Source: Xanthobacteraceae bacterium | GTDB lineage: Bacteria > Pseudomonadota > Alphaproteobacteria > Rhizobiales > Xanthobacteraceae | Length of the DNA: 48,542 nucleotides | Direction of reading: 5' to 3' | Assembly: GCA_045811545.1 (NCBI GenBank) | Contig: JBJMTU010000372.1 | Span: 1 to 48,542, forward strand | Shown here: piece by piece, positions 1 through 48,542 of the stretch | Position numbering within the stretch: the stretch's first letter is position 1 | Layout of the letters: every line of letters begins with the position of its first letter | Position numbers and translations under genes: made by a program | Notes under the pieces: model-generated | Databases searched by the model: none | Told to the model about the DNA's origin: nothing | The model's input: only the letters and a program-made list of their open reading frames with translations

Positions 1-273
1 GATGAATTCGCGTAGGTCGCAGTGCGGCCGGTCGTAGGCATTGAAGCTTTGGGCCTGCGGGCCTTGCGCCTTTTTCAGCACGGCGTTTCCTTTCGACAGG
101 TCTTTGGCAATGTTTTGCCATGGGGAGTGAGGCTTGTCATGCCCGCCCGCGCTAGCTGTCGCTACCCGTCCCGCGGCGTCGAATTCAATATTTTCGGCAC
201 CGCTTGGAGCGGCGTGCGCTGCATGGCTGGCGTAAACAGCCCGTATCTGGGCGACCGGTGCTGGCCTGCGCAA
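1..273 (-). CDS. possible 5' portion of a hypothetical protein gene continuing off the left edge
   Basis: Hand translation of the minus strand gives a stop-free frame from 399 down to base 1 (...NIEFDAAGRVATASAGGHDKPHSPWQNIAKDLSKGNAVLKKAQGPQAQSFNAYDRPHCDLREFI). The only in-frame start is TTG at 273-271. It is probably absent from the ORF track because it is open-ended. Third-position G+C is lower than in neighbouring genes and I recognise no family. Confidence 0.25.
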   Translation of the reverse strand, partial: MRRPAPVAQIRAVYASHAAHAAPSGAENIEFDAAGRVATASAGGHDKPHSPWQNIAKDLSKGNAVLKKAQGPQAQSFNAYDRPHCDLREFI

Positions 274-388
274 TGATTCCGTGTCCGTGCGAGCTCGTTC
301 GAAGGGAGTGCTTTTGACCCTGCTCGATCGCCCATGCGATAACGGCGAGGCATAATGCGCGTCTACGGCGTTGCAAGGAGCAGGTTTG

Positions 389-2083
389 ATGGCCGACGAT
401 CAGAAGCGCAGCCACACGCTCGCCGACCATCTGCTCGGCCAGGATGTCGTGCATGATCATGACGGCGACGCAGATCACGACCACGACCATTTCGAGTTCG
501 ATCCCGACGAGCGGCTGGAAGACAATCCGATCTGGATCCAGGACCATGTGACACTGGTGACGGTCGGCATCGACATCGGATCCTCCGGCACGCAAGTCAT
601 CTTCTCCCGCATCAATCTACGCCGCTACGGCGAGGATCTGACCAGCCGGTACTACGTCGTCTCGCGCGAGACCTTGTTCCAGTCGCCCGTGGCGCTGACC
701 CCGTACGCGAGCGACGAGCGCATCGACGATGCGGCGCTTGGCGCCATCATCGATGATGCGTATAAAGCGGCGGGCGTGCAGCCCGAGGACATCGATACCG
801 GCGTGGTCATCCTGACCGGTGAGGCGTTGCGCCGCGAGAACGCGGCGGCAATTGCCGCCCTGCTTGCGGAACAGCGCGGCGATTTCGTCGCCGCGGCGGC
901 GGGACACCACATGGAATCGATGCTCGCGGCCTATGGCTCAGGTGCGTCGAAGGTGTCGTATGAGGAGGATAAGCGCATCCTCAACATCGACATCGGCGGC
1001 GGCGCCACCAAACTCGGCATCGTCGAGAAGGGCAACGTGATCGCCACGGCGGCGCTGCATATCGGCGGCCGGCTGCAGGTCATGGAGGAGACCGGCCGGA
1101 TCGTGCGGCTCGATCCGGCGGGAAAATTCCACGCCCGCCAAGCCGGCTTTTCCTGGTCGCGCGGCGACGTGGTCTCGAGCGCGCAACTCGATAATGTCGC
1201 GACAAGCATGGCGGATTTGCTGGTGGCGGCGCTCGCGCAGCGTCCGCTGCCGCACGCGGTCCACCACCTCTATTTGACCGATCCGATCGGCGAGCTTGGC
1301 CGCATTGACGGCGTGATGTTTTCCGGCGGCGTCGGCGAATACGTCTACGGCCGCGAGCAGCGCGATTTCGGCGACATGGGACGCCGGCTTGGTCGCGCGA
1401 TCCGGGCGCGGATCGATGCCGGCGCGCTGCCGTGGCCGCTGCTGCCGCCGGGCGAGTGCATCCGCGCCACCGCGCTCGGGGCTTCGGAGTACAGCGTGCA
1501 GCTCAGCGGCAATACCAGCTACATCTCCAAGCCGGGCGAGCTTCTGCCGCGGCGCAATCTGCAGGTTCTGCAACCGCCCTACGTGTGCGAAGAGGCCATC
1601 GACGCGGATAAGCTCGCCCAGGCCATCCGCGCGCACTTCACCGCCTTCGATCTCATCGAAGGCGAGGGCGAAGTGGCGCTCGCGTTGCGCTGGCATGGTG
1701 CGCCGTCCTACGAGCGGATCCTCGCCTTCGCCGAAGGCGTCCGCCACGGGCTCGCTAGGACGATCGAACGCAGGAAGCCGCTCTACCTCATGCTCGACGG
1801 CGACGTGGCGCAAACACTGGGTGCGATCTTGCGCGAAGAGTTGCTGGTCGAGAGCGAGATCCTGGCAATCGATGGCTTGGTGCTGCGCGATTTCGACTAC
1901 ATTGATCTCGGACGCGTCCGCATGCCGTCATATACCGTGCCGGTCACGATCAAATCGCTACTGTTCAGCGAGGATCCGCGCCGCGGCCGCCCGCCCCAGC
2001 GCATTCATCACCACGAGCATCATCCCCATGATCACGGGCATGGCCACGATCAGGGGCATCACCATCATCACGACCATGATTAG
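389..2083 (+). CDS. EutA-family (ethanolamine ammonia-lyase reactivase-like, ASKHA-fold) protein with His/Asp-rich N- and C-terminal tails
   Basis: ORF 371..2083. The ATG at 389 follows AAGGAG (375-380). The translation is collinear with EutA as I recall it: VGIDIGSSGTQVIFSR, ILTGEA, NIDIGGGATK, FSGGVGEYVY, IRATALGASEYSVQLSG, and C-terminal YTVPVTIKSLLFS. Tails are HDHDGDADHDHDH near the N-terminus and HHHEHHPHDHGHGHDQGHHHHHDHD at the C-terminus. Confidence 0.85.
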   Translation: MADDQKRSHTLADHLLGQDVVHDHDGDADHDHDHFEFDPDERLEDNPIWIQDHVTLVTVGIDIGSSGTQVIFSRINLRRYGEDLTSRYYVVSRETLFQSPVALTPYASDERIDDAALGAIIDDAYKAAGVQPEDIDTGVVILTGEALRRENAAAIAALLAEQRGDFVAAAAGHHMESMLAAYGSGASKVSYEEDKRILNIDIGGGATKLGIVEKGNVIATAALHIGGRLQVMEETGRIVRLDPAGKFHARQAGFSWSRGDVVSSAQLDNVATSMADLLVAALAQRPLPHAVHHLYLTDPIGELGRIDGVMFSGGVGEYVYGREQRDFGDMGRRLGRAIRARIDAGALPWPLLPPGECIRATALGASEYSVQLSGNTSYISKPGELLPRRNLQVLQPPYVCEEAIDADKLAQAIRAHFTAFDLIEGEGEVALALRWHGAPSYERILAFAEGVRHGLARTIERRKPLYLMLDGDVAQTLGAILREELLVESEILAIDGLVLRDFDYIDLGRVRMPSYTVPVTIKSLLFSEDPRRGRPPQRIHHHEHHPHDHGHGHDQGHHHHHDHD

Positions 2084-2123
2084 CGTTGAGCTAGGTCTCG
2101 TGCGCTGCAGGCGCCACGGTCTC

Positions 2124-2300
2124 GGCGCGCCCCCTCTCCCCATTTGGGGAGAGGGTTGGGGTGAGGGGGTTACCGGTCGAGCTGAGAGACCAACACCCCT
2201 CACCCCACCCCTGTCCCACGCAAGTCGGGCTTGCCCGACTTGCGCGAAATTCAAGACGCGACCCGGGCAAGCCCGGGGCGCGTGGGAGAGGGAGCAGACC
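2124..2300. repeat. mosaic G/C-rich palindromic intergenic repeat, long copy
   Basis: Nested hairpins: CCCCTCTCCCC-ATTT-GGGGAGAGGG; GGGGTGAGGGG...CCCCTCACCCC; AAGTCGGGC-TT-GCCCGACTT; CCCGGGC-AA-GCCCGGG. It ends in GGGAGAGGGAGCAGACC. It shares GAGAGACC..ACCCCTCACCCCACCCCT and GGGAGAGGGAGCAGACC with the copy at 48441-48542. Confidence 0.8.
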
Positions 2301-2326
2301 GAGCCAGCCGCACCCGAGTCGCGCCC

Positions 2327-4063
2327 GTGACCGATGCGGTTGGGCGGCTCGCTCCTTTGCCGACCGTTGCGCCGCGGCTCGATGCGAGATGGGTGCTGAT
2401 CGGCGCTCCGGTGGTGCTGGTCGTTTGGCTCTCCCTCGTACCGCTCGTGTTTTTGCTTTGGCAAAGCTTTCTCACGCCGCAGACGGCGGGGCTACCCGCG
2501 CAATACACGCTCGAGAACTTTCGCATCGCTTACATGAGCAGCGACAATGCGCGCCTTTTCTTCAATTCCCTGCAATTCTCAATCGGCGCCGCCCTGCTCT
2601 CGCTCGTGGTCGGCACCGCGCTCGCGTGGATGAATGAACGCACCAATACGCCGTTCAAGACGCTGTTCTTCGCCCTGGCGATCATCCCATTGGTGATTCC
2701 AGGCATTCTCTTCACGGTCTCGTGGATTCTCCTGGCGAGCCCGAAAATCGGCCTGATCAATCTCGCCCTGCAGAAACTGTTCGACACCGATGCCGTGTTC
2801 GTCAACGCCTACACCATGGCGGGGATGATTTGGGTCGATGGGTTGCACTACTCGCCTGTGGCTTTTCTGCTGATGACGGCCGCGTTCCGTTCCATGGATC
2901 CCGCGCTCGAAGAGCAAGCCGCCATGAGCGGAGCTTCCGTGCCGCAGATCGCGCGCCGGGTCACGTTGCCACTGGCCTGGCCGGCGGCGCTCGGGGCGCT
3001 TCTGATCCTGTTCGTGCGTGCGATTGAATCGTTCGAGGTGCCGGCGCTGCTCGGGCTGCCCGTGGGCATCTACGTCTACACCTCCTCGATCTATCAGGCG
3101 ATCCACCAATATCCGAGCCAGATCGGGCTCGCCGCCGCCTATGCCGTGACGCTGCTGCTCATCACCTCGCTCGGCATCTATGCGCAGTCGCGGCTCTCGA
3201 GTCAGGGCGGACGATTTTCGACCGTCACCGGCAAGGGCTTTCGTCCGCGCACCATCGACCTGGGTCGTTGGCGCTATGTCACCGCGGCAATCTTCATCCT
3301 CTATTTCATCGTGATCGTGCTGCTGCCGTTCCTGGTGCTGGTTTGGTCCTCGCTACAGAAGTTCTACAGCGCGCCGTCCTGGGCGGCGCTCAGCCGCGTC
3401 AGCCTCGATTCCTACCGCGCGGTGCTCGATTATCCGCAATTCATGAACACGGTTTGGAACAGCGTCCTGCTTGCGCTCGGCAGCGCCACCACCGTCATGC
3501 TGGTGTCGGCGGTCATCGCCTGGATCGTCGTGCGCACCAAAGTGCCGGGACGCTGGATGCTCGACAATCTGGCGTCGCTGCCGCTGGTTTTTCCCGGCCT
3601 GGTGCTCGGGCTCGCGATCATGGTCTGCTATCTCTACATCGACATCGGCATCTACGGCACGCTCTGGATCATCTTCATCGCCTATGTGACGCGCTTCTTG
3701 CCGTACGGCATGCGCTACAGTTCGGCCTCGATGCTGCAGATCCACAAGGAGCTCGAGGAATCGGCCGCCATGAGCGGGGCCTCTTGGAGCATGACCTTTC
3801 GCCGCGTCGTCCTGCCGCTGTTGAAGCCGGGACTGCTCGCCGGCTTTATCTACGTGATGATCGTCTCCATCCGCGAGTTGTCGAGCTCGATCCTGCTCTA
3901 CTCGCCGGGCAGCGAGGTGGTCTCGATCATGATCTGGGAGCTGTGGCAGAATGGGCAGTATGTGGAGCTTTCCGCGCTCGGCGTCATGCTGATCCTCGCG
4001 CTGTTCCTGCTGGTTATGCTGGCCCAACTTGCCGGTCGGCGGTTCGGGATTGCTGAAACCTAA
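2327..4063 (+). CDS. ABC importer permease, fused two-domain type (FbpB/ThiP/PotBC-like)
   Basis: ORF 2231..4063 is highly hydrophobic throughout. It has two EAA-loop motifs (EEQAAMSGASVPQIARRVTLPLAWPA and EESAAMSGASWSMTFRRVVLPLLKPG). The start is uncertain: the track start (TTG 2231) lies inside the repeat. In-frame alternatives are GTG 2282, GTG 2327, TTG 2357 and GTG 2393, none with a clear SD sequence. Confidence 0.85.
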   Translation: MTDAVGRLAPLPTVAPRLDARWVLIGAPVVLVVWLSLVPLVFLLWQSFLTPQTAGLPAQYTLENFRIAYMSSDNARLFFNSLQFSIGAALLSLVVGTALAWMNERTNTPFKTLFFALAIIPLVIPGILFTVSWILLASPKIGLINLALQKLFDTDAVFVNAYTMAGMIWVDGLHYSPVAFLLMTAAFRSMDPALEEQAAMSGASVPQIARRVTLPLAWPAALGALLILFVRAIESFEVPALLGLPVGIYVYTSSIYQAIHQYPSQIGLAAAYAVTLLLITSLGIYAQSRLSSQGGRFSTVTGKGFRPRTIDLGRWRYVTAAIFILYFIVIVLLPFLVLVWSSLQKFYSAPSWAALSRVSLDSYRAVLDYPQFMNTVWNSVLLALGSATTVMLVSAVIAWIVVRTKVPGRWMLDNLASLPLVFPGLVLGLAIMVCYLYIDIGIYGTLWIIFIAYVTRFLPYGMRYSSASMLQIHKELEESAAMSGASWSMTFRRVVLPLLKPGLLAGFIYVMIVSIRELSSSILLYSPGSEVVSIMIWELWQNGQYVELSALGVMLILALFLLVMLAQLAGRRFGIAET

Positions 4064-4066
4064 AGA

Positions 4067-5179
4067 ATGCAAAGGCGAAAAGTGCTCGGCGTTAGATCGC
4101 TTTTCACCGAATATGCCAACGAGCGCGGCGGCGCGGTCAAGGCCGTGCAGGACGTCTCGTTCAAGGTGCCGGAGGGCAAGCTGTTCACGCTGCTCGGACC
4201 GTCGGGCTGCGGCAAGACCACGACGCTGCGCTCGATCGCCGGACTTGAGAAGCCGAGCGCGGGCGAGATCGAAGTCGGCGGTCGCCTCGTCTATTCGTCG
4301 GATAAGGGCATTTTCGTTGCGCCGAACAGGCGCAATTTCGGCATGGTGTTTCAGTCGTACGCCATCTGGCCGCACATGAACGTGTTTCAGAACGCGGCGT
4401 TCCCGCTCGAGGTGCGCAGGCTCGCCAAGAAGGATATCCGCGAGCGGGTCATGCGCGTGCTGCACGCGGTGGCGCTCGATGCGCTGGTTGATCGCGATGC
4501 CACCAAGCTTTCGGGCGGCCAGCAGCAGCGGCTCGCGCTCGCGCGCGCCTTGGTCATGGAGCCGCAGCTTCTGCTGCTCGATGAGCCGCTCTCCAATCTC
4601 GATGCCAAGCTGCGCGACCGCATGCGCACCGAGCTCAAGCGGCTGCAGCGCGATCTCGGTCTCACGACCGTTTACGTCACTCACGACCAGACCGAGGCGC
4701 TCGCGCTCTCGCACGAGATCGCGGTGATGAACGAAGGCCGAGTGATCCAGATCGGCACGCCGCGGCAGATTTACGAGCAGCCGAGCGACAAATTCGTCGC
4801 CGATTTTGTCGGGACCACCAACTTCATCGGCGGAACCGTGACCGCCATCCACGATGGCCGCTGTATCGTCAGCTCGGCGATGGGCGAACTCAACGCGCAT
4901 GCGAGCGAGGGCGTGGCCAAGAACGCGGCTGTCATCGTATCGGTACGACCGGAAGACGTGGAATTGTCGGAAGCGCCGCCGGCGGCCGCCGATGGCGACA
5001 ATGTCTGCAAGGGCATGATCGACGCCAAGGATTTCCTCGGCGACTACCTGGATTTTCACATCAGGGTCGGCGATGTTATCCTGTTGGCGAAAGCGCATCC
5101 ATCGCTGCGCACGCCGACCGGCGATTCGATCTATCTGCGCATGAAGGCGGACAAATGCGTCGCTATCAGCAGCCAGTAA
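4067..5179 (+). CDS. ABC transporter ATP-binding protein (PotA/FbpC/MalK-like, with C-terminal regulatory/TOBE-like extension)
   Basis: Walker A GPSGCGKTT, signature LSGGQQQRLALARAL, Walker B LLLLDEPLSNLD and H-loop YVTHDQ. It starts 3 nt after the permease stop. Confidence 0.92.
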   Translation: MQRRKVLGVRSLFTEYANERGGAVKAVQDVSFKVPEGKLFTLLGPSGCGKTTTLRSIAGLEKPSAGEIEVGGRLVYSSDKGIFVAPNRRNFGMVFQSYAIWPHMNVFQNAAFPLEVRRLAKKDIRERVMRVLHAVALDALVDRDATKLSGGQQQRLALARALVMEPQLLLLDEPLSNLDAKLRDRMRTELKRLQRDLGLTTVYVTHDQTEALALSHEIAVMNEGRVIQIGTPRQIYEQPSDKFVADFVGTTNFIGGTVTAIHDGRCIVSSAMGELNAHASEGVAKNAAVIVSVRPEDVELSEAPPAAADGDNVCKGMIDAKDFLGDYLDFHIRVGDVILLAKAHPSLRTPTGDSIYLRMKADKCVAISSQ

Positions 5180-5190
5180 TCAGGGCCGTC

Positions 5191-5310
5191 ATGGCCGGGT
5201 CGGGGCACCCTGCCGACTTTGTCGGCGGGGACCCCGTTGTCCCGGCCATCCGCGTCGGTGCGCTGCCATAAAGACGTGGATACCCGCGACGCGCGCGGGC
5301 ATGACGAGTG
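5191..5310. repeat. REP-like palindromic intergenic elements
   Basis: A long imperfect hairpin spans 5191-5249 (ATGGCCGGG..GCCGAC-TTT-GTCGGC..CCCGGCCAT). It is followed by AAGACGTGGATACCCGCG-ACGCG-CGCGGGCATGACG (stem 5283-5288/5294-5299). Confidence 0.55.
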
Positions 5311-5338
5311 AGAGTGCGATTAAGGGAAGGAGCAAGGC

Positions 5339-6466
5339 ATGGCCAAGGACGCCGTCGTCCCCGAAGAGCTGGCGAAGAAATTCTCCACCGAAAAGGATAC
5401 GCCCTACCTGCGCTGGGTGCGCGGCGAAGGTCTCGACATCATCAGTGCGCATTACGTGCGTAATCTGCGCACCGTGGAGCTAAAGCCCTGGGCACGGCGC
5501 GGCGGCCGCGGCGTCTACATCAATCATGAGGCGTCGCGCACCTCCAACGACTGCTACGTGTGCGAAATACCGCCCGGCAAGAAGCTCGAGCCGCAGCGGC
5601 AGTTGTTCGAGGAGATGATCCTGGTGCTCGACGGCCGCGGCTCGACCACCGTGTGGAACGACGAGGGCCGCCGCATCACGTTCGAGTGGAAAGCGGGCGC
5701 GATGTTCGCCATCCCGCTCAACTGCTGGCACCAGCACTTCAACGGCTCCGGCCAGACGCCGGCGCGTTACGTCGCCGTCACCAATGCGCCGCCCGTGATC
5801 AATCTCTACGAGGACGTCGAGTTCGTCTTCAGCACCAAGTACGACTTCAAGAACCGCTTCAACGGCGAGCCCGACTATTTCAGCGCCAAGGGCGAGCAGA
5901 AGGGTCTTCTGCTCGTCACCAACTTCGTAGCGGATGCGGTCAATCTGCCGCTGATTGCCGCCAAGGAGCGCGGCGCCGGCGGAGGCCATATCCGCTTCAA
6001 CATGGCCAAGGGCTCGATGAACAGCCACATCTCGCAGTTTCCGATCGGCACCTACAAGAAGGGCCACGCCCACGGCCCCGGCGCGCACGTGATCATCCTC
6101 TCGGGCGAGGGCTACTCGCTGATGTGGCCGGAGGGCGACGCGCCCAAGCGCTACGACTGGGAGGTCGGCACGCTGATCGTGCCGCCGAACATGTGGTTCC
6201 ACCAGCATTTCAACAGCGGGACCACGCCGGCGCGCTATCTCGCCTTCAAGCACGAGGGCGTCGCCATCCGCAACGTGCAGGGCGTGCCCAGGGCCTGGAT
6301 CAGCCGCCGCCTCGGCGGCGACCAGATCGATTATGCCGACGAGATGCCGAGCATCCGGAAGATGTTCACGGAGGAGCTGGTCAAACACGGGTTCAGCCCG
6401 CGCATGGATCAGGCCTACGCGCAGGAGCTCGCCGATCTGCCGCCGCCGGAGGCGAAGACGGGGTAA
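5339..6466 (+). CDS. bicupin protein (two cupin barrels, gentisate-dioxygenase-like architecture)
   Basis: RBS GGAAGGAG lies upstream of ATG 5339. Two cupin motif pairs are present. N-domain: G-KKLEP-QRQ-LFE-E...G plus G..F.IP...WHQHFN. C-domain: G-TYKKG-HAH-GPGAH...G.G plus G.LIVPPNMWFHQHFN. Confidence 0.8.
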   Translation: MAKDAVVPEELAKKFSTEKDTPYLRWVRGEGLDIISAHYVRNLRTVELKPWARRGGRGVYINHEASRTSNDCYVCEIPPGKKLEPQRQLFEEMILVLDGRGSTTVWNDEGRRITFEWKAGAMFAIPLNCWHQHFNGSGQTPARYVAVTNAPPVINLYEDVEFVFSTKYDFKNRFNGEPDYFSAKGEQKGLLLVTNFVADAVNLPLIAAKERGAGGGHIRFNMAKGSMNSHISQFPIGTYKKGHAHGPGAHVIILSGEGYSLMWPEGDAPKRYDWEVGTLIVPPNMWFHQHFNSGTTPARYLAFKHEGVAIRNVQGVPRAWISRRLGGDQIDYADEMPSIRKMFTEELVKHGFSPRMDQAYAQELADLPPPEAKTG

Positions 6467-6517
6467 ATCGTCCCCTCGGGTCTCGCGCCTGCCTCTTTCG
6501 TCCTAGGCCTGGTCACC

Positions 6518-8044
6518 TCAGCCTCGAATTGATGAAGGTGCCTTCATCGCACGCGTACAGCGCCCGCGGGCTCCCGTTCCCTTGAGTCCAGGTTGACGAA
6601 GACGAGCAAGACGTACCGCTTGGGTTACGACGCGAAGCGGTGCCGTTATCCGCCAGCTCGTGGATTTGAGCAGCGCATCTCTCTCGCGCTGCATGTCGTG
6701 GAGATTGGCAACTAGCTCCGCGATTGACGGATCATCCTCCCATTGAACAGGTCTGATCGTCGGTGAGTCCGCCGCTTTAGCGATCCAGGCCTCCATGAGT
6801 CGGTCCGCGTCGGCAGTCGGTACGAACGCGTCGATCGGGCTGGTGGCTGAGCGCGCCGCATCGAGCCGACGCTGCAGATAGTCGTGGAGCCAGCGGCCGT
6901 CGTTCAGCAACGTCGCGGGCACGAGGTAGCGCTCGAGTAGCCAAGCCAAAAACGCGTCAACGTTCGTAGACTTGCCGAGCCGACCAAAAAAATTCGCAAA
7001 TGTCGTTGCATCCGCAACATTGGATAACTCGGTTGAAGGCGGAGAGCCGAGGAGGCGGTTAAACAGCAATGCCTGATAGCCAATACTTGACGAGACACTC
7101 CAGACACCGTCAACCCGCGGCACCAGGAATTGCGATGACGACTGGTAGCGACGGAATTCGTCTAGAAAAATCATATTTGGAAACGTCCGGCGTAGCACAT
7201 CTATGTTTGAGTTTGGACCGGATCGCCTGAGAACGGGCTCACCGCTGGGATGCTCGGTGACGATAACCGCGATATGTTTCGGGGCGGCAACCAAGACATC
7301 ATACAAGTATTCGAATTGTGTACGGTAGCTTACCGGCCCATCGAAGGAAAATTCGTTCGAGATCTGCAGCGGAAGAAGACAAAGTCGATCAAAGCGACTG
7401 CCAAAGTCATTGGCTCGAAATGGATCAAGAGAGTTGAGGGCAGCTGCCATCTGCGAGCGAAATGCCGACACGAGGACGCGCGCATCTGACGTAACCGGAT
7501 ATGCGAGCTTCAGTCCTCCCACTTTCGCGACTGCTGACCGACTATAGGTGCCAAGATGATCGAAATAAAAACTGACGGGATACGGAGATCGCCCAAAATA
7601 ACCCCGCTCGATGTGCAGCCGCAGCGCGGTCGGCCACAATTTCGCGAGGCAATTGGCCTGGCCGGCAAAACCGATGATGATATCCGGTTCGAAGCCCCTG
7701 ACATTCCGCGCCACCATCTCTGCGATAGCGCCGAGCGCCGGCTGCGCTGTATCATCGGCTCGATGCGCCGTTTGATCCAACGCGGTGGGAAGTTCGCCGA
7801 GCTCTCTTATCCTTCGGTACAATAAGTGTTCGTCCAGCCAGACGGTGCGAAGCCCGGTCAAGAGATGGACCTTCCCGTTTTGCCCGGCCCAGTCGCTGAA
7901 CCAACCGCCCGTAATCAACATGCACTCGCATCTGGTTTCCCGGCGTAAGGGCTGAAGGAGTTCGGCAAGGGCCTCCACCCCGCCGTAGTTGAAGCCCGGC
8001 CCATTTGCCTGCACGAGCGGATTGACGAAGCAAGCCACCTTCAT
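6518..8044 (-). CDS. capsule polysaccharide biosynthesis-like protein (KpsS/KpsC 'Capsule_synth'-type), with C-terminal extension
   Basis: A 508-aa ORF in a distinctly lower-GC segment. The internal LLPLQISNEFSF resembles the (F)xPLQxxxDxQ hallmark of KpsS/KpsC-type beta-Kdo transferases as I recall it. The C-terminal ~90 aa contain LLKSTSWRITAPLR. The family assignment is from memory of motifs only. Confidence 0.6.
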   Translation of the reverse strand: MKVACFVNPLVQANGPGFNYGGVEALAELLQPLRRETRCECMLITGGWFSDWAGQNGKVHLLTGLRTVWLDEHLLYRRIRELGELPTALDQTAHRADDTAQPALGAIAEMVARNVRGFEPDIIIGFAGQANCLAKLWPTALRLHIERGYFGRSPYPVSFYFDHLGTYSRSAVAKVGGLKLAYPVTSDARVLVSAFRSQMAAALNSLDPFRANDFGSRFDRLCLLPLQISNEFSFDGPVSYRTQFEYLYDVLVAAPKHIAVIVTEHPSGEPVLRRSGPNSNIDVLRRTFPNMIFLDEFRRYQSSSQFLVPRVDGVWSVSSSIGYQALLFNRLLGSPPSTELSNVADATTFANFFGRLGKSTNVDAFLAWLLERYLVPATLLNDGRWLHDYLQRRLDAARSATSPIDAFVPTADADRLMEAWIAKAADSPTIRPVQWEDDPSIAELVANLHDMQRERDALLKSTSWRITAPLRVVTQAVRLARLRQPGLKGTGARGRCTRAMKAPSSIRG

Positions 8045-8266
8045 GGCACATGCCTATGCGTGAACTGCGGGGGAATTCAGTCGACGCTTCGCACGATTTT
8101 GAGCAATGCCGAGCAATATGCTCACAAACCTTACCGGAAGATGGCAAGCGAATTAAACTCGGCGTAACGAAAACGAAAACTCTGCGTAGTGAAAACGTAA
8201 ATGTCGAATCATCGGATCGAGATTGAATCTCCGGTCGCCAAGTTTGGCTTCGGACGAGGCGCCGCC

Positions 8267-8297
8267 GCATCCATCTATCTTGCGAAACGATGGATGC
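8267..8297 (-). terminator. hairpin downstream of mdtC (possible terminator)
   Basis: GCATCCATC (8267-8275) and GATGGATGC (8289-8297) form a 9-bp perfect stem with a 13-nt loop, 24 nt past the mdtC stop. There is no clear U-tract. Confidence 0.3.
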
Positions 8298-8320
8298 CGG
8301 GCCACGCATGACCGAGAGAC

Positions 8321-11300
8321 CTACGATCGTAGCACGCGGGCTGCCGTCTTGAGCAAATGGCCGGGCTCGTGATGCACGCGCGCACCCCACAGCCGCCGGT
8401 GCAGCTTGTCGAGCAAGAGATAGATCACGGGTGTCGTGTAAAGGGTGAGCACCTGCGAAACTAAAAGGCCGCCCACGATGGTGATGCCGAGCGGCCGGCG
8501 CAGTTCCGATCCCGGGCCGGTGGCGATCATCAGCGGCAGCGCGCCCATAAGCGCCGCCATGGTGGTCATCATGATCGGCCGGAACCGTTCGAGGCAGGCC
8601 TCGAAGATCGCCCGCTCCGGCGGCAGCGCCCGCTTGCGCTCCCCTTCGAGCGCGAAGTCGACCATCATGATTCCGTTCTTCTTGACGATGCCGATCAAGA
8701 GGATGATGCCGATGAAAGCAATCAGCGAAAGCTCGGTGCTGAAGATCTGCAAGGCCAAGAGCGCACCGAGGCCCGCCGACGGCAGGGTGGAAATGATCGT
8801 CAGCGGATGCGCCAGGCTCTCATACAAGACGCCGAGCACGATATAGACGGCGATGAGCGCCGCCACGATCAACAGCGGCTGTGCGCCGATTGAAGCCCGA
8901 TAGGCGCGCGCATCGCCGGCATATTCGGCGTGCAGCGCGTCAGGAATGTGCAGCTCGGCGACTGCCTGGTCGATAAGCCGCGTCGCCTGCTCGATGGTGA
9001 CGTTTTCGCGCAGGCCGAAACTGATGGTGATCGCGGGGAACTGTCCCTGGTGGTTGACCACCAGCGGTGAAAGCCCGCGCTCGATCTTGGTCACCGCCGT
9101 GAGCGGAACCTGGGTATTGTTGGCGCCGCTCACATAAATGCGGGCGAGGTCGTTCGGATCGCGCTGATATTGCGGATCGATCTCCAGCACCACGCGATAC
9201 TGGTTGCGCTGGGTGTAGAGGGTGGAGATCTGGCGCTGCGAGTAGGCGTTGTTGAGCGCGTTGGCGATGTCCTGCACGCGCACGCCGAGCCGCGCCGCCG
9301 CGGTGCGGTCGATCGATACGTTCACCTGCAGCCCGCCCTGTTCGCGGTCGATCGAGACGTCGACCAGCTCCGGCAGGCTCTGGATTTTTTCGAACACGCG
9401 CGGCGCCCACGCCAGCAGCTCTTGGTAATCGGCGTCCCAGAGCGTGTACTGGTAGGCGGCATCGCTCTGGCGACCGCCGGCCCGCACGTCCTGCATGGGG
9501 AAGAAGTAGAGGCGTAGCCCGGGAATATCGGCGGTTTTCTGCCGCAAGCGGTTGGCTACTGCCTGCGCTGACAGCCCCCCGCGCTCCGCCAGCGGCTTGA
9601 GTGCGATGAACAGCGAGCCGCGATTGACCGAAGCAGTAAAGCCGAGCGAGCCGAGGGAAGACCCGACATTGGCGACGGCGGGATCGGCGCGCACCAGCGC
9701 CTCCGCCTTCTGTTGCAGGTCGTACATGGCCTGGAACGAAATCTCGGTCGAGGCCTGGGTGCTGCACCAGATCAGGCCGGTATCATCCTGCGGGAAATAG
9801 CCTTTGGGCGTCCTGACATAGAGCATGATCGTGATCGCCAGTGTCGCGGTCACGATCAGCAGCATGAGCCCCTGGTGATGCAGCACGGCCGCGAGGCTCT
9901 TCGCGTAGCCGCGCACCATCAAGCTCATGACCCGCTCGACCGCGCGATCGAGCCAGGTCGCATCGGGGCTCGGCGGCTTGCGCACGAAGTGCGCGCAGAT
10001 CATCGGCGTCACTGTGAGCGATACCGCGGTCGAAACCGCGATCGCGAAGGCGAGCGTCACCGAAAATTCCCGGAAGATGCGGCCGACCAGCCCGGTCATG
10101 AACAGCAGCGGGATGAAGGCGGCGACCAGCGAGATGCTGATGGAAAGCACGGTGAATCCGATCTGCCGCGCGCCTTCGATGGCGGCGCGGAACGGGGACA
10201 TGCCCTTTTCCAGATTGCGGAAGCAGTTCTCGATCATGACGATGGCATCATCGACCACGAAACCGACCGACACCGCGAGCGCCATCAGCGACAGGTTGTC
10301 GATGGAAAAGCCGGCGAGCCACATCATCGCGCAGGTGCCGGCGAGCGACAGCGGCACCGTGACGCCGGCGGCGACCGTGGTCGCGGCGCGCCGCAGGAAG
10401 ACGAACACCACCAGCATGACCAGAATGACGGTAGCGATCAGCGTGAGCTGCATGTCGAACACGCTCGCGCGAATGGTGCTGGTGCGGTCGGACATCACCG
10501 TGATGTCGATGCCTGGCGAGATCCAGCGCTTGATCTCGGGCAAGAGCTGGTAGATGCGGTCGACGGTTTCGATCACATTGGCGGTCGACTGCTTGTTGAT
10601 GACCAAGAGGACCGAAGGCTGACCGTTGAACCAGGCCGCGGTGCGGCTGTTGCGCACGCCGGATTCGATCGAGGCGACCGCCGAAAGCCGCACCACCGTT
10701 CCATTGGCATTGCGCACGACGATAGGATCGTAGTCGGGCGCAGCGCGCAGCTGATCATTGGTGGCGATGCTGATCGCGCGTTCGCCGCCGTCGAACATTC
10801 CGACCGGGCCGATCCCGTTGCTGTTGGCGATCGCGGTGCGCACGTCCTCCATGTTCAATCCCATCGAGGCGAGCGCGATCGGGTCGACGCGCACGCGGAT
10901 CGCGGGTTGCTCGGCGCCGTTGACGCTGACCTCGGCGACGCCGTCGACCTGGGAGAGGCGCTGGGCGATCACGGTATCGGCGGCGTCGTAGAGCGCGCTC
11001 GGGGGAGCGGTGTTCGAGGTGAGCGCCAGGATCATGATCGGCGTCGCTGCCGGATTGACCTTCCGGAATGTCGGCCGCGACGGCAGGTCGCCGGGCAGAT
11101 CGCTGAGCGCCGCGTTGATCGCTGCCTGCACGTCGCGCGCGGCGCCATCGATGTTGCGGGCGAGATCGAACTGGACCGTGATCCGCGTCGAGCCCATGGA
11201 GCTGCGGGAGGTGAGCTCGGTCACGCCCGCGATTTCCGCGAGTCGACGCTCGAGCGGCGCCGCCACGGTCGCTGCCATGGTTTCGGGATCGGCCCCCGGC

Positions 11301-11461
11301 CGACTGGCCGTGACGGCGATGGTCGGAAAGTCGACTGTCGGCATGCTGGCGACGGGCAGGAAGCGGTAGGCCACCGCCCCTACCAGAAGCAGACCGATCG
11401 CGAGCAGCGTGGTGCCGACCGGCCGCCGGATAAACGCTTCGGAAAAGCTCGTGCCGTTCAT
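8321..11461 (-). CDS. mdtC: RND multidrug efflux permease, MdtC-like
   Basis: ORF 8321..11515. The preferred start is ATG 11461, giving MNGTSFSEAFIRRPVGTTLLAIGLLL, the canonical RND N-terminus. It shows a 12-TM RND pattern, FVVDDAIVMIEN, and conserved C-terminal LLLIGIVKKNGIMMVDFA. It is the second RND gene after the MFP gene, as in mdtABC. Confidence 0.92.
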   Translation of the reverse strand: MNGTSFSEAFIRRPVGTTLLAIGLLLVGAVAYRFLPVASMPTVDFPTIAVTASRPGADPETMAATVAAPLERRLAEIAGVTELTSRSSMGSTRITVQFDLARNIDGAARDVQAAINAALSDLPGDLPSRPTFRKVNPAATPIMILALTSNTAPPSALYDAADTVIAQRLSQVDGVAEVSVNGAEQPAIRVRVDPIALASMGLNMEDVRTAIANSNGIGPVGMFDGGERAISIATNDQLRAAPDYDPIVVRNANGTVVRLSAVASIESGVRNSRTAAWFNGQPSVLLVINKQSTANVIETVDRIYQLLPEIKRWISPGIDITVMSDRTSTIRASVFDMQLTLIATVILVMLVVFVFLRRAATTVAAGVTVPLSLAGTCAMMWLAGFSIDNLSLMALAVSVGFVVDDAIVMIENCFRNLEKGMSPFRAAIEGARQIGFTVLSISISLVAAFIPLLFMTGLVGRIFREFSVTLAFAIAVSTAVSLTVTPMICAHFVRKPPSPDATWLDRAVERVMSLMVRGYAKSLAAVLHHQGLMLLIVTATLAITIMLYVRTPKGYFPQDDTGLIWCSTQASTEISFQAMYDLQQKAEALVRADPAVANVGSSLGSLGFTASVNRGSLFIALKPLAERGGLSAQAVANRLRQKTADIPGLRLYFFPMQDVRAGGRQSDAAYQYTLWDADYQELLAWAPRVFEKIQSLPELVDVSIDREQGGLQVNVSIDRTAAARLGVRVQDIANALNNAYSQRQISTLYTQRNQYRVVLEIDPQYQRDPNDLARIYVSGANNTQVPLTAVTKIERGLSPLVVNHQGQFPAITISFGLRENVTIEQATRLIDQAVAELHIPDALHAEYAGDARAYRASIGAQPLLIVAALIAVYIVLGVLYESLAHPLTIISTLPSAGLGALLALQIFSTELSLIAFIGIILLIGIVKKNGIMMVDFALEGERKRALPPERAIFEACLERFRPIMMTTMAALMGALPLMIATGPGSELRRPLGITIVGGLLVSQVLTLYTTPVIYLLLDKLHRRLWGARVHHEPGHLLKTAARVLRS

Positions 11462-11547
11462 GGCCTCAGTCCGGCTCCCTGCGCGTATCCCGGATGCGGT
11501 GCGGCGCGAAGCCACAAGTCGGCAATGTGGCGGCTACGCTCATGGCG

Positions 11548-14500
11548 TCACTCCGCCGGGTGCTGTGACGGCTCGGGCTGATCCGGCAAGTCGAGCTCCG
11601 GCTGCAGCGGCGCCGGCCGGCTCAGCCGCGTCTTCACGCGCTCCATCGCGAGATAGACGACCGGCGTGGTGTAGAGCGTGAGCAGTTGGCTCAGAAGCAG
11701 CCCGCCGATAATGGTGATGCCGAGCGGGTTGCGCAGCTCCGAGCCGGTGCCCGATTCGAATGCGAGCGGAATGGCGCCAAACAAGGCCGCCAAGGTGGTC
11801 ATCATGATCGGACGAAACCGCAACAGGGAAGCCTGGACGATCGACTCCCGCGGCGATAGCCCCTGCTTGCGCTCGGCTTCGAGCGCGAAGTCGATCATCA
11901 TGATCGCGTTCTTCTTCACGATGCCCATCAGCAGCACGATGCCGATCAGCGCCACCACCGAGAGGTCCTGCTTGTAGAGCATCAGCGCGAGCAGGGCGCC
12001 GACGCCGGCCGACGGCAGCGTCGAGAGGATGGTGAGCGGATGGATGAAGCTTTCGTAGAGCACCCCGAGCACGATGTAGATGGTCACCGCGGCCGCGAGG
12101 ATCAGCCAGGGTTCGCCGGCAAGCGATTTCGCAAATTCGGCGGCATCGCCGGAATAGCTGCCGATCACCGAGCTCGGCATCCCGATCTCGCGCTCGGCGT
12201 GCGAAATCGCCTCCACCGCGTCGCTGAGTGCGGCCTCGGGAGCAAGATTGAAGCTGATCGTCGTTGCCGGAAACTGCTCCTGATGGGCAATCACCAGCGG
12301 CGCGGTCGTGTGCTCGAAGCGGGCAACCGCGCTCAGCGGCACCATGGGGCTGCCGGAGACCGTTGGAATGACGGTCGGCGATGTCGAGGTCAATGACGTG
12401 GATTGGGCCACCGCCTGGACGCCCGAAGCGGGAACATAGAGCTTTGACAAGGACGAGGGATCGTTCTGGTACTCGGGCTTCGCTTCGAGGATCACGCGGT
12501 ACTGGTTGGCCTGCCCGTAGATAGTCGAGATCTGCCGCTGCCCGAACGCGTCGCTCAACGTGTCGATAATGGTCTGCATGGAGACGCCGAGGCGTCCCGC
12601 GGTCTCGCGATCCACGTCGACCTGCAATCGGAAGCCGTCATTCTGCGCCTCCGAGGCGACGTCTTGGAGCACCGGCGACGATCGCAGCTTTTGCGCAAGT
12701 CGCGCCACCCACTCGTCGACCTCTTTCGCGTCGGTGCCGGTGAGCGTGTATTGATACTGCGCGCGGCTCAGCCGCGTCGAAATCTGGATGTCCTGCACCG
12801 GCCGAAAATAGACCACGACGCCGGGAACCGCGGTGACCGACCGCTGCAGCCGTTCGATGACCGTGGTCACCGGTGTTTCGCGCTCGTCGCGCGAGCGCAG
12901 CGTGATGGCGAGCCGCCCGGCATTCGGCGTGGCGTTGATCGGCGTCACCCCGATGACGGACACGACGCCAGTCACGTCGGGATCCTTGCGGATCGCGCCC
13001 TCGACGGTTGCCTGCAGCCGCTTCATCTCGGTGAACGAGATCTCCTGCCCGCCTTCCATGACCGCGAAGATGAGGCCCGTGTCCAGCAGCGGCAGGAACC
13101 CCTTGGGAATGATGATGTAGAGCCAAATCGTCGCAATGAGCGTGGCGCCGGTCACGATGAGCGTCAGCGTCTCGTGGCGCAGCACCCAGTCCAGGCTGCG
13201 CCGGTAGAGCTCGACCGAGCCATCGACCGCGCGGTGAAATATCCGCGTGATGCCGGTGCTCGGGGAGTCCGTTCCCTTATGCCGCAGTAGCCGGCTGCAC
13301 ATCATCGGCGTCAACGTCAGCGAAACCACCGCCGAGGTCACGACGGCGATGGTCAGCGTCAGCGCGAATTCGCGGAACATGCGGCCGACCAGGCCGGTCA
13401 TGAACAGTAGGGGGATGAACACCGCGATCAGCGAGAACGTGAGCGAAATGATCGTGAACCCGATCTCGCTCGCGCCGCGCAGCGCGGCCTGGAACGGGCC
13501 CTCGCCGTTCTCCATGTGGCGCACGATGTTCTCGATCATGACGATCGCATCGTCGACAACGAAGCCGGTGCCGATGGTCAGCGCCATGAGCGACAGATTG
13601 TCGAGCGAAAACCCGCAGAACCACATGACGCCGAAGGTGGCGATGATCGACAGCGGCAGCGCGACGCCGGCGATGATGGTGGCGCGGACGGTGCGCAGGA
13701 AAATGAGCACGACGGTGATTACCAGCGCCACGCTCAGGATCAGCGTGAATTGCACGTCGCGCACCGATGCGCGGATGCTGGCGGTGGCGTCGTGCACGAT
13801 CGTGAGCGTCGCGCCGATCGGCATCGCGCGCTGCAGCTTCGGCAGCTCGTTCTTGATGCGCTGCACCGTCTCGATCACGTTGGCGCCGGGCTGGCGCTGG
13901 ATATCGACCACGATAGCCGGCATGCCCTGGTAGAAGCCGGCGACCTTGGTGTTCTCGAGGCCGTCGACGACGTCGGCCACATCCTGGAGCCGGACCGGCG
14001 CGCCGTTGCGGTACGTGACGATGATGTTGCGATAGGCTGCGGCCACGGTGATTTGGTCGTTGGCGGCAATGGTGTAGGACTGATGCGCGCCGTCGAGCGA
14101 GCCTTTCGGACCGGCGACGTTGGCCGCGAGAATCACGTTGCGCAGGTCCTCGAGGGCGATGCCGTAATTGGCAAGACGGGAGAGATCAGCCTGAACGCGG
14201 ATCGCCGGCCGGATGTTGCCCTGCACCGTCACGCGGCCCACGCCGGTCAGCTCGCTCAGCCGCTGTGCGAGCAGGGTGTCGGCGATGTCGCTGAGCGCGC
14301 GCAGCGAAATCGTGTCCGAGGTGATCGCCAGCGTCACCATCGGCGCATCGGCGGGATTGACTTTGGAATAAACCGGCGGGTACGGCAGGTTTCTCGGCAG
14401 CGTCGATCCGGACGCATTGATCGCAGCCTGCACGTCCTGCGCGGCGGCGTCGATGTCGCGGTTGAGTTCGAACTGCAACGTGATCTGGCTCACCCCGAAC

Positions 14501-14754
14501 GAGCTCGATGACGTCATCAGCTGGAGCGCGGGAATCTGCCCGAAATTTCGCTCGAGCGGTGCCGTCACCAGCGATGCCATCACGTCGGGGCTTGCGCCGG
14601 GAAGCTGCGTCGTCACCTGGATGGTGGGAAAATCGACCTGCGGCAGCGACGAGACCGGTAACCACAGATAGCCGAGCAGGCCGCCGAGCATGACCGCGAC
14701 CCCGAGCAGAGAGGTTGCGATCGGGCGGTGGATGAACGGCGACGACACGCTCAT
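11548..14754 (-). CDS. mdtB: RND multidrug efflux permease, MdtB-like
   Basis: MSVSSPFIHRPIATSLLGVAVML..., then LPQVDFPTIQVTTQLPGASPDVM..VTAPLER, PPVYSKVNPADAPM, KGSLDG and GFVVDDAIVMIENI. The translation is collinear with E. coli MdtB as recalled. Its ATG overlaps the mdtA stop (ATGA at 14751-14754). Confidence 0.93.
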   Translation of the reverse strand: MSVSSPFIHRPIATSLLGVAVMLGGLLGYLWLPVSSLPQVDFPTIQVTTQLPGASPDVMASLVTAPLERNFGQIPALQLMTSSSSFGVSQITLQFELNRDIDAAAQDVQAAINASGSTLPRNLPYPPVYSKVNPADAPMVTLAITSDTISLRALSDIADTLLAQRLSELTGVGRVTVQGNIRPAIRVQADLSRLANYGIALEDLRNVILAANVAGPKGSLDGAHQSYTIAANDQITVAAAYRNIIVTYRNGAPVRLQDVADVVDGLENTKVAGFYQGMPAIVVDIQRQPGANVIETVQRIKNELPKLQRAMPIGATLTIVHDATASIRASVRDVQFTLILSVALVITVVLIFLRTVRATIIAGVALPLSIIATFGVMWFCGFSLDNLSLMALTIGTGFVVDDAIVMIENIVRHMENGEGPFQAALRGASEIGFTIISLTFSLIAVFIPLLFMTGLVGRMFREFALTLTIAVVTSAVVSLTLTPMMCSRLLRHKGTDSPSTGITRIFHRAVDGSVELYRRSLDWVLRHETLTLIVTGATLIATIWLYIIIPKGFLPLLDTGLIFAVMEGGQEISFTEMKRLQATVEGAIRKDPDVTGVVSVIGVTPINATPNAGRLAITLRSRDERETPVTTVIERLQRSVTAVPGVVVYFRPVQDIQISTRLSRAQYQYTLTGTDAKEVDEWVARLAQKLRSSPVLQDVASEAQNDGFRLQVDVDRETAGRLGVSMQTIIDTLSDAFGQRQISTIYGQANQYRVILEAKPEYQNDPSSLSKLYVPASGVQAVAQSTSLTSTSPTVIPTVSGSPMVPLSAVARFEHTTAPLVIAHQEQFPATTISFNLAPEAALSDAVEAISHAEREIGMPSSVIGSYSGDAAEFAKSLAGEPWLILAAAVTIYIVLGVLYESFIHPLTILSTLPSAGVGALLALMLYKQDLSVVALIGIVLLMGIVKKNAIMMIDFALEAERKQGLSPRESIVQASLLRFRPIMMTTLAALFGAIPLAFESGTGSELRNPLGITIIGGLLLSQLLTLYTTPVVYLAMERVKTRLSRPAPLQPELDLPDQPEPSQHPAE

Positions 14755-16022
14755 GGGTTGGCTGTGCGCGGCAGATCCGCGCTTGAGCTACGCCTTCCTT
14801 TCTCCGCTCCGCGCGTGCCGCGCGTTCCGTCCGGGCGAGGCCGCGCCTCGGGCGCGATCTGGCCCGCGTCTTCCGCGTCCGATACGACTACCCGCGTGCC
14901 CTCCGTGAGACGGGAAAAGCCGGTCGTGACCACGCGCTCGCCCGCCTGCAATCCGTTGGCGACCACAGCGCCCACATCGTCCTGCTGCGTCAGCGTCACG
15001 CGCCGCACGGTGACGGTATCTCCCTCCCTGAGCACGTAGGCGAACGGTCCGTTGGGACCGCGCTGGACGGCGGCAGTCGGTACCACCACCACCTGCCGCA
15101 ACGTGTCGATCAGCACCCGAACGTTGACGAACTGGCCCGGCCAGAGCTGAAGGTTCGCATTGGGAAATTCCGCCTTGAGTTTCACTGTCCCGGTGGTTTG
15201 GTCGACCTGGTTGTCGATCACCATCACCTTGCCCTTGTCGAGCGCGCTCTTGCCATCGGCGGTCAAGGCGTCGACGGGAAGCTTGCCTTCGGCCATGCCT
15301 CTGGTGAGAGCAGGGAGATTCTGCTGCGCCAGGCTGAAGAAGACCGAGATTGGCCGCAGCTGCGTGAGGATGACGATGCCGTTCGCTTCCGCCCCGCGCA
15401 CGAGATTGCCCACATCGACGAGACGAATGCCGGTGCGGCCGGCGATCGGCGCGACGATGTCGGTATAGGACAGGATGGCGCGCGCGTTGTCGATCGTGGC
15501 TTGGTCGAGTTTGATCTGCGCCTCGAGTTGGGCGACCAGCGCCCTCTGGGTATCGAGTTGCTGCTTGTTGACCGCGTTGGTCGCCGCAAGACGCGTGTAG
15601 CGGTCCAGGTCGAGCCTCGCGTTAGCGAGCTGCGCTTCGTCCTGTGCTTTCTTGGCGACGGTCTGGTCGTAGGCGGCCTGGTAAGTGACGGGATCGATCT
15701 TGGCGAGGACGTATCCCTTCGGCACGTCCTGCCCTTCCGTGAAATATATATCGACGATTCTGCCGTCGACCTGGGAGCGAACGGTCACGGTGTTGAGCGC
15801 TTTGGCGGTGCCCACCCCGTCGAGATAGACCGGCACATCGGCCACGCGCGCGGCAGCGACGAGAACGGGAATGGGATCGCTCGCGGGCGGCCCGCCGCGG
15901 CGACCGCCCTTCGAAACCGCCGCCAGCGTCTGCTGCCAGTGCGGCATGTAATAGACACCGACGACCGCCGCGATGACTGCGGCAGCGATCATGAGCACGG
16001 TGATGCGCCGTTTGAGCGTCAT
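14751..16022 (-). CDS. mdtA: RND efflux periplasmic adaptor (membrane fusion protein), MdtA-like
   Basis: It has an N-terminal membrane anchor (MTLKRRITVLMIAAAVIAAVVGVYY), a coiled-coil hairpin region (QLANARLDLDRYTRL...QLDTQRALVAQLEAQIKLDQATIDNA) and a beta-barrel region. Four-nt overlaps occur with both the upstream OMF gene and downstream mdtB. Confidence 0.92.
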   Translation of the reverse strand: MTLKRRITVLMIAAAVIAAVVGVYYMPHWQQTLAAVSKGGRRGGPPASDPIPVLVAAARVADVPVYLDGVGTAKALNTVTVRSQVDGRIVDIYFTEGQDVPKGYVLAKIDPVTYQAAYDQTVAKKAQDEAQLANARLDLDRYTRLAATNAVNKQQLDTQRALVAQLEAQIKLDQATIDNARAILSYTDIVAPIAGRTGIRLVDVGNLVRGAEANGIVILTQLRPISVFFSLAQQNLPALTRGMAEGKLPVDALTADGKSALDKGKVMVIDNQVDQTTGTVKLKAEFPNANLQLWPGQFVNVRVLIDTLRQVVVVPTAAVQRGPNGPFAYVLREGDTVTVRRVTLTQQDDVGAVVANGLQAGERVVTTGFSRLTEGTRVVVSDAEDAGQIAPEARPRPDGTRGTRGAEKGRRSSSADLPRTANP

Positions 16023-17464
16023 TGCATCACGTTACCAGCTGCGACCCCCGGCGGCATCCAACCGCCGCCGAGCGCCTGGAAAAGACTCAACACCGCTTGC
16101 AAACGCGCAAGACGCGCAAGCGAGTAATTGTCTTCTGCGGTGAACAGAGTCTGCTGCGTCTGCAGCACGGTGACGAGATCGACTGTGCCTTCACGCAGTC
16201 TCGCCTCCGCAAGTCGGAACGCTTCGCGCGAACTGTTGAGGACGAGCAGTTGCAGACGCTCGCGTTCGAGTGAGTCGGCGACGGCGATGAGCGCAATCTC
16301 CACGTCGCCGAAGCCGGAGAGGATGGTCTGGCAATACACCTTGACCAACTCGAATTGCCTGCCTTGCGCCAATTCCAGCTGTCCCTCCAACCGGAAACCA
16401 TCGAGCAGCGGCTGGGTGACGTTGAGGGCGATGTTGTAGAAAGCACTTTGCGGCGTGAACAACAGCTTGAGCACGTTGCTTTCGTAGCCGCCTTGGCCGG
16501 TCAGCGAAATGCTCGGGAAGAACGCGGCGCGCGCCTGCTCCACGCTGGCGTCGGCCGAGGCGAGGCTGGCCTCGGCGGCGCGAATGTCGGGACGCTGGAA
16601 CAAGAGTTCCGAGGGCAGGCCCGGGGTCACGCGCGGGATCGTCAGCTGATAGATGTTGCCGCCTTTGATGACGACTTCGACCGGCGGCTTGCCGATCAGC
16701 ACGGCAAGAACGGCAATGTTCTGGCGTATCGCTTGGTCGAAAAGAGGAATGTTGGCGCGTACCTGGGCGACCAGGCTTTCTTGCTGTGCGACATCGAGCT
16801 GCGACGCGGTACCGGCCTCGAACCGCTGCTTGATCAAATTGAGAATTCGGTTGGCGGCGTTGAAGTTCCCCTGCGCGATCCGCAGCCGGTCCTGTGCCGA
16901 GAGCACCTGGAAATACGTGTTGCCGACCGCCGCGATGGTTGAAAGAACCACCACCTCCTTGTTGAATCGGCTGGCCACGGCCGTTTCCTGAGCGGCGCGC
17001 GAGGCAGCGCGGTTCTTGCCCCAGAAATCGATCTCGTAGCTGGCGTTCAGCGCGGCATGGAAAAGGTTCCGCTCGGGCCCGCCGGGGTTCTTGAAACGCT
17101 CTGCGAAGCCGACGAAATCGACCGCGGGCAAGAGTGGCGCGCCGATGATCTTGGCCTGTGCGTCGGCCTGCAGGATGCGGCCGATGGCTGCGCCGATATC
17201 AAAATTGGCGATCTGTGCTTCCTCGATCAGATTGGTGAGCTCGCGCGAGCGAAAGCCGCGCCACCAGTCGAGGCTTGGCGGCGCGGACTCGCCTTGCCCG
17301 GCGCCATATTTAGGCGGGATCTCGGCCGCGAGCTCAGCCCGCTCGGAGGTGAACATGCACCCGGACAGCATTTGCACGAGACATAATCCCATAAAGGCGA
17401 CAAAGACGGGGCGAAAGCTCCTGGCGTCGATCGCCGGAGCACGCGTGCGCCACCCGTCGAACAT
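16019..17464 (-). CDS. efflux outer-membrane factor lipoprotein (NodT/OprM family)
   Basis: ORF 16019..17527. The preferred start is ATG 17464, giving a signal peptide that ends in the lipobox LSGC. There are two repeated alpha-barrel halves and a C-terminal ALGGGW motif. Its stop overlaps the mdtA start. Confidence 0.9.
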   Translation of the reverse strand: MFDGWRTRAPAIDARSFRPVFVAFMGLCLVQMLSGCMFTSERAELAAEIPPKYGAGQGESAPPSLDWWRGFRSRELTNLIEEAQIANFDIGAAIGRILQADAQAKIIGAPLLPAVDFVGFAERFKNPGGPERNLFHAALNASYEIDFWGKNRAASRAAQETAVASRFNKEVVVLSTIAAVGNTYFQVLSAQDRLRIAQGNFNAANRILNLIKQRFEAGTASQLDVAQQESLVAQVRANIPLFDQAIRQNIAVLAVLIGKPPVEVVIKGGNIYQLTIPRVTPGLPSELLFQRPDIRAAEASLASADASVEQARAAFFPSISLTGQGGYESNVLKLLFTPQSAFYNIALNVTQPLLDGFRLEGQLELAQGRQFELVKVYCQTILSGFGDVEIALIAVADSLERERLQLLVLNSSREAFRLAEARLREGTVDLVTVLQTQQTLFTAEDNYSLARLARLQAVLSLFQALGGGWMPPGVAAGNVMQ

Positions 17465-17729
17465 GGAGCCGACTTTCAACGCTACGGCCGCCCGTGAAAA
17501 CGGGGCATTAGCGTTAACGCAACGCACGCCTTCCCCAACCGCCTGCTGGCCAACGGACCATACTATCAGCCCTTCCCGGGCCGCCTACTTAATAAAAAGA
17601 CATGTTCGGCTTGGGGCAGCGCTGAAGACCTCCCCCTGGGCACGGTTTGCGGCTTTCAACTGGCTGATTTAAAACAGGTATTTACAACGCGGTCGGTTCG
17701 TTGCCACTCACTTTCGGGCCAAATGGAGG

Positions 17730-18638
17730 CTAAGCCGCCACATGGGTCTTCGCTCCCTTGGTGGCGGCGAGATACCAGTCGAGAATCTCCGCGCCGTTCC
17801 AGTGCAGCACGCCCGGAAAGCGCCGCGCGTGATCGTAGATCGCTTCCAGGTATTTGATGCGGTGCGGTTGACCGCTGATATACGGATGGATCGCGAGCGC
17901 CATGATCTTGGCGCGGTTCTTTCCCTCGGCGTAGAGGCGGTCGAACTGATCCATCGCGCGCCGGGCCAGATATTCGCTTTCGTGGTGCTGCACGATCATC
18001 ATGCCGATGTCGTTGATCTCGACCGTGTAGGGCAGCGTGACGAGCGGACCGTTGGCGGTGCGGATGACGGTCGGCTCATCATCGTAGACCCAATCGCCGA
18101 TGTATTTCACGCCGGCGCTGACCAGAAGCTCCGGCGTTTCCAGCGTCTGCGTCAGGCCCGGTCCGAGCCATCCGAGCGGGCGCTTGCCGGTAAAGCGTTC
18201 GAGGATGTCCATGGAGCGATTGATCATCGCTGCCTGGTCCTCGACCTTGTGGATGGGCATCTGATCGTAGGCGTGTCCCATGAATTCCCAGCGCAGGCGC
18301 TTCGCTTCCTCGGCAACGCGGACGTAGTCCTCGCAGGTGCGCGCGTTGATGGCGAGGGTTGGCCTCACGCCGAGGCGCTCGTAAAGCTCGAAGAAGCGCC
18401 AGGCGCCGACGCGCATGCCGTATTCATGCCAGCTCCAGTGCGGCACGTCGGGCAGTAGCGGCACGCCGGTCGGCGCAGGAAGAACCTGACGCGGCATCGG
18501 CCGTCCGATGTCCCACACTTCATAGTTGACGATGGTCCAAAACACGAGCCGCGCATCGCCGGGCAGTTTGAGAGGCGGCCGGTCGACGATCGCCGAGAAA
18601 TCGCAACGCTCCCGTGGCAGCATGGGGGTGGTCGTCAT
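17730..18638 (-). CDS. polysaccharide deacetylase family protein (PuuE/allantoinase-like subgroup)
   Basis: ORF 17730..18833. The preferred start is ATG 18638 (MTTTPMLPRE), preceded by AAGGAG 10 nt upstream. The translation is collinear with PuuE-type deacetylase-fold proteins as recalled (EYG.RVG.WR, GH.Y, TG.RP.GW, PYT...ND, hP...G.P.R). Confidence 0.8.
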   Translation of the reverse strand: MTTTPMLPRERCDFSAIVDRPPLKLPGDARLVFWTIVNYEVWDIGRPMPRQVLPAPTGVPLLPDVPHWSWHEYGMRVGAWRFFELYERLGVRPTLAINARTCEDYVRVAEEAKRLRWEFMGHAYDQMPIHKVEDQAAMINRSMDILERFTGKRPLGWLGPGLTQTLETPELLVSAGVKYIGDWVYDDEPTVIRTANGPLVTLPYTVEINDIGMMIVQHHESEYLARRAMDQFDRLYAEGKNRAKIMALAIHPYISGQPHRIKYLEAIYDHARRFPGVLHWNGAEILDWYLAATKGAKTHVAA

Positions 18639-18863
18639 CGGGTGGACGCTCCTTTGTATTCTCGATCCATGATAGGACGCGGCGCCGCCACGATCCACCG
18701 CGTACGGGCTTGCTTTACGGTGCGACATCGCCGCGGTCCGCCGCCGCGCGGGCAACAGGGTATGCTGCGAAGAGCCGTAGGATCGGAAGGGCGAATGAAT
18801 CTGAGCAAGGTGCCGGCCGCCGCGGTAGATCATACATCACGCTGGCCTGACGCATGCGTGCAG

Positions 18864-21227
18864 ATGTCGGCTCGCGCGACCTCGTGGCTTGCCGGCGTCG
18901 GCCGATCGGAGGTCGTTCCGCTCGCGCTCACGATCGCGATCTTCGTGCTCGCCTTCCTGCTGCCGCTCTGGCCGTGGCTTTCCGGCGAGGTGACGATCCC
19001 GTGGGATGCGAAATCGCAATTTTTTCCGCAGGTGCAATTTCTTGCGCGCTCGCTTGCGCGCGGTGAATGGCCGTGGTGGTCGCCGAACGTCTTCGCCGGC
19101 TGGTCGGAGATTTCCGATCCGCAGTCGCTCTTGTTCTCGCCGCTCCATGTGCTGCTGGCCGCCTCCAATGCACCGATCAGTCTGCACGCCTTCGATGCCG
19201 TGACCTTCGCTTATTTGTTCCTCGGTGCCATCGGAATCATTCTGTACTTCCATGACCGCGGCTGGCACGCGGGCGGGGCACTCGTCGCCGCTATGGCCTT
19301 TGCGCTCGGCGGCTCGGCCAGTGCGCGCATTCAGCATACCGGCCAGATCGTCAGCCTCGCATATCTGCCGCTCGCTCTCTGGCTTCTCTCTCGCGCGCTC
19401 GAGCGCTCGTCGTGGCGGGCGGGTCTGGCGGCGGGTGCGGTTTGCGCACTGATGGCGATCGGACGCGATCAGGTCGCGCTGGTGTCGCTCTATGTGCTCG
19501 CGGGATTCGTGCTGGCGCATTGGCTCGCGGGCGAACGGCCGCTGGCCCGCATGCGTGCGAGCATCAAGCCGGTGTTCGTGGTCGCGGTGACCGCCTCGAT
19601 CATCGCCACCGTCCCGATCGTGATGACCACGCTGCTGGCGGCTCGCTCGAACCGTCCCGAGATCAGCTTCGCGTCGGCCGCGGCCGGCTCGATCCACCCC
19701 GTGCATCTCTTGCAATTCGCTTTTGCCGATCTCTTCGGCGCGATGAACCCGGACATCGAATATTGGGCGCCGCAAAGCTCGATCTGGGATGCCGCGTGGG
19801 GATGGCCGGGCCTCTACCTCTCCCAGAACATGGGACTCCTTTACGCCGGTGCGCTGACGTTCCTCGCCCTGGTGTCGTTCGGCCTCATCCGCGGCGTCGC
19901 CTGGGCGCGCGAGATTCGATTCTTTACGATCGCGGCGATACTGGTGCTGCTCTACGCGCTCGGCGCCTATACGCCCGCCTTCCACCTGATCTACGACCTC
20001 CTGCCTGCCGTGGCGCTCTACCGCCGTCCGGCCGATGCCACCTTCGTGCTGGCCGCGCTGGTTGCGGTGATTGCCGGCTATCTCGTCCATCGCTGGCTCA
20101 CCGGCACGGTACCGCCGGCAACGCGCGTGCAGCGCGCCTTCGAGATCGTCTGCCCGATCGTGCTCACCGTCGGCGCCCTGGCGCTCGCCCACTCCGTGGT
20201 CGGCATCGGCCCGGCCGTCGTCCCTGTCATAACCGCGATCGTCTTCACCGCGGCGGCGATTGCAATTCTTCTGCTGGCGCGCCGAATCGAAGCGCGCTGG
20301 CCCGTTGCTGCCGCGGCTCTCATCGCTGCGTTCATGGCGCTCGACCTTGCCTGGAACAATGCGCCGCATGTTTCGACCGCGCTCCCGCCGGATCGATTCC
20401 AGGCGCTGCGCCCGAACACGAACGACGAGACCGTGCGGCTCCTCGAGGCGCGGCTTGCCGATGCCGCGGCGGCTGACCGCCGTGACCGGGTCGAGCTCAT
20501 CGGAATCGAGTATCACTGGCCGAACCTCTCGCTCGCCCAAGGTTTCGATCACGTCTTCGGCCACAATCCGCTGCGGCTGCATTCGTTTCGGGAAGCGACG
20601 CACGTCGGCGACACGGTGGCGATCCCGAGCCAGCGCGTGTTTTCGCCGCTTTATCCATCCTACCGCTCGGCCTTCGCCGACCTGCTCGGCGTCCGCTTCA
20701 TCGCCACCGGCGTGCCGGTGGAAGAGATCGATTCCTCGCTCAAGCCGGGCGATCTCAACTTCATCGCACGTACGAAGGATGCTTACGTGTACGAGAATCC
20801 GCGCGCGCTGCCGCGGGTGATGCTGTTGACCGATTGGCGGCTTGCCGACTTCGACGAGCTTTTGCGCAGCGGCTGGCCTGCGGTCGATCCGCGCCGTACC
20901 GTGCTGCTTACGAAGCCGCCGGGCGGCGTCCCGCTCAGTGCGGAGGCTGCTACTCCCGGCAGCGCGCGCTTGCTGCGCTATGCCAATACCGAAGTGGTGG
21001 TCGCGGTCGAGGCACCTGCCGGCGGCATCCTCCTGCTCAATGACGTCTGGCAGCCTTGGTGGCGCGCGAGCGTCGATGGAGCCGACTCTGAAATCCTCAA
21101 AGCCAATGTGATCTTTCGCGCCGTGGTTTGCCCCCCGGGGCGGCACACCCTCCGCTTCAGTTTCCATCCCTTCGCCGGCGCTTTGGCGGAGATCATGGGG
21201 AAGCTAACGCATAACGCGAAGCCCTAG
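18864..21227 (+). CDS. large polytopic membrane protein (YfhO/GT-C-like) with C-terminal soluble domain
   Basis: ORF 18642..21227. The first ~560 aa contain many hydrophobic segments. The last ~230 aa are hydrophilic (..NPRALPRVMLL..WQPWWRASVDG..TLRFSFHP). Likely starts are ATG 18864 (MSARATSW) or ATG 18795. The product family is a guess from architecture. Confidence 0.65.
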   Translation: MSARATSWLAGVGRSEVVPLALTIAIFVLAFLLPLWPWLSGEVTIPWDAKSQFFPQVQFLARSLARGEWPWWSPNVFAGWSEISDPQSLLFSPLHVLLAASNAPISLHAFDAVTFAYLFLGAIGIILYFHDRGWHAGGALVAAMAFALGGSASARIQHTGQIVSLAYLPLALWLLSRALERSSWRAGLAAGAVCALMAIGRDQVALVSLYVLAGFVLAHWLAGERPLARMRASIKPVFVVAVTASIIATVPIVMTTLLAARSNRPEISFASAAAGSIHPVHLLQFAFADLFGAMNPDIEYWAPQSSIWDAAWGWPGLYLSQNMGLLYAGALTFLALVSFGLIRGVAWAREIRFFTIAAILVLLYALGAYTPAFHLIYDLLPAVALYRRPADATFVLAALVAVIAGYLVHRWLTGTVPPATRVQRAFEIVCPIVLTVGALALAHSVVGIGPAVVPVITAIVFTAAAIAILLLARRIEARWPVAAAALIAAFMALDLAWNNAPHVSTALPPDRFQALRPNTNDETVRLLEARLADAAAADRRDRVELIGIEYHWPNLSLAQGFDHVFGHNPLRLHSFREATHVGDTVAIPSQRVFSPLYPSYRSAFADLLGVRFIATGVPVEEIDSSLKPGDLNFIARTKDAYVYENPRALPRVMLLTDWRLADFDELLRSGWPAVDPRRTVLLTKPPGGVPLSAEAATPGSARLLRYANTEVVVAVEAPAGGILLLNDVWQPWWRASVDGADSEILKANVIFRAVVCPPGRHTLRFSFHPFAGALAEIMGKLTHNAKP

Positions 21228-21230
21228 GGA

Positions 21231-21285
21231 TGGGCATTACGCCGACGTCTCCGCCCTCGACTCGCCGCCCGGGGGCGTAATGCCC
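21231..21285. repeat. 13-bp perfect inverted repeat (terminator/REP-like)
   Basis: TGGGCATTACGCC (21231-21243) pairs with GGCGTAATGCCCA (21273-21285), separated by a 29-nt loop. It begins 4 nt after the stop of the upstream gene. Confidence 0.5.
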
Positions 21286-21450
21286 ACGCGTGCAATCTTA
21301 CGTTTACCGCCTGGGCAAATCGTCAGCGCGACCAGCGCAAGCAATGCGGCGACGATTTTGCCCACCCCACGCCCTGGACCCCGCCTGCGTAGATCGCATA
21401 AAGTCGCAGCCCGCCCGCGCATTTGCGCATTTCGCGACGTGACGATCGCC

Positions 21451-22428
21451 ATGACGATATTGCATCGCGTTTTACCGCTCATCGCCTTGGCGGTGTTATG
21501 GCTCGTCCCTGCGGCACCGTGCACGGCGCAGGATTATCCGTCTCGCACGGTCAAGATGATCGTGCCGTTCGGCGCCGGCGGGCCGACCGACATCTTTACG
21601 CGCTTGCTTGCCGAGGAGCTGCGCAAGTCGCTCAAGGAGTCGTTCGTGATGGAGAACCGGCCGGGCGCCGGAACCATCATCGGCACCGACGCGGCGGCAA
21701 AATCTCCGCCGGACGGCTACACGCTGCTGATGATCTCGGCGACGCAGACGACGACCGAAACGCTGGTCCCCAACAAGCCGTACAAGCTGCTGCGCGATTT
21801 CGTACCGGTCGCGTCCCTGCTCAATTCCGAACTGGTCATGGTCGTGCCTCCATCGGTGCCGGTGAACACGGTCAAGGAGTTCATCGCGCTCGCCAAGTCG
21901 AAACCCGGCGCGCTCAATTATGCCTCCTCCGGCGTCGGCTCGAACTATCACATGGCGGGCGAGCTGTTTAAGAACCTCACCGGCACCGATATCCTGCACG
22001 TGCCCTACAAGGGCAGTTCGGGCGCGCGTAACGACATCATCAGCGGCCAGATCGAGATGATGTTCGACTCGCTGCCCAGCATGGCTCCAATCATTCAGGC
22101 CGGGCGGGTCAAAGCGCTCGGGACGACTGGCAAGGTGCGCTCCGCCATCCTGCCAGACGTGCCGACGCTGTCGGAGGCGGGGGTGCCCGGCTACGAGGCG
22201 ACGATTTGGATCGGCCTCATGGTGCCCACGGGAACCCCGCAGCCGATCGTCACCTTGCTCAGCACCGAGATCAACAAGATCCTCGCGCGCCCCGACGTGA
22301 GGGAGGCGTGGGAGAAACAGGGCGCAACTCCGATGATCATGAAGCCCGAGGAATTCGGAGTTTACGTGCAGTCCGAGATCGACAAGTGGGCAAAAGTCAT
22401 CAAAGCCAATAACATAAAGCCTGAATGA
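21451..22428 (+). CDS. Bug-family (TctC-like) tripartite tricarboxylate transporter substrate-binding protein
   Basis: ATG 21451 gives the signal peptide MTILHRVLPLIALAVLWLVPAAPCTAQ. This is followed by the Bug hallmark DYPSRTVKMIVPFGAGGPTD, then NRPGAGG(T)IIG, YASSGVGS and W.G...P.GTP. Length is 325 aa. Confidence 0.9.
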   Translation: MTILHRVLPLIALAVLWLVPAAPCTAQDYPSRTVKMIVPFGAGGPTDIFTRLLAEELRKSLKESFVMENRPGAGTIIGTDAAAKSPPDGYTLLMISATQTTTETLVPNKPYKLLRDFVPVASLLNSELVMVVPPSVPVNTVKEFIALAKSKPGALNYASSGVGSNYHMAGELFKNLTGTDILHVPYKGSSGARNDIISGQIEMMFDSLPSMAPIIQAGRVKALGTTGKVRSAILPDVPTLSEAGVPGYEATIWIGLMVPTGTPQPIVTLLSTEINKILARPDVREAWEKQGATPMIMKPEEFGVYVQSEIDKWAKVIKANNIKPE

Positions 22429-22538
22429 AGCGGGGTTTGGTCTCAGTCTGGGCTTGAGGCCGATGCGGTCCGCTGATCCCACAAACGGAAATCGCTGGTG
22501 TTGGCAAAGACGCCGGTGAGGCCGACGAGGAGTCCACG

Positions 22539-23474
22539 ATGCAAAAGCCCGTTTCACTCGCCGCCGCCATTCGCGGCGAGGAGCACTGGACGAATAAAGG
22601 CAGCGATGTCCGCCTGTTTCTGTGGAACAAGCACGGTGGCGATCCCTCCGGGCCTTCCGGGAGAATCTTGTTCGTGCACGGCTCGTCCATGGCTTCGCAG
22701 CCGACCTTCGACCTGCAAGTGCCTGGGCGCGCCGATTCCTCGGTGATGGATTTCTTCGCCGCGCGCGGTTACGACACATGGTGCGTCGACATGGAGGGTT
22801 ATGGACGCTCCACCAAGACCCGCGACAATAACGCGCCGATCGCCTACGGCGCCGACGACTGCTTCGCGGCCGCGACTTACATCCACAAGCTGCGCGGCCA
22901 GCGCCCATTGCTGGTTTACGGAATTTCGTCGGGCGCCTTGCGCGCGGCCTTGTTCACGCAGCGCCACCCGGACATGGTCGCGCGTCTCGCGCTCGATGCG
23001 ATGGTGTGGACGGGTGAAGGTTCTCCGACGCTTGCCGAGCGCAGCAAACGGCTCCCCGAATTTCGCGCCAAGAATCGGCGCCCGATCGATCGCAAATTCG
23101 TGCGCTCCATTTTCGAGCGCGACCATCCCGGCACCGCCGACGACGTGGTCATCGAGGCGTTTGCCGATGCCATCCTCGCGCTCGACGATTCCGTGCCGAC
23201 CGGTACCTATGTCGACATGTGTGCCAACCTGCCGGTCTGCGATCCGACAAAGATCACGGTGCCGACGCTCATCATGCGCGGCGAGTACGACGGCATCGCG
23301 GGCTTCGCCGATCTCCTGAAGTTCTTCGAGTTGCTGCCCAATCCGGACAAGCACTTCGTAGTGATGCCGGGCATCGCGCATGCCTCCTTCCATCAGAAGA
23401 ACTACGCCATCTGCTACCACATCCTGGAAAGCTTCTTCTCGCAGCCGGAGCCGATCTATCGCGGCGGGCGTTGA
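22539..23474 (+). CDS. alpha/beta-fold hydrolase
   Basis: RBS GAGGAG lies upstream. FVHGSS is an oxyanion-region motif, GISSG is the nucleophile elbow (G-x-S-x-G), and a late GEYDGI (Asp) and GIAHASF (His) are present. Confidence 0.85.
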   Translation: MQKPVSLAAAIRGEEHWTNKGSDVRLFLWNKHGGDPSGPSGRILFVHGSSMASQPTFDLQVPGRADSSVMDFFAARGYDTWCVDMEGYGRSTKTRDNNAPIAYGADDCFAAATYIHKLRGQRPLLVYGISSGALRAALFTQRHPDMVARLALDAMVWTGEGSPTLAERSKRLPEFRAKNRRPIDRKFVRSIFERDHPGTADDVVIEAFADAILALDDSVPTGTYVDMCANLPVCDPTKITVPTLIMRGEYDGIAGFADLLKFFELLPNPDKHFVVMPGIAHASFHQKNYAICYHILESFFSQPEPIYRGGR

Positions 23475-23530
23475 CCGGCGCCTCATCGTTTCCATCGTTC
23501 CGCCATCCTGTGGGCGCAGCATCGGCTGCG

Positions 23531-23550
23531 GACGGGACGGGACGGGACGG
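23531..23550. repeat. (GACGG)x4 pentanucleotide tandem repeat
   Basis: Four perfect GACGG units end 9 nt upstream of the ATG at 23560. Confidence 0.7.
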
Positions 23551-23559
23551 GGATCGACC

Positions 23560-24102
23560 ATGAGCTTAGGGCCTGCAAGCGTGCGCTTTGGCGCGCGCCT
23601 TTGCGCAGTTGCGGCGCTGACGCTGCTTTGTGGCTGCATTGGCAACCGTGATCGGCCGACGGCGGAGCCGAGCTTCTATCGCAGCCTCGCGACCAAGGAC
23701 GCGGAGGTCGACGCAACCATGGCGGCCTCCATGATCTCCGGCTATCGCACCAACAATGGGCTCACGCCGGTCACCATCGATCCCGAGCTGATGAAGCTCG
23801 CCGAGGCGCAGGCGCAGGCCATGGCGAGCCGCGACACGCTCAGCCACGACGTCGCGCGCAGCTTCCGTGACCGGCTCAAGGGAGGCGGCTACCGCGCCCG
23901 CACCGCGGCGGAGAACGTCGGCGCCGGCTACCACACGCTCGCACAGGCCTTCTCCGGGTGGCGCGACTCGCCGTCCCACCGCGACAACATGCTGCTCAAG
24001 GGCGCGACCCGCATGGGCATCGCCGCGGCCTATTCGCCAAAATCGAGATACAAGGTGTTCTGGGCATTGATCCTGGCGGAGCCGGATGAACGGCGGAGCT
24101 AG
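23560..24102 (+). CDS. CAP/SCP-domain lipoprotein
   Basis: ATG 23560 gives a signal peptide with the lipobox LLCGC. The CAP-like C-terminal region reads LSHD....AENVGAGY.....FSGWRDSPSHRDNML......GIA. Confidence 0.8.
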   Translation: MSLGPASVRFGARLCAVAALTLLCGCIGNRDRPTAEPSFYRSLATKDAEVDATMAASMISGYRTNNGLTPVTIDPELMKLAEAQAQAMASRDTLSHDVARSFRDRLKGGGYRARTAAENVGAGYHTLAQAFSGWRDSPSHRDNMLLKGATRMGIAAAYSPKSRYKVFWALILAEPDERRS

Positions 24103-24137
24103 GGCGCGCCCGCCTCATCGGGTCGGCACCGCGCGCT

Positions 24138-25058
24138 TTAGGCCGTCAAGTCGAACAGGGTGGCCCCGAACGTCCCGCGCGCTTCGTTGATGAGCGGTGT
24201 GACCGCCGTCGCAAAGGTATCGTGCTCGGCGGCTGTGAGCGCGACGATCTCGCAGCCCTGCGCCTCGATCGCTTTGCGAGCCTCTTTTTCCTCTTGCACG
24301 TGCAGCTCGCGCTGAAACGCGATCGCGTCGGTTATGGCATTTCGCATGGCGCGCTGAACATCAGCGGGCCAGGCATCGAAGGCCGGGCGGTGCAGGAAGA
24401 TCGGCCGCGAGATGTAGAAGTGGTTGCTCAGGGTGTGGAAGCGGTGGAACTTGTGCACGCCGTAGGTCACTGTGTTCGACAGCGGATTCTCCTGCGCGTC
24501 GACGGTGCCCGCGACGATCATCTCGATCGCCTGCGTTAGATCCATGGGCATGGGCACCGCGCCCAGCAATTCGAAGGTGCGTGCCTGCACCTTGCTCGGC
24601 AGGACGCGGATTCGCATCCCCGCGAGGTCCGCCGGCGTGCGCACCTCGCGGACGCGGTTCGAGATGTGCCGAAAGCCGTTCTCGAACCAGCCGAGGACAC
24701 GGAAATTCACGCGCTCCTCGATCTTGCCGGCGAGAACGTCGCCCAGCGCGCCGTCCATCGCTGCACGCGCGGATCGCATATCGGCGAACAGGAACGGCAG
24801 GTCGACGATACCCAGCTCCGGCACTCGATCGGTGAGATAACTCGACGATTGGTAGCCGAGCGTCAGAAGACCATGCTCGACGAGCCACAGAATGTCCTCG
24901 GCGCGATAGCCGAGGTCCATGATGTTCCAAACATACTTGACCTCGATGCGATCGCCGAATTCCGTCAGTAGCCGATCGCCGATGCGCTTGAGCGCACGGC
25001 TGAAGCCAGTGGTTGGAGGACCGTAACCTCCCATGCGGATTCGGATCGGCTCGGGCAT
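24138..25058 (-). CDS. DctP-family (TRAP-type) solute-binding-domain protein lacking a signal peptide
   Basis: The 306-aa protein begins directly at the mature-domain-like IRIRMGGYG. DctP-like landmarks are VPELGIVDLPFLF, LGWFENGFRHISN, DLAGMRIRV, TVDAQENPLSN and H.FH.LSNHFY. Only 25 nt separate it from the upstream MFS stop. No upstream in-frame start is available. Confidence 0.8.
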   Translation of the reverse strand: MPEPIRIRMGGYGPPTTGFSRALKRIGDRLLTEFGDRIEVKYVWNIMDLGYRAEDILWLVEHGLLTLGYQSSSYLTDRVPELGIVDLPFLFADMRSARAAMDGALGDVLAGKIEERVNFRVLGWFENGFRHISNRVREVRTPADLAGMRIRVLPSKVQARTFELLGAVPMPMDLTQAIEMIVAGTVDAQENPLSNTVTYGVHKFHRFHTLSNHFYISRPIFLHRPAFDAWPADVQRAMRNAITDAIAFQRELHVQEEKEARKAIEAQGCEIVALTAAEHDTFATAVTPLINEARGTFGATLFDLTA

Positions 25059-25083
25059 ACGCGTGGTCTCGCTAGGGACTTCG

Positions 25084-26283
25084 TCAGGACGTCGGCTGGC
25101 TCGCCGCGACCGCGATCCCCGATGCGGCTAGACCGACACCGATCGCCAGCAGGATGCCGGCGACGCCGGTGGCGGCGGCGAGCAGGCCGGCAAGTGTGGG
25201 AAACACAATCTGTCCGATGCGGTTGCCTGTCATCCGCAGCGTCAACGCGGTGCCGCAGACTTCAGGCGGCGCGATATACATGACGCCGGAAAGCGTCAGG
25301 GTCGAGGCGATGCCCATGACGAATCCCAAGCAGATAAGAACCGCGTACATTGCCGGCAGCGAGAGCGGCAGGGCCAGGATCAGAAAGCCCGCGGCGCTGC
25401 CGAGCATGCTCATCAAGGTGAGCTGCCTGCGCCCTATGGCAAAGATCAGCCTGGCGTAGAAGGCGCGCGAGACCAGCGAAGCCACCGAGCGCACGGTCAA
25501 CAAGAGCCCGATGTGATCGGAAGCGATGTGGCGTTCCGCGCCGAGTGCCGGAAGATAGATCACCAGCAGATCCAACGCGGTGATGGTCACCACGCTCGAG
25601 ATCATGATGGCGGCAAAGCCGCGCAGGGCGAGCAGTTGTCCGATCGGAATGAACTCGCCGCCGGCGTGGTGCTCGGCCTTGACGGCGGCGGGCCTGATCA
25701 GCACTGAGACGATCACGCTCGCGCCGGCAACGGCAAGCCCGATGGTGAACAGCAGGCCCGTCGGAGGCAGCGCGCTCGCGCCGCCAAGCCAGCCCACCAC
25801 GAAGGGGCCGAGTCCCTGTCCAATCGAGGCGGCCACCATGTAGTAACCGAGCGCGGCTTCCCGGCGGCGCTTGCCTCCGGAGCGCGCCGCCAGCATCTGA
25901 TGGCCGGCCATGCAGAACATGTGGCCGAAGCCCAAGAGCACGGAAAAGCCAAGGAGATGCATCGCCGACCGCGGCCAAGCCCAAAAACCGAGGCAGGCGG
26001 CGAACACGAGCGCCGAGCCCAGCCAGGTCGCCCGCGCATCGTTGCCGCGGTCGATCCAGCGCCCCACCTGCAGGGCCGTGAAGACCGGGATAATGGCAAA
26101 GCCCGTGGCGATGATGCCGAGCCAGATGACGGGAAGGCCGAGTTCGATGGCCCGGTAGGAGGTGGTGATGCGGATGACGAGGATCAGCGTCTGGACCAGC
26201 GTGACGTGAGCTAAGAACGGGATGAGTAGCTGGTAATCGATGTCGCCCTCGCGAGGGACGCGCGCGCTCGGCTCCTCAATCAT
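25084..26283 (-). CDS. MFS transporter
   Basis: The 399-aa protein has ~12 hydrophobic segments and the loop 2-3 motif GRWIDRGNDAR (MFS signature-like G-x-x-x-D-R-x-G-R-R variant). Confidence 0.85.
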   Translation of the reverse strand: MIEEPSARVPREGDIDYQLLIPFLAHVTLVQTLILVIRITTSYRAIELGLPVIWLGIIATGFAIIPVFTALQVGRWIDRGNDARATWLGSALVFAACLGFWAWPRSAMHLLGFSVLLGFGHMFCMAGHQMLAARSGGKRRREAALGYYMVAASIGQGLGPFVVGWLGGASALPPTGLLFTIGLAVAGASVIVSVLIRPAAVKAEHHAGGEFIPIGQLLALRGFAAIMISSVVTITALDLLVIYLPALGAERHIASDHIGLLLTVRSVASLVSRAFYARLIFAIGRRQLTLMSMLGSAAGFLILALPLSLPAMYAVLICLGFVMGIASTLTLSGVMYIAPPEVCGTALTLRMTGNRIGQIVFPTLAGLLAAATGVAGILLAIGVGLAASGIAVAASQPTS

Positions 26284-26872
26284 CGATGCATCGTGTCTCG
26301 TGCTCGAGTCGGCCTGGCCTAAAGTGCCGCTGGCCGGCAGTCTCCTTTACCGGCCTGCGTGCGCGAGGCAAAGTCCTGGCTGCTGCGCTTTTTGCGCGGT
26401 AAGTCGACTTGCAAACCAGTCGAAACGCGGCAAGCATCGTTTACGAAGCCTTAAGACACCGTGCTTTGCGCAACTCGCGGCCGCCAATTGGTCCCGGCGG
26501 GGTCAACTTTTTTCCTTATTTATCAATTCAACTTGTGGCGCTTGGGGATTACTTCCGGGGGTGGGATCACTCGCTTTAGTCTGGCTCGGAAAGTGTGGGC
26601 GTTGACGCCGTTGTCGCCCTGGGGAGGGCTGTGCGCGCGCCGATTCCAGCAAGACGTCTCCGCCCGGAGTGATCGGCAGGGGGAGCTTCGCCTTGGCGGA
26701 ACAGTTCGTCGCGGTGATGCGACATTCGCGTGCCGTTGTACCGGTGCGCCGGACTACCATCAGACCGCCTCCACCGCCGCGTCGGGCAGCGGGCGCATCG
26801 ACGGCGCGCCGACCGGCGATAACGCTGACGTTACGCCGCCGGGTAATCGGGCAGGCGCTGCGTCAGCAGGGC

Positions 26873-27853
26873 ATGACCTTGAGCGTGATCGTGTCGCGCG
26901 GCGTGTTCGCGCTCAAGATCGCGGCCGGCGCCTTGCTCGCAGCGATGGTGGCCTTGGCCATCATGAACTACCAAGAGCCCGAGCCTAGCGTGGCCGGGTT
27001 CGAATCCGCCAACAACGAGACCATCATCTATCGGCGCGCGCCGCCGCCTCCCGCGCGCTTGCAAAGCAGCGACGTTGCGGAGCACAGGGAGGAAGCTGGA
27101 TCGTCTTACCCGCGCGCGGTTCAAACGGTCCGCTTTGTCAACCCTGAGCCACCTCTTTCCATTGCCGCTGCGGCACGCGAAGCGATCAAGCGCGCGCTGA
27201 TCAAGGTGGGCGCTTTCGTTGCGTTCCCATCGAGAGAATCCGCGGAGCCGGAAAGCTCCGAGATGCGTCGCAAACGCGGCACCGTGGTTCTCGATGAAAT
27301 CGACGATTACCTGTGGGAGGTCTATCAGCGCGCGCCCATCAAGAAGGACTCGAGCGGCGACTTCACCTGGAAGGATCCGACCGCCGCCAAGCGAATGGGG
27401 CTATCGCTGCAGGATTACGTGATCGGCGGCATGGATCCGGGCTTCCGGGAACAACTCTACAAAGCGGGACGCGCGATGGACGCCGACGGCATCAATTGGT
27501 CGATGCTCAGTGCATTCCGAGACGACTATCGCCAACGTCTCGCCGCCGGCTTCAAAGCGCGTGGCGGCAACTCCTTGCACGGCGGCAGCCGCCGAACGGG
27601 CGGCTATGGCCACGGCCGTGCAATCGACATTACCGCTGGGGAGGGAACCAATTCCGAAGAAGTCTGGAAATGGATCGACGCCCATGGCGCGAAATACGGG
27701 CTTGACCGCCCGATGCCGGGCAGAGACCCGGCGCATATTCAGCAACGTGGGGAATCGAGCAAGGTAGTATCGGTATTCCGCAAGAAGCGCCTCGCCGACG
27801 GCGGCAGGCGACAAAGACAGAAAGCCAAGGTCAAAGTCGCCAGCGCGCGATGA
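26873..27853 (+). CDS. membrane-anchored VanY/peptidase M15-like (LAS-fold) cell-wall hydrolase
   Basis: ORF 26669..27853. The C-terminal domain carries SAFRDDYRQ, GHGRAIDI and DPAHIQ, matching the S-x-[FY]-R..Y.Q / H-x-x-A-x-D / [DE]-P-x-H pattern of D-Ala-D-Ala carboxypeptidase (VanY) family enzymes. A single TM segment (VFALKIAAGALLAAMVALAIM) is present. The start is ambiguous: ATG 26873 or ATG 26717. Confidence 0.65.
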   Translation: MTLSVIVSRGVFALKIAAGALLAAMVALAIMNYQEPEPSVAGFESANNETIIYRRAPPPPARLQSSDVAEHREEAGSSYPRAVQTVRFVNPEPPLSIAAAAREAIKRALIKVGAFVAFPSRESAEPESSEMRRKRGTVVLDEIDDYLWEVYQRAPIKKDSSGDFTWKDPTAAKRMGLSLQDYVIGGMDPGFREQLYKAGRAMDADGINWSMLSAFRDDYRQRLAAGFKARGGNSLHGGSRRTGGYGHGRAIDITAGEGTNSEEVWKWIDAHGAKYGLDRPMPGRDPAHIQQRGESSKVVSVFRKKRLADGGRRQRQKAKVKVASAR

Positions 27854-28086
27854 TGGCCGCAAAGGTTGATTGCCCCCGCGGCGTCTCGACCTTCCCCGAA
27901 CTGGCTGCGCGATCTCAAGGCCTGCTTAGGCGGAACCTTCCCTTCGCTCTTGGGTGCCTTCGGTAGCGTGACCGTCAGCACGCATCCTCAAACTCGTCTT
28001 GCTGCGCGCAGGCGATGCGGCGTGGCTCTGGCGGGATGGGAACGCACTATAGACCTCCTGGCATGGCCTCACTAGCTTGCGCTGCG

Positions 28087-29712
28087 ATGTACGCGCCCCC
28101 GGTCCTTCCACCCGCGCGCGAGTACGCCGCGCTCTACCGCTCGTTCCGCTGGCAGATTCCGGCGTTGTACAATATTGGCGTCGACGTCTGCGACCGCTGG
28201 GCCGAGATCGATGCGGCGCGCACCGCAATTTTCAACGTGCGTGCCGACGGCAAGGTGGAGCAGGTGAGTTACGGCGAGCTGCGTGAAGGCTCGAGCCGGC
28301 TCGCCAACGCGCTCGCGGCCCGCGGCATCGGGCGCGGCGATCGGATCGCGATCTTGTTGCCGCAGGGGCCGGCCGTCGCAGTGAGCCACATCGCCATCTA
28401 CAAGCTCGGCGCCATTGCGTTGCCGCTGGCCATGTTGTTCGGGGTGGAGGCGATCTCCTATCGGCTGCGGGATTCCGGTGCCCGCGCGCTGATCACTTGT
28501 GCGCAGGGGCTTTCCAAGCTCGCGGTGGTCGGCGACTCCGCGCCCGATCTCGAATTCGTTTGCTCGATCGACGGAGCGGCGGATTGCGCCCAGGATTTCA
28601 ACGCACTGCTGGCGCGTGCCGCCTCCGATTTCACGCCGGTTTCTACCACCCCCAATGACCCTGCACTGATGGTCTATACGTCCGGTACTACCGGCCCGCC
28701 GAAAGGCGCGCTGCATGCTCACCGGGTTCTGCTCGGTCATCTCCCCGGCATCGAGATGCCGCACGAATTTCTGCCGCAGTCCGGCGACCGGTTCTGGACG
28801 CCGGCAGATTGGGCCTGGGCCGGCGGTCTGCTCAACGTCTTGCTGCCAGGTTTGCATTACGGCGTGCCGGTGGTGGCGCAAAAATTCGAGAAGTTCGATC
28901 CGGACGAGGCCTTCGCCTTGATGGCCAAGATGGACGTACGCAACGCGTTCATCCCGCCGACGGCGCTGCGCATGTTGCGCTCGGCATCGTGGCCCAAGGC
29001 GAGCATCAAGTTGCGCTCCGTCGGCTCGGGTGGTGAGGCGCTCGGTGCCGAGACCTACGAGTGGGGCAAGGCGAAGCTTGGCATCGCCATCAACGAGTTC
29101 TACGGCCAGACCGAATGCAACCTGGTGCTGGCCTCCTGTGCGGCAATTGCTGTTTCGCGTCCCGGCACCATCGGCAAACCGGTGCCCGGGCATGAGGTCG
29201 CGGTGATCCGCCCCGACGGCTCGCAATGCGCGCCCGGCGAGCTCGGCCAGATTGCGATCAAGCGTCCCGACCCGGTGATGTTCTTGCAATATTGGGGCAA
29301 GCCCGACGCGACGTGCGAGAAATTCATCGGCGACTGGATGACGACCGGCGATCAGGGCGTCACCGACGCCGACGGCTATTTCCAGTTCGTCGGCCGCGAC
29401 GACGATGTCATCACCTCGTCGGGCTACCGCATTGGTCCGACAGAGATCGAGGATTGCCTGATCCGGCATCCTGCGGTGGCGCTGGCGGCGGTCGTGGGAA
29501 AGCCGGATGCGTTGCGCACCGAGATCGTGAAGGCGTTCATCGTGCTGAAATCAGGGCACGCTCCGTCCGATGTGCTCGCCGCCGACATCCAAGGCTTCGT
29601 GAAGACGCGCCTCTCCGCCCACGAATATCCGCGCGAGGTCGCCTTCATCGAGGAGATGCCGATGACGACCACGGGCAAGGTGATCCGCAGACTGCTGCGG
29701 CAGCGGGCGTGA
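28087..29712 (+). CDS. AMP-dependent acyl-CoA synthetase/ligase
   Basis: The AMP-binding motif is MVYTSGTTGPPKG. Also present are TGD.G..D.DGYF.FVGRDDDVI..SGYRIGP.EIE and the terminal TTTGKVIRR. The start may be ATG 28087 or ATG 28063. Confidence 0.9.
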   Translation: MYAPPVLPPAREYAALYRSFRWQIPALYNIGVDVCDRWAEIDAARTAIFNVRADGKVEQVSYGELREGSSRLANALAARGIGRGDRIAILLPQGPAVAVSHIAIYKLGAIALPLAMLFGVEAISYRLRDSGARALITCAQGLSKLAVVGDSAPDLEFVCSIDGAADCAQDFNALLARAASDFTPVSTTPNDPALMVYTSGTTGPPKGALHAHRVLLGHLPGIEMPHEFLPQSGDRFWTPADWAWAGGLLNVLLPGLHYGVPVVAQKFEKFDPDEAFALMAKMDVRNAFIPPTALRMLRSASWPKASIKLRSVGSGGEALGAETYEWGKAKLGIAINEFYGQTECNLVLASCAAIAVSRPGTIGKPVPGHEVAVIRPDGSQCAPGELGQIAIKRPDPVMFLQYWGKPDATCEKFIGDWMTTGDQGVTDADGYFQFVGRDDDVITSSGYRIGPTEIEDCLIRHPAVALAAVVGKPDALRTEIVKAFIVLKSGHAPSDVLAADIQGFVKTRLSAHEYPREVAFIEEMPMTTTGKVIRRLLRQRA

Positions 29713-29740
29713 GCTGGTAGCGACCTGCTAAGGTCGACGT

Positions 29741-30814
29741 CTACGCCGCCTTCTGTTTGTGCGCGCCCTCGAAGGCGGGTGCCACCTCCTCCATGAAGCG
29801 CGCCATCTCGTCCTTGACCTGCTGGTGCGGCTTGAGACCGACGTTGAAATAAAGAATGACTTCGGAGAATCCGGCCGCCTCAACCTTCTTCAGCGTATCG
29901 ATGATCCGCTGCGGCGAGCCCAGCAGCACCGAATTCTCGGTGAGGTCTTCCGGTTTGACCTTCTGCAAGCGCGCGACCATGTCGACGAAATAGCGATAGC
30001 TCGGCGGGGCGGTTTTCGGATCACCGGGCAGCGCGGGGATCACGCATTCGCGGTAATAGCGGATCTGGCGTGCGCGTTGCGCGTCCTCCTGCCCCTTGTT
30101 GTCGGCGAAATGGGTGAAATAGCTGCACATCAGGCGGCCTGGCTTATTGCCGTATTTGGCGCAGCTCTCGTGATAGAGATCGGCGACCTGCTGCAGGCCG
30201 CCGAAGCTCATGGCAGCGGCGAAGGGAGCGACGATCAGGCCGCAATCGAGCCGCGCCGCCAATTCGATCGACGGCTTCGAGAAGGAACCCACATAGGACG
30301 GGATCGGCTTCTGCACCGGCTTGGGCGTGATGCGCACGTCGTCGAAAGAGTAGTGCTTGCCGTGATGCGACATGCGATCGTCCGCCGCCCACAGCTTGCG
30401 CACGACCTCGAGGCCTTCGTCGAAAATACTCTGATTGTCCGCGAACGACACATGGAAGGGTTGGTATTCGCGTGCGTCGTAGCCGCGGCCGGTCGCAAAA
30501 TCCACGCGTCCGTTGCTGAGCAGATCGAGCGTGGCCCATTGCTCGGCGACGCGGATCGGGTGATGCAGCGGCAGCACCGTCACCGCGGGTGCGAGCCGGA
30601 TGCGCTTCGTTCGTGCGGCAATATAGGCGAGCACCAGATCCGGGCAGGACAGCACGCCCAGCGAGTTGAAGTGGTGCTCGCCGATCCACGCCGAGTGCAT
30701 GCCGAGCTTGTCGGCGTAGAGCGCCTCCTCCGCGATGTCGGCGACGAACTGGTTCGCGGTCCGCGTGTTGTTCTCGTAGTGATTGTCGCTGAGGGTAAAA
30801 TAGCCGAATTCCAC
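29741..30814 (-). CDS. LLM-class (luciferase-like) flavin-dependent oxidoreductase
   Basis: GTG 30814 is preceded by GGGAGGAG. The N-terminus (V)EFGYFTLSD...LGMHSAWIGEHHF, then TLDLLSNGRVDFATGRGY, are typical LLM motifs. Confidence 0.85.
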   Translation of the reverse strand: MEFGYFTLSDNHYENNTRTANQFVADIAEEALYADKLGMHSAWIGEHHFNSLGVLSCPDLVLAYIAARTKRIRLAPAVTVLPLHHPIRVAEQWATLDLLSNGRVDFATGRGYDAREYQPFHVSFADNQSIFDEGLEVVRKLWAADDRMSHHGKHYSFDDVRITPKPVQKPIPSYVGSFSKPSIELAARLDCGLIVAPFAAAMSFGGLQQVADLYHESCAKYGNKPGRLMCSYFTHFADNKGQEDAQRARQIRYYRECVIPALPGDPKTAPPSYRYFVDMVARLQKVKPEDLTENSVLLGSPQRIIDTLKKVEAAGFSEVILYFNVGLKPHQQVKDEMARFMEEVAPAFEGAHKQKAA

Positions 30815-30875
30815 AGCGCTCCTCCCGTCGGTTCGGTGGGCCGGATGTCCCTGTTTGTTGCGGTGGGACTGTAGA

Positions 30876-30900
30876 TGCATTTGCAATTGTTGTAAATGCA
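30876..30900. promoter_or_regulatory. candidate MarR operator palindrome in a divergent promoter region
   Basis: TGCATTTGCA-ATTGT-TGTAAATGCA has 10-nt arms with one mismatch. It lies in an AT-rich patch between the divergent LLM (start 30814) and marR-type (start 31021) genes. Confidence 0.35.
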
Positions 30901-31020
30901 ATGAATGCGCTATCTAATGTCGACCAGAATGCAGTATGGACCAACCACGGGAGCGAGACCTTTGACATCGTGGACGGTGGTCCATAAAAGCGTCGGCCGA
31001 AGAATTGCAGGAATTTCAAT

Positions 31021-31548
31021 GTGATGACCGCTCGCCCGCGCCTCGATTTCAGCGAATATCTTCCCTATCTCATCAACCGCGTCGGCTGGCTCCTGGTGGT
31101 CGACTTCGGACAGAACACGCTCGCCCATCATCGATTGAGCATCGCGATGTGGCGCGTCCTGGCAGTACTCGCCAACGATGGCGGCCAGCGTCAGGTCGAT
31201 GTCGCCGCGAGGACGAGCATCGATGTCTCGACCTTGTCGCGCGTGGTCACCCGTCTGGTGAAGATGGGGCTCGTGACCCGCACCCGATCCGCGACCAACA
31301 ATCGGGAAGTGGTGGTCCGCTTGACGCCGAAGGGCTCTGCGGTTCTGGCGCGCGTGATCCCGCACGCGATCGCGTTGGAGCGAAGGGCGATCGCCGGCGT
31401 GCCGGCAGAAGATCTGCGCGTGGTCAGGCGCAGCCTGCGCCGCATGTACCAGAACTTGGCTTCGGCGGCCGGCATCAGCGAGCGCACCGCGGCGCCGCTA
31501 TTGCGCGGGAGCGCGGCTTCAGCCGCTTCTTCATCCCGTCGACGATAG
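31021..31548 (+). CDS. MarR-family transcriptional regulator
   Basis: The winged-HTH region reads MWRVLAVLANDGGQRQVDVAARTSIDVSTLSRVVTRLVKMGLVTR....NREVVVRLTPKG. The start is GTG 31021 or ATG 31024. Confidence 0.85.
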   Translation: MMTARPRLDFSEYLPYLINRVGWLLVVDFGQNTLAHHRLSIAMWRVLAVLANDGGQRQVDVAARTSIDVSTLSRVVTRLVKMGLVTRTRSATNNREVVVRLTPKGSAVLARVIPHAIALERRAIAGVPAEDLRVVRRSLRRMYQNLASAAGISERTAAPLLRGSAASAASSSRRR

Positions 31549-31793
31549 GGCGGGAACTCATCGTCGATCGGCCATAGCCAGCGGGAATTGCGCAGCTCTT
31601 TTGACGCGGTCGAGCATGTGAACCGCGGATGAACGCGTCGTCCATGCCGCGTTCGAGATCGATCGGCTATGTCGGTGGTCAATCGGATCGTACTGCCTGC
31701 GAGGCATGCGACGATCCGTGCAACGCCCCCCTTGGCTTGCTCCCGGCGTTCGCTCGGGTCGAGCCACAAGGCATCACAGAGAGGACCACCGCA

Positions 31794-32144
31794 ATGCTCA
31801 TCCGCCGCGTTCTCGTCACTTCGGCGACGCTCGCACTCCTATCCGCCCCGGCTTTCGCGCAGGGGATGCAACCGGCGCACCCGGCAAAACCCGCGCCGGC
31901 GGCCGGCGCGCCCGCGAAGCCCGCAACCACCGGCGCCGCAACGGCTCCGCAAGCCGCCAAGACCAACCTCAACACCGCGACGGCAGCGGAACTCGACAAG
32001 CTGCCGCACATCGGCCCGGCCCGCTCCAAGGCGATCATCGAGGCCCGCACGAAGGCGAAGTTCAAGGACTGGGACGATTTCGTTGCGCGCAAAGTCGTTC
32101 CCGCCGACGCCGCAGCCGCGATGAAGGACGTCGTCGGCTTCTGA
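31794..32144 (+). CDS. ComEA-like helix-hairpin-helix periplasmic DNA-binding protein
   Basis: ATG 31794 gives the signal peptide MLIRRVLVTSATLALLSAPAFAQ, followed by a Pro/Ala-rich linker and the HhH motif NLNTATAAELDKLPHIGPARSKAIIEAR. Confidence 0.75.
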   Translation: MLIRRVLVTSATLALLSAPAFAQGMQPAHPAKPAPAAGAPAKPATTGAATAPQAAKTNLNTATAAELDKLPHIGPARSKAIIEARTKAKFKDWDDFVARKVVPADAAAAMKDVVGF

Positions 32145-32166
32145 AACGCTGCAGCCGTCTAGTTGC

Positions 32167-32200
32167 GAAACTCAAGGCGCCGTTGCGCGCCTTGAGTTTC
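32167..32200. terminator. bidirectional terminator-like hairpin between convergent genes
   Basis: GAAACTCAAGGCGC (32167-32180) pairs with GCGCCTTGAGTTTC (32187-32200): a 14-bp perfect stem with a 6-nt loop. It lies between the comEA-like stop (32144) and the DUF924 stop (32263). Confidence 0.55.
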
Positions 32201-32262
32201 CGCGAGCGCGCCGACAAGCGCGCAGCGTCCCATATTCGCCTTGCCTCGCCGAGCGCACGCGC

Positions 32263-32835
32263 TCAGCCGGCAAAGCCGCCGCCGTCGAGGAAGGCCTGCT
32301 CGTCCGAGTTCGTGGCGCGGCCCAACAGCGCGTTGCGGTGCGGGAAGCGGCCGAAGCGGCGGATGATTGCGGCATGGTGCTCGGCATATTTCGTGAATTC
32401 ATCATCGCCATAGTCACGCGCCAGCTCCAGGGATCGTTCCTGATCGGCGACATTCTCCGAATGCATGAACGGCAGATAGAAGAACTGGCGCTCGGGAGGT
32501 GAGACCTGCCGATCGAAGCCGCGGCCGATTGCACGATCGGCGACGGCGCGGGCGAGCCCGTCGGTTGCATAGGTGCGCCGGTCACCGCGGAATATGTTGC
32601 GCGCGAACTGGTCGAGCACGATGACGAGCGCCAGCGCCCCATCCGGCGTCTCCTCCCAGTGCGCGAGCTTGCCATCCTCGGCGGCCTGCCAGACGCAGAG
32701 GAAACGGCGTTTGATCTCGGAATCGAACGCTGCGTTCCTTTCGTACCATTGGTCCGGACCCGCCGCGCGCCAGAATGCCAGCACATCCATGGGTCCGATC
32801 ACCTCGGCGGCGCCGGGCTCGCGGCCGCCGGTCAT
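32263..32835 (-). CDS. DUF924-family protein
   Basis: This is the C-terminal part of ORF 32263..33453. ATG 32835 overlaps the stop of the upstream synthetase (ATGA). The sequence VLAFWRAAGPDQWY...LALVIVLDQFARNIFRG....YATD..A......AI..G.D......ER.FFYLPF.HSE matches DUF924 as I recall it. An alternative start is ATG 32790. Confidence 0.75.
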   Translation of the reverse strand: MTGGREPGAAEVIGPMDVLAFWRAAGPDQWYERNAAFDSEIKRRFLCVWQAAEDGKLAHWEETPDGALALVIVLDQFARNIFRGDRRTYATDGLARAVADRAIGRGFDRQVSPPERQFFYLPFMHSENVADQERSLELARDYGDDEFTKYAEHHAAIIRRFGRFPHRNALLGRATNSDEQAFLDGGGFAG

Positions 32836-34631
32836 AGCCGCACCTGTCCGGAATTGATCTGCTCGTGGAGTGCGGGGTCGAGGCGCACGAAAGCCTTGCG
32901 TTGCGGATCGTTGAAATAGATCGGATCGCTGGTGCGGCTGGGATCGAAGCCTTCCTTCAGCAGGTTGATTTTCTTCTGCTTGAATGTCGTGGTGAGATCG
33001 TTGTCCTTGCGTATGCGCAAAAACACCGGCCGCGCATATTCGGGCAGCTGCTGTGCGATGTGATCGTGCAGCGCCGTCAAGTTGAGGTTGTCCCTGGCGA
33101 CGATCGCGGCCATGCCGGCGCGACCGTCCCGGCCGGCGATCTGAACGCCGTAAACATTGCTCTCGAGAATGCCGTCGAAGCGGCCCACGGCCTCCTCGAC
33201 CTCGGTGGTCGAGACGTTCTCGCCTTTCCAGCGGAAAGTGTCGCCGACGCGGTCGATGAAATAGAAGTAACCGTTCTTGTCCTTGCGCATCAAATCGCCG
33301 GTTCGGAACCAGAGGTCGCCCTTTTCGAACACGTCGTGCAGGATCTTCCTGTCGGTCTCGAGGTCGCTGGCATAGCCCTCGAACCGTTGGCCGGGCTTCG
33401 ATGCATGCTTGATGATTTTGCCGATGACCTCGCCAGGCTCGTCGACTTGGCACTCGATGCAGAAACCCTGCACGTCGCGGATCGGCTGCTGGGATTCCGG
33501 ATCAAAGCGCACGATCTTGGTCGGGAAGCGTCTCGCAAGCCACCAAGGAAGCCGGCCGACCGCGCCCTCCTTGCCGTCGAAGTTGAACAGCGAGACGTTG
33601 CCTTCGGTCGCTGCGTAGAACTCGATGATTTGCGGGATTTGAAAGCGGCGCTTGAATTGCGGCCACACGTCGGGACGCAGGCCGTTGCCGCAGGCCAAGC
33701 GCAGGTGATGCTTGTGCTCATTCGGGTTGGGCGGCGAGTTTACGAGGTAACGGCAAAGCTCGCCGATGTACTGAAAGCAGGTACAATCCCAGCGCACGAC
33801 ATCGTCCCAGAATTCGCGCGCGGAGAATTTATCTCGGATCACCACCGACCCGCCGTTCACGAGAAGCGCACCCGTCGCGACCACGCCGCCGGCAGTATGA
33901 TAAAGCGGCAGGCAATCGTACATGCGGTCGCTGCTTTGCGTGTCCATCACGCCGGCGAACGCGTAGCTCGCCAGCATCACCCGATAGTGATTGACGTTGG
34001 CGGCCTTCGGCAGGCCGGTCGTTCCCGAGGTATAGATGTAAAGCGCGCGATCCTCGATCGTGAGCTCGGGAAGGTCCGCGGCCGCGACGTCTTCGCCGGG
34101 AAGGCTGTCGACCGCGCGGTCGATACGGGGGAAATTTGCGTTGCCTTCGCCGTGCAGCCAGAGCTTGGGCTCGCCCGTGATATGCGCGCGCGCGCTTTGC
34201 AGTAATTCGAACAATTCCGCAGCCACGATGATGTGCTTTGGGCTCACCACGTTGATGCAATAGGCCAGCGCCGTTCCGGTGAGGTGAGTATTGATGAGGG
34301 CGACGACGCCGCCGACGCGGGTGATGCCGATCCATGCGGCGACGAATTCCGGCCGGCCCGGCATCATGAGACAAACCGTGTCGCCCTTGCGAAGATTTTG
34401 CGTGAGAGCCCAACGCGCATAGCGGTTGCAACGCGCGGCCAGTTCGCGGTAGCTCAAGCGCTCGCGGTCCGACAAGAGCGCCGGCGCGTCGCCGTATTTG
34501 TCAGCAAGCTCGAGGATGACTTGCGGAAAGACCCGGTTCGGGTTCTTGGCGATCGGCGTCGTCAGCTTCAAGGTGCGCAAGGCACCCCTGAGGGAAGTCA
34601 CGTCTGCCCTCAGCCGATCGATCAATCCCAT
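32832..34631 (-). CDS. FATP/very-long-chain-type acyl-CoA synthetase
   Basis: YIYTSGTTGLPKAANV is present, along with the FATP-type signature WFRTGDLMRKDKNGYFYFIDRVGDTFRWKGENVSTTEVE. Length is 599 aa. Confidence 0.9.
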   Translation of the reverse strand: MGLIDRLRADVTSLRGALRTLKLTTPIAKNPNRVFPQVILELADKYGDAPALLSDRERLSYRELAARCNRYARWALTQNLRKGDTVCLMMPGRPEFVAAWIGITRVGGVVALINTHLTGTALAYCINVVSPKHIIVAAELFELLQSARAHITGEPKLWLHGEGNANFPRIDRAVDSLPGEDVAAADLPELTIEDRALYIYTSGTTGLPKAANVNHYRVMLASYAFAGVMDTQSSDRMYDCLPLYHTAGGVVATGALLVNGGSVVIRDKFSAREFWDDVVRWDCTCFQYIGELCRYLVNSPPNPNEHKHHLRLACGNGLRPDVWPQFKRRFQIPQIIEFYAATEGNVSLFNFDGKEGAVGRLPWWLARRFPTKIVRFDPESQQPIRDVQGFCIECQVDEPGEVIGKIIKHASKPGQRFEGYASDLETDRKILHDVFEKGDLWFRTGDLMRKDKNGYFYFIDRVGDTFRWKGENVSTTEVEEAVGRFDGILESNVYGVQIAGRDGRAGMAAIVARDNLNLTALHDHIAQQLPEYARPVFLRIRKDNDLTTTFKQKKINLLKEGFDPSRTSDPIYFNDPQRKAFVRLDPALHEQINSGQVRL

Positions 34632-34796
34632 CGCTGGTCCAATGCTTACCGCCGTGCGCCGCTCGCGTCGCGCGCAACATCCAGCACTCGGCGTGACGTG
34701 GCAAGAGCGCTCACCGGACAGAGCGTCGCAACGCGGGCTCGTCTGGCCGCCTGCTATCCGGGCGGCGTGCCATGAGACATTCTTGGCGGCCCGTGC

Positions 34797-36227
34797 CTAC
34801 CTCGTCTGCGAGCTCTGCTCGGTCGCCGGGATAATCGCCATGGGCGGGGGCTTCGATTCAGGCTTTTTTGGTTTTGGCTTTGCGGCCGGTCCGTCGCCGG
34901 CAGCGGGCACGCTATCCTGGGCGGCGGCCTTGGGTGCGGCCACTTTGGGTTTCGGCTTCGCCGCGGTTGTGTCACCGGAGGAAACGGTCGAAGACGCGCC
35001 GTCCTTCTCCGCCGTAGATTTGCGCTTCGGCTTCACCGCGGGGGCGGCCGTCGCCGACGCCGCATCTTTGTCCTTGGCCGCCGCCGGCTTGATCGTGACC
35101 GTCTTCTTCTTTTCCGGATTCGGGTCACTCGCGGCTTGCGACCCCGGTGCCGGCGGCTTGGTGCCGGTATAGACGAGCACCGGCTCGCCCATCTGTTGCA
35201 GCGGAGCGGCGCCCTTTGCCTTGGCCGGACGCAAACTTGCGAGGAAGACCGCGTAGGGAGACTCGGGATTATTCGCGACCAGGTCGTCCTCGTCCTCGGT
35301 TGCCGGCCGCTTGCGATGCGGCCCGCACATTGCATCGCGCAGATTGGGCGGGGCGGCTGCGATCGGCTGTAGCGATTCGACCGTCCCATATGGCGCCATG
35401 AACCAGGACAGTCCGCTGGCACTGTTGAAGCCGCGCTCGAGCAGCTGCGCCGCTTTCATCGCGCGCGCTGCGGAGGAAGGAGCGCCAAGCACCACGGCGA
35501 TGAGCCGCCTGCCGTTGCGCGTCGCGGAGGCGACGAGGTTGAAGCCCGAGGCGCAGATGAAACCGGTCTTCATGCCGTCGGCGCCGGGATAGCGGCCGAT
35601 CAGGGTATTATAGTTCCACCGCACCATCTTTCCCATGCGAATGCCGGGAAGATGCCAGTAGTAATCGTATTCCGGCAGTTCGCGGATGAGCGCACGCGCC
35701 AGAATGGCGAGGTCGCGCGCGGAGGAAACCTGGTCGTCGGCCGGCAGACCGTTCGGATTGACGAAGCTTGATTGGATCATGCCGAGGCGCCGCGCGTTGG
35801 TGTTCATGTCGTCGGCGAAGTTCTCGACCGAGCCGGCGACGCCTTCGGCGAGCACGACCGCCATGTCGTTTGCCGATTTCACCATCAACATCTTCAGCGC
35901 GTTGTCGACAGTGACCACCGTGCCGACGCCAAATCCCATCTTCACCGGCGACTGCGACGCCGCATTCGCAGAAACGACGAGCGGTGTTTCGAGGTCGAGC
36001 CGCCCCTCCTTGACCGCGCGGAGCGTCACATAAGCGGTCATGAGCTTGGTGACGGAGGCGGGATACCAGGGATTGCCCGCGTTCTGGGCATAGAGAACTT
36101 TGCCGCTCTCCGAGTCGATCACGAGCAGCGCTTCGGCGCCTGCCGGGCTCATCGTGAGCCCGGTTGCAGCGCAGCCGACGCCCACCCACATCAGCGTTCG
36201 CGCAACGAAAGATCGGGTCGAAGACAT
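34797..36227 (-). CDS. serine-type D-Ala-D-Ala carboxypeptidase (PBP5/6 class, S11) with long Ala/Lys/Pro-rich C-terminal tail
   Basis: ATG 36227 gives a signal peptide. SVTKLMTAY (SxxK), KSANDMA (SxN) and GMKTGFI (KTG) are present. The last ~115 aa are a low-complexity AKP-rich tail. Confidence 0.87.
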   Translation of the reverse strand: MSSTRSFVARTLMWVGVGCAATGLTMSPAGAEALLVIDSESGKVLYAQNAGNPWYPASVTKLMTAYVTLRAVKEGRLDLETPLVVSANAASQSPVKMGFGVGTVVTVDNALKMLMVKSANDMAVVLAEGVAGSVENFADDMNTNARRLGMIQSSFVNPNGLPADDQVSSARDLAILARALIRELPEYDYYWHLPGIRMGKMVRWNYNTLIGRYPGADGMKTGFICASGFNLVASATRNGRRLIAVVLGAPSSAARAMKAAQLLERGFNSASGLSWFMAPYGTVESLQPIAAAPPNLRDAMCGPHRKRPATEDEDDLVANNPESPYAVFLASLRPAKAKGAAPLQQMGEPVLVYTGTKPPAPGSQAASDPNPEKKKTVTIKPAAAKDKDAASATAAPAVKPKRKSTAEKDGASSTVSSGDTTAAKPKPKVAAPKAAAQDSVPAAGDGPAAKPKPKKPESKPPPMAIIPATEQSSQTR

Positions 36228-36462
36228 CACGGCTCGGGTTCGGTGCTGGGCGGCCCTCGGGAAACGCTCCACAGGGAAAAGGTCTACGCCCACGATGGAT
36301 GAAAGGCAAAAGCCAACGCCGACGATGCTGCGCTGATGCCCCTGACGGCCGTTCATGGTAAGAGAAAACGTCTAAAGTTCGGCAGGTTAGGCCGTTGCGC
36401 GAAAGTTGTCCGCTCCAATGTCCGTAAATGACATATAGGCTCGAAATAGACAGGAGGCCGCC

Positions 36463-37629
36463 GTGACGGCTTGCATCGTTGGCTGGGCGCACACGCCTTT
36501 TGGGCGGCTCGAGGACGAAACCGTCGAGAACCTGATCGTTCGAGTTGCGAGCGAGGCCCTCGCCGACGCCGGGGTCGCCGCCCGCGACGTCGACGAGATC
36601 GTGCTCGGGCATTTCAATGCCGGCTTCTCCGCCCAGGATTTTACCGCCGCATTGGTGCTTCAGGCCTCGCCGGACCTGCGCTTCAAACCTGCCAGCCGGG
36701 TGGAGAACGCCTGTGCGACCGGCTCGGCCGCTGTGCATCAGGGCCTCAAGGCGATCGCCGCCGGCGCCGCGCGCATCGTGCTCGTGGTCGGCGCCGAACA
36801 GATGACGACGACGCCGGCTGCCGAAATCGGGCGCAACCTGCTCAAGGCATCGTATGTGCGTGAGGAAGCCAATATCGATGGCGGCTTCGCCGGTATTTTC
36901 GGCCAGATCGCCGCGCGCTACTTCCAGCGTTGGGGCGATCAATCCGACGCGCTCGCGCGCATTGCCGCCAAGAACCACAAGAATGGCGTCGCCAATCCTT
37001 ATGCCCAGATTCGAAAAGATCTGGGCTACGAGTTCTGCCGCACCGAGAGCGAGAAGAATCCGCGCGTGGCGGGGCCGCTCAAGCGCACGGACTGCTCGCT
37101 CGTCTCCGACGGCGCCGCCGCCGTCGTCTTGGCGGATGTGGCAACCGCGCTGAAGCTCGGCAAGGCGATCGCCTTCCGCGCCGCCGAGCACGTGCAGGAT
37201 TATCTGCCGATGTCGAAGCGCGACGTGCTCAAGCTCGAAGGCTGCACCCAGGCTTGGACTCGCGCCTTGGCGAGCGCGGGTGTCACGCTCGGTAATCTTT
37301 CCTTCGTCGAGACCCACGACTGCTTCACCATCGCCGAACTGATGGAATACGAGGCGATGGGCCTGGTGCCGGAAGGGCAGGGCGCGCGCGCCGTCGCGGA
37401 AGGCCTCACGGAGAAGAACGGGCGGTTGCCGGTCAACCCATCCGGCGGGCTCAAGGCTAAGGGTCATCCGATCGGCGCGACCGGAGTATCGATGCACGCG
37501 CTCACCTCCATGCAGCTCATGGGGACGGCCGGCGATATGCAGGTCAGGAACGCGAGCCTCGGCGGCATCTTCAATATGGGCGGCACCGCGGTCGCGAACT
37601 ACGTGAGCATTCTGGAACGTATCAAGTAG
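36463..37629 (+). CDS. thiolase-family protein (SCP-x/thiolase-domain type)
   Basis: GTG 36463 follows AGGAGG. The nucleophile-Cys context is RVENACATGSAAV. The late THDCFT (His) and GG.FNMGG motifs are present. Confidence 0.87.
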   Translation: MTACIVGWAHTPFGRLEDETVENLIVRVASEALADAGVAARDVDEIVLGHFNAGFSAQDFTAALVLQASPDLRFKPASRVENACATGSAAVHQGLKAIAAGAARIVLVVGAEQMTTTPAAEIGRNLLKASYVREEANIDGGFAGIFGQIAARYFQRWGDQSDALARIAAKNHKNGVANPYAQIRKDLGYEFCRTESEKNPRVAGPLKRTDCSLVSDGAAAVVLADVATALKLGKAIAFRAAEHVQDYLPMSKRDVLKLEGCTQAWTRALASAGVTLGNLSFVETHDCFTIAELMEYEAMGLVPEGQGARAVAEGLTEKNGRLPVNPSGGLKAKGHPIGATGVSMHALTSMQLMGTAGDMQVRNASLGGIFNMGGTAVANYVSILERIK

Positions 37630-38989
37630 TCTTCCGTTCCGCGACTCGCGCGAGCGGAATCGCCGCGAGCAGGATGAGCACCGGCTCCATGGGCAGCCGA
37701 TATTTGGGCGCAGCGATGGGGCCGTTGAGCAACAGGAAATAGGCGAGTACGCCGGCTGCGAAGACCGCCGCCCATGGCGTCGTCCGCGCGAGCATCACAA
37801 AGCCGATCCCTTCGAGCGCGAGGAACGGCAGCATCGCAATGAGCCCGAGGATCAGCAAGAACTGGTAAAGTCCGGGATCATCGAACAGATAATTCCGCGC
37901 CTTCTGCCATAGGCTGCCCCCAGGCGTGTTGTAGAAGCTGGGCTTGGGCAGGGCGCGCACGCGCGGGTCGGAAAGCAGGGCGGGTGCTGCGAGATTGATC
38001 ACCATGCCTTCGACCCAGGCCTTGGCGAAATCCGAGAGCGGCAAACGGGCCATCTCATCGCGCGCCAGACGCGCGGCTATGGCCGAGCGGCGAAACGGGT
38101 TCGATTCTCCGCCGGATGCCTGCCGATAGCGCGTTTCCATCCGCTCGAATGTCGTTTGATAGGGGATCCCGGCGGCCCGCTCGGTCACCAACGGGACGAT
38201 CCAGAAGGCCAAATAGTCTCCGGTCTGCGACGTAATACCGTAGCTGCCGTATTGGATGGCATTGCGCAGGAGTACCGGGGAGATGGGTGCCGCGACGGCG
38301 ATGCCGAACGCGATGGCGGCCGCTATCGCCGGCACAAGGGTGCGGCGCTGCACCAATACGATGGCGAAGACGACCGGCACCGCTGCGGCCAGCAACATCG
38401 CGACTGCGGGGCGCGTGGCAACAGCAAGCCCGCCGGCGAGACTGGCGCAGACGGCGAGCCTGATCGTCGGCCGCCGCAGAAAATACGCGCCGGCGAGCAG
38501 CATCAGCGTGAAGAAGAAAAGAAACAGCGAATCGGTGAGGATTTGGGTGCTGAACACAATGAGTGTGACCGACACGGCGGCAAGAATCCCGGCGATCAAT
38601 CCGACGCACGGGGAGATCAGAGCGCCAAGCGCGGCGATAAGGGCGCAGGTTGCGGCATCGATCACCGCCTGAATGAGCGCGACCGCCCCGGGGGCGTCGC
38701 CGAATACATGCTGAACGCCCGCGAGCAGCAGCGGATAAAGCGGCATGCGGTCGGTCATCGCCGATAGCGTCGGCCAAAAGGTTTCAGACTTCGCCAGGGC
38801 CGCGCCCAGCGTCCAGTAGGCGAATGTGTCCTGCTCCGCGAAGAAGGAGTTGCGACTCGTGAGCAGCGCCAGATTGATCAGCCGGATGAACAGAGCGAGG
38901 ACGAAAACCGTCGCGAGCGGATGATCGGCCGCACGCGTGGCGCCCGATCGGAAAGAGATCACGGTGGACGTGTTTCGAAACGTCATCAT
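37622..38989 (-). CDS. GT-C-fold membrane glycosyltransferase-like protein (ArnT/PMT, GT39/83-like)
   Basis: ORF 37622..39058. The preferred start is ATG 38989 (MMTFRN). There are ~11 hydrophobic segments. An early RLINL.....FFAEQDTFAYW loop resembles the first periplasmic loop of ArnT/PMT-type enzymes. It starts 16 nt downstream of the FkbM gene stop. Confidence 0.6.
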   Translation of the reverse strand: MMTFRNTSTVISFRSGATRAADHPLATVFVLALFIRLINLALLTSRNSFFAEQDTFAYWTLGAALAKSETFWPTLSAMTDRMPLYPLLLAGVQHVFGDAPGAVALIQAVIDAATCALIAALGALISPCVGLIAGILAAVSVTLIVFSTQILTDSLFLFFFTLMLLAGAYFLRRPTIRLAVCASLAGGLAVATRPAVAMLLAAAVPVVFAIVLVQRRTLVPAIAAAIAFGIAVAAPISPVLLRNAIQYGSYGITSQTGDYLAFWIVPLVTERAAGIPYQTTFERMETRYRQASGGESNPFRRSAIAARLARDEMARLPLSDFAKAWVEGMVINLAAPALLSDPRVRALPKPSFYNTPGGSLWQKARNYLFDDPGLYQFLLILGLIAMLPFLALEGIGFVMLARTTPWAAVFAAGVLAYFLLLNGPIAAPKYRLPMEPVLILLAAIPLARVAERKTT

Positions 38990-39005
38990 CCAAGGCCCAA
39001 GCGAG

Positions 39006-39890
39006 CTAGGTGGGCGGTTCCTCGATGTCGGCGCGTGCGATGACGTCGATGGTCGCACCGTCGCCGATCAAGCCTCTCAGCGCCGGCGCCGACAGCGGAA
39101 ATTTTTTGCCCGTATCGCCGGTCTCGAGGCGGTAACCGTGACCCTCAAATATCCCGATGAGTTGCTCGAAGCGCTGCGGAAGTTCGTCCTGCACGTGAGG
39201 TCCGATCTCGATCAGGATCGGCGGCTTCTGCGCAGTCAGCAGTTGTGTCGCGCCGCGCAAGACGTCGAGTTCGTGACCGTCCACATCGAGTTTGAGGAAG
39301 GCGATGGGTCGATTGATGCCGTGCTTGGCTTGAACCTCCTGCAGCAAGGTATCAAGAGTGAGGAAGCGTGCTCCCTTTGCCGTCTCCAGCTCACCGAGGT
39401 GTTTGCGGTGCCGGTCGGGGCCGCCACCACTGAGCGGCCAGCGTGAGTAGAATCGGGCATTTTCTTTTGGACCGGGACCGTCGGTCTGCGCGGTCAAAGC
39501 GGCCTGGACCAGAATAAGCCGGGACTGCAGGTCCGGGTTCAAAGCGGCGTTGGCCTGAAGGCGGCAGAATGCGTAATCGGTCGGCTCGACTGCCACGACG
39601 ACGCCGTCACGGCCGACCGCCCGGGCAAGCGGAAGACTATGCGCGCCGATATTGGCGCCGATATCGAACACGAGCGCGCCGGGCGTAATCCAGCGCGCAG
39701 CGCGTCGCGGGATGCGCTGATAAAGCCCAAGATAGATCGCAAGATCGATGCCCTCGTTGAGTTCCAGTTCCCAATTCACATCGCGCCGCCGAGCGATCAC
39801 GCGAGAAGAGCGGCCTGCGAGCGCGCGCGCACCGACGATGGCGAAATTGAGCACGCGAGCGAGCGCGATTTTTCGTTTGGTCGTCAGCAT
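39006..39890 (-). CDS. FkbM-family SAM-dependent methyltransferase
   Basis: VFDIGANIGAHSLPLAR....GVVVAVEP is the SAM-binding G-x-G region. The C-terminal FLKLDVDGHELDVLRGA is typical of FkbM family members. Confidence 0.8.
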   Translation of the reverse strand: MLTTKRKIALARVLNFAIVGARALAGRSSRVIARRRDVNWELELNEGIDLAIYLGLYQRIPRRAARWITPGALVFDIGANIGAHSLPLARAVGRDGVVVAVEPTDYAFCRLQANAALNPDLQSRLILVQAALTAQTDGPGPKENARFYSRWPLSGGGPDRHRKHLGELETAKGARFLTLDTLLQEVQAKHGINRPIAFLKLDVDGHELDVLRGATQLLTAQKPPILIEIGPHVQDELPQRFEQLIGIFEGHGYRLETGDTGKKFPLSAPALRGLIGDGATIDVIARADIEEPPT

Positions 39891-40015
39891 GCCGATGGCA
39901 ATCGCGCTCGATCACGATCCTGCCGCGGGGGCAGTCCAAATCCGCCCAAGCTGGTTATTCGCCCGCCGGTTCTGCGCCGCAAACGCCCGTTTCCTTACCG
40001 CAGCGAACTCGCTCG

Positions 40016-41818
40016 CTACGCTTCCGCCGGCTGGCTGCCCGCGCGCGCATGCCGCTTTTTCACCGGCTCGCCGGCCATGAATTGGCTGCGGGCAAGCTCG
40101 GCGAAGTGCCCGCCGCGTTGGATCAGTTCATCGAAGGGGCCGCTCTCGACAATCCGGCCGGCCTGGAAGACCAGGATGCGGCTTGCGTTGCGGACGGTGG
40201 CGAGCCGGTGGGCGATCACGAAGGTCGTGCGGCCTTTCATGACCTCCGCGAGAGCAGCTTGGACCCTCGCCTCGGTCAATGCGTCGAGCGCGCTCGTCGC
40301 CTCGTCGAGGATGAGGATGGGCGGGTCCTTGAGCAGGGCCCGCGCAATCGAGAGCCGCTGGCGCTCGCCGCCGGAGAACAAGCGTCCCCGCTCGCCCGCG
40401 TTGGTGTCGAAGCCTTGCGGCAGGCCCTCGATCGCGTCGAGGACCTGCGCGCGCTCGCAGGCTGCACGCAGCTCGTCATCGGTGGCGTCGGGCTTGCCGA
40501 CGCGCAGGTTCTCGGCGATCGAGCGGTTGAACAGCAGCACCTCCTGGAACACGACGCCGATGTTGCGCCGCAGCCCGGTAAGCGTGAGGGCGCGAACGTC
40601 CATGCCATCGATCCTCACCGTGCCCGATTGCGGATCGAAGGCGCGGTGAAGCAAAGCGAGCGCGGTCGATTTGCCCGCGCCCGTCGCGCCGACGAGCGCC
40701 ACCGTTTCGCCGGGCAACGCCGTGAAGCTCAGATCGGCCACCGCGGCCCGCTTGCCGTCGTAGGAAAACGATACGTCCTTGAATTCCACGAGGCCGTGTA
40801 TGCGCCCGGGATCCATGGCATCGGGGCGGTCGCGTACCGCCGACTCGGTATCGAGCACATCGAAAAATTCGGCGAGCCGCGGGGCATCCATGACCATCCG
40901 GTTGGCGAATTGGACCGCCTGCTCGAGCCGGCTGATCAGCAGCGCGGCAAAGCTCATGAACATGACGATCTCGCCGACGGTGGTGAGGTCGCGCAGGTAG
41001 AACCAGACGCCGAGCACGAGAATCGACAGCATCGTCAGCGTGGTCGATGTCCGCGTGATCACCGTCGTCACCGCCCACCAAGACAATACCGGGATCTGTG
41101 CGCTCAGCACCTCTTCGCCCATCTTCCTCATGCCGGAGACTTCCGTCTCGATCCGGGCGAAGCTCTGCACCAGCGCGATATTTCCCAACGTATCGGTGGT
41201 GCGCTCGGCCACGTCGGTATAGTAGCGCTCGACCGTGCTCTGCAGTCGTTCGCTCTTGCGCACGACCAGCGCGATCACGACGGAGAACACCGCGCACAAT
41301 ACGATCAGCATCAAGCCGTAGCGCCAGTTGATGAACAGCGTCAGCGGCAGCAACACGATGATCGATACGAAGCTGGCGAAGTGCTCGCGAAAGAAAGAGA
41401 GCCAAAGCGCCCACAGCGTGTTCGTTCCGGCCATCATCACCTTCACCAGCCGCCCGGAATGCGAGCCCGTGTGGTAGCTCAGCGGCAGCTGCAGCACGTG
41501 TTCGAAGAACATGGTCCGCACCACCTGATACTGGCGGTGCGCCAGGCGATCGGCGTGCAGCGCCACTAGGGTGCTGCAGACGATGATGAAGAGCCCGAAA
41601 CCGACCCACGCGCTGACCAGCAGCATCAAATCACGCCAAGCGACTTGCGAGATCCGTGGCTGGGCATTCGCGAGCGTATCGACGATGCGGCCGAACAGGA
41701 TCGGCTCCACGAACATCGCCGAGGCGAGCGCCAGATTGGAGAGCGCGAGCACCCAGCCCAAACGGGCCTCGCGCCCAAGCAGTCCGAGCACGCGAATGTA
41801 AAGACTGAGCAATTTCAT
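40016..41818 (-). CDS. ndvA: ABC exporter (fused TMD-NBD), cyclic-glucan exporter NdvA/ChvA-like
   Basis: ORF 40016..41893. The preferred start is ATG 41818 ([11 protein letters not shown]), giving 600 aa. [16 protein letters not shown] and [12 protein letters not shown] are collinear with S. meliloti NdvA as recalled. NBD motifs are [24 protein letters not shown] and [12 protein letters not shown]. Confidence 0.72.
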
Positions 41819-41968
41819 GGGGCCGACACCGGCAAAAGGCGGGGCTGAGGGGGTTAACGTATCGGCGGAATTTATAGCATGTCCGGTTCGCACCGAACCA
41901 CCACCGGGCCGCTATGGCGCCCTGAAGGCGCTTGCTGCAGTTTGCCTGCTCCAGACGGGCTCGCCCCA

Positions 41969-42033
41969 AGCGCGCGGCATGTCGGAGGCAACCGATCGGA
42001 TCGTGCGCGGCCTATGGCACGATGCCGCGCGCT
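41969..42033. repeat. 12-bp perfect inverted repeat just past the SBP gene stop
   Basis: AGCGCGCGGCAT (41969-41980) pairs with ATGCCGCGCGCT (42022-42033), with a 41-nt spacer. The right arm abuts the stop codon of the minus-strand gene. Confidence 0.4.
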
Positions 42034-43067
42034 CAGTGAACTCTGCGCTCTTGGGCGGGCGGCAGGAACGAAGCGTCGAAGATATCCTCCGCCTTGGGTT
42101 TGGCCTTGAAGGTGTAGACCAAGCCGATCTGATCGATGGATTCGGTAAGGCGCGCAGGATCGATGGCGCCGTAGCCGTTGGCTTTCACCTCCGGGGTCAG
42201 GATGTTGTCGCGGATGGCCATGCGCAGGCGTTCCAGCTCGACCTCCCGTTTCACCGTGTCGTCGCGCCGCATGAGCGTGTCGACCGCCTCGGCGGGGCGG
42301 CGCACGATGTCTTTGAGGCCGTGGAGAAAGGCCTGCAAGAACGCCTTGACCGCTTCCGGCTTCTCGGCGGCGAATTTTGGGTTGATGATGATGGCATTGC
42401 CGTAAAGCTTGAGTCCGTAATCCGCCATGGGCATGAGCACGATGTCATCCACGGGCACGCCACGATCCTTGAGATCCACGTAGAGGCGGAACGAGTAGCC
42501 GAGCGCCGCGTCGATCTGACCGGCGGCCAGCATCGGCGCGCGCACCGGGATGCCGATAGTCTCGATCGTCACCTTCGCCGCATCGATGTGGTTGAGCTTG
42601 GCGAAGAGCGGCCACTCGCCGAATGTGATGCCGGCGGGCGGCGTGCCGAGCTTCTTGCCTTCGAGTTCCTTGGGCTCGGTGATGCCGCGGCTCCTGCGCG
42701 CCACGATGGCGAAGGGCGGTTTGTTATAGAGCATGAATACCGCCCTCACCGGTGGTGAGGGATGCTGGTCGCGATATTTGATGAGGGTATTGATATCGGC
42801 CAGGCCCATCTCATAGGCGCCGGAGGCCACGCGGGTAATCGGCTCGAGTGCGGTCGTCGCCTCGTCCACGGTGACATTGAGACCTTGTGTCCTGAAGTAG
42901 CCACGGTCCTGGGGAAGGAAAAAGGTCGCGGCCAATCCCTCCAGGCGCCCGTCGAGCGAGAACTTGATGCTGGTCTGCGCCGCGGCAGGCCATGCCGCCA
43001 TCATTGCGAGCGCTGCCGCGAGCAGACGGGCGGGCCAATCCATCCGCGTGAGGTTGAGGAGGCCCAT
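42033..43067 (-). CDS. ABC transporter substrate-binding protein, NMT1/THI5 (NitT/TauT) type
   Basis: ATG 43067 follows GAGGGAG. The signal peptide is MGLLNLTRMDWPARLLAAALAMMAAWPAAAQ. The mature part reads IKFSLDGRLEGLAATFFLPQDRGYF...G.YEMGLADIN, typical of NMT1-like binding proteins. Confidence 0.8.
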   Translation of the reverse strand: MGLLNLTRMDWPARLLAAALAMMAAWPAAAQTSIKFSLDGRLEGLAATFFLPQDRGYFRTQGLNVTVDEATTALEPITRVASGAYEMGLADINTLIKYRDQHPSPPVRAVFMLYNKPPFAIVARRSRGITEPKELEGKKLGTPPAGITFGEWPLFAKLNHIDAAKVTIETIGIPVRAPMLAAGQIDAALGYSFRLYVDLKDRGVPVDDIVLMPMADYGLKLYGNAIIINPKFAAEKPEAVKAFLQAFLHGLKDIVRRPAEAVDTLMRRDDTVKREVELERLRMAIRDNILTPEVKANGYGAIDPARLTESIDQIGLVYTFKAKPKAEDIFDASFLPPAQERRVH

Positions 43068-43316
43068 GGCTGCTCCCTCTACGTCGGCCCCGCACCGCCT
43101 CGTCGTAAATCGCGGCTGACGGGGCCAGATAAAGAGCATGACGCTACAAAGCGCAAGGCGAGATCGCGTCTCGCGCCCGTCCTTCACAGAATTCCAAACA
43201 CCGCGCGCTGCCACTTTGTGCCCGCATGCGAGTTATTCTTTCGCCTCGACCACGTGAACGGCTGTTAAGATTAACGAGCCTCAGCTCGAGGCGGGCTCCT
43301 CGAATGCGCCCCGGCC

Positions 43317-46300
43317 ATGATCGCAGATACGAACACTTGCCCCGCCGCGGATGCAGATACGACACCCCTCTTCAGCGCTGCCTACGCGCCGCCCGACGAG
43401 GCGATCGCAGCCACCCTGCTCGATGAAGCCGCCCGCGCCAGCGAGGCCGAACGGCGAATCGACGCCTACGCAAGGCGTCTGGTCGAGGGGATCAGGGCGA
43501 GGGCCGGGGGACTCGGCGGCGTCGAGGATTTCCTGCACGCCTATTCCCTCTCAACCAAGGAGGGGCTTGCCCTCATGGTATTGGCGGAGGCGCTGCTGCG
43601 GGTGCCCGATGCCGCCACCGCCGACCGGCTGATCGAGGACAAGCTGGCGACCGGCGAATGGTCGTCGCACCATGTCAAATCGAGCGCGCTCTTGGTCTCG
43701 GCCTCGGCGTGGACGCTCGGCATTACCGCTCGCATCATCCACCCCGGCGAGACCCCGGATACGATTCTGGAAAGTCTCATCAAACGCCTTGGCATTCCCG
43801 CCGTACGCGCGGCCACGCGCCAGGCGATGCGGCTCTTGGCCTCGCATTTCGTGCTCGGACAGACCATCGAGGAGGCGCTTGAGCGCGCCCGCGACCAACG
43901 AGCGCTGCGCTATTCATTCGACATGCTGGGGGAGGGTGCGCGCACGCGGGCGGACGCGGAGCGTTATTTCGCGTCCTACGCCCATGCGATCGAGGCCATC
44001 GGCAGGCATGCCGCTGATGCGAACCGTGCCGCCATTTCGGTCAAGCTTTCCGCCTTGCATCCGCGCTTCGAGGCGGTATCGCGCGATCTGGTTTTGACCG
44101 AACTCGTGCCGCAGGTGCTCCAGCTAGCGCAGAAGGCGCGCGACTGCGGCCTCGATCTTACGGTGGATGCCGAGGAGGCCGATCGGCTCGAACTCACCCT
44201 CGACGTGATCGCAGCAGTCCTGGCGGAGACGTCGCTGCGCGGCTGGGACGGCTTTGGGGTTGCGGTACAAGCCTATCAGAAGCGCGCGCCTGCCGTGATC
44301 GAGTGGCTCGACGAAACCGCCAGCAGGCTGCGCTGCCGACTGACGGTGCGGCTGGTCAAGGGCGCCTACTGGGATACCGAAATCAAACGCGCCCAGGAGC
44401 GCGGTCTCGCCGACTATCCCGTGTTCACGCGCAAGACGATGACCGACCTCTGCTATACCGCCTGCACCAGAAAGCTGCTCGCCAAGCGGCCGCGGCTCTA
44501 TCCGCAATTCGCGACTCACAACGCGCTCACCGTCGCAAGTGTGATCGAGGATGCCGGCGGCGTTGAAGGCTATGAGTTCCAGCGCCTGTACGGCATGGGC
44601 GAGGTGCTGTACCAGCTCTTGCTGGCCGATTACCCGCGGGCGGTCTGCCGGATCTACGCTCCGGTCGGCGGCCACCGCGATCTTCTCGCCTATCTCGTGC
44701 GCCGTCTGCTGGAGAACGGCGCGAACTCCTCCTTCGTGTCGGTGGCCGCGGATCCGGCGGTGCCGGTTGCCTCGATTCTCGAACGTCCGCAGAACCGGAT
44801 CGGCGACGCGCGTCGTGCGCGCAACCCGAAGATTCCTCTGCCGCGCGACCTTTATGCCCCGGAACGACGCAACTCGTCCGGCGTGGAATTCGGCGACCGG
44901 ACGGCACTCGATGCGCTGCTCGCCGAGATCCGCGATGCCCGCCCTGCGGTCGAGGCGGCGCCGTTCGTCGATGGGACGAGCCGTCCCGGCGTCGAGCGCT
45001 CGGTGCTGTCGCCGATCGATGGCAATGTGATTGGCCGGGTTGGCGAGGCAGACGGCGCCGTCGCCTCGGCGGCCATGGCGGCAGCGCACGCGGGTTTTGT
45101 CCCGTGGGCCGCGACCGCGCTCGAGGTGCGCTCCGCCGTGCTCGAGCGCGCTGGCGATCTCCTTGAAGGACGGCGCGCCCGGCTCATCGCGCTGTTGCAG
45201 GGGGAGGGCGGCAAGACGCTCGACGACGCGCTGGCGGAAGTGCGCGAGGCCGTCGATTTCTGTCGCTACTACGCGCTCGAGGCGCGCCGCACGCTGGCGC
45301 CGCGGTCGTTGCCCGGGCCGACCGGCGAAGCAAACGAGCTTCGCTACCGCGGCCGTGGCGTGTTCGTCTGCATCAGCCCATGGAATTTTCCGCTCTCGAT
45401 CTTTCTCGGTCAGGTCAGCGCCGCGCTGGTTGCCGGCAATACAGTGGTGGCGAAACCGGCCGAGCAGACGCCGCTCATCGCCGGCGAGGCGGTGCGCATC
45501 TTGCATCAAGCGGGAATTCCATCGAGCGCGCTGCATCTGTTGCCGGGCGACGGCAAAGTCGGCGCCGCGCTCGTCGCCGATCCGCGCGTCGGGGGCGTTG
45601 CCTTCACCGGCTCGACTGAAGTCGCCCGCGCGATCGATCGCGCGCTGGCCGTGAAGGATGGTCCCATCGTGCCGCTGATCGCGGAAACCGGCGGCATCAA
45701 TCCGATGATCGTCGACGCGACCGCGCTGCCGGAGCAAGTCACCGACGATGTCATCACCTCGGCGTTCCGCTCGGCCGGCCAGCGCTGCTCGGCGCTGCGC
45801 CTGCTCTGCGTGCAGGAGGATGTGGCCGATCCCATCGTCGAGATGATCGCAGGCGCCGCGCGCGAGCTCACCCTCGGCGATCCGCGCGCGCCTTCCACTC
45901 ATGTGGGGCCTGTGATCGATGCCGAGGCGAAGGAGAAGCTCGACCGCTGGATTGCCGACAAGGAGCGGGAAGGCCGCCTGCGCTTCCGTTGGGACGCCTT
46001 CAAGCCGTTGCCGCAGAGAGGCACCTACGTGCCGCCGGCCATCGTCATGCTCGAGCGCGCGCGGGATTTGCGGCAAGAGGTGTTCGGACCAATCCTGCAC
46101 GTCGTGCGCTGGCGCGCCGGCGAGCTCGATGTATTGCTCGATGAGATTGCGGCAAACGGCTACGCTCTCACGCTCGGCATCCATTCCCGCATCGATACCA
46201 CCGTCGACCACATCGTCGGGCGGCTTCCTCACGGGAACGTCTACGTCAATCGCAGCATGATCGGTGCCGTCGTCGGCACGCAGCCGTTCGGCGGCAGCGC

Positions 46301-46427
46301 GCTTTCGGGCACCGGCCCGAAGGCGGGCGGTCCCAACTATGTCGAGCGATTTGCCGCCGAGCAGGTGGTGACCATCAACACCGCCGCTGTGGGTGGCAAT
46401 GCCTCGTTGTTCGCCAGTGAGGACTAG
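43317..46427 (+). CDS. putA: bifunctional proline dehydrogenase / L-glutamate-gamma-semialdehyde dehydrogenase
   Basis: The 1036-aa protein has a PRODH barrel region (FDMLGEGA, LSALHPR, VQAYQKR, VRLVKGAYWD) followed by an ALDH domain (WNFPL, FTGSTEVA, ETGGINPMIVD, AGQRCSALR). There is no N-terminal ribbon-helix-helix domain. Confidence 0.95.
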   Translation: MIADTNTCPAADADTTPLFSAAYAPPDEAIAATLLDEAARASEAERRIDAYARRLVEGIRARAGGLGGVEDFLHAYSLSTKEGLALMVLAEALLRVPDAATADRLIEDKLATGEWSSHHVKSSALLVSASAWTLGITARIIHPGETPDTILESLIKRLGIPAVRAATRQAMRLLASHFVLGQTIEEALERARDQRALRYSFDMLGEGARTRADAERYFASYAHAIEAIGRHAADANRAAISVKLSALHPRFEAVSRDLVLTELVPQVLQLAQKARDCGLDLTVDAEEADRLELTLDVIAAVLAETSLRGWDGFGVAVQAYQKRAPAVIEWLDETASRLRCRLTVRLVKGAYWDTEIKRAQERGLADYPVFTRKTMTDLCYTACTRKLLAKRPRLYPQFATHNALTVASVIEDAGGVEGYEFQRLYGMGEVLYQLLLADYPRAVCRIYAPVGGHRDLLAYLVRRLLENGANSSFVSVAADPAVPVASILERPQNRIGDARRARNPKIPLPRDLYAPERRNSSGVEFGDRTALDALLAEIRDARPAVEAAPFVDGTSRPGVERSVLSPIDGNVIGRVGEADGAVASAAMAAAHAGFVPWAATALEVRSAVLERAGDLLEGRRARLIALLQGEGGKTLDDALAEVREAVDFCRYYALEARRTLAPRSLPGPTGEANELRYRGRGVFVCISPWNFPLSIFLGQVSAALVAGNTVVAKPAEQTPLIAGEAVRILHQAGIPSSALHLLPGDGKVGAALVADPRVGGVAFTGSTEVARAIDRALAVKDGPIVPLIAETGGINPMIVDATALPEQVTDDVITSAFRSAGQRCSALRLLCVQEDVADPIVEMIAGAARELTLGDPRAPSTHVGPVIDAEAKEKLDRWIADKEREGRLRFRWDAFKPLPQRGTYVPPAIVMLERARDLRQEVFGPILHVVRWRAGELDVLLDEIAANGYALTLGIHSRIDTTVDHIVGRLPHGNVYVNRSMIGAVVGTQPFGGSALSGTGPKAGGPNYVERFAAEQVVTINTAAVGGNASLFASED

Positions 46428-46501
46428 TGTGGTGGATTTGAAGTTCCTACGGATTTGCAGCGAGCTTCGAATAGGAACTTCAAATCCAAAAACCACACTA
46501 G
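46424..46501. repeat. 78-nt perfect hairpin element 1 (26-bp stem), overlapping the putA stop codon
   Basis: CTAGTGTGGT+GGATTTGAAGTTCCTA (46424-46449) pairs with TAGGAACTTCAAATCC (46472-46487) and ACCACACTAG (46492-46501). There is an AAAA bulge and a 22-nt loop. I verified the pairing base by base. Confidence 0.9.
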
Positions 46502-46514
46502 AGTCATAAGTTTG

Positions 46515-46590
46515 CTAGTGTCCCTTTGATTCCGAAGTTCGCACAAGAGTGTGCGGCGAGGGCTTGCGAACTTCGGAATCGGGACACTAG
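46515..46590. repeat. 76-nt perfect hairpin element 2 (26-bp stem), paralogous to element 1
   Basis: CTAGTGTCCC (46515-46524) and, after a TTT bulge, GATTCCGAAGTTCGCA (46528-46543) pair with TGCGAACTTCGGAATC+GGGACACTAG (46565-46590). The loop is 21 nt. It has the same 10+16 bp architecture and the same CTAGTGT/ACACTAG ends as element 1. Confidence 0.9.
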
Positions 46591-46642
46591 GAGCATAGTC
46601 GTTAACCCACTCGCGGCCGATTGGCGTTATCCTGGGGGAGGC

Positions 46643-47023
46643 ATGAGTGATTCGCTCGATCGCCTCTATCAGGCTGTCCTGGCCGCCCGCGCCGCAGACC
46701 CGGCATCCTCGCGGACCGCGCGGCTGTTGCACGCGGGCCGCAGCAAGATGGCCAAGAAGCTCGCGGAGGAAGCGGTCGAGGTGGTGATCGACGCCATGAA
46801 CGGCGATTCCGATGCGGTGGTGCGCGAAAGCGCCGACCTGCTCTACAATCTTGTGGTGCTCTGGGTCGCATCCGACGTCCACCCGAGCGACGTGTGGACG
46901 GAGATGGAGCGGCGCGAGCGGCTCTTGGGAATTGCCGAGAAACTTCCGAAGGAACGCGCCGACGCTCCACTGCGGCGCAAAGTCGTCGCGCTCGATCGCA
47001 GCCGCGCGCGCAAGCGGCGTTGA
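46643..47023 (+). CDS. hisE: phosphoribosyl-ATP pyrophosphohydrolase
   Basis: ATG 46643 follows GGGGGAGG. LDRLYQAV..R......S.TA.LL..G..K.AKKL.EEA.EV...A......AVV.ESADLLYNLVVLW matches the HisE/MazG-like pattern. Confidence 0.85.
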   Translation: MSDSLDRLYQAVLAARAADPASSRTARLLHAGRSKMAKKLAEEAVEVVIDAMNGDSDAVVRESADLLYNLVVLWVASDVHPSDVWTEMERRERLLGIAEKLPKERADAPLRRKVVALDRSRARKRR

Positions 47024-47051
47024 TCGCCCTTCGATAGACATGCGTGCGCTC

Positions 47052-47071
47052 ATTCCCGCGCAAGCGTGAAT
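47052..47071. repeat. short REP-like hairpin after hisE
   Basis: ATTCCCGC-GCAA-GCGTGAAT has an 8-bp stem with one mismatch. It resembles the 'cattcccgcg..gcgggaatcc' type repeat common in Rhizobiales (from memory). Confidence 0.3.
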
Positions 47072-47204
47072 CCAACCCCAAAGACTTGTCCCGCTTTTGC
47101 CGGGGACGAACGGCTCAGTGTCTTGAGACGGTCTCGAGCCAGCTGAGGCTGCGTCGAGTCTGGCGGATGGACAATTGCGTCGCTCGCCGCTAAGCAAGCC
47201 CGCC

Positions 47205-47786
47205 ATGCTTCGCCGCCTCTACAATTGGTGCATCGCCGCCGCCGACAAGCCGTACGCCACTTGGCTGTTGGGCGCGGTATCGTTCATGGAAAGCTCGTTC
47301 TTTCCCATCCCGCCCGACACGATGCTCGTTCCCATGGCGCTGGCGCGTCCGGACCGCGCCTGGTTCTACGCGACCGTGTGCACGATCACGTCGGTCGCCG
47401 GCGGCGTGCTCGGCTATTTCATCGGCGCGGTGCTTTACGACTCGCTCGGGCTCTGGCTGATCCAGCTCTATGGTTACGGCGATAAGGTCGACGCGTTCCG
47501 CGCAGCCTACGCGCAGTGGGGCGGCTGGATCATCCTGATCAAAGGATTCACGCCCATCCCCTATAAGATCGTGACCATTGCCTCGGGCTTTGCCGGTTAC
47601 AATTTCTTCCTGTTCGTCGTCCTGTCCATCATCACGCGCGGCATGCGGTTCTACGTCGAGGCCTTCCTGCTCAACCGCTACGGCGCGCGAGCGCGCGCGA
47701 TTCTGGAAGAGCGGTTGGAGGTCTGGGCGACGGCCTTTGCGGTCGTGCTCGTCGCCGGCATTTTTGCCGCGCTCTATCTGTTTTGA
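47205..47786 (+). CDS. DedA/YqaA-family membrane protein
   Basis: ATG 47205. ESSFFPIPPD, a conserved re-entrant-loop motif, is followed by GF.PIPYK.VTI.SG. Length is 193 aa with 4-5 hydrophobic segments. Confidence 0.85.
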   Translation: MLRRLYNWCIAAADKPYATWLLGAVSFMESSFFPIPPDTMLVPMALARPDRAWFYATVCTITSVAGGVLGYFIGAVLYDSLGLWLIQLYGYGDKVDAFRAAYAQWGGWIILIKGFTPIPYKIVTIASGFAGYNFFLFVVLSIITRGMRFYVEAFLLNRYGARARAILEERLEVWATAFAVVLVAGIFAALYLF

Positions 47787-47851
47787 GTTCCACTGCTCCT
47801 CAATTTTGCCACGGCACGCGCCCAGCCTTCGCGCGGCTGTGCTATCACGGG

Positions 47852-48421
47852 ATGGGGATGACCGGCCGTTCACCACAAATCGGTGCTCGCGGCGTCGCGG
47901 TGCGCGCGGCGGTTGCCGCATGCGCGGTTTTGCTGGTTGTCTCCGCCCTCGCGCAAGACGAGCGCCCTCCATCCGAGATTCCAAGGCCGGGCGAGGGCGC
48001 TCCGCCGCCCGCGGCCGAATCCAATTCGTTGCCCCGGCCGGGCTTGGTCGATGCAATCGGCCGTTGGCTCGACGATGGCACCACGAAATTCAGAACCGAT
48101 TTGCAGGGCGCACAGCAGACCTTCGATCAGCTTACAGATCAGACCCGCGATGCGGCCAAGGATGTGACCGGCGCGGTCATGGCATGGCCGAATGTGCGCA
48201 TCGTGCCGGTGCGCGAGCGCTGCGCCGTGTCGGCTGGCGGCGGCCCCGATTGTCAGGCGGCGGCGACGACGGCCTGCCGCGGCAAGGGATTTAGCACCGG
48301 CAACAGCCTCGATACCCAGTCGGAGCAGAAATGCCCGGCGCAAGTGTTGCTCCGTGGTCGCGCCGCGAGCGCTGCCGAATGTCGGACCGAGACGTTCGTG
48401 ACCCGCGCGCTGTGCCAATAG
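47852..48421 (+). CDS. secreted hypothetical protein with six-Cys C-terminal region
   Basis: ORF 47783..48421. ATG 47852 or 47858 gives the signal-like RAAVAACAVLLVVSALAQ. A Pro-rich linker follows. The C-terminal 70 aa contain 6 Cys. I recognise no family. Confidence 0.55.
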   Translation: MGMTGRSPQIGARGVAVRAAVAACAVLLVVSALAQDERPPSEIPRPGEGAPPPAAESNSLPRPGLVDAIGRWLDDGTTKFRTDLQGAQQTFDQLTDQTRDAAKDVTGAVMAWPNVRIVPVRERCAVSAGGGPDCQAAATTACRGKGFSTGNSLDTQSEQKCPAQVLLRGRAASAAECRTETFVTRALCQ

Positions 48422-48440
48422 ACGTTCGTGCGGCGACCTC

Positions 48441-48542
48441 GGTGCGCCCCTCCCCCCGGGGGGGAGTGGGTTGGGGGTCGGGGGTGTCGAGAGACCTTAA
48501 CCCCTCACCCCACCCCTCTCCCTATGGGAGAGGGAGCAGACC
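48441..48542. repeat. mosaic G/C-rich palindromic intergenic repeat, short copy (may continue past window end)
   Basis: It shares GAGAGACC(TT/AA)AACCCCTCACCCCACCCCT and the terminal GGGAGAGGGAGCAGACC with 2124-2300. The hairpin CCCCTCTCCC-TAT-GGGAGAGGG is intact here. In the long copy this position carries a ~66-nt palindromic insert. Confidence 0.8.

Follow-up and report, generated by a model that had tools for sequence, protein, structure and literature searches.

EutA is the ATP-dependent reactivase of the B12-dependent ethanolamine ammonia-lyase EutBC, and its usual setting is the eut operon. The stretch of DNA analysed here (48,542 nucleotides, hereafter the window) encodes a EutA homologue near its left end, followed by an ABC importer and a bicupin, which raises the question of what such a protein serves at this locus. 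The initial annotation had described four genes in series on the same strand, with a spacing of 3 nt between permease and ATPase. We found all four open reading frames on the plus strand, and the ATPase start lies 3 nt past the permease stop. Three features had been overlooked, namely the His-rich N- and C-termini of the EutA-like protein, a palindromic repeat and a partial UbiD gene. The features of the region are:

1–273, minus strand: 5' part of a UbiD-family decarboxylase gene, divergent and crossing the left window edge (tblastn)
389–2083, plus strand: EutA-family ASKHA ATPase, 564 aa, from a non-canonical 'EutA-like' orthologue group (Pfam, NCBIfam, alignment)
413–490, plus strand: invariant N-terminal His/Asp motif of the EutA-like protein, H9, D13, H14, G17, H22, H24 and D29-H30-D31-H32-D33-H34 (alignment)
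2003–2080, plus strand: low-complexity His-rich C-terminal tail of the EutA-like protein, IHHHEHHPHDHGHGHDQGHHHHHDHD (translation)
2084–2326, no strand: GC-rich palindrome stack, a REP/MITE-like repeat between the EutA-like and permease genes (RNA fold)
2327–4063, plus strand: fused two-domain type-I ABC importer permease, 578 aa (GTG start at 2327; Pfam)
4067–5179, plus strand: ABC transporter ATPase with C-terminal TOBE_2 (Pfam ABC_tran and TOBE_2)
5339–6466, plus strand: bicupin, 375 aa, highly conserved (Pfam Cupin_2, AF2, Foldseek)
6065–6208, plus strand: putative 3-His metal site in the C-terminal cupin barrel, H243, H245 and H288, also H290 (alignment)

The UbiD fragment matches the N-terminal part of UbiD at two related loci, L008 and L002, with 92% identity (tblastn), and L002 carries a complete UbiD gene (Pfam UbiD_N/UbiD/UbiD_C) at the corresponding position. 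The longest open reading frame of the permease begins with a TTG at 2231; we placed the start at the GTG at 2327, and the product in relatives has 578 aa. The palindromic repeat (RNA fold of -155 kcal/mol, z=-7.7) contains a motif, CCCCTCACCCC, that is found again at 48447–48511, and the junction that it occupies measures 243 bp in the window compared to 13 bp in locus L004. Searching positions 1–8500 with Rfam revealed no cobalamin or NiCo riboswitch, with sub-threshold hairpin matches on the palindromic repeat only, and a promoter and terminator scan did not beat shuffles. No public assembly gave an exact match to the window protein, and our comparisons rest on close relatives.

The EutA-like protein matches Pfam EutA (PF06277) over its full length (E=2e-115, residues 56–526) and is 34% identical to E. 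coli EutA (b2451) from end to end. The ASKHA phosphate and adenosine motifs DxGxx, DxGGGT and SGGV are intact and invariant with E. coli EutA in the alignment. Among the NCBIfam EutA equivalogs, the best score is 316 bits compared to a cut-off of 598 (NF007992), and the other three models score lower. Beyond EutA, the profile matches are to protein-acting ATPases (MreB, FtsA, DnaK and BcrAD-type) and not to sugar kinases. The fold is ASKHA/actin-like and not the G3E/SIMIBI GTPase fold of HypB, UreG, CooC and COG0523. A fold search with the AlphaFold model, which is poor (pLDDT 57), returned generic ASKHA matches only, and sequence and profile searches of the PDB gave remote ASKHA matches and no solved EutA.

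To identify genes that accompany the EutA-like gene, we compared its neighbourhood across relatives. The same gene order recurs at 62–97% identity in Alpha- and Betaproteobacteria and in Acidobacteria. Our orthologue census covers the 62 orthologous loci whose downstream flank is 6.5 kb or longer, and 44 of them keep the bicupin orthologue. In 22 of the 62, the bicupin lies within 600 bp downstream of the EutA-like gene with no ABC genes in between, and the permease is present in just 24. The four genes had been regarded as one unit; instead, the core is the pair of EutA-like gene and bicupin, and the ABC genes are replaced once by a TTT transporter, beside a paralogous pair. Where the EutA-like protein is 60–97% identical, the bicupin is 72–96% identical. 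The paralogous pairs consist of EutA2 and a bicupin that is 32–35% identical, and in a distant metagenomic lineage (~27 loci) an EutA-like protein (41–45% identical) is encoded beside a bicupin (34–43% identical). When all EutA-family genes with flanks are considered, 95 out of 123 have a bicupin in the locus. The pairwise identities of adjacent partners are correlated (r=0.93, 61 pairs), a value that is inflated by shared phylogeny. Of the 72,556 plasmids in PLSDB, four encode a non-canonical EutA; these four, and no other plasmid, carry bicupin homologues, both genes occurring in two copies, and none of the 22 canonical-EutA records has a bicupin homologue. The pair is also present in cultured Phyllobacterium zundukense, Terripilifer ovatus and Noviherbaspirillum humi and on several Sinorhizobium megaplasmids. 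No natural EutA-cupin fusion was found among unusually long family representatives. Judged from these comparisons, the EutA-like gene and the bicupin are best read as a widespread, conserved two-gene functional unit. The initial annotation had suggested that the EutA-like protein has a different client, and the bicupin as evolutionarily conserved partner is consistent with that idea. We found nothing relevant in the literature on this pair, on a link of EutA to cupins or on one of cupins to nickel metallochaperones; the 'EutA' of the ectoine and tardigrade literature has an unrelated meaning.

Could the protein be a genuine EutA that acts as reactivase for an ethanolamine ammonia-lyase or a different AdoCbl enzyme whose genes lie at another place in the genome? 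Its membership of PF06277 over the full length, its identity to E. coli EutA and its database name EutA would fit, but we consider this very improbable. With E. coli EutB and EutC as tblastn queries we obtained no match in the window, as had been claimed, nor within 8–10 kb in any of ~165 related loci. The larger open reading frames of the window, scanned against Pfam, also include no other B12 enzyme, no microcompartment or B12 genes lie near the EutA-like gene in any relative, and the left neighbour, where eutBC might have been located, is the divergent UbiD gene instead. Furthermore, the equivalog scores reach about half of the cut-offs, E. coli EutA does not have the His-rich extensions, and the bicupin pairing is kept across three paralogous lineages. 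The view that this is not an ethanolamine system is thus upheld, and the best reading is that the pair is unrelated to ethanolamine or B12. It had also been considered that the genes are adjacent by chance and functionally unrelated. The long gaps in the window (243 and 159 bp) are all that would favour this; against it stand the conservation of the pairing across phyla and paralogous lineages and the exact co-occurrence in PLSDB. The neighbourhood survey effectively rules out chance adjacency, to which we give next to no credence.

Both termini of the EutA-like protein are rich in histidine, with 8 His among the first 55 residues and another 15 in the C-terminal tail. Such a putative metal-binding tract is also found in nickel metallochaperones. 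The N-terminal His/Asp motif is invariant in 33 orthologues (67–97% identity), occurs in every group-1 orthologue across classes and is not found in E. coli EutA. In the wider family, 47 of 108 full-length representatives have at least four His ahead of the first ASKHA motif. The C-terminal tail is His-rich in all orthologues, with a variable length and up to 34 His, and such a tail is missing from E. coli EutA and from the EutA2 paralogues. EutA2 is paired with a bicupin yet is without His-rich termini, and metal storage is thus not universal to the pairing.

Pfam recognizes a single Cupin_2 domain in the bicupin, and the AlphaFold model together with Foldseek reveals two barrels (AF2 pTM 0.71, approximately residues 30–150 and 230–305). 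The top Foldseek matches are all bicupins (oxalate decarboxylase, MncA and gentisate dioxygenase) at no more than 16% identity. H243, H245, H288 and H290 in the C-terminal barrel do not vary between two paralogous bicupin groups whose mutual identity is only 32–35%. The position of the canonical cupin Glu is an Ala in this barrel, and no His is conserved in the N-terminal one. The protein scores 15.9 bits with the gentisate 1,2-dioxygenase model TIGR02272 (cut-off 442) and 32 with the 5-aminosalicylate dioxygenase model (cut-off 650). Profile matches to the PDB have E-values of 8.5e-4 or weaker, and in PDB sequence searches the C-terminal cupin weakly matches phosphoglucose isomerase of the cupin type.

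Examining the ~165 loci further, we detected a gene for a NiCoT (NicO/HoxN) nickel/cobalt transporter in 17 and nikR in two; in Phyllobacterium zundukense, cupin and EutA genes, in this order, lie beside both HoxN and nikR. Neither NiCoT nor NikR is encoded in the window or in its closest relatives. The catabolic neighbours of the pair include a Rieske oxygenase and reductase, PhtD-like and class II aldolase-like proteins, UbiD/UbiX decarboxylases, a TPP enzyme and transporters. For the Rieske and TPP proteins, the aldolase-like protein and the binding proteins, all names suggested by NCBIfam stayed below threshold. The surrounding catabolic island probably handles aromatic acids.

What does the importer contribute? 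The permease has two BPD_transp_1 stretches in one chain (Pfam) and, together with the ATPase, the domains of a type I importer. NCBIfam places it closest to PhnU2 (140 bits compared to a cut-off of 593), and the ATPase is PhnT2/PotA-like, also under the cut-offs. The importer had been described as lacking a binding protein. This holds for the 48.5-kb window, which contains no homologue of the relatives' binding-protein type, but not for the module in general, as 18 of the 62 orthologous loci have such a gene in the cluster. The gene follows the bicupin in some relatives at 78% identity, and directly so in L011 and L012. On this comparison, the window's lineage simply has no nearby binding-protein gene, and the absence is local. 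We rejected one candidate for the missing binding protein, an SBP_bac_11 protein of 241 aa encoded upstream in L002; it is unrelated to the binding proteins of the cluster and apparently without signal peptide. Up to three binding-protein paralogues occur per locus, interleaved with oxygenase genes, which resembles organic-substrate uptake. Most likely, the ABC importer is an optional add-on that imports the organic substrate of the pathway. The earlier proposal that it delivers a metal is weaker than substrate uptake, and the visible metal links are the separate NiCoT and NikR.

How might the two partners work together? We propose, as a plausible reading that falls a little short of an even chance, that the EutA-like protein is a dedicated ATP-dependent maturation or reactivation factor for the putative 3-His metal centre of the bicupin, acting inside the catabolic island. 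The bicupin would be a mononuclear metalloenzyme with its 3-His site in the C-terminal barrel, and would probably catalyse an oxygenase- or lyase-type step in the catabolism of aromatic or other carboxylic acids. The EutA-like protein would bind the apo- or inactivated bicupin, comparable to the ATP-driven exchange of damaged cobalamin by EutA, and binding and hydrolysis of ATP would open the bicupin site. Metal held on the His/Asp motif and the His-rich tail would then be loaded into, or exchanged at, that site. Nickel is the leading candidate for the metal and Fe(II) the alternative. The conserved pairing, the paralogous pairs, the co-divergence, the His motifs, the NiCoT/NikR neighbours, the 3-His set and the ASKHA motifs all speak for a maturation factor. 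On the other side, the NiCoT link is found in ~10% of loci, EutA2 pairs have no His-rich termini, the nickel and zinc metallochaperones known to us are GTPases and not ASKHA proteins, and ASKHA proteins are often kinases. More doubtful is the general claim that the EutA-like proteins of this clade form an unrecognized class of ASKHA ATP-dependent metal insertases or reactivases, which would place nickel (or iron) into the 3-His site of the partner bicupin.

Two other explanations remain to be weighed against a maturation factor. The EutA-like protein could itself be a catalytic, ATP-dependent pathway enzyme, for example a kinase or the ATP-using part of a carboxylase or isomerase. It and the bicupin would then act on one small molecule, either together as a two-component enzyme or one after the other. 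Kinases are common in the ASKHA superfamily and the ATPase motifs are intact, the pair lies amid catabolic genes, the C-terminal cupin weakly resembles cupin-type phosphoglucose isomerase, and tight co-inheritance suits the subunits of an enzyme no less than a chaperone with its client. We nonetheless regard a catalytic role as unlikely. The sole characterized member of PF06277 is, to our knowledge, a protein-directed reactivase, the secondary profile matches do not include sugar kinases, and a kinase role leaves the His/Asp motif, the His-rich tail and the NiCoT/NikR neighbours unexplained. Alternatively, the module could serve metal acquisition and storage, with the importer bringing in Fe(III) or nickel, the His-rich EutA-like protein buffering or storing it and the bicupin as one of several consumers. 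Here, the His-rich tails would find an explanation, and the permease, the TOBE ATPase and the SBP_bac_6/8-type binding protein resemble Fbp-type iron importers. However, ABC genes are missing from most loci with the pair, the transporter that replaces them once is of a carboxylate type, and the interleaved binding-protein and oxygenase genes look like organic uptake. In addition, the metal uptake that is encoded is a separate NiCoT gene, and the cluster regulator is IclR rather than Fur or Zur. We therefore consider metal storage improbable.

If the EutA-like proteins of the clade do form such a class of insertases or reactivases, the reactivase family would have its first non-B12 client, and mononuclear cupins their first NTP-dependent metallochaperone that is not a GTPase. 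The name 'EutA' would then be wrong in thousands of database entries. Since PGAP and JGI use this name for these proteins, recognizing a dedicated ATP-driven partner would correct a systematic annotation error. Mononuclear cupin sites bind many metals, and how they acquire the correct one is an open problem; in the case of MncA, the site at which the protein folds reportedly can affect metallation. A partner driven by ATP and dedicated to this task would answer the question in a new way and would extend the concept of a reactivase beyond cobalamin enzymes. The searched part of a 2024 review on bacterial metal trafficking contains no mention of EutA, ASKHA or cupin clients. The pair would furthermore mark out a large catabolic island that is widespread in soil and freshwater. 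Because the pair is found in cultured strains, the idea is directly testable.

Lastly, we compared the components to known systems. With the Fbp, PhnS2T2U2 and ThiBPQ importers, the cluster shares the fused two-domain permease, the TOBE-domain ATPase and, in relatives only, a SBP_bac_1/6/8 binding protein; in contrast, all three components are far under the equivalog cut-offs and the window has no binding-protein gene. The bicupin resembles gentisate dioxygenase and oxalate decarboxylase in its two-barrel fold, and one barrel has a 3-His set as a putative metal site. Its matches to gentisate dioxygenase (3bu7) and oxalate decarboxylase are weak in sequence and fold, and at ≤16% identity to solved bicupins it falls outside the characterized enzyme families tested. 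Unlike in those proteins, it is the C-terminal barrel that has the putative metal site and the N-terminal one that is degenerate, and the protein needs, or at least always accompanies, an ATPase partner. HypB, UreE/UreG, SlyD, CooJ and COG0523 proteins share with the EutA-like protein the His-rich low-complexity tracts and, as proposed here, an NTPase coupled to a client metalloenzyme, and its occasional NiCoT/NikR linkage may be a further parallel, but those are GTPases or non-enzymatic scaffolds whereas the EutA-like protein is an ASKHA protein. With EutA itself it has in common a full-length match to one Pfam family, 34% sequence identity, the conserved ASKHA ATP-binding motifs and, in our proposal, the role of an ATPase that maintains its partner enzyme at the metal cofactor site. 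Unlike EutA, it occurs without eutBC, microcompartment or B12 genes nearby in relatives, falls below the equivalog cut-offs, adds an invariant His/Asp motif and a His-rich tail, and has a bicupin as its conserved partner.

The EutA-like gene of the window is followed by three further genes on the same strand, and the ORF calls and the Pfam domains agree with the initial annotation on all four. The features are:

1-273, minus strand: N-terminus of a UbiD-family decarboxylase, running off the left edge of the window
389-2083, plus strand: EutA-like gene; 564 aa, full-length match to Pfam EutA (PF06277, E=2e-115, residues 56-526)
2327-4063, plus strand: fused permease with two BPD_transp_1 stretches; GTG start
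4067-5179, plus strand: ABC ATPase with a TOBE_2 domain; start 3 nt past the permease stop
5339-6466, plus strand: cupin protein (bicupin) of 375 aa; two barrels in the AlphaFold model (pTM 0.71)

The EutA-like protein is 34% identical to E. coli EutA from end to end. For the permease, the longest ORF begins at TTG 2231, and the product was called as 578 aa in relatives. The best Foldseek matches of the bicupin model were bicupins only (identity at most 16%), including oxalate decarboxylase, vicilins, MncA and gentisate dioxygenase. The 243-bp gap ahead of the permease (2084-2326) consists of stacked GC-rich palindromes (CCCTCTCCCCATTTGGGGAGAGGG and GGGGTGAGGGG...CCCCTCACCCC, plus a long hairpin) with an RNA fold energy of -155 kcal/mol (z=-7.7), and the CCCCTCACCCC motif is found again at the right end of the window (48447-48511). 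The stack looks like a REP/MITE-like intergenic repeat element; a search of Rfam with it gave sub-threshold hairpin matches only. In the related locus L004, this same gap measures 13 bp.

The cluster is not a eut system. The EutA-like protein scored at most 316 bits with four NCBIfam EutA equivalog models, whose cut-offs are 598-952, and E. coli EutB and EutC, used as tblastn queries, matched nothing in the window, in 80 genome loci, in 80 metagenome loci or in the other fetched loci. Two close relatives (90% and 97% identity) reach 10 kb further to the left than the window; there, in place of eutBC, they have divergent UbiD, a class II aldolase, a TPP enzyme and a pair of monocupins. Furthermore, no B12 enzyme was seen among the larger ORFs of the window that were scanned against Pfam. 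On these points, the claim that the cluster does not serve ethanolamine utilisation is borne out.

To estimate conservation, we scanned one genome per species and retained 80 loci with 60-97% identity, the best-scoring of more than 560 matches; the 80 metagenome loci are likewise the best-scoring of more than 560. The genome loci come from Alphaproteobacteria (Xanthobacteraceae, Beijerinckiaceae, Phyllobacterium, Terripilifer, Paracoccaceae, Rhodospirillales), Betaproteobacteria (Polaromonas, Herminiimonas, Noviherbaspirillum, Sterolibacterium and others), Gammaproteobacteria and Acidobacteria. Together with the metagenome loci of group-1, the orthologue group of the window protein, they gave a set of 62 orthologous loci in which the downstream flank reaches 6.5 kb or more. 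Based on crude gene calls (longest ORF and GC3 filter) in loci mostly from MAGs, a bicupin orthologue (at least 70% identity) is present in 44 of the 62 loci, and in 22 it lies at most 600 bp downstream with no ABC genes between. The permease was found in 24 loci, and permease, ATPase and bicupin occur together in 13. We thus conclude that the pair of EutA-like protein and bicupin is the core and that the transporter is a frequent accessory. Of the four-gene module in the initial annotation, the pairing therefore stands whereas the ABC genes are not a fixed part. Judged by identity, the bicupin is the more conserved partner (72-96% where the EutA-like protein has 60-97%). Loci L065, L078, L043 and L069 read EutA-like gene, ABC ATPase, bicupin, and no permease was detected among these genes. 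This suggests either that the ATPase gene can be kept where the fused permease is absent or that the permease escaped the tblastn filter.

The pairing was also found in more distant members of the family. When the metagenome scan was seeded with proteins 41-45% identical to that of the window, about 27 loci had a bicupin (34-43% identical) as the neighbour of the EutA-like gene. Counted over every locus, 95 of the 123 EutA-family genes with sufficient flanking sequence share their locus with a bicupin. Among adjacent partners, the pairwise identities correlate (r=0.93 for 61 pairs, a value inflated by shared descent), which shows that the pairs have diverged as units. Co-occurrence on plasmids is an independent test of the pairing. 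Among 72,556 plasmids in PLSDB, four carry a non-canonical EutA (three Sinorhizobium, one Phyllobacterium); bicupin homologues occur only on these four, with two copies of both per plasmid, and none is present in the 22 records that carry a canonical EutA (Klebsiella, E. coli, Clostridioides, Listeria and others).

Many loci contain a second operon, which encodes a bicupin (bicupin', 32-35% identical to that of the window), a 506-aa EutA paralogue (EutA2) and then a prolyl aminopeptidase-type protein that passed its equivalog model (TIGR01249, 361 bits vs a cut-off of 260). The operon is represented, for instance, by L004:2512-4988 (minus strand), and the partner bicupin' by L053:4133-5389 and L078:8478-9716 (both minus strand); L037, L046 and L051 are further examples. 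The N-terminus of bicupin' is invariant (MPHD(K/G)D..HWHEP); that N-terminal processing after Met-Pro might bare a His, as in NiSOD/SodX, is pure speculation.

Recurrent neighbours in the loci are an IclR regulator, a LigXa-like Rieske oxygenase with a Fer2-FAD-NAD reductase, three decarboxylase-type families (PhtD-like, class II aldolase-like and UbiD/UbiX), a TPP enzyme, an HIBADH-like reductase, two 200-aa monocupins and CoxS/CoxL-type proteins. These surroundings are probably a catabolic island for aromatic or other carboxylic acids. The second cupin-EutA pair of Phyllobacterium zundukense has a TTT transporter in place of the ABC system, and as many as three binding-protein paralogues are interspersed among the oxygenase genes of some loci. 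Thus, the transporters are interchangeable and most likely import the organic substrate. The importer had been described as lacking a binding protein, which holds downstream of the bicupin in the window and in the related loci L001 and L009; however, the gene directly follows the bicupin in L011 and L012 (78-79% identical) and is present in 18 of the 62 orthologous loci. The missing binding protein is therefore a local state and not a design feature.

In the window, a 508-aa ORF without a Pfam match (6518-8044, minus strand, local GC dip to 0.598) occupies the position that the binding-protein gene has in the ~78%-identical relatives; it is unrelated to the binding protein and may be an insertion or replacement. 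In L001 and L009, RND efflux genes directly follow the bicupin. In the window, the same RND system lies immediately downstream (8321-17527, minus strand); it includes a membrane-fusion protein, an outer-membrane factor and two AcrB-type pumps, of which the second is assigned by its homology to L001. In one Xanthobacteraceae clade (L014, L017, L020, L022, L025, L028, L030 and L045), genes for DUF2126, a circularly permuted ATP-grasp/alpha-E protein and a transglutaminase-like protein are conserved upstream of the EutA-like gene on the same strand, and DUF2390-UbiX-CMD-UbiD follows the pair. This arrangement may reflect lineage-specific synteny or a functional link.

The EutA-like protein has intact ATPase motifs and two extensions, neither of which is present in E. 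coli EutA. The N-terminal extension comprises 55 residues with 8 His (HTLADH...HDHDGDADHDHDH); its motif is kept in all group-1 orthologues, with H9, D13, H14, H22, H24 and D29-H34 invariant in 33 sequences of 67-97% identity. The His-rich C-terminal tail (IHHHEHHPHDHGHGHDQGHHHHHDHD) is also kept in group-1, with variable length and up to 34 His. At least four His precede the first ASKHA motif in 47 of 108 full-length family representatives clustered at 50%. In an alignment across paralogous groups, the C-terminal barrel of the bicupin retains H243, H245, H288 and H290, with Ala where Glu is usual; these residues form a putative 3-His-type metal site. No His is conserved in the N-terminal barrel. 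A gene for a NicO/HoxN-type Ni/Co transporter occurs in 17 loci, and two loci contain nikR. The annotated order on the P. zundukense plasmid is class II aldolase, cupin, EutA, HoxN/NixA transporter, nikR and binding protein. One pair of this species adjoins the HoxN/NixA Ni/Co transporter and nikR, and the other lies with the TTT transporter, a TPP enzyme, an NAD(P) oxidoreductase, a class II aldolase and a YjbE-type metal transporter. P. zundukense is a good experimental system because the strain is cultured and has two cupin-EutA pairs (L168, plasmid NZ_CP104971, 437572-456978, and L170).

We propose that the EutA-like protein may do for the bicupin what EutA does for ethanolamine ammonia-lyase. 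ATP would be used to open the cofactor site of the bicupin, and metal held on the His-rich segments would be loaded into or exchanged at the bicupin. This role as an ATP-driven opener and metal loader or exchanger, drawn by analogy, has in our view somewhat less than an even chance of being correct. The pair is co-inherited, the His/Asp motifs and the 3-His set of the bicupin are conserved, linkage to Ni uptake and NikR is occasional, and no B12 context was found in the loci covered. With its intact ATPase motifs, the EutA-like protein might instead be an ATP-dependent enzyme that catalyses a step of this pathway, which we regard as rather unlikely. A module for metal acquisition and storage seems improbable. 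That the protein is a genuine EutA for a B12 enzyme encoded elsewhere is very improbable; for a co-inherited pair, chance adjacency is next to negligible.

Literature searches, and the part of a 2024 review of bacterial metal trafficking that was searched, turned up no mention of EutA-family proteins away from eut operons, of metallochaperones with an ASKHA fold or of accessory ATPases for cupins. Databases name these proteins EutA. The reactivase family itself is known; what we regard as new here is a reactivase-family ATPase with a non-B12 partner.

Follow-up and report, generated by a model that had tools for sequence, protein, structure and literature searches.

What are the two long hairpins that stand side by side directly behind a putA-like gene in this alphaproteobacterial DNA, and how did they come to lie in the spacer between putA and hisE? 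The window, i.e., the whole stretch of 48,542 nucleotides that was analysed, contains them in a 167-bp feature at positions 46424–46590. A preliminary description had regarded them as a pair of tandem elements. Below, we discuss their structure, the history of the locus, the family to which the hairpins belong, and the insertion sequences from which this family probably derives.

Two perfect hairpins between putA and hisE

All features reported in the preliminary description, i.e., the stems, bulges, loops, shared loop blocks and complementary differences between the arms, are present in the 167-bp feature, and the complementarity of all arms of both hairpins is 100%. The features of the locus are as follows.

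43317–46427, + strand: putA-like gene (proline dehydrogenase / aldehyde dehydrogenase), from the list of open reading frames, with stop codon TAG at 46425–46427
46424–46501: hairpin A (element 1), with a 10-bp outer stem (46424–46433/46492–46501) and a 16-bp inner stem (46434–46449/46472–46487)
46424–46449, + strand: outer (left-terminal) arm of hairpin A, the presumed left terminal inverted repeat according to the inverted repeats and the family alignment
46425–46426, no strand: left-hand TA of the target duplication, inside the target C-TA-G (empty site gaggaCTAGgagcatagtcg in the relatives L147 and L149)
46427–46587, no strand: inserted element proper of 161 bp (163 bp with one TA), made up of the two hairpins A and B with the linker between them, without an open reading frame
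46450–46471, + strand: loop of hairpin A, 22 nt, with the TGCAGCGAG block
46472–46501, + strand: inner arm of hairpin A, with a 4-nt bulge AAAA at 46488–46491
46502–46514, + strand: linker AGTCATAAGTTTG, 13 nt (family consensus G-AATCATAnnnTTGC)
46515–46590: hairpin B (element 2), with a 10-bp outer stem and a 16-bp inner stem (46528–46543/46565–46580)
46515–46543, + strand: inner arm of hairpin B, with a 3-nt bulge TTT at 46525–46527
46544–46564, + strand: loop of hairpin B, 21 nt, with the TGCGGCGAG block
46565–46590, + strand: outer (right-terminal) arm of hairpin B, the presumed right terminal inverted repeat
46588–46589, no strand: right copy of the duplicated TA, from the comparison with the empty site
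46643–47023, + strand: hisE (phosphoribosyl-ATP pyrophosphohydrolase; PF01503), so named in homologues of 98% identity, the downstream neighbour outside the element

The folding analysis that had been recommended showed the structure to be very stable on either strand, with energies of -41 to -45 kcal/mol and z-scores of -8.8 to -10.4 relative to dinucleotide shuffles. The combinations CTAGTGT...ACACTAG and GAAGTTC...GAACTTC are each found exactly twice in the window, whilst 0.00 occurrences are expected for either of them. The tetranucleotide CTAG, which had been described as generally scarce in bacterial DNA, is ~8-fold under-represented in the window (20 occurrences vs. 161 expected), and four of the 20 are located within the element. 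The open reading frame of putA, the orthologues of which show the Pfam matches Pro_dh-DNA_bdg, Pro_dh and Aldedh, ends with the TAG of the first CTAG, and its stop codon is thus located inside the first arm, as had been noted. Also the statement that the window contains no other copy was borne out, as neither a pattern scan nor nhmmer detected one in the window besides 46424–46590. The 48.5 kb examined thus contain one copy.

A single, recent insertion

The spacer between putA and hisE was compared across relatives, as had been suggested. Its length is 215 nt both in the window and among its nearest relatives (clade L127–L136), where hisE is 98% identical, and 52–53 nt in L137–L175, which comprise clades at 96, 94, and 92% identity. 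Two of these relatives (L147 and L149) offer an exact empty site, ...GAGGA-CTAG-GAGCATAGTCG..., the flanks of which are those of the window base for base. They read ttcgccagtgaggaCTAGgagcatagtcgttaaccc, which corresponds to the window flanks minus exactly the 163 bp. Hence, an empty C-TA-G (...GAGGA-C-TA-G-GAGCAT...) is found in the relatives where the window contains the filled C-TA-[161 bp]-TA-G. The empty site contains a single CTAG and lacks both hairpins as well as the 13-nt spacer. Since they are missing together, the two hairpins and the spacer are one inserted unit, not two. Thus, the earlier proposal of CTAG-bounded, MITE-like DNA was correct with respect to the class of element, but the supposed pair is a single composite.

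No allele with a single hairpin was seen among ~60 orthologous putA-hisE loci, and a search for more diverged orthologous filled sites revealed none, the insertion being confined to the clade at 98% identity. The orthologous filled copies show 0 changes at the 104 stem positions, whilst their flanks differ by 3–4.5%; they are polymorphic at position 46470 in the loop of hairpin A and at position 46545 in the loop of hairpin B.

At a CTAG target, a duplication of TA (2 bp) and one of CTAG (4 bp) look identical. However, a few copies of the element elsewhere have unequal end tetranucleotides (gTAG...CTAg, tTAG...CTAg, and cTAG...CTAc), which favors duplication of TA and an element with fixed G...C ends. 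The stop codon of putA was rebuilt from the target TA and the first base of the element, G. As the element starts with G, its insertion at a TAG stop codon restores the stop, and putA has probably remained unharmed. Most likely, the element rides along in the spacer between putA and hisE as a neutral passenger; consequences for GANTC methylation or for the stability or processing of mRNA, if there are any, would be secondary. The importance of the locus itself is, therefore, small: it represents a recent and apparently harmless insertion with preservation of the putA stop codon.

A dispersed repeat family in Alphaproteobacteria

The family was gathered by scanning genome contigs for the pattern CTAGTGT-N-GAAGTTC-N-GAACTTC and, subsequently, with nhmmer using an HMM of the composite. 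The pattern scan yielded at least 120 loci, nearly all of them in Alphaproteobacteria among the matches listed. With nhmmer, at least 145 non-redundant copies were found in both orientations, including at least 115 full two-hairpin composites, and the search for copies in other genomes that had been advised was thereby answered. The window element is a full-length match (46420–46594, E = 6.7e-47). A composite consists of hairpin A, a linker of 13–16 nt and hairpin B, and the unit measures 161–165 bp. Such composites occur in Hyphomicrobiales, Caulobacterales, Rhodospirillales, and other Alphaproteobacteria; copies were found, for example, in Caulobacter ginsengisoli (L091), in Caulobacteraceae MAGs and in Brucella (Ochrobactrum) daejeonensis (L059), and several MAGs contain three to four matching loci each. 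The element behind putA is one more copy of a widespread alphaproteobacterial repeat family and, as such, an ordinary though well-documented finding. A literature search with literal sequence strings of the element did not retrieve a relevant paper.

All four hairpin boundaries carry CTAG in the family. Among the matches listed, the left TA has a C in front of it in 80 of 83 units, and the right TA is followed by a G in 78 of 83. Abutting copies share one TA (L056, L059, and L102), and in L102 it is whole composites that abut. Solo hairpins flanked by C-TA...TA-G were encountered as well, ~15 of them among the matches listed, e.g., in L004, L036, and L099. The linker is conserved both in sequence and in length (mode 15 nt from TA to TA), as was seen in 48 and then in 98 composites from different orders. 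It matches the IHF consensus WATCAANNNNTTR with at most one mismatch in 47 of 98 copies, as compared to 2% of shuffled linkers; the linker in the window has two mismatches to this consensus. With respect to the insertion sites, 46 of 81 composites were found at stop codons, vs. 23 and 32 in shifted-frame controls, which is a modest signal.

The conservation of pairing by compensatory changes, which had been deduced from the two hairpins in the window, holds family-wide: 96% of the cells in the stems are paired, and double changes were found in 43 of the 52 pairs. Mismatches consist of 75 G·T and 88 A·C, i.e., without an excess of G·U. Such strict Watson-Crick complementarity without G·U excess indicates that the covariation acts at the level of the DNA. 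In the window, the two hairpins are modules of a single element, paralogous to each other, rather than diverged copies of an RNA. In some subfamilies, hairpins A and B resemble the left and right ends, respectively, of the parent insertion sequence (IS), which is discussed below.

Relationship with IS630-family insertion sequences

Complete IS copies were obtained from L125, L126, and L176–L187. These full elements of ~1155 bp belong to the IS630 family and encode transposases with DDE_3 and HTH (HTH_32/29/28/23) domains. They were found at several different sites, in Rhizobium, Agrobacterium, Komagataeibacter and Roseomonas plasmids as well as in contigs from soil metagenomes, and all full copies seen are flanked by CTAG. 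Classically, IS630-type elements prefer CTAG as the target and duplicate the TA within it. The ends of the ~1155-bp elements read CTAGTGTCCyGATCGnGAAnTT... and ...ACTTCrGAATCrGGACACTAG. The outer arm of hairpin B in the window, read as its reverse complement CTAGTGTCCCGATTCCGAAGTTCGC, is identical in 21 of the first 22 nt to the right inverted repeat (IRR) of the P0163 type (CTAGTGTCCTGATTCCGAAGT..., L179–L186), and it is also close to the IRR of the copy in Komagataeibacter oboediens (L176). Likewise, the B arms of a Roseibium copy are close to the IRR of the IS of Rhizobium jaguaris. The arms of hairpin A in the window show a loose likeness to known left ends (CTAGTGT and the GAAGTT core). 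In the IS copy of A. vitis (L003), no left end could be recognized. The flanks of L184 were considered as a case of an IS inserted into a linker, which was rejected on inspection.

The empty CTAG, the dispersed family, and the homology of the arms with the terminal inverted repeats of IS630 elements together argue that the 167-bp feature is, with high probability, a single copy of a non-autonomous, IS630/Tc1-mariner-type MITE. It comprises 161 bp without a transposase gene, has duplicated a TA as judged from the filled and empty sites, prefers CTAG, resembles with its B arm the end of a full-length IS, and is present in multiple, dispersed copies. As a counterpoint, tblastn revealed no gene for an IS630 transposase, neither in the window nor next to the copies at the 120 family loci listed. 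Presumably, a DDE transposase of the IS630 family supplied in trans binds the arms, excises or copies the element, and inserts it at the TA within CTAG. The four arms, outer and inner, which represent left-end-like and right-end-like repeats, would then constitute two palindromic transposase-binding modules, and the linker, which is conserved, A/T-rich and IHF-like, probably introduces a bend into this very short DNA and thereby allows synapsis of the two ends. Of the protein-recognized site that was among the earlier suggestions, it is these presumed transposase-binding arms that may be retained.

Perfect hairpins and a conserved linker are more than standard cut-and-paste transposition of IS630 elements needs. 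Their strong upkeep hints at something beyond simple terminal repeats, and we return to this below.

Alternative explanations

As each of the hairpins has CTAG at its borders and resembles a left end joined via a loop to a right end, two MITEs of ~77 nt might have landed independently in neighboring CTAG sites, and the solo hairpins mentioned above suggest that single hairpins may be mobile on their own. However, two such insertions are hard to reconcile with an empty site that has one CTAG and neither the hairpins nor the 13-nt spacer, with the conservation of this spacer across orders, with the proportion of full composites (115 of the 145 family matches listed), and with the abutment of composites as whole units in L102; this scenario is very improbable. 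Equally little credence can be given to a MITE of another family of transposases that target YTAR or TA, e.g., the IS5 family (IS427-group, IS711-like), which the preliminary description had named as a possibility. The CTAG at both ends would fit a 4-bp YTAR duplication, and IS711 was reported to duplicate the TA of YTAR and to prefer the palindromic Bru-RS repeats. Yet, the arms match the ends of IS630-type elements with DDE_3/HTH transposases over at least 20 nt, similarity with IS5-type ends was not found, and the unequal end tetranucleotides in a few copies fit the duplication of TA.

A further alternative is a structured RNA with a function for the host, i.e., a double terminator, a processing or stabilizing element or an sRNA, with selection acting on the transcript. 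The stability of the hairpins is very high on either strand, their covariation is strong throughout the family, and the position of the element directly after a stop codon makes its transcription together with putA probable. Moreover, other MITEs, such as the Correia elements, are processed as RNA hairpins. However, Rfam searches gave no match at gathering thresholds, but only weak similarity to generic microRNA-precursor hairpin models (E ≥ 0.0015, far below the gathering scores), and scanning of the element revealed no promoter- or terminator-like site and no U-tract on either strand. Furthermore, close relatives do without the element, and its copies are found in both orientations in unrelated contexts. 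Selection on RNA from one strand would tolerate G·U only, whereas G·T and A·C mismatches were found in similar numbers (75 vs. 88). Thus, the suggested small RNA or double terminator is highly unlikely.

GANTC sites and a possible mechanism at the DNA level

The IS630-type MITE has a further feature. In 98 composites, GANTC sites are present at 2.23 per element, whilst 0.34 are expected, and they occur at three fixed positions, i.e., in both B arms (67/98 and 60/98) and at the start of the linker (39/98). The sites in the window are GAGTC at 46501–46505, GATTC at 46528–46532, and GAATC at 46576–46580. The IRR of the autonomous IS contains GANTC, too.

Besides being a transposon, the element could be a DNA module that is selected by the host or by the element itself as a methylation- or IHF-responsive site, with GANTC as the substrate of CcrM and the linker as an IHF-like site. 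Possible roles are those of a nucleoid site, a regulatory site, or a switch linking transposition with replication. The enrichment of GANTC at fixed positions, also in the autonomous IRR, would fit such a role, as would the match of the linkers to the IHF consensus far above that of shuffled linkers, the emphasis on conserved GANTC in the published description of the CIR repeats (see below), and the absence of changes at 104 stem positions next to flanks that differ by 3–4.5%. However, these motifs were inherited from a common ancestor, and the counts do not, therefore, represent independent events. Moreover, the linker in the window deviates at two positions from the IHF consensus, and approximately a quarter of the B arms are devoid of GANTC. 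A host role specific for this locus is disfavored by the recent and polymorphic nature of the insertion. Altogether, we consider selection of such a module unlikely.

The double foldback could be part of the transposition mechanism rather than a by-product. In this speculative proposal, which we hold with little confidence, transposition in this IS630 lineage would depend on methylation by CcrM and might depend, in addition, on synapsis that is assisted by IHF or involves hairpins or cruciforms, and the element would move solely on hemimethylated, just-replicated DNA. The combination of GANTC in the presumed transposase-binding arms with an IHF-like linker would point to CcrM-dependent transposition, and selection at the DNA level for such a mechanism would account for the strict Watson-Crick covariation seen in the arms. 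Control of transposition by Dam methylation is known for IS10 and IS50. If the proposal is true and the family is CIR, it would provide a mechanistic answer to the question, raised in 2003, of what lies behind the association of long intergenic repeats with CcrM sites.

Significance

If the family corresponds to CIR, which is probable, its connection with IS630 concerns a mobility mechanism that has been described as unknown in reviews. At the level of the family, a widespread two-hairpin repeat is tied to IS630 transposases via the empty site, the targeting of TA within CTAG, and the terminal repeats. Noteworthy features are the upkeep of the foldbacks at the DNA level, the IHF-like linker, and the CcrM sites in the presumed transposase-binding arms. 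The family explains many of the CTAG-bounded palindromes in intergenic regions of Alphaproteobacteria, and in practice such elements should be masked ahead of searches for sRNAs or terminators.

Comparison with known systems

Intergenic mosaics in which a short, conserved linker joins two palindromes are known from the BIME/RIP elements of enterobacteria and the RIME1 and RIME2 elements of Rhizobium, which, by description, resemble the present family in this respect. In BIME/RIP, two REP palindromes flank an IHF site; the REPs are 20–40 nt long, are mobilized by RAYT (IS200/IS605-like) and do not duplicate TA. The RIMEs measure 108–109 bp. The Correia elements (NEMIS/CREE) of Neisseria are MITEs of ~105–155 bp that duplicate TA and contain, in their long form, a central IHF site. 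They share with the present family the location near genes, the long hairpins and the TA duplication. However, they form a single stem between their ends, are different in sequence, and reside in another class of hosts, whereas the present family has two hairpins, with a linker that appears IHF-like by its match to the consensus only. Brucella contains Bru-RS1 and Bru-RS2, palindromic intergenic repeats of a reported 103–106 bp that have been reported as favored targets of IS711, an element with insertion at YTAR and duplication of TA. They resemble the present family as palindromic intergenic repeats in Hyphomicrobiales; this comparison is one of descriptions and serves as a lead only.

Like the window element, the MITEs derived from IS630, such as RUP of Streptococcus pneumoniae, are short and non-coding and have TA at their junctions. 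RUP was linked to IS630-Spn1 by the similarity of the terminal inverted repeats and by TA targets (Delihas review), and it has no sequence relation with the window element. The latter shares with IS630-family elements homologous terminal inverted repeats and insertion at the TA in CTAG, in this case with an exact empty site. It differs from IS630-derived MITEs in that each of its ends is a perfect foldback of ~26 bp, with a conserved linker between them; hence, two hairpins are formed side by side rather than one stem from end to end.

A further resemblance is to CIR, the CcrM-associated intergenic repeats that are found in Alphaproteobacteria, Caulobacter and Brucella among them. These were described to consist of two long inverted-repeat arms and a linker, with TA at the termini and phylogenetically conserved GANTC. 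These traits, i.e., an intergenic location in Alphaproteobacteria, two arms with a linker, TA termini and GANTC, are all found in the present family. According to a review, CIR is ~110 bp long and lacks terminal inverted repeats, with unknown target duplication and an unclear mechanism of mobility. The unit described here measures 161–165 bp as compared to ~110 bp, and the motifs as published may span only a portion of the mobile unit. Judged by the published description, the two-hairpin family is probably CIR.

The hairpins and their setting

The putA-hisE spacer of the window contains two adjacent hairpins, and the preliminary description of their stems, bulges and loops proved accurate:

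43317-46427: putA-like open reading frame, closed by the TAG of the first CTAG
46424-46501: hairpin A, perfect 10-bp and 16-bp stems, 4-nt bulge (AAAA) in the right arm, 22-nt loop
46515-46590: hairpin B, perfect 10-bp and 16-bp stems, 3-nt bulge (TTT) in the left arm, 21-nt loop
46501, 46528 and 46576: GANTC sites
46643: start of hisE, preceded by the Shine-Dalgarno sequence GGGGGAGG

Thus, the putA stop codon indeed lies inside the first arm. Both hairpins are predicted to be very stable on either strand (-41 to -45 kcal/mol, 9-10 SD below dinucleotide shuffles). The ends CTAGTGT...ACACTAG and the core GAAGTTC...GAACTTC each occur twice in the window, only at the hairpins (expected 0.00), and CTAG, described earlier as scarce, is 8-fold under-represented there (20 seen vs. 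161 expected). A GCNGC-containing block is kept in both loops (TGCAGCGAG at 46456-46464 and TGCGGCGAG at 46551-46559; columns ~48-58 and ~160-170 of alignment A2, see below).

Insertion at the putA stop codon

An IS630/Tc1-mariner-type element that is non-autonomous and built as an unusual double foldback accounts for the feature; its insertion is recent and polymorphic. Homologues of hisE place the window among uncultured soil Xanthobacteraceae. In the closest clade (loci L127-L136, hisE 98% identical), the putA-hisE spacer is 215 nt long, as in the window, and contains the same element; in clades with hisE 96%, 94%, and 92% identical, it measures 52-53 nt (alignment A1). The empty site of two such relatives (L147 and L149), ttcgccagtgaggaCTAGgagcatagtcgttaaccc, is identical to the window flanks at every base. 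Hence, C-TA-G of these relatives corresponds to C-TA-[161 bp]-TA-G in the window, and the 163-bp insertion consists of a 161-bp element and one duplicated TA. The suggestion of a MITE-like insertion therefore stood, but as one unit rather than two separate elements. The element inserted into the TA of the putA stop codon, which is rebuilt because the element starts with G.

Between the window and orthologous filled copies, only two positions vary (46470 and 46545), both in loops, and none of 104 stem positions does, whereas the flanking DNA differs by 3-4.5%. This is a weak hint of constraint or else of recombination having spread the filled allele later. The last putA codons of the window (46380-46423, GCCAGTGAGGAC) equal those of the empty-site clade of L147 and differ from those of the filled clade of L127 (GCCGCCGGCGAC), even though L127 is overall the more similar of the two to the window. 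This pattern suggests that the region around the insertion has recombined or that the element was precisely lost.

One composite unit in a dispersed family

The two hairpins, with the linker between them, are one unit. Distant BLAST matches on Roseibium/Labrenzia plasmids cover the junction, i.e., the right arm of hairpin A, the spacer and the left arm of hairpin B. In these plasmids, hairpin, 13-nt spacer and hairpin lie directly 3' of an SDR gene, the stop codon of which is likewise within the first CTAG. A scan of the genome collection with the pattern CTAGTGT-N(6-14)-GAAGTTC-N(20-45)-GAACTTC yielded at least 120 loci. Among the matches listed, nearly all are from Alphaproteobacteria, including Hyphomicrobiales (Bradyrhizobium, Mesorhizobium, Brucella, Hyphomicrobium, Xanthobacteraceae), Caulobacterales, Rhodospirillales, Parvularculales and Micropepsales. 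Within these listed loci, at least 159 hairpins 71-78 nt long are enclosed by TAG...CTA, and at least 48 clean pairs can be made out. The spacers of the pairs measure 13-18 nt, counted TA to TA (mode 15), and their sequence is conserved as G-AATCATAnnnTTGC, read on either strand. With an HMM of the hairpin pairs, at least 145 non-redundant copies were found in the listed loci, at least 115 of which span both hairpins and ~15 of which are solo, the remainder being broken at contig ends; the further copies for which a pattern search had been proposed thus exist.

Since the bulge bases are on the linker-side arms in every pair among the listed loci, the order of the unit is outer arm, loop, inner arm (AAA), linker, inner arm (TTT), loop, outer arm. 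The two loops of many copies resemble reverse complements of each other, making the unit a palindrome of palindromes centered on the linker. Solo hairpins without partner or linker, in C-TA...TA-G-like flanks (L004:1501-1575, L036:~3306-3379, L099:~3700-3773), may be mobile independently or may be what is left of a composite that lost one half. In the Bradyrhizobium sp. CB82 plasmid pCB82_1, a degenerate hairpin B that still has a conserved loop and right arm lies over the start of an annotated hypothetical CDS (L002:1499-1556).

Among the listed loci, C stands immediately before the left TA in 80 of 83 units, and G immediately after the right one in 78 of 83. Adjacent copies have one TA in common. 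At locus L102, three complete composites stand head to tail (4087-4613) with a single TA between neighbors, and two more copies are found within the same 8 kb (1836-2025 and 7559-7753); it looks like a hot spot where elements enter the CTAG at the ends of copies already present. For 46 of 81 composites, an open frame of 100 codons or more stops at the TAG of one end, against 23 and 32 in shifted-frame controls. This suggests that insertions often fall precisely on TAG stop codons and that the element restores them; the effect is modest in these high-GC genomes.

Conservation of pairing

That pairing is maintained while the sequence diverges had been proposed from the two hairpins, and holds family-wide. 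When 98 composites from the listed matches (alignment A2) were scored on the structure of the window, it was retained in 96.1% of cells, with compensatory double changes in 43 of 52 pairs. Double-change cells numbered 637; shuffling the columns gave 177 ± 15, with none of 500 shuffles attaining 637, and pairing fell to 25-43% when partners were slid by 1-3 columns.

Such covariation, like the folding energies, might be expected of a structured small RNA or a terminator, as considered in the preliminary description. However, among mismatched cells, G·T (75) is not commoner than A·C (88; two alignment-edge pairs excluded). Judging from the alignment, the constraint is therefore one of strict Watson-Crick complementarity of DNA rather than a G·U-tolerant single-strand RNA pattern. 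Rfam gave no family at curated thresholds, the permissive matches being generic microRNA-precursor hairpins far below the cut-offs, and no promoter- or terminator-like site was found at the feature; neither reading is supported. The complementarity of the DNA might stem from selection for transposase sites that are identical or fold back, from intermediates with a hairpin or cruciform, or from template-switch correction of quasi-palindromes.

Relation to IS630-family insertion sequences

The right arm of hairpin B in Roseibium matches the 3' ends of annotated IS630-family transposase genes of Agrobacterium vitis and Rhizobium plasmids. Complete IS copies of ~1155 bp were found on plasmids of Rhizobium jaguaris, Rhizobium sp. 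007, Komagataeibacter oboediens and Roseomonas marmotae, and on soil metagenome contigs, where one transposase (P0163) occurs at several different sites (L179-L186), suggesting that this lineage is currently active in these soil communities. Their transposases all have DDE_3 and HTH_32/29/28/23 domains and are 62-81% identical to each other. All complete copies are located in CTAG, and in every full copy examined the transposase stop codon TAG consists of the duplicated target TA and the G of the CTAG target; thus, the transposase ORF is closed only upon insertion into (C)TAG.

IS left end, IRL: CTAGTGTCCyGATCGnGAAnTT...
IS right end, IRR: CTAGTGTCCyGATTCyGAAGT...
Transposase gene end, TAG: L125:1827-1829, L126:1827-1829, L176:1620-1622, L177:1621-1623, L178-L187

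The outer B arm of the window (CTAGTGTCCCGATTCCGAAGTTCGC) matches the IRR of the P0163-type IS in 21 of the first 22 nt, and the other hairpin (arms ...GATCGAGAAATTCGC) is IRL-like in some subfamilies. By this resemblance, each hairpin type looks like the foldback of a different IS end. A transposase gene is found neither in the window nor beside any of the 120 loci listed.

An IS5-family origin with a 4-bp duplication had been suggested by the CTAG boundaries, and duplications of TA and of CTAG look the same when the target is CTAG. Yet, the arms match the ends of IS elements with DDE_3 and HTH transposases, i.e., IS630, and the IS5 reading is not supported. In a few copies, the tetranucleotides at the two ends differ (gTAG...CTAg, tTAG...CTAg, cTAG...CTAc), consistent with TA duplication and fixed G...C ends. 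The IS630 family inserts at TA, classically inside CTAG.

GANTC sites and the linker

Each element has on average 2.23 copies of GANTC, the site methylated by CcrM, vs. 0.34 expected from the surrounding loci, with fixed positions in both B arms (67/98 and 60/98) and at the linker start (39/98). The same GATTC is present in the IRR of the autonomous IS and absent from its IRL. In 47 of 98 copies, the linker departs from the IHF consensus WATCAANNNNTTR by no more than one base (10 of them fit it exactly), whereas 2% of shuffled linkers come as close; the window linker has two mismatches. As the 98 copies share descent, these counts show conservation and not 98 independent events. From its consensus match, the linker is a candidate site that may bind IHF, and an IHF-type bend midway in a 160-bp element would plausibly help both ends meet. 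The GANTC sites in the arms may tie transposition to CcrM methylation.

Comparison with known repeats

The feature is real and explained as one more copy of a known kind of element; its mildly interesting aspects are that the foldbacks are kept perfect, that the linker may bind IHF and that the GANTC sites in the arms may have a role in transposition. Enterobacterial RIP/BIME-1 units also have a central IHF site, comparable to the candidate site of this linker, as do Correia elements according to review. The textbook IS630-linked MITE of that literature is RUP of pneumococcus. The CIR repeats of Caulobacter, Brucella and other Alphaproteobacteria (Chen and Shapiro, 2003), as far as the Delihas review describes them, are intergenic, have two long inverted repeats forming two arms with a linker, TA termini and phylogenetically conserved GANTC, and all four traits are found in this family, copies of which occur, among the matches listed, in Caulobacter ginsengisoli, Caulobacteraceae MAGs and Brucella daejeonensis. 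In contrast, the size stated there is ~110 bp, vs. 161-165 bp for these units. The review's entry for CIR gives terminal inverted repeats as "-" and target duplication as "?" and calls for more information on mobility. By description rather than sequence, this family is likely identical with CIR, and likewise with the Brucella Bru-RS1/2 repeats and the Rhizobium RIMEs.
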